This document shows, piece after piece, positions 1 to 30,808 of a stretch of DNA of 30,808 nt. Origin of the DNA: an uncultured Bacilli bacterium (GTDB lineage Bacteria > Bacillota_I > Bacilli_A > RF39 > UBA660); contig CANQIM010000001.1 in NCBI GenBank assembly GCA_947624075.1, forward strand, positions 1-30,808, given 5' to 3'. The notes under the pieces are model-generated. The model was given only the letters and a program-made list of their open reading frames with translations, searched no databases and had not been told where the DNA came from. Both the position numbers and the translations under genes were made by a program. The first letter of the stretch is position 1. Every line of letters begins with the position of its first letter.

Positions 1-6
1 ATTTTT

Positions 7-774
7 TTACATATTTTTGAATATTTTTGCTAAAAAATCCTTTTCCCACATATAATTCTCCCCTATTTTTAATAAATGTTTTTTATTACGATAAAAATCA
101 CTTCCGTTTTTTATTATTTTAGTATCTTTAAAATTGTAATTATCTAAATATCTTTCTAGTAAGAATTTTTGGTAACAATAATTAAAATTTTTATATTCTT
201 TAGTTATTTTATAAAGTAAGAAAAGAACAACTAAAAATAAATTTATATTTAAATTCCTAAAATTTAAAAAGAAAAAAAGACCAACAAATAAATAACTAAT
301 AGCTATAGAAAGATAATAACTAATTTTAAAAGAAAAAACACCTGATAAAAATAAATTTACTAACTTTCCTCCATCTAATGGGTATATTGGTAATAAATTG
401 AAAATTAAAATACTGTAATGGTAAACTATAATCATATTTTCATATTGTGGAAGTAATCTTTTTAATAGAAGATAAGCAAATATTTGAAATATAGGACCAA
501 ATATTAAAATTAAAAACTCTTTTAATAAAGAGATATTTTGATCCATATTAAATTTTGATATTCCTCCTAAAGGATATAAATATATTTTTACAACGTCTAC
601 TTTTAATAATTTAGCAGATAAAAAATGCCCTACTTCATGAATAATTATTAAAAAGCTAATTATAAAAAAAGGCACAAAAGATGCAGTTAAAATGGCAGCA
701 ATTGCAAAGAGGTAAACTAAAACATTTACCTCAAAATATTTAAATATATTTCTCATAATCAAGAATTTGTCCAT
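7..774 (-). CDS. spoIVFB: M50 family intramembrane metalloprotease, SpoIVFB ortholog (pro-sigmaK processing protease)
   Basis: HEVGH zinc motif, NLLPIYPLDGGK motif and FLLERY segment as in SpoIVFB; directly downstream of a SpoIVFA-like gene. The real start may be the ATG at 756. Confidence 0.85.
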   Translation of the reverse strand: MDKFLIMRNIFKYFEVNVLVYLFAIAAILTASFVPFFIISFLIIIHEVGHFLSAKLLKVDVVKIYLYPLGGISKFNMDQNISLLKEFLILIFGPIFQIFAYLLLKRLLPQYENMIIVYHYSILIFNLLPIYPLDGGKLVNLFLSGVFSFKISYYLSIAISYLFVGLFFFLNFRNLNINLFLVVLFLLYKITKEYKNFNYCYQKFLLERYLDNYNFKDTKIIKNGSDFYRNKKHLLKIGENYMWEKDFLAKIFKNM

Positions 775-1312
775 CTTTTTGGAAAACTAAATAAAGTTTA
801 TTTTCATTTACTTCACCTAAAAGCTTTCCTTTTTCAATATAGTCATATAATTTTATATTAGAAACATTCACATTACCATAGGAGACATCTATTCCATTTA
901 TTTGTTCTACTATTACGGTATTTCCATAAGATTCTTTTGGACCTATGAAGACTACTATACCACTTTCTAAAATTGGTACCATATATTTATCAGAAACAGT
1001 TAAAGCCACACCATCTTTGTATGATTCTTTTTTTGTATAAGCCAATTTTTCATCAAAAACAGGTTGTTCTTCCTTAACAATTTTTTCAAGAGCTAAAATA
1101 TTTCCAAAATATTTTTGATAAATTTCTTTTGCTTTAGTAAATTTAATATTTTTTTCATAAATATTTTCTATAAGAGTAGATTTTAGATTAGGATTTTTCT
1201 TAATTACTATTAAACCTATTAAAAAAATAATTATTGAGAATAAAAATCTGGTTATAAAAATTTGAACACTTTTTTTTAGTACTAGTTTTTTCTTTATTGT
1301 TTTTCTTTGCAT
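740..1312 (-). CDS. spoIVFA: SpoIVFA-like protein (one N-terminal TM helix plus a catalytically dead M23/LytM-like domain)
   Basis: C-terminal GIVVFIG...YGNTVIVEQ...YGN...KLYDYIEKGKLLG is an M23 fold pattern without the HxxxD/HxH zinc ligands; SD AAAGGAG upstream of ATG 1312; synteny mreD-spoIVFA-spoIVFB. Confidence 0.8.
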   Translation of the reverse strand: MQRKTIKKKLVLKKSVQIFITRFLFSIIIFLIGLIVIKKNPNLKSTLIENIYEKNIKFTKAKEIYQKYFGNILALEKIVKEEQPVFDEKLAYTKKESYKDGVALTVSDKYMVPILESGIVVFIGPKESYGNTVIVEQINGIDVSYGNVNVSNIKLYDYIEKGKLLGEVNENKLYLVFQKDGQILDYEKYI

Positions 1313-1357
1313 AATAAAAATCTCCTTTAATAAAGTTTATTCATTAAAGAAGATTTT
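1313..1357 (-). terminator. Intrinsic terminator-like hairpin after mreD, overlapping the spoIVFA SD
   Basis: Minus strand AAAATCTTCTTTAAT-11 nt loop-ATTAAAGGAGATTTT (15-bp stem with one G-U pair; arms 1343-1357 and 1317-1331), ending in a U run. Confidence 0.6.
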
Positions 1358-1361
1358 ATTC

Positions 1362-1868
1362 CTAATTAATTTGAATTCTTTTATATTTTTTAGGTATAAA
1401 TTTAACTATTACATACCAAAAACTAGCATAAATTACATTAAGCAATAATGAATGACTTATTTTATAAAGTAATCTAGTTAAAGTCATTGGGACCAAGTTA
1501 AATATAATGATAATTAGAGCAGTTAAAGATTCATAGATAGAAATAATTAAAACAGTTATCAAAATTATTTTTATAAAACTGTAATCAATATATTTATAAA
1601 TAAATTTAATTACTAGGCCACAAACAAAGAATAAAATGGCATTAAAAAATAAAAGATTGGTATAAAACAAATCATATAAAAGTCCTAAAATGATGATTGT
1701 TGCGAAGAATTTTTCCTCTTTTTTACGATATAAAGGATAAATTACTACGATAGATGTTAATGTAAGTAGTGGTGTAAAAAATGATAAATCATTTGGTATA
1801 AAGGCAAGAAAATTAGAAAGAATTCCATCTAGTAAAAAAGAAATTAGCAAAATAATTAAAGAAAGCAT
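1362..1868 (-). CDS. mreD: Rod shape-determining protein MreD
   Basis: 168-aa highly hydrophobic protein with GLLYDLFYT motif; coupled to mreC by a TAATG overlap at 1866-1870. Confidence 0.85.
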   Translation of the reverse strand: MLSLIILLISFLLDGILSNFLAFIPNDLSFFTPLLTLTSIVVIYPLYRKKEEKFFATIIILGLLYDLFYTNLLFFNAILFFVCGLVIKFIYKYIDYSFIKIILITVLIISIYESLTALIIIIFNLVPMTLTRLLYKISHSLLLNVIYASFWYVIVKFIPKKYKRIQIN

Positions 1869-2662
1869 TATTTTTTCTCCTTTAAAATAGTGACATAATG
1901 AATATTATTGAAATCTTGCCTAGTTTTTATATAAAGTGTTTTACTCAAATTATACTTATCATTTTCTTGACTTTCTACAGTACCAATAAATATGCCTGCT
2001 GGAAATAATTCGCCTAGCCCACTTGTTAGTACAATATCATCTTTTTTTACGGTAGTCATTTTGTCAATACCTGTTACTTTCAATAAGTGCTTTTCTTTAT
2101 CGTAACCGTTTAAAATGGCATAATTATCGACATCATTTACTTTAACTGAGACACTTACTTTAAAATTAATATCATCTGATGTTAATAATTTTAATTCACT
2201 AGAGTTATTTGAGACTTTAGAAATTTTACCAATCAAACCATTTTTAGTAATTACAGCCATATTTTCTTTAATACCATCTTTTTTACCTTTATCAAGAGTA
2301 ATAGTATTAAACCAATAGCTTTTATTACGTGACAACACAGTAGCATTTTCAATATCATATTCGGTCAAAGTTCTATTTAACTCTAAGGTTTCCTTTAATT
2401 CTGCAATCTCTTTTTCTAAAGATGAATTAACATTTTTTTGAATAATATAACTTTCATTTTGGTTAACTTCCTTTGTTTTATTAATAGCTGTAAACGGATA
2501 CATTATTACCTTATTAAATCCCATAGCTATATCTTTGAAAAAAGATTCTACAGGTGTATAGGTTCTTTTTAAAACGACGGAAATAGATAAAAGCAAAATT
2601 ATTGTGATAGAAGTTAAAATAATTAATAGCTTTGAATTTAATTTTTTCTTTCTTTTATACAT
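1868..2662 (-). CDS. mreC: Rod shape-determining protein MreC
   Basis: TM helix, coiled coil, TITLDKGKKDGIKENMAVITKNGLIGKI and LTSGLGELFPAGIFIGTV motifs. Start reassigned from TTG 2677 to ATG 2662 behind a GGTGAT SD. Confidence 0.93.
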   Translation of the reverse strand: MYKRKKKLNSKLLIILTSITIILLLSISVVLKRTYTPVESFFKDIAMGFNKVIMYPFTAINKTKEVNQNESYIIQKNVNSSLEKEIAELKETLELNRTLTEYDIENATVLSRNKSYWFNTITLDKGKKDGIKENMAVITKNGLIGKISKVSNNSSELKLLTSDDINFKVSVSVKVNDVDNYAILNGYDKEKHLLKVTGIDKMTTVKKDDIVLTSGLGELFPAGIFIGTVESQENDKYNLSKTLYIKTRQDFNNIHYVTILKEKK

Positions 2663-2682
2663 ATTATCACCATTCAATACTT

Positions 2683-2711
2683 ATTATATTATACTTTTTT
2701 TACATAAACAA
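2683..2711 (-). promoter_or_regulatory. Putative sigmaA promoter for mreCD
   Basis: TTGTTT (2706-2711), 17-bp spacer, TATAAT (2683-2688). AT-rich context lowers specificity. Confidence 0.5.
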
Positions 2712-3401
2712 TTAGAGATTTAAAATTTCTTTATGTTCATAGAAACTGTAAAAACTACTCTCTCCTACTATAATATGATCTACTACTGGTATACCTTGAA
2801 TTTGCCCTGTTCTCATAAGATTTTCTGTTAGTAAGATATCAGCTTTTGAAGGAGTAACATCATTAGATGGATGATTATGAAGACACACTATACTTGAAGC
2901 ACTAAGTAGATATGCCTCTTTAAAAATTTCACGAGGATGGATAGTACTTTGATTAATTGTTCCCATGAAGAGTAACTTTTTAGAAATAAGATTTTGCTTT
3001 ACATCAAAATATAGACAAAAGAATAGTTCCTGCTTCTTATTATAAAATAAATCTTTAGTTGCTAAAAAAATCTCTTGGGCATTTTTCAAATTTAAAAAAT
3101 GTTCTTTTTTAGTAGAATAAATTCTTCTTCCTAATTCGATAGAAGCAATTAGCTCTTGCGCTTTTACTTCGCCTATTCCTTTTATTGATTTTAAGTTATT
3201 TACAGTTAGATTTTTCATAGCATATAAATCATATTTTTTTAAAATCTCAATTGCTAGGTCAAGGACGCTTTGTTCTTTAGTACCAGTTTTTAAAATGATA
3301 GCCAAAAGCTCCTTATTACTTAAATTACTCACCCCAACCTCTTTTAATCTTTCCCTTGGTCTTTCCATTATAGGAATATCTCTTATTTTATAATTGTTCA
3401 T
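2712..3401 (-). CDS. radC: RadC family JAB-domain protein
   Basis: ERPRERL N-terminus, HhH motif (SIKGIGEVKA), HPREIFK and HNHPS..TPS.AD..DH JAB motif. Start reassigned to ATG 3401 behind a GAGGTG SD. Confidence 0.95.
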   Translation of the reverse strand: MNNYKIRDIPIMERPRERLKEVGVSNLSNKELLAIILKTGTKEQSVLDLAIEILKKYDLYAMKNLTVNNLKSIKGIGEVKAQELIASIELGRRIYSTKKEHFLNLKNAQEIFLATKDLFYNKKQELFFCLYFDVKQNLISKKLLFMGTINQSTIHPREIFKEAYLLSASSIVCLHNHPSNDVTPSKADILLTENLMRTGQIQGIPVVDHIIVGESSFYSFYEHKEILNL

Positions 3402-3444
3402 ATGCACCTCAATTATATTATTATCTAAAAAGGAAAGAATTGTA

Positions 3445-3897
3445 TCAATATTTATTTAATATTTCTTCATAATTAGCTAAGACTACTTCTTCAATAGTTA
3501 AAATTTCTTCATCAGTAGTACTATTATTAATTAATAAATCAAATTGAGTAACATTATTTGTAAACTCCTCATTACTAATAGTTTTAACTTTTTCATAAAG
3601 ATTTAAACCCTTTTTTGCATATATTTTTTTTATTTTTTGGGCAATATTCTTATTTTTAGTAATACCTACATAAACATAGTATTTATTATCTTGATAATCA
3701 ACTACTTTTTGTTCAAGATTTTTAATATTCTTTTCGAGATTTTCTTTTTTTTCATAAACACCTTCTTGAAGAAAGTAAAAACTTTCATTTTTAGATACTA
3801 TTTCTTTAACCGAACTATAATTAAATTTACGAATATTGTTTCCTATTATTAAACCAAGTACTATAAAAATAGCACTAACTACAAATGTCTTTTTCAT
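3445..3897 (-). CDS. Membrane-anchored SPOR-like domain protein, probable miniature SpoIIB homolog
   Basis: N-terminal TM helix; FLQEGVY...KYYVYVGITKNKNIAQKI SPOR-type pattern; lies upstream of radC, the position of spoIIB in Bacillus. Confidence 0.5.
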   Translation of the reverse strand: MKKTFVVSAIFIVLGLIIGNNIRKFNYSSVKEIVSKNESFYFLQEGVYEKKENLEKNIKNLEQKVVDYQDNKYYVYVGITKNKNIAQKIKKIYAKKGLNLYEKVKTISNEEFTNNVTQFDLLINNSTTDEEILTIEEVVLANYEEILNKY

Positions 3898-3974
3898 CTT
3901 ATCACCACAAAAATAGTAGCAAAATTCTACAGAAAAAATTGTCGATTAGATGATATTAGACAAAAATTTTTAAG

Positions 3975-3997
3975 AAAAAAAGAACAATTATTTGTCC
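3975..3997 (-). terminator. Intrinsic terminator ending the csoR-copA-ttcA operon
   Basis: Minus strand GGACAA-ATAA-TTGTTC followed by 7 T, overlapping the ttcA stop codon. Confidence 0.55.
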
Positions 3998-4818
3998 TTT
4001 TCATAATTATCTAGAAAACTTGTATAGTCACCATTACTTTTAAAACCAAGTACACAATCTAAATTAATATTATCTAGTGCTTTAAAGATGTTATCGTCTA
4101 CCTTAGGATTTACTTTTCTTAATTCTTTGATGAGCTTTTTCATCTCTTCTCTTTTAGAAGTATTTTCGTCATTTAAACTACAATTTTCAGTAAAGCGACA
4201 GGCACAATTTAAAAAAGTTAAATCATTGTATTTTTTCCAATCTAAAATATCTTGTTCTTTGACTAAATATAAAGGTCTAATTAATTCTAAACCTGGAAAA
4301 TTTTCACTATGAAGTTTAGGCATCATTGTTTTTATTTCTGATGAGTAAAGCATTGATAAAAGAGTGGTTTCAATTACATCATCAAAGTGATGACCTAAAG
4401 CTATTTTGTTACAGCCTAACTCTTTAGCCTTATTATAAAGACAACCTCTACGCATTCTAGCACATAAGTAACAAGGGCTTCTATCAATATTAGAAACAAT
4501 GCCAAAAATATCACTATCAAATATAATAATTGGAATATTTAAAAGCTTCGCATTTTCTTCTATTTGTTTTCTGTTTTGCTCATTGTAGCCAGGATCCATC
4601 ACAACATAATGGGCTGAAAAAGAAATATCACTATGACGCTCTAACTCTTGAATACATTTGGCAAGTAGAAAAGAATCTTTACCACCACTGATACAAACCA
4701 TGATGTGATCATTTTCATTTATCAATTGATACTCTTTTATAGCTTTTACAAAGCGAGCCCAAATGACTTTACGAAATTTTTTTATTATGCTTCTTTCTAT
4801 TTCTTGATACTTTTCCAT
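3988..4818 (-). CDS. ttcA: TtcA-family tRNA 2-thiocytidine biosynthesis protein (PP-loop ATPase, Fe-S)
   Basis: SGGKDS PP-loop, SPCYLCARMRRG CxxC, ALGHHFDD, LIRPL and a C-terminal CACRFTENC cysteine cluster. Confidence 0.8.
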   Translation of the reverse strand: MEKYQEIERSIIKKFRKVIWARFVKAIKEYQLINENDHIMVCISGGKDSFLLAKCIQELERHSDISFSAHYVVMDPGYNEQNRKQIEENAKLLNIPIIIFDSDIFGIVSNIDRSPCYLCARMRRGCLYNKAKELGCNKIALGHHFDDVIETTLLSMLYSSEIKTMMPKLHSENFPGLELIRPLYLVKEQDILDWKKYNDLTFLNCACRFTENCSLNDENTSKREEMKKLIKELRKVNPKVDDNIFKALDNINLDCVLGFKSNGDYTSFLDNYEKDK

Positions 4819-7019
4819 TATCTTTTTAACCTCAATGAATTAAAAACTACAGTCAAACTACTAAAAGTCATTGCTATACCAGCAATAGATGGATTCATAG
4901 CTAAATGAAATGGTTTAAAGAAACCTATGGCGATAGGAATCATACAAATATTATAGAAAAAAGCCCAAAAAAGATTTTGTTTTATTACTTTAAGAGTCTT
5001 TTTACTTATATTAAAAAGAGTATTTATACTTTGCAAATTATTATTCATAAGAATTACATCAGCAGAATCGCCTGCTATATCAGTAGCACTATTAAAACTG
5101 ACCCCAACATTAGAAGTTGCTAAAGAAGGAGCATCATTTATACCATCACCAATCATCATTACTTGCTTATTTTCTTTTAACAACTGCTTTATGTAATTAG
5201 TTTTTTCCTGTGGTAAGACGTTGGCTATTACTTTCTTTATACCCAATTTTTTGGCAATTATTTGAGCTGTTTTGACATTATCACCTGTTAACATAATAAG
5301 ATCTTTATTATTTTTCTTAAGAGAAGAAAGTGTTTCTGGTGCTTCTTTTCTAATAACATCGGATATACCTACTAGACCTAAAATTTTTCTATCTTCTATT
5401 AAGTAAATTAATGTATTAGCTCCATTGGTTAACTCATCTTTTTTTATAGATAAAAATTTGTCTTCTTTTATTTTTAATTTAGCTAACAATTTTTCACTAC
5501 CAACATAGACTTCTTTGTCTTCTATTGTTCCTTTTAAGCCTATTCCAGTAATATTTTCAAAATCTTTAACTTTAGATAAAGAAAGATTGTTATTATCAAC
5601 ATAAAATTTAAACGCTGAAGCTATAGGATGAGTACAGCAAGCTTCTAAAGAAGCAATTTTTAATAAAAATTCTTCATCAGTTAGGTTTGATTTATTAATT
5701 ACATTTTCTATTTGTAAATTACCATAAGTTAAAGAACCTGTCTTATCAAAAACAACAGTATCTATTTTAGCAATATTTTCTAAAGATGCACTGTCTTTAA
5801 TTAAAATTCCTTTTTTGGCAGAAGTTCCTAAGCTTACAACTACTGCTAGGGGGGTTGCTAAACCTAGGGAACAAGGACAAGCAACTACTAAGACACTAAC
5901 AAAAGATGATAAGCTTTCATTCAAGGAAAATCCAAATAATAAATAGCCACAAAAAGTTAGAATTGCTAAGAAAATGATTGTAGGAACAAAATAACTACTA
6001 ATTTTATCAGCTAATCTTTGGACAGGTGCTTTAGTATTTGTTGCTTCAACTACTAATTTTACTATTTCAGAAATCGTTGATTCCTTACCTATTTTTACAG
6101 CTTCATATTCGATGTAACCATCTATATTAATACTACCAGCAACAACTTTAGAGCCTTTTTCTTTCTTACTAGGAAGAGATTCACCTAAAATAAATGACTC
6201 ATCAATATGAGCTTGACCTTTTGTAATAATTCCATCAACAGCGATACGCATACCTGGTTTACATACTAAGATATCTTTTTTTACTACTTCGTCAATAGTT
6301 ACTTCTTTTAAACCATCTTTTGTTTTTAAAAGAGCTTTTGTAGGAGTAATTTGAACTAATTCTTGTAATGCTTCTTTGGTTTTTTCTTTACTATTACTAT
6401 CAATGATACGCCCTAATTTAATAAAATAAATAATTACTACACAGGACTCAAAATAAAGATTATGAACTAATGATGTTTGTCCTTTTACGATTAAAAGTAG
6501 ATTAATAAAGCTATATATAAAACTAGTAAATACTCCTAAAGTAACTAATGTATCCATATTAGGTGTCCTATGAATAATGTTTTTAATACCACTTTTAAAA
6601 ATAGAAAAGCCATATATCAAAAAGGGAATAGTTAAACAGCATAGACTTAGTGCGTAATTTAGAGGATGTTTATCATTACTAAGGATAGGAATTTCTGGTA
6701 AATTAAGCATATGAGCCATTGAAATATAAAGAGTTAGTATAGCTAAAATACCTAAAAATACTAGTTGAAAAATATTTGTTTTCTTTTTATCTTGTATTTT
6801 AGTAGGATTAAAAACTCCCCCACTTTCAAAACCAGCTTCGTCAATAAATCTTTCTAAGTCAGCCACAGTAAGAAAATCAGCATATTCAATAGAAGCTTGA
6901 GCTAAAACTAAATTGACATTAGCAGAAATAATTCCTTTTTGTTTATTTAAGTACTTTTCTAAACCAACTTGACAAGCACTACAAGTCATTCCTTTTACAT
7001 TTAAAATTATTTTTGCCAT
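4818..7019 (-). CDS. copA: Cu(I)-translocating P1B-type ATPase
   Basis: GMTCSAC HMA domain, MDTLV, CPC, DKTG, HP, GDGINDAP, and YN / MxxSS TM ligands of the P1B-1 class. Start reassigned to ATG 7019 behind a GGAGT SD. Confidence 0.92.
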   Translation of the reverse strand: MAKIILNVKGMTCSACQVGLEKYLNKQKGIISANVNLVLAQASIEYADFLTVADLERFIDEAGFESGGVFNPTKIQDKKKTNIFQLVFLGILAILTLYISMAHMLNLPEIPILSNDKHPLNYALSLCCLTIPFLIYGFSIFKSGIKNIIHRTPNMDTLVTLGVFTSFIYSFINLLLIVKGQTSLVHNLYFESCVVIIYFIKLGRIIDSNSKEKTKEALQELVQITPTKALLKTKDGLKEVTIDEVVKKDILVCKPGMRIAVDGIITKGQAHIDESFILGESLPSKKEKGSKVVAGSINIDGYIEYEAVKIGKESTISEIVKLVVEATNTKAPVQRLADKISSYFVPTIIFLAILTFCGYLLFGFSLNESLSSFVSVLVVACPCSLGLATPLAVVVSLGTSAKKGILIKDSASLENIAKIDTVVFDKTGSLTYGNLQIENVINKSNLTDEEFLLKIASLEACCTHPIASAFKFYVDNNNLSLSKVKDFENITGIGLKGTIEDKEVYVGSEKLLAKLKIKEDKFLSIKKDELTNGANTLIYLIEDRKILGLVGISDVIRKEAPETLSSLKKNNKDLIMLTGDNVKTAQIIAKKLGIKKVIANVLPQEKTNYIKQLLKENKQVMMIGDGINDAPSLATSNVGVSFNSATDIAGDSADVILMNNNLQSINTLFNISKKTLKVIKQNLFWAFFYNICMIPIAIGFFKPFHLAMNPSIAGIAMTFSSLTVVFNSLRLKR

Positions 7020-7031
7020 AAAGCACTCCAA

Positions 7032-7319
7032 TTATTTAATTTTTTGGAATAAATCAAATAATTCTTCTACAGCTTCTTCGTTATTTTCCTTAATTTCAGT
7101 AGCTAAGCAATTGGTTAAATGGTCTTTTAAAATTCTTTTACCTAAACTTTTTAAAGAATTATCAACTGCTGATATTTGAACTAAGATTTCATCGCAATAT
7201 CTATCTTCGTTTACCATGCCTTTAATTCCTCTTACTTGCCCTTCAATTGTGTTTAAGCGAGTTTTTAAATAATCTTTTTCCTCACTTGATCTTTCTGTTA
7301 TTTTTCTGTTTTCTTTCAT
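7032..7319 (-). CDS. csoR: CsoR family copper-sensing repressor
   Basis: RLNTIEGQVRGI...YC.....Q..A...HL..C (Cys-His-Cys ligand pattern); immediately upstream of copA. Confidence 0.9.
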   Translation of the reverse strand: MKENRKITERSSEEKDYLKTRLNTIEGQVRGIKGMVNEDRYCDEILVQISAVDNSLKSLGKRILKDHLTNCLATEIKENNEEAVEELFDLFQKIK

Positions 7320-7336
7320 TTTTCATCACCAAAAAA

Positions 7337-7366
7337 ATTATACCACCCTGGAGGGGTGGTAGTCAA
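7337..7366 (-). promoter_or_regulatory. sigmaA promoter of csoR with overlapping CsoR-type operator
   Basis: TTGACT (7361-7366), 18-bp spacer, extended -10 TGgTATAAT (TATAAT at 7337-7342). The spacer is filled by the G/C-tract palindrome TACCACCC-tggag-GGGTGGTA (7341-7361), which stands out in this AT-rich DNA. Confidence 0.85.
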
Positions 7367-7405
7367 TATTTGATTAAACTAATTTGTATTGGACTAAGCA
7401 GCAAC

Positions 7406-9934
7406 TTAAATTATTTCATCATCTTCTCTGACTGAAAAGATTGGCTGATCATTTTCTTGACTTTCATCTATGTTTTTAGATAAATCATTATTATCAGTTT
7501 GGAAGTCTTCATTTTCTGATCCTACTTCAGGTTGAATAGTAAATATCGGCCTAGTTGTATCAAAGTCCAACTCATTTTCATTTACTAACTGTGAATATGG
7601 TTTTTGTTCTAATTCAGTATTAGATTCAGAATCTCTTTTAATGTCATCATTTTCTATTTCATTTTGAATATCTTGTTCAACTTCTACCTTAGGAGTTTCT
7701 TTTTCTTTAGTTGAAAATATATCTTTTAGTTCATCTAGAGATTTAAAATCAAACTCTTTATCTTCTACAGGTTCTGTTTTACTTTGAACAGGTTCTACTT
7801 CTTCATTAGATTCTACATTGATAGAATTATCTTTTGAACTTTCAATACTTGGTTCTGTGACTTTAGTATTAGGTTCAACTTCTATTTCTTTTGAAAATTG
7901 CGATGCAAATGGTGTTTCTACATTAGTCATTGGTGCTTCTGAAGGTTCAAGGTCTGACTCCACTGGCTTATCTTTTATATCTTTATCTTTAGGAGTTGAC
8001 TCATTTTTGATAGTATATATTGGTTGAATATTTGATGTATCTAATTTATTATCATAAGCAGCTAAATCTTGTGTGTTTTCAACTTCATTTATTACCTTTT
8101 CACTTTCAATTGCTTTTGCTTCTTCACTTGTTACTTCAGGTATATTATTTACTGAATTAGCATTTTCAACATTTATATTAGGTGTTGATTCAACTGTTTC
8201 TAGAGAAGCTTCTTGATTTTCTAGTTTAACATTTTCTTTAGATTTTTCAGCTAAAGAAACTTCATCAGTTGTAACTATATTCTCATTGAGACTCTTTAAT
8301 CTTTGATCACGCTTTCTTTCGAGAATTTTTCTTTTCTTTGATTCTTCTTTAGCGCCTTTTAATACGTTTATAAGAACGATAATGGCAATTATAGAAATAA
8401 TAATAACAAGAACAATGATAATTTTAAATTTTTCTTTAGATGGATTGTTTATAAGTTCTTGACATTTTTCATAGTCATATTTAATTTCATATTTTCCTTT
8501 TAGAGAATTATTTTCAAGATATTTAGCAATAGCAGAATCTTTTTCAACATGGAAAATTGTACCATTTAATTCATCATCAGTGGAAAAAATATTTTTACCA
8601 ATCTTTTTAATTGTAGATGGTAGATAAACATCTTTAAGTTTAGTATCTGTAAAGGCTTGACTTTCTATTTGCTCTAATCCTTCGGCAAAAACAATTGTTT
8701 TAACTGTTGAAAAAGCAAAAGCATTGTACTCAATTTTTTTGACACTAGATGGAACAATTATTCTTTTTGCCTTAGAGTTGTAATAATCTGAAAATGCTTC
8801 TGATGCAATTGTCGTAATATTATCAGGAATTCTTACATCAGATGATTTTTTACTACAAGCATATAAAATATTATTTCTGATTGCGAAGCCTTCGGAATTA
8901 AGGAAAGATTTAATTTCTTTGGACGAATAATTAATATAGTCTTCACAATCTTTTATAATATTAGCACTGTTACTGTAATCATAGTCAATATTTATTTCAT
9001 CTTGAGCATAGTTAGTTCTTAAATAATTTTCAGCATAAGAATTTTTAATTACATGAAAAGTTGGTTTTTCGCTTAGATTGCTACCAAAAGCCTTAGTACC
9101 TATTTTTATTAGTGAGCTTGGAAGATAAATATCAGCATAACTAGCATCCATAAACACACCATTACCGATTTCTTTTACTCCCTCAGAGAAAACCACTTCA
9201 TTAGTATTAAGATATTCAAATGCTTCATCATCTATTTTTTGAACACTGCTAGGAATTACCAAACTACTAAAATAATAAACATTGTCAGAATCGAATTTAG
9301 CTACTTCAGTTACTGTAGATGGGAAAATTAATTTTCTGTTAGTACCAATATATTTAGTTAAAATACCGTTATTTACAACAAAACCATTGTCATCAGCAAC
9401 TGACTTATCAAAATTCTCATTTAATTCATATAATTTATAATTCTTTTGGGCTTCTATTAAATTGGAATAACAAACAACATTTTGACTAGGAACACTTATT
9501 GTTCCATTAGCTAAGGTAAAAGGATAAGTCTCATCTTTTGTAGTAAATATTCCTTCATTACCATTTAAGACATATGTATAATTTTTTGTTACATTTTGTG
9601 AATCTTTGTAATTATCATTGTAAAGTAAACTAGTCCAACCAATATCAACCTTATTTTTAGCTTTAAAATTTAAAGTTATACGATAATTTTCTAAATTATA
9701 GTAATCGACCGCATCTTCAAAGTCCGCATTAGTTTCAAAATCCTCACGAACAATTTTTAAACCATCTTTTATAGTTGGCAACTTAAAATAATTATTGATG
9801 GCATTACCCTTTACGATATTACAATACCACTCTTTATCTAGGTTTTCTGGAATATCTTCTTTTGCATAAACTCTCAAATTAAAACTTATTAATAAAAGTA
9901 ACAACAATAAAATTATTTTCTTCTTTTTATTCAT
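7406..9934 (-). CDS. BspA-type leucine-rich-repeat (LRR_5) single-pass membrane/surface protein with a long acidic C-terminal tail
   Basis: Signal peptide (…RVYA/KE), repeats such as IPSSVQKIDDEAF / LPSSLIKIGTKAF / IPDNITTIASEAF, TM helix IIIVLVIIISIIAIIVLINVL, then about 310 aa of D/E/N/S/P-rich sequence. ATG 9934 fits the GAGGA SD better than 9940. Confidence 0.8.
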   Translation of the reverse strand: MNKKKKIILLLLLLLISFNLRVYAKEDIPENLDKEWYCNIVKGNAINNYFKLPTIKDGLKIVREDFETNADFEDAVDYYNLENYRITLNFKAKNKVDIGWTSLLYNDNYKDSQNVTKNYTYVLNGNEGIFTTKDETYPFTLANGTISVPSQNVVCYSNLIEAQKNYKLYELNENFDKSVADDNGFVVNNGILTKYIGTNRKLIFPSTVTEVAKFDSDNVYYFSSLVIPSSVQKIDDEAFEYLNTNEVVFSEGVKEIGNGVFMDASYADIYLPSSLIKIGTKAFGSNLSEKPTFHVIKNSYAENYLRTNYAQDEINIDYDYSNSANIIKDCEDYINYSSKEIKSFLNSEGFAIRNNILYACSKKSSDVRIPDNITTIASEAFSDYYNSKAKRIIVPSSVKKIEYNAFAFSTVKTIVFAEGLEQIESQAFTDTKLKDVYLPSTIKKIGKNIFSTDDELNGTIFHVEKDSAIAKYLENNSLKGKYEIKYDYEKCQELINNPSKEKFKIIIVLVIIISIIAIIVLINVLKGAKEESKKRKILERKRDQRLKSLNENIVTTDEVSLAEKSKENVKLENQEASLETVESTPNINVENANSVNNIPEVTSEEAKAIESEKVINEVENTQDLAAYDNKLDTSNIQPIYTIKNESTPKDKDIKDKPVESDLEPSEAPMTNVETPFASQFSKEIEVEPNTKVTEPSIESSKDNSINVESNEEVEPVQSKTEPVEDKEFDFKSLDELKDIFSTKEKETPKVEVEQDIQNEIENDDIKRDSESNTELEQKPYSQLVNENELDFDTTRPIFTIQPEVGSENEDFQTDNNDLSKNIDESQENDQPIFSVREDDEII
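8471..9388 (-). repeat. Two tandem ~140-aa LRR modules (protein-level duplication)
   Basis: Module 1 GFVVNNGIL...FHVIKNSYAENYL...IDYDY (about 9388-8975); module 2 GFAIRNNIL...FHVEKDSAIAKYL...IKYDY (about 8893-8471). Confidence 0.75.
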
Positions 9935-9994
9935 AATCATTCCTCTTTTTATTCATTAACGCATATCAAATATTATTACACATTATAGTATAAC

Positions 9995-10026
9995 AAAAAA
10001 AAGTAAATATTTCTAGACATTTACTT
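9995..10026 (-). terminator. Intrinsic terminator downstream of the SDR gene
   Basis: Minus strand AAGTAAATGT-CTAGAA-ATATTTACTT followed by a T run. Confidence 0.6.
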
Positions 10027-10070
10027 ATTTTTCTCTTTTTTTATGTAAATTTAGAGTAAGTTTTGGCCTT

Positions 10071-10814
10071 TTAACTTCTTGCAGCACCATCAACTTGAAG
10101 AATTTCGCCTGTTATATAGCTTGCTAAATCGCTTGCTAAAAAAAGGAAAGCGTTTGCTATATCACGAGGTGTGCCTATTCTACCTAAAGGAATGGTTTTT
10201 ATTAAAGGTTCAATAGTTTCTTTAGGTAGACTTGCAACCATATCAGTTTCTATAATTCCAGGAGCAACAGCATTAACACGTATATTAGATGGTGCAAGTT
10301 CACGAGCCAAAGATTTAGTTAGACCATTAACAGCAAATTTACTAGCTGGGTAGCCCACTCCAGCTGGCTGACCATAGATAGAAACCATAGAACTAGTATT
10401 TAAAATAACACCTGCATGCTTTTCTTTCATAGAAGGAACAACTGCCTTTGTCATATTAAAGATAGCATTAACATTTAAGTTCATAATTTTTTCAAAATCT
10501 AAAGAAGTAGTATCTTCAATCTTCTTATTAGCGGAAATACCAGCATTATTGATAAGAACATCGATGTGTCCATATATAGTTAAAATATTGTCAATAGTAT
10601 TTTTTACCTCTTCAAAATTGTTCAAATTAGGGTAAAAACCAACTACACTATTCTCCTTTTCATTTAGTACTTCCAAAGCTTTTTTTACTGTCTCTTCTTT
10701 AGAACCAAAGATAATAACTTGAGCATTATTTTCTAAAAATGTTTTAGCAATTTCTAGGCCAATACCCCTAGTTCCTCCCGTTATAAGTACTACTTTATCT
10801 GTAAAATCCAACAT
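10071..10814 (-). CDS. Classical SDR oxidoreductase, BaiA / 3-alpha-hydroxysteroid dehydrogenase-like
   Basis: TGGTRGIG, NNAG, NTSS, GVGYPASK catalytic motif, FLASDLAS and VDGAARS C-terminus. These resemble recalled bile-acid 3-alpha-HSDH sequences more than FabG. Confidence 0.7.
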   Translation of the reverse strand: MLDFTDKVVLITGGTRGIGLEIAKTFLENNAQVIIFGSKEETVKKALEVLNEKENSVVGFYPNLNNFEEVKNTIDNILTIYGHIDVLINNAGISANKKIEDTTSLDFEKIMNLNVNAIFNMTKAVVPSMKEKHAGVILNTSSMVSIYGQPAGVGYPASKFAVNGLTKSLARELAPSNIRVNAVAPGIIETDMVASLPKETIEPLIKTIPLGRIGTPRDIANAFLFLASDLASYITGEILQVDGAARS

Positions 10815-10816
10815 AT

Positions 10817-11329
10817 TTATTTCCTTTCCTCAATTAATAAATCTTCTTTATGATATTTTTTTAACAACTCTTTTATTTCCTTTTTATTTGCGATGTCAAA
10901 AAAGAAAAAGCAAGGGGTTTTTGTCAAAAAAGTAATGCTATTTTTTCTAATCACCACAGCCTCAACTAAATCCCAAGAAAAGTGCATTTCTATTTTTTTA
11001 TATGAATTATTTACTAGACCATTTTTATTGATAGTTGTCGTTCCTCTTGGTTTGTCTGTAGAAAGACATCTTTCAATCATGTAAAAAATGTTTAAAAAAA
11101 GAAAAACAAGGTCAGCAAATAGAACTAAAGAAAAAAGAAATATTCTTTTAAAGACTAATAAGTATAAGCTAACTAAAAGTATATATAAAAAGATAAGAAC
11201 AACATTTTGCAAATAAGTTGTAACTTTTGGATTTTTTTTCTTTAATACTAGACTTTTAGCAGTTGCTACTCCTTGAGCTTCATTAAAGCACTTAAAGAAG
11301 TTTGTAAAAGCATTATCTTCTATTTTCAT
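10817..11329 (-). CDS. Two-TM membrane protein with a C-terminal YcxB-like (PH-type) domain
   Basis: Two hydrophobic helices followed by TTINKNGL...FSWDLVEAVVIRKNSITF, a YcxB-like pattern; GAGGT SD. Confidence 0.5.
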   Translation of the reverse strand: MKIEDNAFTNFFKCFNEAQGVATAKSLVLKKKNPKVTTYLQNVVLIFLYILLVSLYLLVFKRIFLFSLVLFADLVFLFLNIFYMIERCLSTDKPRGTTTINKNGLVNNSYKKIEMHFSWDLVEAVVIRKNSITFLTKTPCFFFFDIANKKEIKELLKKYHKEDLLIEERK

Positions 11330-11353
11330 ATTTCACCTCTTAAATTTTCTTTG

Positions 11354-11383
11354 AAAAAAAATCTAATTTTTACATTAGATTTT
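11354..11383 (-). terminator. AT-rich terminator-like hairpin after ftsZ
   Basis: Minus strand AAAATCTAAT-GTAAAA-ATTAGATTTT followed by TTTT. Confidence 0.5.
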
Positions 11384-12509
11384 AAAAATTTCTATCTCTT
11401 AAGAATGGAGGCAACTCAAAGTCCCCACTAGTAGAGGAATCATCCTCGTCTTCATCATCTTGTAATACTTCAGGTGCTTGTTTGAAGTCTGGTGTTACTC
11501 TTCGATTAGAATTATTGGCTGGTTGTGATGAAACAAAAGCTGGTTCAGCATTCTTTTTAGCTTTATCAAAACCTGTAGCAATAACAGTAACAATAACTTC
11601 ATCAGATAAATTCTCATTGATAACTGATCCAAAGATAGTATTAATATCAGTATTAGCAGCAGCTCTAACAACTTCAGCAGCTTGTTCAGCCTCGAATAAT
11701 GTTAAATTTACTCCTCCTGTAATATTAATAATAGCATCAGTTGCTCCTTCAATAGATGCATCAAGTAATGGACTAGATACAGCTTGACGAGCAGCTTCGA
11801 TAGCACGATCTTCGCCCATACCTATACCAATACCGATAATAGCACGACCAGATTTTTCCATTACTGCACGTACATCAGCAAAGTCCAAGTTAACAAGTCC
11901 AACAACAGCAATTAAATCAGAGATTGATTGAACACCACGACGTAAAACATTATCAACTTCTTTAAATGCTTCAAGCATTGGCGTTGTTTTATCTATAATT
12001 TCTCTTAATCTATCATTTGGAATGACAATAAGAGTATCAACATGTTTTTTTAACTCTTCAATTCCTGCGATAGCATTGTCCATACGCTTTTTACCTTCGA
12101 AGGAAAATGGTTTTGTAACGATTGCAACAGTAAGAGCACCTAATCCTTGAGCAATTTCAGCAACGATTGGAGCGGCACCAGTACCTGTTCCACCACCCAT
12201 TCCAGAAGTTATGAATACCATATCAGCTCCTGTTAGAGCTTCTTCAATTTCCTTTTTAGATTCTAAAGCAGCTTCCTTACCAATTTCTGGTTTAGCACCA
12301 GCTCCTAATCCATCAGTTAAGTTAGCACCTATTTGTATTTTAATATCTGCTTTAGACGTATTCAATACTTGTAAATCTGTGTTAGCTGCTATAAATTCAA
12401 CACCTTTTACTCCAGATTCTACCATTCTATTGATGGCATTCCCGCCACCACCACCTAGGCCGATAACTTTAATTTTTGCTAATTGATCCATTTCTAGTCC
12501 GCCTATCAT
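11382..12509 (-). CDS. ftsZ: Cell division protein FtsZ
   Basis: [16 protein letters not shown] tubulin signature, NLDFAD T7 loop, C-terminal LPPFLR; strong AGGAGG SD. Confidence 0.99.
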
Positions 12510-12521
12510 ACCTTATCCTCC

Positions 12522-13766
12522 TTAATTATCAAAAAAATGTTGAGCTAGTTTACTCATTATATTCTCATTTATTTCTGTAGGGGCTGATTCTTGATGTTCT
12601 ATCAAGTCTTTAATCTCATCCTCTTCAACCATATTGTAAACTTTTCCTCGTAAAGAAAGTTTATCAACAAAGTATTTAATTACACCTAGACTGCTACTGT
12701 ACTCATTATGTCTAACTCCAACAGTTGCAATATTACATACTTTGGCAACAAAACCAAACACATCATCTACAATGCTTTGAAAACTAGCAATCTCGCTTAA
12801 GCCACCTGTTATTATTATATAACGTATTTCTCTATTTGTTAAGTTTTTTATTTCATTTTTAGCAAGTTTTAATATTTCTCTTAATCTAGCTTCAACTACC
12901 TTTGAAACTTCAACTTGAGTTAATTCTTTCTTTTCATTTTCGGTTGTAGTAACCTCAACTATATCAGTATTATCAGCATTTTTACTGACAGCGATAGCAA
13001 AATTTTCTTTTAATTTTTTTGATTCTTTTAAATCAATCTTAAATATATAGGAAATATCTTTATCAACATTTTTACTACCTATAGGGATATTAGAATTTTT
13101 TATTTGAATACCCTTATTATAAATAGCAATATTAGTCTTAGTCTCACCTATATCAATAATGGCTCCAACTAATTCATCTAATTTCTTATTCTTAACTGTG
13201 TAATAATTACCTGTAGAAGTATAGGCAATATCAACAGCTTCCAAACCACTTAATTTTAAAACTTCTAAAATTCGATATAACGGTTCTTTTTCAGTGGTAC
13301 TAAAAACAACCTTAGTTTCCATTTTACTGCCATGCATTTTTTTAGGATCTTTAATTGCCTCTTTACCATCAACAGTAAAATTTATTGGAATAGAAGTTAC
13401 TAATTCTTCATCTTTAAATTCTTTTTCTTTTAAAGCATCCATTATCGCATTACTTATATCATTACCAGTAATTTCATTGTAATCAGATATATCACAACTT
13501 CCATGGGCTATATCAATATTACAATTAGTTGGAGGTATAGCAACAATAACTTTCTTTATCTTAAAACCAAGCATTTCTTCGATTGTTTTCATAGCATCTT
13601 TAACACTAGCTGTAGCCATTTTAGTATCAATAATGGCTCCTTCTTTAATACCTTTGGTCTTAGTACTTGTAGCTGCTAATACATTGAATTTGTTATTCTT
13701 TTTCTCACAAACAACTACTTTTATACTATTGCTACCTAAATCTATACCAGTATAAATACTATCCAT
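12522..13766 (-). CDS. ftsA: Cell division protein FtsA
   Basis: GIDLGSNSIK, IIDIG, EARLREI and ITGG actin-fold motifs; upstream of ftsZ. Start reassigned to ATG 13766 behind an AGGAGT SD. Confidence 0.95.
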   Translation of the reverse strand: MDSIYTGIDLGSNSIKVVVCEKKNNKFNVLAATSTKTKGIKEGAIIDTKMATASVKDAMKTIEEMLGFKIKKVIVAIPPTNCNIDIAHGSCDISDYNEITGNDISNAIMDALKEKEFKDEELVTSIPINFTVDGKEAIKDPKKMHGSKMETKVVFSTTEKEPLYRILEVLKLSGLEAVDIAYTSTGNYYTVKNKKLDELVGAIIDIGETKTNIAIYNKGIQIKNSNIPIGSKNVDKDISYIFKIDLKESKKLKENFAIAVSKNADNTDIVEVTTTENEKKELTQVEVSKVVEARLREILKLAKNEIKNLTNREIRYIIITGGLSEIASFQSIVDDVFGFVAKVCNIATVGVRHNEYSSSLGVIKYFVDKLSLRGKVYNMVEEDEIKDLIEHQESAPTEINENIMSKLAQHFFDN

Positions 13767-13792
13767 ATCAGCAACTCCTATCTTCAAAATCA

Positions 13793-13821
13793 ATTATACT
13801 AGGAAATTAAATATTTGTAAA
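13793..13821 (-). promoter_or_regulatory. Putative sigmaA promoter for ftsA-ftsZ
   Basis: TTTACA (13816-13821), 17-bp spacer, TATAAT (13793-13798). Confidence 0.6.
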
Positions 13822-13882
13822 ATAATTTTTATTTATATTGTTATTTGTTAGTATAGTTTTGATTAAATTCTTCTTATATTTA

Positions 13883-15238
13883 CTAATTTAAATAATAGAT
13901 ATCATAAATGCGAATAGTTTTTACATGTTTACCTTTATTGATAACATAATTTAGAGCTTTTTTGTCCATTTGAGAAGATTTATCAAGCTCTCCTTTAGCT
14001 ATTATTACTAAACAATTCTTCTTTTTTCTTAATGTTTCTAAGATTTTTTTACTTCCATTAATTCCCCAGTTACCTTTGTTAATTACATCTAATTTATCTA
14101 TTTTTAAATCATTATTTATTTTAAAGAAGAAGGCATTAGGAGTAAAAATAATTATTTCTTGTGAAGCATTTTCATTAATAAAATTATTTATTTCCTCTAT
14201 AAATTCTAAACTTTGTTCATCAATTAGACGATAATTAAAATCTTTTAATTTATTTGGAAAGATAAATTTACCTCCATTAATATTAGTTTGGAATGTGAAT
14301 AAACCCATCAAAAAGATTATTAATAATACCACTATTTTATAGTTAAAAAATATTCTTTTGTTTTTTAATATTAAAATAATTATAAAAGCTCTAAATGCTT
14401 CAAAAAAGTGACCAAAATCGAAAATAGGTATTAGGATAGAATAAAAAGCTAAAACATATGAATAAGTAAGAACTTTTCTTTTATCTTTTTCTTTTATTAT
14501 AAAAATAATAGTTATAATTATTAATATTAAAGATATTAGAAAATAAAAATCTAATCCATTATTGTTACCTGTAAAATCAAATAAACCTAAAAAGCATAAA
14601 TCTATAAAGTAAAAAAAAGTTTTACTAATGATAAGATATATTAGAAAAATAATGAGTGGTATGCTTAAGCCAAGAAAGCGTTTGGACAGTTTCCCTTTAT
14701 TTTTATGAAAAAAGCAGATGCTTGGTAAAATTAAAAATAAGCCAATGTTTTGTTTGGTTAGAATACATATTCCTATTAGAAAACCAATTAAGTAATCATT
14801 ATCTATTTTTTTGAAGATATTTTTTTCTTTATTTTCTATATATAATATTATTATTAGTAAAATAAACATGAATGTATTGTAGTTAGGATATGAAAAATTG
14901 TGTGGAAAAAAGAAAAAAAGGATAATGAGATAGGCTTTTTCTTTAAACATTCTAAATAGTAAGAAAGAGCAAAAAGTTAATAATAGTGAAAAGACAATGT
15001 CTACTGTTAAAATATTGGATGAAAATATTTTTAAAAAAAGAGACATAAAAAATGGATAAAATGGCGTTATAACCATATTAAAATCTTTATAAGGAAGATA
15101 ACCTTTACCAATAGAATAAGCAAAACCATAACTCCATATCTCATCAAAATTTACTGGACTTATGAATAGATTATAAAGTAAAAAGAGCAAAAAAAGAGCA
15201 AAATACTTTAAAATTTTTTTTAATTTAACTGTTTTAAT
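13883..15238 (-). CDS. GT-C-like polytopic membrane protein, array paralog 5 (probable ATT start)
   Basis: DEIWSYGFAYSIGKGYLPYKDFNMVITP, YN, IG...G...LTKQ, PIFDFGH and GNWG motifs shared with four paralogs. The frame is open upstream of the TTG at 15190 to an ATT at 15238 preceded by a GGGGGTG SD. Confidence 0.65.
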   Translation of the reverse strand: MKTVKLKKILKYFALFLLFLLYNLFISPVNFDEIWSYGFAYSIGKGYLPYKDFNMVITPFYPFFMSLFLKIFSSNILTVDIVFSLLLTFCSFLLFRMFKEKAYLIILFFFFPHNFSYPNYNTFMFILLIIILYIENKEKNIFKKIDNDYLIGFLIGICILTKQNIGLFLILPSICFFHKNKGKLSKRFLGLSIPLIIFLIYLIISKTFFYFIDLCFLGLFDFTGNNNGLDFYFLISLILIIITIIFIIKEKDKRKVLTYSYVLAFYSILIPIFDFGHFFEAFRAFIIILILKNKRIFFNYKIVVLLIIFLMGLFTFQTNINGGKFIFPNKLKDFNYRLIDEQSLEFIEEINNFINENASQEIIIFTPNAFFFKINNDLKIDKLDVINKGNWGINGSKKILETLRKKKNCLVIIAKGELDKSSQMDKKALNYVINKGKHVKTIRIYDIYYLN

Positions 15239-15284
15239 ATTTACACCCCCTACTTAATAAAGTAAAGATTTTAATCATAACTTT

Positions 15285-16625
15285 CTACACTCCATTATAT
15301 AAGTAGATTTCATAGTCACCACATTTTTCAACAAATTTGCTATGTTTTTTTAAGTAATCAGATGCTTCAAAAAAATATTGTTCTTCTGGCTTATGTTCGG
15401 CGTCTTTTATAAATAAATATTTTTTCTTGGACTTATTTAAGTAATTTAGAACATTATCTAGTTCCTTGGAACCATAGTTTCCTCGTAGGAATACTTGTAA
15501 ATAGTTTGTTTTTTTATGATAATACATATCTAGTAAAGCACCCCAATGATTATGCGTTATAACAATTGCTTTGTCACCATATTTTTCATATTTAGGCATT
15601 ACTTTTTTTATTTTTTTGTACTCTTCTTCCTTTATAAAATAATATTTAAAATCATTATTAGTTTTAGAAAGTCTTTTTGAACTTGGAACATCATAATAGA
15701 AAAAGAAAAGGTAGAAAAAAGAAAAAATAGCAAAAACAATGATAGCATAATTATAAATGTCTTTTATTTTAATATTATCTAAAAAAGCACTTAAGTAACA
15801 AAAAAGGAAAAAATACATATGATGAGCATCTATTATAGGTATGGCAAACATCATTGAAGAAAGAGCATAATAATTGCAAATATTTTTTTTATCTTTAAAG
15901 ATTTTAACTAGAAGAACAGCGACTAAAATAAACAAGATTATTGTCCAACTAGTTTTATAAATAGAATTATTTTTTTTGAAATTAAATAGTCCTAAGATAC
16001 ATAAATCAAAAAATTCTTTATAGTTATTGTTTATAAATAAGTAAATAATAAATAATACTATTGGAACTAAAGCACCAGCTATTCTTTTTAATATTTTTTT
16101 AGGTTCTTTTATATAGAAAAAACTTGGTAAGAAAAAGAAAGCACCTATTGTGAATTTTGTTATTATGGCTAGACCAATTACTGTACCTATGAGATAATCA
16201 TTTGGTTTCTTTTTTTCAAGATAAATAATGGCAAAAAATAAAAGTAAAAGAAAAGAATTATATGTTGGCTGTATTAAAAGAAAATATGAAAAAATAATTA
16301 AAAGTAAAAAGAGATAAGCTTTTCTTTCGTAAAGTTTAAATAGAAAATAGAAAAGAAGCGTAAATAAAAGTGTATGATATAAAATAAAAATGTGATAGCC
16401 ACTACCAAATAATTTTAAAAATACGGAGCCTAAAAAATGGTAAAAAACTGGAACTATAACATTAAAATCTATATAAGGTACATAACCTTTGGACATAGAA
16501 TAAGTAAAGGAATAATTCCAAAAACTATCACTAATTTGGTTATTTATAGATGGAAAAAACAATCCAGAAAAGAACAACAGAATGAATATAAAGATTAGAT
16601 CTTTTTTATACTTAAATTTTTTCAT
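15285..16625 (-). CDS. GT-C-like polytopic membrane protein, array paralog 4
   Basis: DSFWNYSFTYSMSKGYVPYIDFN, IGTVIGLAIITKFT, PIIDAHH, GNYG; many TM helices plus a soluble C-terminal domain; overlaps the paralog 3 stop. Confidence 0.65.
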   Translation of the reverse strand: MKKFKYKKDLIFIFILLFFSGLFFPSINNQISDSFWNYSFTYSMSKGYVPYIDFNVIVPVFYHFLGSVFLKLFGSGYHIFILYHTLLFTLLFYFLFKLYERKAYLFLLLIIFSYFLLIQPTYNSFLLLLFFAIIYLEKKKPNDYLIGTVIGLAIITKFTIGAFFFLPSFFYIKEPKKILKRIAGALVPIVLFIIYLFINNNYKEFFDLCILGLFNFKKNNSIYKTSWTIILFILVAVLLVKIFKDKKNICNYYALSSMMFAIPIIDAHHMYFFLFCYLSAFLDNIKIKDIYNYAIIVFAIFSFFYLFFFYYDVPSSKRLSKTNNDFKYYFIKEEEYKKIKKVMPKYEKYGDKAIVITHNHWGALLDMYYHKKTNYLQVFLRGNYGSKELDNVLNYLNKSKKKYLFIKDAEHKPEEQYFFEASDYLKKHSKFVEKCGDYEIYLYNGV

Positions 16626-17961
16626 ATATTGTATATCCTCCTATTTTTTGTAATTTTTTTCCTATTTTTATTCCAAATTTGGCAATTTCTCTATTAAATT
16701 GGATAGATACATTACTTCGTTTAGAAAATGTTTCATTAGTGTCAACGATAATAATTGTACCTTTTTCTAGTTTAGAAAGTTCTTTTTTCATTTTTGATGT
16801 TCCGTTGTAGCCATGATTTCCTTTATTTATCAAATCGAAATACGTTATATCTAAATTACAAGTTATTTTATAAAAATAGGCATCACTTGCTAAAAAAATA
16901 ATTTTTTTGTCTTTATTATTGTTTAAGTACTCTATCATTTTGTTTCTTATGTAATTTTCACCGTTCTTATCATATAAAAGACGATAGTTGAAATTATGAT
17001 AATGATTAGGATAATGAATTTTACCTTGAAAAGTTGTAAAGAAAAAGAAGATAAAGACGAAGGAACAACTAAATAAAAGGGTATTAGAAATTAAACTTTT
17101 CTTATTTACTTTTATCTTATCTATTAAAAGAATTAGAAAAATAAAGAAAAAATATTCAATATGTTGGTAATCAAATAAAGGAACCATGATAGAAGAAAAG
17201 GCTAAAACATATAAATACTTAATATCTTTTTTATTTTTTAGATATAATATTAATGCTATAATTATCAAAATAATTCCTGTTATTAAAGCAAAATCAAGTT
17301 TTCCTTTATTACTAGAAGTAAAATCAAAAGCACCTAGAAAACATAGATTTAAAAATGCTTTAAAACTTTTAGTGATAATTAAATATAGTAGAAAAATAGT
17401 ATTTGGAATTAAGACACCTATTAATCTTTTAAATAACTTTTTTAAATCTTTATGATAATAAATTAAACTAGGTATAAATAGAAATACTCCTACTGTTTGC
17501 TTAGTTAAAATGCTTAGACCAATTATAAAACCGATTAAGACATCATTTCTTTTTGTTTTTTCATAATAAATAAGTAAAAGCGTTAAAAAGACTAGAAATA
17601 AATTGTAAGATGGAAAAACTAAAGCTGGTATTGGGAAAACAAGAAAAATTAAAAAAAGCCATGCTTTATAATTAAACATTTTAAAAAGAAAATAAAATAT
17701 TAAAGTTACTAATAAAGCATTCTCTAAATAGAAAAAAATTATATTAGTATTAAGCCTTAAAATTAGCGACATTATCATAGGATAAAGTGGTGTTAAAATC
17801 ATATTAAAATCTAAATAAGGCACTTCTCCCCTACTAATTGCATAGGAAAAACCATAATTCCATAAAACATCTCCATCAAAATAAGTTAAGAAAAAACTCA
17901 TGGAAAAAAAAGCAAAGAAAAATATAAATATATATTTAAAATTATTTTTTAAAAATTTCAT
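16612..17961 (-). CDS. GT-C-like polytopic membrane protein, array paralog 3
   Basis: DVLWNYGFSYAISRGEVPYLDFNMILTP, IGFIIGLSILTKQT, PLFDYQH, GNHG; AAGGAG SD. Confidence 0.65.
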   Translation of the reverse strand: MKFLKNNFKYIFIFFFAFFSMSFFLTYFDGDVLWNYGFSYAISRGEVPYLDFNMILTPLYPMIMSLILRLNTNIIFFYLENALLVTLIFYFLFKMFNYKAWLFLIFLVFPIPALVFPSYNLFLVFLTLLLIYYEKTKRNDVLIGFIIGLSILTKQTVGVFLFIPSLIYYHKDLKKLFKRLIGVLIPNTIFLLYLIITKSFKAFLNLCFLGAFDFTSSNKGKLDFALITGIILIIIALILYLKNKKDIKYLYVLAFSSIMVPLFDYQHIEYFFFIFLILLIDKIKVNKKSLISNTLLFSCSFVFIFFFFTTFQGKIHYPNHYHNFNYRLLYDKNGENYIRNKMIEYLNNNKDKKIIFLASDAYFYKITCNLDITYFDLINKGNHGYNGTSKMKKELSKLEKGTIIIVDTNETFSKRSNVSIQFNREIAKFGIKIGKKLQKIGGYTIYEKI

Positions 17962-18039
17962 ATTTTGGCTCCTTACTATTCAAATATATAATGAATGACA
18001 TTTCATGAATTTTGATATTTTTAATTACTTTTTTACTTT

Positions 18040-18068
18040 ATTATAAACGCAATAATTTTTTATAGCAA
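18040..18068 (-). promoter_or_regulatory. Putative internal sigmaA promoter for paralogs 3-5
   Basis: TTGCTA (18063-18068), 17-bp spacer, TATAAT (18040-18045), in the 148-bp gap between paralogs 2 and 3. Confidence 0.55.
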
Positions 18069-18109
18069 ATCAAATTATGCCTTTTAATTCCTTTTAAAAG
18101 TTGAATAAA

Positions 18110-19441
18110 TTATTTTTTATAATATATATCGTAATTTTCTACTTTATCTTTTTTATGAGAATTATTTATAGCATATTTGATAATTTCAGTATCCAATTGA
18201 TTAGCTTGTGGATATGTTTTATATTTATATCTGTCAATGAAAAAGTAAACATCATGCATATTTTCAATTTTTTTCTTCATATCATCTGTTCCTTTATAGC
18301 CATAGTTTCCTTTTAATAAAACATCAAAGTAAGTTATTTTTTTATCTGTCACTAAATCATAAAACATTGACGATTCATCTAACATGTAAACATTTTTATA
18401 TTTTTTATATTTTTTTAATACAGATATTATACTTTTTTTATTTTCAGCTTTTATTCCATATAACGTAAAATGTTTTTGATTTAAAAAAGTAAAATTTTCA
18501 AACTTATGAGGTATTAAAATTAGATTGAAAAAACAAATTATACTAAAAAGAAGAAGAGAAATATTTCTTAGATATTTTTCTTTTAAAGGAACTTTGTCTA
18601 AGAATAATAAAGTAAAAACACCTATAAACAATCCTACATGGTAAAAATCAAACAAAGGTAGGACAAAAGAGAAACTACCTAAAGCATAATAGTTTAGAAT
18701 ATTTTTGTTATCTTTAATAGTAATATAAAGCAAAAAAATTAGAAGAATTAAAGGCAAAATAAATAAAAAAGAAAATGAAGTAGCATGATTTTTAGTACCA
18801 AAATCAATCATACCTAAGAAGCATAAATTAATAAAAGAACTTATACTATTTGTTACAAATAAATATAGTATAAATATTAAAACAGGTAGAAAAGCAAATA
18901 TAGATCTTTTAAAAATTCTTTGCCTATCTCTCAAGCCAATTAAACTTAATAAAAAAACTGGTATACCTATTGTTTGTTTTGATAGTATCAAAAGTCCTAG
19001 TACAAAACCAATTAAAGAATCCTTCTTCTTTTCTTTTTCTAATAAAAATAAAAGAACTATTAAAAAGTAAGCAAAAAAATTATAAGTAGCATTATACTGA
19101 GTAAATAAAGGAAATGCTAATATTGGTAAAAGAAGATAGGCACGATTATTAAACGTACGGAAAAACATGTAAAAAAGAATTGTGACTAATAGAGATTGAC
19201 CTATCATGAACATAAACATATCATCTTTAATAAAAAGAAAAAGACTCATTAAGAAAGAATAAAGCGGAGTACTTATAGTATTAAAATCTAAATAAGGAAT
19301 TTCGCCTTTCCTAATTGCGTGAGCAAAACCATAGTTCCAAATAACATCAAAACTACAATTTTCATAGAAAAAACAAACATACATAATTAAAAAAGATATA
19401 AAGATTAATAAATATTTATAGTTTTTCTTAATAAAGCTCAT
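18110..19441 (-). CDS. GT-C-like polytopic membrane protein, array paralog 2
   Basis: DVIWNYGFAHAIRKGEIPYLDFNTISTP, IGFVLGLLILSKQT, PLFDFYH, GNYG. Confidence 0.65.
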   Translation of the reverse strand: MSFIKKNYKYLLIFISFLIMYVCFFYENCSFDVIWNYGFAHAIRKGEIPYLDFNTISTPLYSFLMSLFLFIKDDMFMFMIGQSLLVTILFYMFFRTFNNRAYLLLPILAFPLFTQYNATYNFFAYFLIVLLFLLEKEKKKDSLIGFVLGLLILSKQTIGIPVFLLSLIGLRDRQRIFKRSIFAFLPVLIFILYLFVTNSISSFINLCFLGMIDFGTKNHATSFSFLFILPLILLIFLLYITIKDNKNILNYYALGSFSFVLPLFDFYHVGLFIGVFTLLFLDKVPLKEKYLRNISLLLFSIICFFNLILIPHKFENFTFLNQKHFTLYGIKAENKKSIISVLKKYKKYKNVYMLDESSMFYDLVTDKKITYFDVLLKGNYGYKGTDDMKKKIENMHDVYFFIDRYKYKTYPQANQLDTEIIKYAINNSHKKDKVENYDIYYKK

Positions 19442-19445
19442 ACTC

Positions 19446-20813
19446 TTACTTCCTATAATAGATTTGATAAGGTCCTATTTCTTTTTCTAATTTAGAATTC
19501 TTTTTAGCAAACAAAGAAAACTCTTTAACGTACTGCTGATACATATTATTATCTTTTTCTAAAGTCTTATCTAAAATAAAATAAACATCTTCTTTTTTGC
19601 TAATTTTCTTTAGCATCTTATCAATACCATTATACCCATAGTTGCCATAATTAGACAAGTCAAAATAAGTTATTTCTTTATTGTTCATAATCTTAAAAAA
19701 ATAGTTTTCAGAACCCCTTAATAAATAGATGACTTCTTGATCTTTTTCTTTTAAATATTCACTTAGATTATCTATATTTTTAGAATAATTTTTAGAAATG
19801 AGTGTTAAAGGAAAATTATGATAGTTTTTAAATACTGGCTTTTGTAAATACTTAAATTCAATAAAAGTCCAAATTAGAGCCATACCTATTATAAAAGTAA
19901 GGCAATACTTAGAAATATTTTTTATTTTTAGAGAAAAACCATCTAGAAAGATGAAAACTACCGCCAATAAAAATAAAGCAACATGATAATAATCAACTAT
20001 AGGAAGAGCAACAAAAGAAAAAGCTAAAGTATAATAGTAAAGAATATTTTTCTTATCTTTAAAAATCTTATAAATTATGTATATAATACCTAATAAGAAT
20101 AAAGACAAATAAAAATAATTTAGAACATTATTCCTTTTCGCAAAACTAAAAAGTCCTAAAAAACACAAATCAAAAAAGGAAGTAAAACTTTTAGTAATTA
20201 ATAAATAGATTAAAAAAATAAATAACGGCAAGAAAAGACCCGCTAATCTTTTAAAAAATTTTTTGCAATCTTTAAAAAGAAAATAAATGTTAGGTAAAAA
20301 AAGCATAAGACCTACAGTTTGCTTAGTTAAAATAAGTAAGCCTAAAATAATACCTATTATGAAATCATTCTTCTTCCTTTTTTCCAAATATATTAAGATG
20401 AGAAACAAAAAGAAAAGGAAAAAGTTATAACCTGGAAAAATGGTTGATGCAAAAGGAATAGGAAAAGGAATTAGCATAATAGTTAAAAATAAATAGGCTT
20501 TCTCTTGAAGTAGTTTTTGTAAAAGATAAAACATAGAAGTAAGGAATAATGCCTGTTCCAAATAATAAGTGATTATTGATTTATTAATAAATAGAAAAAA
20601 AGAATAAATAAAAGGAGCAAACGGAGTTATTACCATGTTAAAATTCTTATAAGGAACTTCTAATTTACTTATAGCATAACTAAAACCATAATTAACATAT
20701 AAATCTCCCCTATTTAAATTATAGAATAATAATAAACACAAAAAAAAGAAAACAAAAAGTAGTAAATACCCATAATTTTTCTTTATTATATTGAAAAACT
20801 TTTGCATTTTCAT
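19446..20813 (-). CDS. GT-C-like polytopic membrane protein, array paralog 1
   Basis: DLYVNYGFSYAISKLEVPYKNFNMVITP, IGIILGLLILTKQT, PIVDYYH, GNYG; TAATG overlap with the divIB stop (ATG 20807 is an alternative start with better SD spacing). Confidence 0.65.
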   Translation of the reverse strand: MKMQKFFNIIKKNYGYLLLFVFFFLCLLLFYNLNRGDLYVNYGFSYAISKLEVPYKNFNMVITPFAPFIYSFFLFINKSIITYYLEQALFLTSMFYLLQKLLQEKAYLFLTIMLIPFPIPFASTIFPGYNFFLFFLFLILIYLEKRKKNDFIIGIILGLLILTKQTVGLMLFLPNIYFLFKDCKKFFKRLAGLFLPLFIFLIYLLITKSFTSFFDLCFLGLFSFAKRNNVLNYFYLSLFLLGIIYIIYKIFKDKKNILYYYTLAFSFVALPIVDYYHVALFLLAVVFIFLDGFSLKIKNISKYCLTFIIGMALIWTFIEFKYLQKPVFKNYHNFPLTLISKNYSKNIDNLSEYLKEKDQEVIYLLRGSENYFFKIMNNKEITYFDLSNYGNYGYNGIDKMLKKISKKEDVYFILDKTLEKDNNMYQQYVKEFSLFAKKNSKLEKEIGPYQIYYRK

Positions 20814-21502
20814 TACTCCTTTATTTGAAAGTGATTACCATTATCTAGATAAAGAATTCCCTTATGATTTTCAAGTTGACTTAAAACTTTATTATAATAA
20901 TTTATCATTTTAAATTTAGTTAGTGTTAAATAAACCATGTTTCCATCGTCCATGTAAAGTAAAAATCGATCTTTGTCAATATTATTAGGTTGATATTCAA
21001 TATCAGAAATTTTTCCTAAAATATCTTTTTCAATATTATTCATACCCTTTATAAACTTATCATATTTATTATCAGGAACATAATTTATAAGTCTTGGAAC
21101 ACGAAAAGAAGAAACCATAACGTCACTTTCTACTTTTTCTTTATTACTTAAAACCATCTTTTGAGAAGTATTATCATAAAAAATAGCTTTATTTTCTGTT
21201 ACTTCAATCGTTAAAACATGAAAAAAACTTCTATGTACTTTAACATTGTTAATATATGGTGACTTTTCTAGAGACTTTTTTATTTTACCTGTAGTAAAGC
21301 TATAAAAACTAGGATAATTTTTTAAATTAGCTTTTTCTATTATATAATCATCATTTAAATAGCTAGTTTTTTTTATAATAATATTTTTTAAAGGAATAGA
21401 TAAATATAATTTAACGCCAAAAAATAGTCCTGTTAATATTAAAAGAACTAATAAAAGATTAAATACTTTTAATTTTCTTCTTTTGACTATTTTTTTTGCC
21501 AT
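20813..21502 (-). CDS. divIB: Cell division protein DivIB/FtsQ
   Basis: Basic N-terminus, single TM, POTRA-like domain (LEKSPYINNVKVHRSF), YMDDGN.V and GILYLD motifs; follows murB. Confidence 0.88.
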   Translation of the reverse strand: MAKKIVKRRKLKVFNLLLVLLILTGLFFGVKLYLSIPLKNIIIKKTSYLNDDYIIEKANLKNYPSFYSFTTGKIKKSLEKSPYINNVKVHRSFFHVLTIEVTENKAIFYDNTSQKMVLSNKEKVESDVMVSSFRVPRLINYVPDNKYDKFIKGMNNIEKDILGKISDIEYQPNNIDKDRFLLYMDDGNMVYLTLTKFKMINYYNKVLSQLENHKGILYLDNGNHFQIKE

Positions 21503-21505
21503 CTT

Positions 21506-22414
21506 CTACTCCCAATTTACAAATTCTTGTTCTATTTTCATATCAACTTTATATTTTTCTAAAACTTCATCGTGCACTAAATCTATTAGTTTTTTTATGT
21601 CCGTGCTAGTTGCTTTTTTATAATTTATAATGAAATTAGCATGTTTATTACTAACCATTGCCCCACCTATTTTTTTACCTTTTAGGCCAATATTTTCGAT
21701 TAGCTGGCCAGCAAACATTCCTTCAGGATTACGAAAAACACTACCAGCTGATGGGTATTCTAAAGGTTGGGATTCCATGCGGCGTTTTCTTCTTTCCTTA
21801 ATTACATCTTCGATTGCTTGTTTATTTCCTTTTTCTAATTTAATTAAAACTTCTAGGCAAATGTAGTTTGGATGTTTTTGTAAAAAAGAAGTTCGATAGT
21901 GAAAATTCATTTCTTTATTTTCTAAAGTTATAATTTTTAGATCAGGTGTTAGTACTTTTACTTCTTTAGCGATGTAACCCATGTCACTTTTGTAAGCACC
22001 AGCATTCATAAAAATACTACCACCTACTGTACCTGGGATACCAGAAGCAAATTCCAAGCCCGTTAACCCTTTTCTAGCAGCTAACATACTGAGTTTCATT
22101 AAGGAAAAGCCAGCTCCTACACGAATCTTTTGACCATTTAAAAATTTTATATCATTAAATTCCGTTAATTTAATTAAAATGCCATCATAGAACTTATCAC
22201 TAAATAAAAGATTAGAACCATTACCTAGAATTTTATAAGTAACATTTTCCATTTTTAATAATTTAATAAGTTTTGTTAAAGAAGAAATGTTTTTAGGATA
22301 GACAATAGCTCTTGCTTTGCCACCTACTTTATAAGTTGTATATTTACTTAAAGAGACATTTTCTTCAACTTTGCCTATATTTAATGTGGTAATTTTTGTA
22401 AGTAAATTATCCAT
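21506..22414 (-). CDS. murB: UDP-N-acetylenolpyruvoylglucosamine reductase
   Basis: TTYKVGG, GNGSNLL, GLEFASGIPGTVGG, MNAGAY, PSAGSVFRNP, HANF. Likely start ATG 22414 behind an AGGTG SD. Confidence 0.97.
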   Translation of the reverse strand: MDNLLTKITTLNIGKVEENVSLSKYTTYKVGGKARAIVYPKNISSLTKLIKLLKMENVTYKILGNGSNLLFSDKFYDGILIKLTEFNDIKFLNGQKIRVGAGFSLMKLSMLAARKGLTGLEFASGIPGTVGGSIFMNAGAYKSDMGYIAKEVKVLTPDLKIITLENKEMNFHYRTSFLQKHPNYICLEVLIKLEKGNKQAIEDVIKERRKRRMESQPLEYPSAGSVFRNPEGMFAGQLIENIGLKGKKIGGAMVSNKHANFIINYKKATSTDIKKLIDLVHDEVLEKYKVDMKIEQEFVNWE

Positions 22415-22419
22415 TAACA

Positions 22420-23496
22420 TCACCTAATTATCTTTCGTATTTCATTATATATTCTAGTTGCTGAATCCTTTATTCCTAGTTTCTGACTACTTTCTTTCAT
22501 TTTACTATAAATTTCTTCATTACAAAAGAGGTTATCTATTTCTTTTAATAATTTTTCTTTGGAAAATTCTTCCTCAGTTACAATAGTACAAGCACCAACT
22601 GATTCTAAATCTTTGGCATTTTTGTATTGATGATTATTAGTAACATAAGGGGATGGAACTAAAATAGCAGGTAAACCTATAGCAGTGATTTCCGCAATAG
22701 TAGAAGCTCCTGCACGTGATACTAATAAATCAGTATCTTTTAAAAGATTAATCAAATTATCAAGAAAAGGATAAATTTTAACATTTTTAGGAACAGCTAA
22801 ATTCTTATAGGATTCATAATAATTATTTCCAGTAATGATAAGTACTTGATAATCTTTATCTTGGAAAGAAGGAATTAATTCTTTTAACTTATCAGTCATT
22901 GTCAGAGAACCAAGGGAACCCATGACAAAAACGACTAATTTTTTATCTTCTATAAAACCTAACTCTTTTTTTAATAAAGGTTTTTCTGAAATAATTTCTT
23001 CACTACGAGGATTACCTGTGTAGACTGTTTTCTTTTTAGAAAAGTACTTGACGCTATTAGGTAGTGAGACACAGATTCGATTAGCAAAAGAAGAAATAAA
23101 TTTATTAGAAACACCAGGAATGGAGTTTTGTTCATGAATTAAAATGGGATACTTAAGTTTTTTGGCGGCATAAAGAACAGGAGCTGTAATATATCCACCG
23201 GCACCAATTACGACATCAGGATGGAAGTCGCTAATAATTTTTTTAGCTTCTTTGATAGCATTATTATACTTTTTTAAAACACTTATATTAGAAAAAATAT
23301 TTTTTCTATTTAACCCAGCCATTTCGATACCAACAAATTTTATATTCATTTTAGGAATTATATCTTTTTCCATACGATCAGTTGTACCAATATACAAAAT
23401 CTCACTATTTGGTTCTTGATCTTTTATTTTATTGATAATGGCAATAGCTGGATAAATATGTCCTCCTGTACCGCCCGCAACGACTATAGCTCTCAT
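22420..23496 (-). CDS. murG: Undecaprenyldiphospho-muramoylpentapeptide beta-N-acetylglucosaminyltransferase
   Basis: GGTGGHIYPA, GGY, HEQN, GNP, GSLGS, SRAGASTIAE, HQYKNA motifs. Confidence 0.97.
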   Translation of the reverse strand: MRAIVVAGGTGGHIYPAIAIINKIKDQEPNSEILYIGTTDRMEKDIIPKMNIKFVGIEMAGLNRKNIFSNISVLKKYNNAIKEAKKIISDFHPDVVIGAGGYITAPVLYAAKKLKYPILIHEQNSIPGVSNKFISSFANRICVSLPNSVKYFSKKKTVYTGNPRSEEIISEKPLLKKELGFIEDKKLVVFVMGSLGSLTMTDKLKELIPSFQDKDYQVLIITGNNYYESYKNLAVPKNVKIYPFLDNLINLLKDTDLLVSRAGASTIAEITAIGLPAILVPSPYVTNNHQYKNAKDLESVGACTIVTEEEFSKEKLLKEIDNLFCNEEIYSKMKESSQKLGIKDSATRIYNEIRKIIR

Positions 23497-23517
23497 CAAA
23501 TCACCTTCGGTTAATTA

Positions 23518-23526
23518 ATTATATCA
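23518..23526 (-). promoter_or_regulatory. Putative extended -10 promoter for murG
   Basis: TGaTATAAT on the minus strand, 22 nt upstream of ATG 23496; the -35 position reads TTAAAA (weak). Confidence 0.45.
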
Positions 23527-23632
23527 TACTATTAAAGCTTTTTTAAGATTACTCTATGTAACTTTACATTTAATTTTATTCAGTTTACTGTAAATAAATG
23601 CTTTAGGAAGAAAATTTCTTTATAGTTAACAA

Positions 23633-23661
23633 TTGTAAAGGCTTACTTATTATGATAAAAT
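23633..23661 (+). promoter_or_regulatory. Putative sigmaA promoter for tmcAL-gmk
   Basis: TTGTAA (23633-23638), 17-bp spacer, TAAAAT (23656-23661) with a TG extension at 23653-23654. Confidence 0.6.
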
Positions 23662-23687
23662 ACATTAAAAAGAAAGGGGGAATTTCT

Positions 23688-24830
23688 ATAAAAGCAATTG
23701 GTATTATTGCTGAATATAATCCTTTTCATAATGGACATTTGTATCATTTAAAAGAAATAAAAAAGAAATATAAGGACTATGTAGTAGTTTTAGTTTTAAG
23801 TGGTAGTTTTACCGAGCGTGGTGAAGTTAGTCTTATTAGTAAAGATAAAAAAGTAAAAATAGCTTTAGAAGCAGGAATTGATTTAGTTGTGGAGTTGCCT
23901 TTTGCTTTTGCAGTACAGAGTGCTGACTATTTTAGTTATGGAGCAATTACTATTTTAGAATATTTAGGTGTTGAAAAGGTTGTATTTGGAAGTGAATCTA
24001 ATAAATTAGAAGATTTAGAAGAGATTGCTAGATGTCAAATTGATAATCCTGATTTTGATAAGTTAGTTAAAATCTATAGTAAATTTGGTAATAACTACCC
24101 TACTGCTTTAGCTTTAGCTTTAAATGATTTAACTGATAAAAAGATAGATACTCCTAATGATTTGTTAGGGATTAGTTATATAAAGACAATTTTAAAATAT
24201 AATTACAAAATTAAATATGATTCGATAAAGCGAATAAATAATTATCATAGTTTAAGTCTTGAAAAAATTTCTTCAGCTAGTGCAATTAGAAAAGCTTTAA
24301 GGGATGGGGTTGATATAAAAGAACAAGTACCTAGCTTTGTAATGAATTACTTAGATGAGCTGCATTATATAGATGATTATTTTGACTTTTTGAAATATAA
24401 AGTTTTAGTAGATGATGATTTATTAAAGTATCAAACTATAGATGAGGGAATGGCAAAGAAATTAAAAGTGGAAATAAAAAAAGCAAGCTCTTATCAAGAA
24501 TTAGTTAGCAATTTAAAGCAGAAAAGATTAACAGAAAGTAAGATTAAAAGAATGCTTTTACATATACTTTGTGGTTTCACAAAAGAGGAAGCTAAGAGAT
24601 TGCAGGAAATTAAATATATTAGAATTTTGGGATTTAATGAAACTGGAAGAATATATTTAAATAGTATTAAGAAGGATATTAGAGTTCCTCTTATTAGTAA
24701 GTTAAAAAGAGAAAAAGAGGAAATGTTAGAATTAGAATTAAAGTATCAAACTATTTATGATATTTTAAGTAAAAAGAAAATTAATGAGGAAAAAGTTTTT
24801 CCAATAAGATGGGAGGATAAAAATGATTAA
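23688..24830 (+). CDS. tmcAL: tRNA(Met) cytidine acetate ligase (YlbM family nucleotidyltransferase); probable ATA start
   Basis: AEYNPFHNGH HIGH-like motif, SGSFTERGE, DLVVELP, FGSE, PNDLLG, SASAIR. The ORF track start is ATG 23652; ATA 23688 aligns with the family Met1 and follows an AAAGGGGG SD. Confidence 0.88.
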   Translation: MKAIGIIAEYNPFHNGHLYHLKEIKKKYKDYVVVLVLSGSFTERGEVSLISKDKKVKIALEAGIDLVVELPFAFAVQSADYFSYGAITILEYLGVEKVVFGSESNKLEDLEEIARCQIDNPDFDKLVKIYSKFGNNYPTALALALNDLTDKKIDTPNDLLGISYIKTILKYNYKIKYDSIKRINNYHSLSLEKISSASAIRKALRDGVDIKEQVPSFVMNYLDELHYIDDYFDFLKYKVLVDDDLLKYQTIDEGMAKKLKVEIKKASSYQELVSNLKQKRLTESKIKRMLLHILCGFTKEEAKRLQEIKYIRILGFNETGRIYLNSIKKDIRVPLISKLKREKEEMLELELKYQTIYDILSKKKINEEKVFPIRWEDKND

Positions 24831-25503
24831 GCAAAAAAAGACAGGTCAAGTTATAGTTATTTCTTCACCTAGTGGTGGTGGAAAAGGAAGTATTATTCAA
24901 GGGCTATTAAAAAATGATAATAAATCAAGAGTTCTTTCAGTATCAACAACTTCACGAGCAATGAGAGAAAATGATATTGAAGGGGTTACTTATAATTTTG
25001 TTTCTAAAGAAGAGTTTGAAGAACTAATTAAGAAAGATTATTTTTTAGAATATACAAATTATGTAGGAAATTATTATGGTACACCAAGAAATTTTATTAA
25101 GGATAAGTTAGAAGAAGGAATAGATGTTATTTTAGAAATTGAAATTGAAGGAGCATCTAATATTAAAAAGTTAATTCCAGAAGCCATATTTATTTTTATA
25201 ATGCCACCTTCTTTGAAGACGCTAGTTACAAGATTAAAAAAGAGAAATACCGATAGTAATGATAAGATTATTGAAAGATTTAATACAGCTTATAAGGAAA
25301 TAAATGAAGTAACAAAATATAACTATGTTGTTGTTAATGATGTATTGGAAGATGCTATTGAAAAGGTGGAAGCTATTATTAAAGCAGAAAAATGCCGAGT
25401 TGATCGAATTGAAGAAGTTTATCTTGATACAAAAGAGGAAGAAATTCACGAGTTGTTAATGGATGAAGAATTTGATAATACAAATTTAGCGGAGAAGATT
25501 TAG
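24823..25503 (+). CDS. gmk: Guanylate kinase
   Basis: SPSGGGKGS P-loop, SVSTTSR.MR, EGVTYNFV, FLEY, YYGTP, IFIMPPS; GGAGG SD; acidic C-terminal extension. Confidence 0.95.
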   Translation: MIKQKKTGQVIVISSPSGGGKGSIIQGLLKNDNKSRVLSVSTTSRAMRENDIEGVTYNFVSKEEFEELIKKDYFLEYTNYVGNYYGTPRNFIKDKLEEGIDVILEIEIEGASNIKKLIPEAIFIFIMPPSLKTLVTRLKKRNTDSNDKIIERFNTAYKEINEVTKYNYVVVNDVLEDAIEKVEAIIKAEKCRVDRIEEVYLDTKEEEIHELLMDEEFDNTNLAEKI

Positions 25504-25818
25504 ATGAAAGAATATTTAAGTAATTATGTAAATGATTTAGAAAAGAAAAAAGAAGCATCTAAGGAAGAGCTTGAGGAAATTCTAGTTAAGATAAATTTTT
25601 TTCAACATGAAAGATTAATTCATTTAATCGTAACTTTTTTTGTAGGAATTGCTGCTTGTTTATTTTTATTAGGCTTTATTTTTTCAGAAAACATCTTTTT
25701 ATTACCACTTTTTTTACTACTCATATGTTTATTTATTCCTTATATATTCCATTATTATTTTTTGGAAAATAATGTTCAAAAGCTTTACAAAATTTATGAT
25801 AGATTAAGAAAAAATTGA
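25504..25818 (+). CDS. Small two-TM hypothetical membrane protein
   Basis: 104 aa, starts directly after the gmk stop; FFQHERLIHL and HYYFLEN motifs flank a helical hairpin. Confidence 0.75.
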   Translation: MKEYLSNYVNDLEKKKEASKEELEEILVKINFFQHERLIHLIVTFFVGIAACLFLLGFIFSENIFLLPLFLLLICLFIPYIFHYYFLENNVQKLYKIYDRLRKN

Positions 25819-25841
25819 GATTTTAAAGTCTCAATTTTTTT
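25809..25841. terminator. Bidirectional intrinsic terminator between convergent transcription units
   Basis: Perfect inverted repeat AAAAAATTGAGA (25809-25820) / TCTCAATTTTTT (25829-25840), with A and T runs at its two ends. Confidence 0.85.
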
Positions 25842-25892
25842 ATAAATAATTAATATTTTTATTTACCCTTACCTACTCTTTGGATTGGTTAT

Positions 25893-27308
25893 TTATTCTT
25901 TGATTTGTTCAATTTTTAATAAATTCGTAGGAGTTGCTTCTTTTGAATTGGGAAAAGCTCCTGTAGTAATAATAATATCATTTGTATTTAAAGGAACAAA
26001 CTCTTTAGCTTTTTTTATACTTTCTGTTAAAATTTCATCTGTTGAATCAAGATAAGGAATTTCCTTAGTATAGACACCCCAATTTAGAGCAAGTCTTCTA
26101 CCCATTTTTAAATCAGGACATAAGGCAAGAATTAAAGCATTAGGTTTTAAATTAGAAATTGTACGAGCTGTTGCTCCACTTATTGTAGTTGCACAAATTA
26201 CTTTAGCACCTAGACGATTAGCACTTTCAACAACGCTTTCACAAATAGCCATTGGAACACTTGTAATGGCTTGCTTTTCGGCAATATAATCAAACGATGT
26301 ATACATTTCTGTTGTCTCACAAATACGAGCCATAGCTTCTACTGTTTCAACAGGATGTTTTCCCACTGTAGTTTCGCCACTTAACATAACAGCATCTGTT
26401 CCATCAATTACAGCGTTAGCAATATCACTTGTCTCAGCTCTTTTAGGACGGTTTTCCTCCATCATGGTTTCAAGCATTTCAGTTGCTACCACACAAACCT
26501 TGCCTTTAGCTCGACATTTTTTAATAATTTCTTTTTGAATAATGGGAAGACGTTCTGATAATATTTCTGTTCCAAGATCACCTCTTGCTATCATGATACC
26601 GTCACATTCTTCTAGAATTTCGTCAAGGTTTTCTATGCCTAACGCACTTTCTATTTTACAAATTATTTGTAAGTCTTCTCGATTATATTTTCTTAAAAGC
26701 TCTTTAACTTCTAAAACGTTATCTTTGGAAGAAACAAAAGATATAGCCAAAAATTCGCCACCTGTTTTACAAGCATACTCTATATCTTCTAGGTCAGCTT
26801 CGCTTATATATGGAATATTTAATTTTACACCTGGAACACTAAAACTTTTATGACTACCTAAAACGCCACCTGCTATTATTTCACAAGTAATACCATATTC
26901 TTCTTTTGATAAGACTTTTAATTTCATTTTACCATTTTCTAATAATATTTCTGTTCCAATAGAAAAGTCTTTCAATATATTGGGATGGTTTACACTTATT
27001 TTTTCTTCTGTTCCCAAACAATTATCATTTACTATACGAATCGTTTTACCTTCTACTAGATTAATGCCATTATTTGAGACTTCTCCACCACGAAATTCTG
27101 GTCCTTTTGTGTCCCACATGATAGCAATATTTTTATCAGTTTTTTTACGAACACTTCGTATAGCTGCTACTACTGCATTTCTTTGCTCAATTGGAGCATG
27201 CGTGAAATTAATACGAGCAACATTCATGCCAGCAAGAATCATTTTTTCCATTACATCAATATCACTACTAGCTGGACCTATACTACAAATAATTTTTGTT
27301 TTCTTCAT
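25893..27308 (-). CDS. pyk: Pyruvate kinase
   Basis: KTKIICSIGPAS, DTKGPEFR, KIES, MIARGDLG, ATEMLETM, DAVMLSGET. Start reassigned to ATG 27308 behind a GGAGGT SD; no C-terminal PEP-utiliser extension. Confidence 0.97.
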   Translation of the reverse strand: MKKTKIICSIGPASSDIDVMEKMILAGMNVARINFTHAPIEQRNAVVAAIRSVRKKTDKNIAIMWDTKGPEFRGGEVSNNGINLVEGKTIRIVNDNCLGTEEKISVNHPNILKDFSIGTEILLENGKMKLKVLSKEEYGITCEIIAGGVLGSHKSFSVPGVKLNIPYISEADLEDIEYACKTGGEFLAISFVSSKDNVLEVKELLRKYNREDLQIICKIESALGIENLDEILEECDGIMIARGDLGTEILSERLPIIQKEIIKKCRAKGKVCVVATEMLETMMEENRPKRAETSDIANAVIDGTDAVMLSGETTVGKHPVETVEAMARICETTEMYTSFDYIAEKQAITSVPMAICESVVESANRLGAKVICATTISGATARTISNLKPNALILALCPDLKMGRRLALNWGVYTKEIPYLDSTDEILTESIKKAKEFVPLNTNDIIITTGAFPNSKEATPTNLLKIEQIKE

Positions 27309-27362
27309 TTTGCTACCTCCTAGATTTTCTAAGTTTATCATAAGTATTTAGCACTTACAAGA

Positions 27363-28184
27363 CTATTTTTGACAGATAGGACAATAATATGTACCTCTTC
27401 CACCAACTTTTATCTTTAAAATTTCATTTCCACAAACATTACATTTTTCTTTGGCCCTACCATGAACTAATAATTCATTTTGAAACAAGCCATGAACTCC
27501 TTCACTAGAAGTAAAAGTTCTAATAGTAGTTCCACCTAATTTGATAGCTTTTTCTAAAACTTCTTGGCAATTTTTTATAATAAGACGGCATTCTTCCAAA
27601 GTAATATCACAGGCTTTTCTAGTAGGACTTATCTTACTCATAAATAAAATTTCATCATCATAAATGTTACCAATTCCTGTAATAATACTTTGATCTAGAA
27701 GAACTGTTTTTATAGGCAACTTTTTATTATGAATTTTTTCATATAAATACTCTTTAGTTAGGTTTTTATCATTATATTCTAGTCCTAATTCTGATAAAGG
27801 TTTCATTTCATCCAATTTACTGGTTGGAATAAGATACATCTTGCCAAATTTACGAACATCATGAAAGCGAAAACTAATATTATTATCAAGTATTAATTCA
27901 ACATGTTCATGCTTATTTCTTTCCTCACCTTTTTTTCTAAAGGTAAATTTACCTTCCATACGTAAATGGACTAAAAGTGTATCTTTATCTAAAGTCATAA
28001 CAATAAATTTACCTCTAGTCTTAATTTCATTTATTTTTTGATTGATAATTTTTTTCTTAAATTCATCTGTTAAAGGATAAGCAATTATATTATCCCAATA
28101 AATGTTACAATCCGTTATTTTTTTACCAATTAATTTATCTTTTAAAGTATTGGCAACTGTAATTACTTCTGGTTTTTCAGGCAT
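27363..28184 (-). CDS. mutM: Formamidopyrimidine-DNA glycosylase / AP lyase
   Basis: N-terminal MPE.PEV, RGKF, HLRMEG, DVRKFG, LLDQ..ITGIGNIY.DE, C-terminal CxxC...CPICQ zinc finger. Start reassigned to ATG 28184 behind an AGGAGG SD. Confidence 0.96.
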   Translation of the reverse strand: MPEKPEVITVANTLKDKLIGKKITDCNIYWDNIIAYPLTDEFKKKIINQKINEIKTRGKFIVMTLDKDTLLVHLRMEGKFTFRKKGEERNKHEHVELILDNNISFRFHDVRKFGKMYLIPTSKLDEMKPLSELGLEYNDKNLTKEYLYEKIHNKKLPIKTVLLDQSIITGIGNIYDDEILFMSKISPTRKACDITLEECRLIIKNCQEVLEKAIKLGGTTIRTFTSSEGVHGLFQNELLVHGRAKEKCNVCGNEILKIKVGGRGTYYCPICQK

Positions 28185-28194
28185 AAACTTCCTC

Positions 28195-30807
28195 CTATTT
28201 AGCTTCGTACCAATTACTGCCGACTTCAATATCTACTTTTAATGGTACACTTAATTTAAAAGTATTTTCCATAGTATTTTTTACTATTTCTTTTACTTCT
28301 TCTAATTCAGTATCTAAAACATTAAAAACTAATTCATCGTGAACTTGAATTAACATTTTACTTTTTAAATGACGTTTTTCAAACTCTTGAAAAATTTCTA
28401 CCATAGCCTTTTTTAAAATATCAGCAGCAGTTCCTTGAATTGGTGTATTAAGAGCAATTCTTTCTCCACTACTTCTAATCATATAATTTTTATTATTTAA
28501 CTCTTCAATAATTCTTTTACGGTTCATTAGTGTTTTGACATAACCATACTTATAAGCATTAGCTTTTTCTTCTTCCATATATTCTTTGATACCAGGATAT
28601 GTTTCTAGATAATTATCCATAAATTTTTTTGCTGTTGCGATATCGATACCTAAGTCTTCTGAAAGGCCAAAACTACTTATTCCATATAAAATACCAAAGT
28701 TAACAGCCTTTGCTGTACGACGCATATCTTTTGTTACTTCTTCAATTGGTACTTTAAAAATGTCACTAGCTGTTTTAGCATGAATATCTTTATCATCAAT
28801 AAAAGCTTGAATTAAATTAGTAGCATTTGAAACATGAGCAAAAATTCGTAATTCTACTTGGGAATAATCACTTGATAAAATTTTAGAATTTTCATCTGGT
28901 ACAAAGGCCTTTCTAATTAAACGAGCATATTCATTACGAGCAGGAATATTTTGTAAATTTGGCGAAATGCTAGAAAGTCTTCCTGTCCTAGTTAATGTTT
29001 GCGTAAAAATAGTATGAATACGACCATCTTCTCTAACTTCTGCTTTTAATCCTACAGCATAATTAGTATATAATTTAGAAATAGTTCTATAATCTAATAT
29101 TTTATCAACAATAGGATGAACAAATCTAATTTTATCTAGTATTTCCTTGCTGGTAGAGAACTTATTATCTTTAATTTTTTTAGGATAAGGAATTTCTAAC
29201 TTTTCAAAAAGAACAATACCTAATTGACTTGGTGACATAATGTTAAATTTAGTGCCAGCTAAATCATAAATTTCTATTTCTAATTTATCCATTTGCTCTT
29301 TCAATTCATTTTCTACAGAAGTTAAATAATCAGTATTTACTTTTATACCTGTTATTTCCATATCAGCTAAAACAAGTGAAAGAGGCATTTCAATGTTATA
29401 AAATAAATCAGTTTCTTCGGCTTCTTCTATTTCTTTTAAAAGCCTTTCTTTTGTTTCGTATATAAATTTGGCTTTGTTATAGCAAACTTCTTGTAATTCA
29501 CCTTCAATAACTATTTTTGGTTTTTTGTCAGAACCATACATTTCTTCATATAAAGGTATATCATAATCAAGCTGACGGGCAACAAAGGCTATATCATCTT
29601 TTATAATATAATCAAGAAGATATGTTGCAATCATAGTATCAAAAGTGACATTAGCAAATTTAACTCCATAATTGTTCAATACAACAATATTTTTCTTTAA
29701 ATCATAAGTATATTTTTTATAATTGCTTTCAAAAATATCTTTGTTGGCAATAATTTCATCTTTTGATAGGAACAAAGCTTTCTCTCCATTATATAGACCC
29801 ATGCCTAATATTTCACTTTTACTATAGACTGAGCCTCTCGTTTCTAAATAAAAGGCAAATTCTTTATCTTTAAAGTCAGCGATTGTTCCTATTTTTATTC
29901 TTTCTTTTTCCTTCTTCTTCTCTTCTTTTTTAGTTTCAAAATCGTTAAAATCTAGTTTTTTTAATATTGAATAAAATTCTAACTCTTCAAGTTCTTGTAT
30001 AAATTCTTCTTTTTTAAAGCCATTATATTTACAATCTTCTAAAGTAAAATCAAGGGGAACCTCACGATAGATGGTTGCGATATCATAAGACATGTAGGCA
30101 TCAGCTTTTCCGGCAATTAGCTTTTCTTGAGTTTTACCTTTTATTTCATCAATATGTTCATATAAATTATCTAAACTTTGATATTTTTCTAAAAGACTTA
30201 TAGCTGTTTTTTCACCTATGCCTTTGACACCAGGAATATTGTCACTTGAATCTCCCATAAGGGCTTTTAAATCAATCATTCTAATTGGATCAACATGATA
30301 AGTATTTCTAAACTCTTTTTTGTCCATCATGATATGACCCGTTTGTTTTAACAATTTTACTTCTACTTCATCGCTTATCAATTGTAATAAGTCCTTATCA
30401 CTACTTACGATAGTCGCGATAAATTCATCTTCTTCATCAACAATTTTAGCAAGAGTACCTATAATGTCATCAGCTTCATAATTATCTATTTCAAATGATT
30501 TAATTCCCATAGTCTTTAAAATTTCTTTAGCTTTAGGAAACTGTAGACGTAACTCATCAGGCATCTCTTGACGACCAGCTTTATAGCTTTCATATTTATC
30601 ATGTCTAAAGGTTTTCCCCTTATCAAAAGCAACAACTATATAAGAAGGATTTTCCTCTTTTATAATCTTGTTCATCATATTGATAAAGCCATATAAGGCA
30701 TTAGTTGGAAAACCTTTAGAGTTTCTCATGATAACTCCTTGATATGCAGTTGCATAAAAACTTCTAAATAATAAGTTATTACCATCAACTAAAATTATTT
30801 TTTTCAT
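28195..30807 (-). CDS. polA: DNA polymerase I
   Basis: 5'-3' exonuclease motifs (LVDG, EADD, DKD, GDSSDNIPGV); motif A DYSQVELR, motif B RRTAKAVNFGILYG, motif C VHDE. Confidence 0.99.
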   Translation of the reverse strand: MKKIILVDGNNLLFRSFYATAYQGVIMRNSKGFPTNALYGFINMMNKIIKEENPSYIVVAFDKGKTFRHDKYESYKAGRQEMPDELRLQFPKAKEILKTMGIKSFEIDNYEADDIIGTLAKIVDEEDEFIATIVSSDKDLLQLISDEVEVKLLKQTGHIMMDKKEFRNTYHVDPIRMIDLKALMGDSSDNIPGVKGIGEKTAISLLEKYQSLDNLYEHIDEIKGKTQEKLIAGKADAYMSYDIATIYREVPLDFTLEDCKYNGFKKEEFIQELEELEFYSILKKLDFNDFETKKEEKKKEKERIKIGTIADFKDKEFAFYLETRGSVYSKSEILGMGLYNGEKALFLSKDEIIANKDIFESNYKKYTYDLKKNIVVLNNYGVKFANVTFDTMIATYLLDYIIKDDIAFVARQLDYDIPLYEEMYGSDKKPKIVIEGELQEVCYNKAKFIYETKERLLKEIEEAEETDLFYNIEMPLSLVLADMEITGIKVNTDYLTSVENELKEQMDKLEIEIYDLAGTKFNIMSPSQLGIVLFEKLEIPYPKKIKDNKFSTSKEILDKIRFVHPIVDKILDYRTISKLYTNYAVGLKAEVREDGRIHTIFTQTLTRTGRLSSISPNLQNIPARNEYARLIRKAFVPDENSKILSSDYSQVELRIFAHVSNATNLIQAFIDDKDIHAKTASDIFKVPIEEVTKDMRRTAKAVNFGILYGISSFGLSEDLGIDIATAKKFMDNYLETYPGIKEYMEEEKANAYKYGYVKTLMNRKRIIEELNNKNYMIRSSGERIALNTPIQGTAADILKKAMVEIFQEFEKRHLKSKMLIQVHDELVFNVLDTELEEVKEIVKNTMENTFKLSVPLKVDIEVGSNWYEAK

Positions 30808-30808
30808 T

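Follow-up and report, generated by a model that had tools for sequence, protein, structure and literature searches.

What might a bacterium gain from placing five diverged membrane proteins in the middle of its division gene cluster? The window analysed here, a stretch of 30,808 nucleotides from an uncultured rabbit-gut bacterium, raises this question because five such genes fill the slot between divIB and ftsA. By analogy with characterised enzymes, we consider it likely that the array encodes paralogous enzymes of an unnamed ArnT/PMT_2-like branch of the GT-C glycosyltransferases, and that these would decorate an envelope glycopolymer with sugars drawn from undecaprenyl phosphate.

Five intact genes occupy the divIB-ftsA slot

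The genes are intact and co-oriented, and the local order reads murG-murB-divIB-[5]-ftsA-ftsZ. Open reading frames and flanking domains agree with the first-pass annotation, which had described five consecutive intact paralogs at this position. The features are as follows.

murG: 22420-23499, minus strand; assigned by domain search
murB: 21506-22423, minus strand; assigned by domain search; murG and murB span 21506-23499 as the cell-wall/division genes upstream
divIB/ftsQ: 20813-21502, minus strand; 229 aa, POTRA_1 domain (E 9e-14), upstream border of the slot
Paralog 1: 19446-20813, minus strand; 455 aa, subfamily B, the usual type beside divIB
Paralog 2: 18110-19441, minus strand; 443 aa, subfamily F
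Paralog 3: 16612-17961, minus strand; 449 aa, subfamily D, the copy used for the structure model
Paralog 4: 15285-16625, minus strand; 446 aa, subfamily L, overlapping paralog 3
Paralog 5: 13883-15238 from an ATT (451 aa) or 13883-15190 from a TTG (435 aa), minus strand; subfamily A, the usual type near ftsA
ftsA: 12522-13793, minus strand; 423 aa as listed and 414 aa in public gene calls, FtsA and SHS2_FTSA domains, downstream border of the slot
ftsZ: 11382-12509, minus strand; assigned by domain search

The junctions match their original description: the stop codon of divIB overlaps the ATG of paralog 1 (TAATG, preceded by AAAGGAG), 4 nt separate paralogs 1 and 2, and paralogs 3 and 4 share 14 nt. 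Paralogs 2 and 3 are 148 nt apart, about 46 nt lie between paralog 4 and the ATT of paralog 5, and ftsA follows paralog 5 after 89 nt. Each of the five starts has a Shine-Dalgarno-like sequence (AAGGAG ahead of the ATG of paralog 3). Public gene calls start paralog 1 two codons later (453 aa) and give paralog 5 in its 435-aa form. The frame of paralog 5 has no ATG, GTG or TTG ahead of 15190; its ATT is preceded at 7 nt by GGGGGTG and puts the conserved Asp at residue 32, whereas the alternative TTG is without a Shine-Dalgarno-like sequence and would cost the protein most of its first transmembrane helix (TM1). Six type-A relatives that we checked start with ATG (five) or GTG (one) at 31-32 residues ahead of this Asp.

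The array may be co-expressed with the division genes. As had been claimed, no terminator was found ahead of ftsA: a terminator scan of the array region returned none between genes, and its one weak terminator-like hairpin lies inside paralog 1. Promoter-like sites are no more frequent in the region than expected by chance, which also applies to the class of its best match (TTTACA-17-TATAAT at 13821-13793, just upstream of ftsA); the 148-nt gap ahead of paralog 3 could carry a promoter of its own. The array is poor in G+C (0.21-0.23, against 0.37 in ftsZ), which the first-pass annotation had put down in part to amino-acid composition. Because G+C at third codon positions does not differ between the array and its neighbours (0.15-0.20 and 0.12-0.20, respectively), we follow that explanation, and a foreign origin is not needed. 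Nor is the array an assembly artefact, which had already been deemed improbable, since three separately assembled samples contain the same five genes and four of them have orthologues, in unchanged order, in the closest relative (L006). The assembled genome (1.07 Mb, 66% complete) holds only these five copies of the family.

An old family restricted to one lineage

Examined across relatives, each of the 50 loci in which divIB and ftsA are both visible carries between one and five full-length copies in the slot (one copy in 4 loci, two in 14, three in 18, four in 5 and five in 9), and every one of them is ordered murG-murB-divIB-[copies]-ftsA-ftsZ. This placement is kept in dozens of species. 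In the samples examined, the family was found only in the GTDB family of the window itself, in 18 of 99 genera; in one sampled non-carrier (G002), divIB directly abuts ftsA. A small number of members are encoded outside the division cluster (L050, L064, L066, L069 and G176). Within the same bacterial family, relatives range from a single copy to five or more at the divIB-ftsA position.

Subfamilies follow a rough order along the slot, which in the window reads B-F-D-L-A. In the nearest relative the array is offset by one gene at each end, and copy types turn over between near relatives. The view of a lineage-expanded family thus holds in so far as the family is lineage-restricted and expanded at exactly divIB-ftsA, but it does not extend to a recent burst in the window genome: the duplications are old and common to several species, with gain and loss at the ends of the array.

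A predicted GT-C fold with a conserved N-terminal module

What kind of protein has been multiplied here? Pairwise identity among the five paralogs is 31-43%, with paralog 4 the most diverged (31-34% to the other four), and their alignment has 54 invariant columns. All motifs listed previously are present, namely PY-x-[DN]-FN, YN, D-x2-IG-x3-G-x4-[TS]K, KR, LC-x-LG, P-x2-D-x2-H, GN-x-G and a terminal Y-x-IY, although the first one has to be corrected from D-x3-Y-x-F to D-x4-Y-x-F. Its aspartate (Asp31 in paralog 3) is kept in 96% of 183 family members, with Glu in 3, and in the model of paralog 3 it lies 6 residues past TM1 (helix 8-24), at the start of a loop helix (30-43). Among the same 183 members, the membrane residue Lys154 as well as Gly144, Gly158, Tyr119 and Phe214 are kept in 100%, the second acidic residue Asp51 in 92%, Arg179 in 96%, His267 in 99% and G381-N382-x-G384 of the C-terminal domain in 99%. 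Alignment with ArnT, together with a Lys-rich N-terminus, suggests that the first loop with Asp31 faces outward.

No Pfam or NCBIfam model names the family, in keeping with the earlier view of an undescribed system; NCBIfam returned nothing meaningful, and a sequence search of the PDB gave one marginal, unrelated match only. In the Pfam scan, GT87 (PF09594, cut-off 25 bits) reached 17.1-20.3 bits for paralogs 1, 3 and 4 and gave no match for 2 and 5, while PMT_2 (PF13231, cut-off 26.1 bits) reached 23.0 bits for paralog 5, with no match listed for the other four. A genome search with PMT_2 gave 26.0 bits for paralog 5 (27.4 with neighbouring matches in frame), 24.1 for paralog 2 and 17.7 for paralog 4. 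These weak matches cover the N-terminal module; some homologues have a precomputed PF09594 match. An hhalign comparison of the array family with individual PMT_2 proteins that occupy this slot in relatives was not significant. Among the 120 homologues listed, two have any source text ('hypothetical protein' and a MGnify tag), none of ten NCBI-sourced members looked up is named, and our literature search found no paper describing the array.

Structure prediction and three independent fold searches, with GT-C enzymes on top, uphold the GT-C identity proposed at the outset. The AlphaFold2 model of paralog 3 (pLDDT 94.5, pTM 0.93) was compared with 48,161 PDB chains in a search independent of Foldseek: the best 20 matches all have the GT-C fold (Z 7.1-16.3, 19 of them at Z >=10), with ArnT (5F15) in first place (Z 16.3, 392 residues aligned over 1-449) and ALG12, Pmt1/2, PIG-U, ALG3, AglB, PimE, AftA/B, Emb and PglB among the others. 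ArnT was also matched by Foldseek in the PDB (TM 0.62) and ranked first among Swiss-Prot models; AlphaFold DB clusters gave 'RgtA/B/C/D-like' proteins (TM up to 0.70), and the ESM Atlas gave ArnT-family/PMT_2 clusters (TM 0.75-0.78) and a 501-aa PMT_2 family of Bacillota (TM 0.85). The predicted structure of paralog 3 thus confirms the GT-C fold, which is defined by a polytopic membrane domain whose N-terminal module is conserved and whose long first outer loop contains two short helices.

The N-terminal catalytic module is better conserved than the final membrane helices and the soluble domain at the C-terminus; identity between paralogs is 42-44% over residues 1-220 and 28-29% over residues 221-449. 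Judging from this sequence pattern, the paralogs probably share a common donor chemistry, while the acceptor site, the linkage or the sugar would vary from copy to copy.

How might the array decorate the envelope?

We envision a scheme modelled on the multi-component transmembrane glycosylation systems of Gram-positive bacteria. A GtrB/ArnC-type GT-A enzyme would load a sugar onto undecaprenyl phosphate at the cytoplasmic side, the lipid-linked sugar would be flipped across the membrane, and each GT-C paralog would then pass the sugar on to an acceptor at the outer membrane face by means of the Asp with which its first outer loop begins. The likeliest acceptor would be an envelope glycopolymer made during wall growth, such as a lipoteichoic-acid-like polymer or an LCP-attached wall polysaccharide, and the genome contains an LtaS-like gene and an LCP gene as candidates on this side. 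With their genes placed between divIB and ftsA, the enzymes would be timed to the synthesis of the septal wall. Such decoration may also diversify phage or immune epitopes, as the first-pass annotation had proposed.

Donor-side partners had been expected outside the window, and homologues are indeed encoded elsewhere in the genome. Contig C16 encodes, at 10556-11545, a 329-aa GT2 protein with C-terminal TM helices that matches GtrB (5EKP, E 3e-69) and ArnC (E 3e-39) and has PgfS as its best, though sub-threshold, NCBIfam match (E 9e-89); contig C60 encodes a GtrA-type TM domain. The GtrB homologue adjoins other GT-C genes and may serve these instead of the array. In one genome (G176), a GtrB homologue immediately precedes the sole family member, and the two reading frames overlap. 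No other genome showed such an adjacency; around the 69 related loci, GtrB homologues are absent within 10 kb. Among sampled genomes, which are related and hence not independent, 27 of 28 carriers have a GtrB homologue, as do 111 of 172 non-carriers.

Alternative readings

Conceivably, undecaprenyl-phosphate sugars might instead be transferred to Ser/Thr-rich disordered outer regions of membrane-associated proteins. Streptococcal GT-C enzymes paired with a synthase (GtrB with PgtC2, or PgfS with PgfM1) glycosylate such regions, including that of FtsQ in S. mutans (PMC12041528), and the resemblance of the C16 protein to PgfS points the same way. Potential substrates exist in the form of a Ser/Thr-rich 528-aa protein on contig C35, which also carries a PMT_2 GT-C gene, and of Ser/Thr-rich stretches in a pilin-like protein (C60) and at least 10 tail-collar-domain proteins. 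We nevertheless regard protein O-glycosylation as rather unlikely: the adjacent DivIB has no Ser/Thr-rich region or tail (at most 23% S+T in any 30 residues), none of the loci links the array to a gene for a candidate substrate, the streptococcal enzymes are of the YfhO type, which the array family does not match, and the best structural match, extending into the C-terminal domain, is ArnT, which acts on a lipid-linked glycan. A direct modification of lipid II or of nascent septal glycan strands would account for the strictly kept location beside murG, murB and divIB, and ArnT-like enzymes do use lipid-anchored acceptors. This reading appears improbable to us, however, because copy number varies from none (in G002) to five and the set of types changes from one near relative to another, a pattern more in line with an accessory decoration than with a core step of wall synthesis. 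The members outside the division cluster speak against it as well, and we know of no GT-C enzyme that acts on lipid II.

Might the proteins not be glycosyltransferases at all, but GT-C-fold proteins that serve as a non-catalytic scaffold (as PIG-U does), as a transporter, or as a Wzy/WaaL-type polymerase or ligase? PIG-U is indeed among the structural matches (Z 12.5-14.2), and EpsG gave a marginal match to paralog 4 only (E 0.16). Yet the best full-length matches are enzymes, the C-terminal domain aligns too (ArnT, AftA/B, AglB), and the first-loop Asp and membrane Lys are nearly invariant across the family. Wzy_C and O-antigen-ligase profiles matched none of the paralogs, although a true O-antigen-ligase-like protein is readily detected elsewhere in the genome (E 2e-49); no Wzy, O-antigen-ligase or EpsG structure is among the top fold-search matches, and transporter folds score TM 0.1-0.15 in Foldseek against the PDB. 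We therefore hold a non-enzymatic or non-transferase role to be very improbable, and return to decoration of an envelope glycopolymer as the preferred reading.

Comparison with known systems

ArnT, the undecaprenyl-phosphate-L-Ara4N:lipid A transferase of CAZy family GT83 (PDB 5F15/5EZM), and the RgtA-D/PMT_2-like GT-C proteins provide the best whole-length structural match (Z 16.3, TM 0.62-0.70), soluble C-terminal domain included. The array proteins resemble ArnT in the acidic residue after TM1 and the basic membrane residue, and the window genome encodes an ArnC/GtrB-type partner. They are, however, about 100 residues shorter (443-455 aa against ~550 aa) and 8-13% identical to it, their host is of Gram-positive type without lipid A, and their genes form a tandem array in the division cluster in place of an arn-like operon.

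Several diverged GT-C paralogs per organism are also seen in mycobacteria (PimE, AftA-D, EmbA-C) and eukaryotes (ALG3, ALG9, ALG12), where polyprenyl-phosphate sugars feed one growing lipid-linked glycan and each enzyme contributes its own sugar or linkage; these enzymes all belong to the structural matches of the array family. By analogy, the array paralogs might hypothetically act in sequence, although the genes of those sets do not form one tandem array in a division cluster. In Bacillus subtilis, the divIB-ftsA slot holds ylxW-ylxX-sbp; the same position is thus used for accessory genes of unrelated content.

By predicted structure (TM 0.74) and by language-model features, C-terminal domain included, the nearest named Bacillota family is Ccs4 (PF27757), a competence-induced membrane protein of Streptococcus pneumoniae; these are leads to kinship rather than alignments, and Ccs4-type proteins are longer (~490-550 aa) and lie outside any division cluster. 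ccs4 has been tied to pneumococcal invasion into brain tissue in meningitis, in a report that calls its functions unknown (PMC6177246). Streptococcal O-glycosylation, which modifies PBP1a, PrsA, PknB, LytR and FtsQ (PMC12041528), is alike in pairing a GT-C enzyme with a GtrB-like synthase, and PgfS is the closest NCBIfam model to the synthase of the window genome; it differs in its YfhO-type enzymes and in that DivIB here is without a Ser/Thr-rich tail.

The known Firmicutes systems combine a GT-A undecaprenyl-phosphate sugar synthase (CsbB, GtlA or GacI), a flippase (GtcA/GtrA) and a GT-C enzyme (YfhO, GtlB or GacL) that adds the sugar to LTA, WTA or wall polysaccharide on the outside of the cell (PMC8035078). 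The scheme proposed for the array is the same, and homologues of synthase and flippase are encoded in the window genome, but the GT-C family is another one: no paralog matched the YfhO profile in Pfam at E up to 1, and a YfhO-named cluster first appears at rank 27 of the AlphaFold DB cluster search. Moreover, the array genes are unlinked to synthase and flippase except in G176, and up to five or more tandem paralogs stand in place of one enzyme. That relatives carry from one copy to five or more at the divIB-ftsA position points to an unstudied envelope-glycosylation system.

Layout of the Array and Start of Paralog 5

Five genes for GT-C-like membrane proteins occupy the interval between divIB and ftsA, within what is among the most conserved gene neighbourhoods in bacteria.

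Division cluster around the array
22420-23499, minus strand: murG, upstream cell-wall gene
21506-22423, minus strand: murB, upstream cell-wall gene
20813-21502, minus strand: divIB, upstream border of the array
19446-20813, minus strand: paralog 1, 455 aa
18110-19441, minus strand: paralog 2, 443 aa
16612-17961, minus strand: paralog 3, 449 aa
15285-16625, minus strand: paralog 4, 446 aa
13883-15190 (TTG, 435 aa) or 13883-15238 (ATT, 451 aa), minus strand: paralog 5
12522-13793, minus strand: ftsA, downstream border of the array
11382-12509, minus strand: ftsZ

The five proteins can be aligned end to end, with 54 invariant columns and pairwise identities of 31-43%. Every motif listed in the first-pass annotation was found, except that the first reads D-x4-Y-x-F rather than D-x3-Y-x-F. 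The junctions were likewise as described there: divIB and paralog 1 are joined by TAATG, paralogs 1 and 2 are 4 nt apart and paralogs 3 and 4 overlap, in this case by 14 nt. Gaps of 148 nt, about 46 nt and 89 nt separate paralogs 2 and 3, paralogs 4 and 5, and paralog 5 and ftsA, respectively, and a Shine-Dalgarno-like sequence lies at the start of each array gene. A terminator scan of the region returned a single terminator-like hairpin, weak and located inside paralog 1. Promoter-like sites were no commoner in the region than in shuffled sequence, and the promoter scan is thus uninformative on operon structure.

The array takes up 6.9 kb of a genome with at least eight GT-C genes in 1.07 Mb assembled. 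Its contiguity is supported by three samples, each assembled separately, that show the identical five-gene array. The DNA derives from a rabbit-gut metagenome, and the sequencing runs that match it, none of them RNA, are DNA runs from the rabbit gut and from other gut metagenomes. The low G+C of the array had been ascribed in part to amino-acid composition. Consistently, it arises at codon positions 1 and 2, and at the third position G+C (0.15-0.20) does not differ from the neighbouring genes; there is therefore no sign of recent foreign origin, and a foreign source for the array was ruled out on this ground. A few genes downstream of ftsZ, the window also encodes an 844-aa BspA-type leucine-rich-repeat protein (7406-9940; LRR_5, E 3e-27), probably a surface protein.

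Public gene calls give paralog 5 in a truncated 435-aa form. After the upstream stop codon, the first ATG, GTG or TTG of its reading frame is TTG 15190, which has no ribosome-binding site and from which translation would delete most of TM1. The ATT at 15238 has GGGGGTG 7 nt upstream and would make the conserved Asp residue 32; in six relatives of the same subfamily (type A) that were checked, the start codon, ATG in five and GTG in one, lies 31-32 residues ahead of this Asp. Given the RBS-like spacing and the start positions of the relatives, translation from ATT 15238 is plausible, the alternative being that the start codon of paralog 5 was recently damaged.

Fold and Conserved Residues of the Family

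In profile searches, the array proteins remained below threshold for GT87 (17-20 bits, cut-off 25) and PMT_2 (23 bits, cut-off 26.1) in Pfam, had no meaningful match in NCBIfam and gave one marginal, unrelated match in a PDB sequence search. By profile, the family falls outside GT87 and YfhO, with PMT_2 borderline only. It comprises 1,585 representatives at 50% identity (E up to 0.001), 561 of them below 1e-30, and nearly all of these representatives are 430-460 aa long. Among the matches listed, only two of 120 homologues carried source text, namely 'hypothetical protein' and a MGnify tag, and all ten NCBI-sourced members looked up were without a name.

The AlphaFold2 model of paralog 3 (pLDDT 94.5, pTM 0.93; 138-sequence alignment) has its membrane domain in roughly the first 310 residues, followed by an alpha/beta domain (311-449). 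When it was aligned exhaustively to 48,161 PDB chains, the best 20 all had the GT-C fold. ArnT (5F15) came first with a Z of 16.3 over 392 residues spanning 1-449, followed by ALG12, Pmt1/2, PIG-U, ALG3, AglB, GPI-MT-I, AftA/B, ALG9 and ALG6 and, lower down, by STT3, PimE, DPY19, PglB, EmbA and AftD; unrelated helical proteins appeared from Z 7 on. Foldseek searches of the PDB, Swiss-Prot models, AlphaFold DB clusters and the ESM Atlas returned ArnT, 'RgtA/B/C/D-like', PMT_2 and GT39 proteins at TM 0.6-0.78, and a Bacillota PMT_2 family of 501 aa reached TM 0.85. The GT-C fold proposed in the first-pass annotation thus topped the fold searches. Predicted fold and catalytic signature together place the family in the GT-C superfamily, with a mode of action probably nearest to that of ArnT/PMT_2-type enzymes. 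Modelled alone, the C-terminal domain reached a pLDDT of 89.8; its profile had no match among PDB sequences, and its language-model neighbours, the C-terminal domains of Ccs4, ArnT and AftA, are a lead only.

Conservation was counted over 183 members taken from genomes (residue numbers of paralog 3). D31, the Asp right after TM1, is kept in 96%, and K154, G144, G158, Y119 and F214 in 100%; the figures for D51, R179 and H267 are 92%, 96% and 99%, and that for the G-N-x-G loop of the C-terminal domain is 99%. Because the window copies retain all of these, save for an Asn in place of D51 in paralog 1, all five look catalytically competent. Identity between paralogs is 42-44% in the N-terminal module (1-220) and 28-29% in the remainder. 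This matches the split usual in GT-C enzymes between a conserved module for donor binding and catalysis and a variable acceptor module.

Distribution and Turnover

A scan of prokaryotes with one genome per species gave 69 loci with the family, all from uncultured gut 'Bacilli', 'Tenericutes' or 'Mollicutes' MAGs or from evidently mislabelled bins, and nearly all arranged as murG-murB-divIB-[copies]-ftsA-ftsZ. At the 50 loci with both borders, full-length copies numbered one in 4, two in 14, three in 18, four in 5 and five in 9. A copy away from the division cluster was seen at four to five loci and in one further genome, G176. In a sample spread evenly over the window's GTDB order, nearly all of it one family, carriers (E up to 1e-20) made up at least 29 of 201 genomes and at least 18 of 99 genera; these are lower bounds, as only some first-look candidates were scored. 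With the same limit, no member was found in a class sample of 266 genomes across 28 other families. Five non-carriers were examined, and in one of them (G002, 98% complete) divIB directly adjoins ftsA, a plain, ancestral-looking state. The gene surroundings of three distant family members were uninformative.

Other genes that the interval may contain in relatives encode PMT_2-type GT-C enzymes, an LtaS-like protein with a sulfatase domain, a polytopic protein of 480 aa without profile match or an FAD amine-oxidase-like protein. Given this variety of envelope genes, the slot is a general docking site for such genes in the lineage.

Other slot genes at related loci
L010:11929-13758: LtaS-like, 610 aa
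L036:2790-4292 and L052:6331-7863: PMT_2-type, 501-511 aa, past the Pfam threshold
L007:8931-10370, L012:14097-15515, L009:13941-15380, L009:15377-16777 and others: polytopic protein of about 480 aa

The last of these, which has no Pfam match, lies between the last copy and ftsA at about ten related loci; at two of them (L009 and L021) the FAD amine-oxidase-like protein, some 525 aa long, occurs with it. By hhalign, the family profile was not significantly related to two of the relatives' slot proteins, a PMT_2 GT-C and the 480-aa unknown; kinship to them is structural only.

A FastTree phylogeny of the 183 members groups the copies by type, not by genome, with about 14 types by clustering. 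Type order is partly fixed: the type after divIB is usually B, and the ftsA end is formed by A alone or by A and then C, as in BAC, BEA, BA, AC and DIBAC; the window reads B-F-D-L-A. The nearest relative, locus L006, also from rabbit gut, reads G-B-F-D-L, having one gene more at the divIB end and no type A at the ftsA end. Its orthologues and those of the window are nearest neighbours in the tree (distances 0.31-0.45), four pairs with 100% support. The grouping by type and the orthologues shared with L006 imply that the duplications are old, with gain and loss at the array ends ongoing. Such turnover is easier to reconcile with accessory surface chemistry than with a fixed housekeeping pathway.

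Donor-Side Genes Elsewhere in the Genome

An ArnT-like fold points to an ArnC/GtrB-type partner. The window was correctly described as lacking a donor synthase, and the GtrA/GtrB search proposed with that description found a GtrB homologue on contig C16 and a GtrA-type domain on contig C60 of the same genome. The former is a 329-aa GT2 with C-terminal membrane helices (GtrB 5EKP, E 3e-69; ArnC, E 3e-39).

Glycan genes on other contigs of the window's genome
C16 4672-14820 (L083): O-antigen-ligase-like/GT4 fusion, 767 aa; soluble GT2, 305 aa; GtrB homologue, 329 aa; GT2-PMT_2 fusion, 806 aa; two polytopic proteins without clear family, 589 and 561 aa
C60 (L075:1483-2855): Alg14-like gene, then a PssE/Alg13-like domain fused to a GtrA-type membrane domain (299 aa)

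Next to the fusion on C60 is a pilin-like gene. Two further PMT_2 GT-C genes lie on C35 and, beside an LCP gene, on C24. An LtaS-like gene is present, and a TagF-type teichoic acid polymerase was not found in this 66% complete genome. LtaS was dropped as a discriminating partner, since LtaS-like genes occur in 195 of 201 sampled genomes and give no signal. A SpoIIP homologue (E 3e-55) on C86 (L080:2025-2954) hints at sporulation-type wall remodelling genes in so small a genome.

In G176, the sole family member is directly downstream of a GtrB homologue, and the two ORFs overlap. GtrB homologues occur in 27 of 28 sampled carriers versus 111 of 172 non-carriers, a co-occurrence that is only suggestive of a link, the related genomes not being independent. 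A dedicated link is disfavoured by the 69 related loci, none of which has a GtrB gene within 10 kb, and the GtrB of the window's genome could instead serve its GT-C neighbours on C16.

Discussion

How might the paralogs act? In the Gram-positive scheme, a membrane-bound GT-A makes an undecaprenyl-phosphate sugar, a GtrA- or Wzx-type protein flips it, and outside the cell a GT-C attaches the sugar to LTA, WTA or wall polysaccharide (PMC8035078). Fold, conserved residues, synteny and the presence of partner genes are established here. We infer that the five paralogs would be terminal transferases of such a system, with a donor, an orientation and an acceptor of this kind, and that they would differ in acceptor sites, linkages or sugars; presumably co-expressed with the division genes, they would be timed with septal wall synthesis by their position in the cluster. 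A more elaborate scenario, which we consider rather improbable, is a division-coupled glycan assembly line whereby core types (B by divIB, A and C by ftsA) and variable middle types act in turn on the external side of the membrane, and at the septum build or branch a wall polymer or lipoglycan specific to the lineage, the variable members giving strain-level surface diversity.

Alternatively, the acceptor may be membrane proteins with outer tails rich in Ser/Thr; streptococci glycosylate such regions, even those of FtsQ (PMC12041528). However, the streptococcal protein-glycosylating enzymes are of the YfhO type, and DivIB was rejected as a substrate here because it has no tail of this kind. 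An acceptor in lipid II or septal peptidoglycan would agree with the position of the array, but not with copies that vary in number and are dispensable. That the proteins are non-enzymatic is unlikely in view of the first-loop Asp (96%) and the membrane Lys (100%).

A protein of some 250 aa, encoded at least ten times in the window's genome (C45:7814-8572, C3:149-931 and C33:9101-9850; also C39, C66, C90, C85, C28, C27 and C103), does have Ser/Thr/His-rich 'HTHT...TTTSGSAGSS' stretches, in all ten copies. A phage tail-collar/Gp10_C domain (E 1e-22 to 1e-25) forms the C-terminus of the three copies scanned, and several copies lie at contig ends. This family, expanded in a genome of about 1.6 Mb, could supply glycosylation substrates.

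The uncultured Bacilli considered here, whose genomes are small (about 1-1.6 Mb), occur commonly in the guts of animals and humans. If the paralogs decorate a surface polymer alongside septal synthesis, they would determine which antigens and phage receptors a whole lineage displays, and for the first time genes of GT-C glycosylation would be known as part of the division/cell-wall cluster; an assembly line, if real, would add a new functional module to that cluster. Both the family as such and the fixed home of old tandem paralogs between divIB and ftsA are new, and our literature search found no paper on either. With 561 clusters unnamed in profile databases, the family offers a direct basis for a Pfam or CAZy entry. 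By structure and features, its nearest named relative in Bacillota is pneumococcal Ccs4, a protein described in its own paper as being of unknown function (PMC6177246).

Follow-up and report, generated by a model that had tools for sequence, protein, structure and literature searches.

The tmcAL gene of an uncultured Bacilli bacterium from the rabbit gut very probably begins, as judged from its sequence, at a weak ATA codon that stands behind an unusually strong ribosome-binding site. The gene lies in a window of 30,808 nt (the whole stretch of DNA that was analysed) from a MAG of 27.6% GC, here called G000, which comprises 1.07 Mb in 134 contigs and is 66% complete. The reading that we hold to be likely is that translation of tmcAL starts at the near-cognate AUA at 23688, that this start is served by a conserved promoter and an extended Shine-Dalgarno (SD) sequence, that output would be low and IF3-dependent, and that the arrangement belongs to a clade-wide habit. 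The near-cognate start looks like a habit of the lineage that lowers protein output and not like the TmcAL-specific feedback loop that an earlier note on this DNA had put forward.

The tmcAL coding sequence (23688..24830, plus strand) is an intact ORF of 380 codons plus stop with dN/dS values of 0.06–0.17, and its sequence places it in the TmcAL family, with a predicted ac4C34 activity. The product matches PF05636 over its full length (1e-114, 384 bits against a cut-off of 27) and the NF010191 equivalog model with 379.6 bits (cut-off 360), and both models start at profile position 2 on residue 14, which is the codon directly after the ATA at 23688. A sequence search of solved structures aligned Met1 of B. 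subtilis TmcAL (PDB 5Y0N-5Y0Q; E = 1.5e-62) with this ATA and also matched T. maritima TmcAL (5Y0R; 8.6e-56). This very position is where the family models, like the TmcAL structures of B. subtilis and T. maritima, begin; the ATA is therefore the predicted start, and the alignment of the ATA with the family start that the earlier note had drawn is borne out. The codons that follow are AAA GCA ATT GGT ATT ATT GCT GAA TAT AAT CCT. Further downstream lies the HxGH nucleotidyltransferase motif HNGH (23727..23738, plus strand), whose residues H14, N15, G16 and H17 are invariant in our alignment A1. The first in-frame canonical start downstream of the ATA is the TTG at 23739..23741 on the plus strand; it sits directly 3′ of HNGH, as the earlier note had said, and its use would delete the HxGH motif. 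The TmcAL of a congener, G001, carries SNGH in place of the otherwise invariant HNGH (L002:1575-1586, P0003); this replacement is seen in two independent assemblies, in a gene that is otherwise intact and constrained.

The gene is flanked by murB-murG on the minus strand and by gmk, encoding guanylate kinase (24823..25503; PF00625, 5e-48), on the plus strand. The gmk gene overlaps the tmcAL stop by 8 nt and the tmcAL-gmk order is kept in all relatives fetched, and the two genes are probably part of the same operon. The murG gene (22420..23499, minus strand; PF03033 and PF04101) is divergent from tmcAL, so that no upstream plus-strand gene is able to supply read-through transcripts into tmcAL. 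A promoter-like site was also found on the minus strand at 23546-23518.

Upstream of the ATA, on the plus strand, lie a −35-like hexamer, TTGTAA (23633..23638), and, 17 nt after it, an extended −10, TGaTAAAAT (23653..23661), in which TG occupies 23653-23654 and TAAAAT 23656-23661. The positions that the earlier note gave for TTGTAA, the 17-nt spacer, TAAAAT, the ATG at 23652, the SD AAAGGGGG and the ATA at 23688 are all exact. Hexamers of this kind are by themselves no better than chance (3 sites found and 4.1 expected in shuffles), and the promoter call therefore rests on genus-wide conservation. In a 5′ alignment of all genus members and extra assemblies, three blocks are conserved, namely the −35, the extended −10 and the SD, and the intergenic DNA is otherwise diverged. 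TTGTAA, TTGAAA or TTGTCA is found at the same aligned position of the −35 in genus members, and TGnTA(A/G)AAT is conserved in G000, G001, G003, G004, G005, G006, G007, L034 and L211. The conserved TTGTAA-17-TGnTAAAAT promoter would transcribe tmcAL from a predicted transcription start site (TSS) near 23668.

The extended SD AAAGGGGG (23673..23680, plus strand) can pair with the assumed anti-SD CCUCCUUU over 8 bp, including one G-U pair, and is followed by a spacer of 7 nt (aatttct, 23681-23687) and then by the proposed ATA start (23688..23690, plus strand), which aligns with the family Met1. For all duplex energies given here the anti-SD was assumed to be the usual Firmicute ...AUCACCUCCUUUCU; a search for the 16S 3′ end in G000, and a pattern search in 8/8 MAGs of the genus, showed that none is assembled. 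With this assumed anti-SD, the duplex energy for the ATA at 23688 is −15.4 kcal/mol, compared with −3.6 for the ATG at 23652, and, when the best canonical SDs of 887 long ORFs of this genome are ranked, lies past their 5th percentile (−13.2). In the mechanism that we propose, the ordinary initiator tRNA-fMet would read the AUA at 23688, positioned there by the long SD pairing (AAAGGGGG with its 7-nt spacer), and the predicted N-terminus of the protein would be (f)M-KAIGIIAEYNPF / (f)M-KAIGIIAEYNPFHNGHLYHLK. The weak AUA would lower output and make it dependent on IF3, and the strong SD may compensate in part.

The earlier note would have counted a conserved ATA behind the SD in the tmcAL 5′ ends of related genomes as decisive, and there ATH stands behind a strong SD in six species-level lineages, with ATG elsewhere. 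The codon is ATA in G000/L033 and in G004/L041, ATT in G001, in G002/L037-L042 (G002 and four further assemblies) and in L034-L036 (GCA_947594675-type contigs), and ATC in G006. Relatives were found by a contig scan with alignment A1; a scan with a single protein gave none. The G002 gene has an in-frame TAA 18 codons before the ATT, with no ATG, GTG or TTG in between, and the first canonical start after the ATT comes only 258 codons further on. This combination of a stop and no canonical codon forces a non-canonical tmcAL start, and only the G002-type loci are fully unambiguous in this way. In G006 an in-frame ATG is present 19 codons upstream of the ATC; it immediately follows a stop and precedes the −10. 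All of the ATH tmcAL genes are intact (377–381 codons), with dN/dS of 0.06–0.15 within species and 0.08–0.17 between species; dS between species exceeds 1, and the ATH state has thus outlasted synonymous saturation. SD strength follows the start codon: duplex energies in the ATH lineages are −12.2 to −15.4, against a median of −9.15 in 96 canonical-start tmcAL genes (anti-SD assumed), and the nearest ATG relatives, G003 and L211, have AAATGGGG (−8.8) where the ATH lineages have AAAGGGGG.

Outside the clade, a canonical ATG, TTG or GTG start is found in 22 relatives of other genera and at 74/75 diverse Bacilli loci, the single exception being G002 itself. The ATH start at tmcAL is, on this sequence comparison, a trait of one clade and not a recurrent property of the gene. 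In a protein tree, the ATH rows and the ATG lineage G003/P0007 form one clade with support of 100/100. The tree as it stands needs two start-codon changes, and its well-supported branches are also compatible with a single change. The start-codon pattern of rseP (see below) favors one ATG-to-ATH change with G003/P0007 as sister over one loss plus one reversion.

Near-cognate starts in this genome extend well beyond tmcAL. We scanned the whole MAG for strong SDs at ORF 5′ ends without a canonical start and compared the sites with 446 SD-led canonical ORFs. At least 12 other ATH starts were identified in G000, together with two more genes that have ACG where relatives have ATG. ATA is found at infC (C104:149, ORF 149-676, confirmed by TIGR00168), a comEA-like gene (C81), a LOG-family gene (C116) and two PDDEXK_2 genes (C27 and C85); ATC at a DUF2229 gene (C54) and two ORFs without assignment (C103 and C12); and ATT at a GT-C paralogue (window position 15238, minus strand). 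With translation from the odd codon, the Pfam models of several of these proteins have their first matched residue at positions 2–9. We discarded as false positives of the scan an internal GGTGGH in murG, a frameshift site of prfB and those sites that had an ATG next to them. The prfB-like site, on the minus strand of C24 (reverse-complement ~960-980), looks like a classic prfB programmed +1 frameshift site, with GGAGG, a spacer and CTT TGA C, after which the RF2 frame runs on (IPNKKLQLQQL...). The GT-C-like paralogue, a membrane protein (ORF 13886-15238, minus strand), has its ATT behind TAGGGGGTG, 5 codons after a stop, and no canonical start for 16 codons.

The choice of codon at these starts is conserved or patterned across the genus. 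The infC start is ATA in two species (G000 and G001) and ATC in six, in each case behind a conserved ATGGAGGTGTTAGGT (loci L032/L203 and L204-L210); since only 7% of Ile codons are ATC, its overrepresentation at starts points to selection acting on the start codon's third base. The DUF2229 gene has an ATH start in 6/6 species that carry it. At rseP (C41:6912-6920) and cvpA (C97:989-997), G000 reads ACG ACA ATT where relatives have ATG xxx ATH. The rseP start is ACG in G000, G001, G002, G004 and G006, CTG in G003, and ATG in G005 and G007, and the ACG species are exactly the five species of the genus with ATH at tmcAL. The comparison covered the genus loci L178-L185 and L196-L202, and the SD is best aligned to the ACG, at −15.4 with the assumed anti-SD. 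ACG (0.36%), CTG (0.06%) and ATC (0.68%) are rare codons in the genome yet occur precisely at ancestral start positions, which is not ordinary codon drift, and the sequences indicate that ACG and CTG at rseP and cvpA probably serve as start codons. Judged by sequence, roughly 3% of the SD-led genes of the clade, infC among them, appear to start with ATA, ATT or ATC or, probably, with ACG or CTG.

The decoding machinery of the genus is standard. Three distinct CAU tRNAs are present, the initiator, elongator tRNA-Met and tRNA-Ile2. The initiator is canonical (C1:A72, three G-C pairs, C32/A38), the elongator has U32/C38 (G000 C39, G006 and G001) and tRNA-Ile2 has C32/A38. TmcAL selects elongator tRNA-Met by positions 32 and 38 and rejects the initiator (2026 review, PMC13602947), and the tRNAs of the genus fit this identity rule: the elongator substrate of TmcAL is present and distinguishable. 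The earlier note had itself cautioned that the initiator is not a known TmcAL substrate, and both the canonical, distinct initiator and the selection by positions 32 and 38 agree with that caution. The tilS gene is present in 8/8 genomes of the genus, and AUA (3.4% of codons) is used more often than AUG (2.0%). We also weighed a code in which ATA means Met and reject it, because conserved Ile positions are occupied by either ATA or ATT and because both tilS and tRNA-Ile2(CAU) are present. The window encodes a second PP-loop ATPase at 4213-4707 (minus strand), which scores 70 bits against the TilS N-terminal model and so stays below the cut-off of 93.6; this protein is kept in 8/8 genus members and is distinct from the true tilS on contig C68.

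The main structural alternative to initiation at the ATA is a start at the in-frame ATG at 23652..23654 (plus strand), 12 codons upstream, which would give a TmcAL with a 12-residue Lys-rich extension, MIKYIKKKGGIS, and a predicted N-terminal peptide of MIKYIKKKGG / MIKYIKKKGGISIK, the ATA being an internal Ile that replaced the ancestral Met. This ATG is in frame in G000/L033, G001 and G004-L003, it is the start chosen by automatic gene callers (P0001-P0003), it has a weak AAAGG 10 nt upstream, and transcripts from an unrecognised upstream promoter could yield the longer protein. However, its SD is worth only −3.6 kcal/mol against the perfectly spaced −15.4 SD of the ATA, the extension lies outside the family profile, and G002 has no such ATG although its gene is still intact and constrained. 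The ATG lies inside the extended −10 and upstream of the predicted TSS, and this −10 is conserved genus-wide whatever the frame. Species whose tmcAL starts at ATG (G003, G005, G007, L211 and L212) keep the −10 and the ATG or GTG inside it just as well; there the embedded codon either is out of frame or runs into an in-frame stop. The ATG shares the tmcAL frame in 3/9 lineages, the rate expected by chance. The placement of this ATG within a promoter element by the earlier note thus stands, and the ATG is most likely not the start. Moreover, the essentially identical TmcAL proteins of L003 and L041 have leaders that differ by a 2-nt poly-A indel downstream of ATG 23652; a coding sequence could not tolerate such an indel. 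On this evidence we regard initiation at ATG 23652 as quite improbable. Among G004-like strains (L003/L041, P0004-P0006), the poly-A run that separates the −10 from the SD differs in length by 2 nt and 3 nt, and this hypervariable homopolymer could modulate tmcAL expression. That the ATA is a mistake of sequencing or assembly, or the mark of a gene in decay whose start codon is gone, is barely conceivable. One transition in an AT-rich MAG would suffice to turn ATG into ATA, and the G001 copy has SNGH in place of HNGH. Yet the ATA and the SD recur in L033, an assembly made from a different sample (98% protein identity), and Logan contigs from the probable source run and two other studies list no difference at 23688-23690. 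This site coverage consists of contigs and not raw reads, the bin 23678-23731 is swamped by EYNPFHNGH contigs of other organisms, and variants are listed only from 10% upward, so that a minor one at 23690 could be missed. Decay is further opposed by ATH in six lineages with dS above 1, dN/dS of 0.06–0.17 and full-length ORFs, in a genome of 27.6% GC where open frames decay quickly.

A different question is whether the AUA start has a function tied to TmcAL itself. The earlier note had proposed that TmcAL synthesis rises when AUA/AUG discrimination falls, in an infC-like feedback specific to tmcAL. The gene does start, in our reading, at AUA, infC offers a formal analogy, and with AUA at 3.4% and AUG at 2.0% of codons such discrimination matters. 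Against this proposal, 4/6 lineages carry ATT or ATC, and misreading of these two by unmodified tRNA-Met is not known; at least 12 unrelated genes of the genome have ATH starts, and about 96 other tmcAL genes start with ATG, TTG or GTG, so that there is no independent recurrence. Initiation at AUA uses the initiator tRNA, and TmcAL acts on elongator tRNA-Met only (PMC13602947). The inventory of tRNA-Met, tRNA-Ile and tilS described above, all standard (U32/C38 in the elongator, C32/A38 in the initiator and tRNA-Ile2, tilS in 8/8 genomes), lends the feedback no support. We therefore consider the feedback loop highly improbable and have dropped, as unsupported, the idea that TmcAL senses AUA misreading through its own start codon. 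What stands of the earlier interpretation is initiation at the ATA and not at ATG 23652, which is strongly supported.

Initiation of tmcAL at the ATA as part of a lineage habit has practical and broader consequences. Standard gene callers mis-start or truncate these proteins: a database entry of the tmcAL clade (P0011, G002-type) begins after HxGH, and other entries begin at the −35 TTG or the −10 ATG. Such mis-called starts mean that homology-aware start calling is needed for these gut Bacilli MAGs. The clade-wide habit, in which near-cognate codons, ACG and CTG probably among them, make up about 3% of starts, is a more interesting lead than tmcAL alone, and in this reduced-genome clade the habit is roughly ten times commoner than in S. 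aureus. A further possibility, which we think doubtful, is that the clade has loosened or re-tuned its start rule (ATA, ATT, ATC, ACG and CTG with a long SD, in ~3% of genes) to give an IF3-sensitive, low-output regulon in which TmcAL is perhaps held low. If such a rule holds, members of the regulon would include infC, tmcAL, rseP, cvpA and the comEA-like gene. As a speculation, TmcAL may be held low in this AUA-rich genome since an excess could acetylate C34 of tRNA-Ile2 and compete with TilS.

These findings provide a further case, conserved over six lineages whose synonymous divergence is past saturation, of what was recently reported for Bacilli, namely that low protein output is set by coupling a weak AUH start to an extended SD. 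In S. aureus, AUA or AUU starts with extended SDs are found at infC, ccpN, cvfC1 and citZ and give ~10–30% of the output of AUG (PMC13009471), the infC start being AUA (PMC13009471). In E. coli the output from AUA, AUC or AUU is 1–2% of that from AUG (10.1101/063800). The tmcAL ATA can be assigned from its sequence to this known class, as a near-cognate start with an extended SD like those of S. aureus infC, ccpN and cvfC1. The S. aureus sites lie in the same class, Bacilli, and share the near-cognate AUH, the unusually long SD, the optimal spacing and the conservation among relatives. They differ in number and identity, with four such sites in S. aureus, where tmcAL is not among the described cases, and ~13–15 in this 66%-complete MAG, which are known from sequence alone. 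The comparison extends to infC AUU/AUA autoregulation and to the AUU of E. coli pcnB, in which a weak AUH makes output IF3-dependent (PMC13009471; 10.1101/063800), and G000 has its own infC ATA. The product of infC acts on the selection of its own start, in contrast to TmcAL, which has no known action on the initiator tRNA or IF3, and tmcAL would thus be at most a passive member of an IF3-sensitive set. Finally, B. subtilis TmcAL (YlbM) and T. maritima TmcAL are homologous to the G000 protein over the full length and share its N-terminal block, xKA[IV]G..EYNPFHNGH, but their genes start with ATG, TTG or GTG, unlike the ATA found here.
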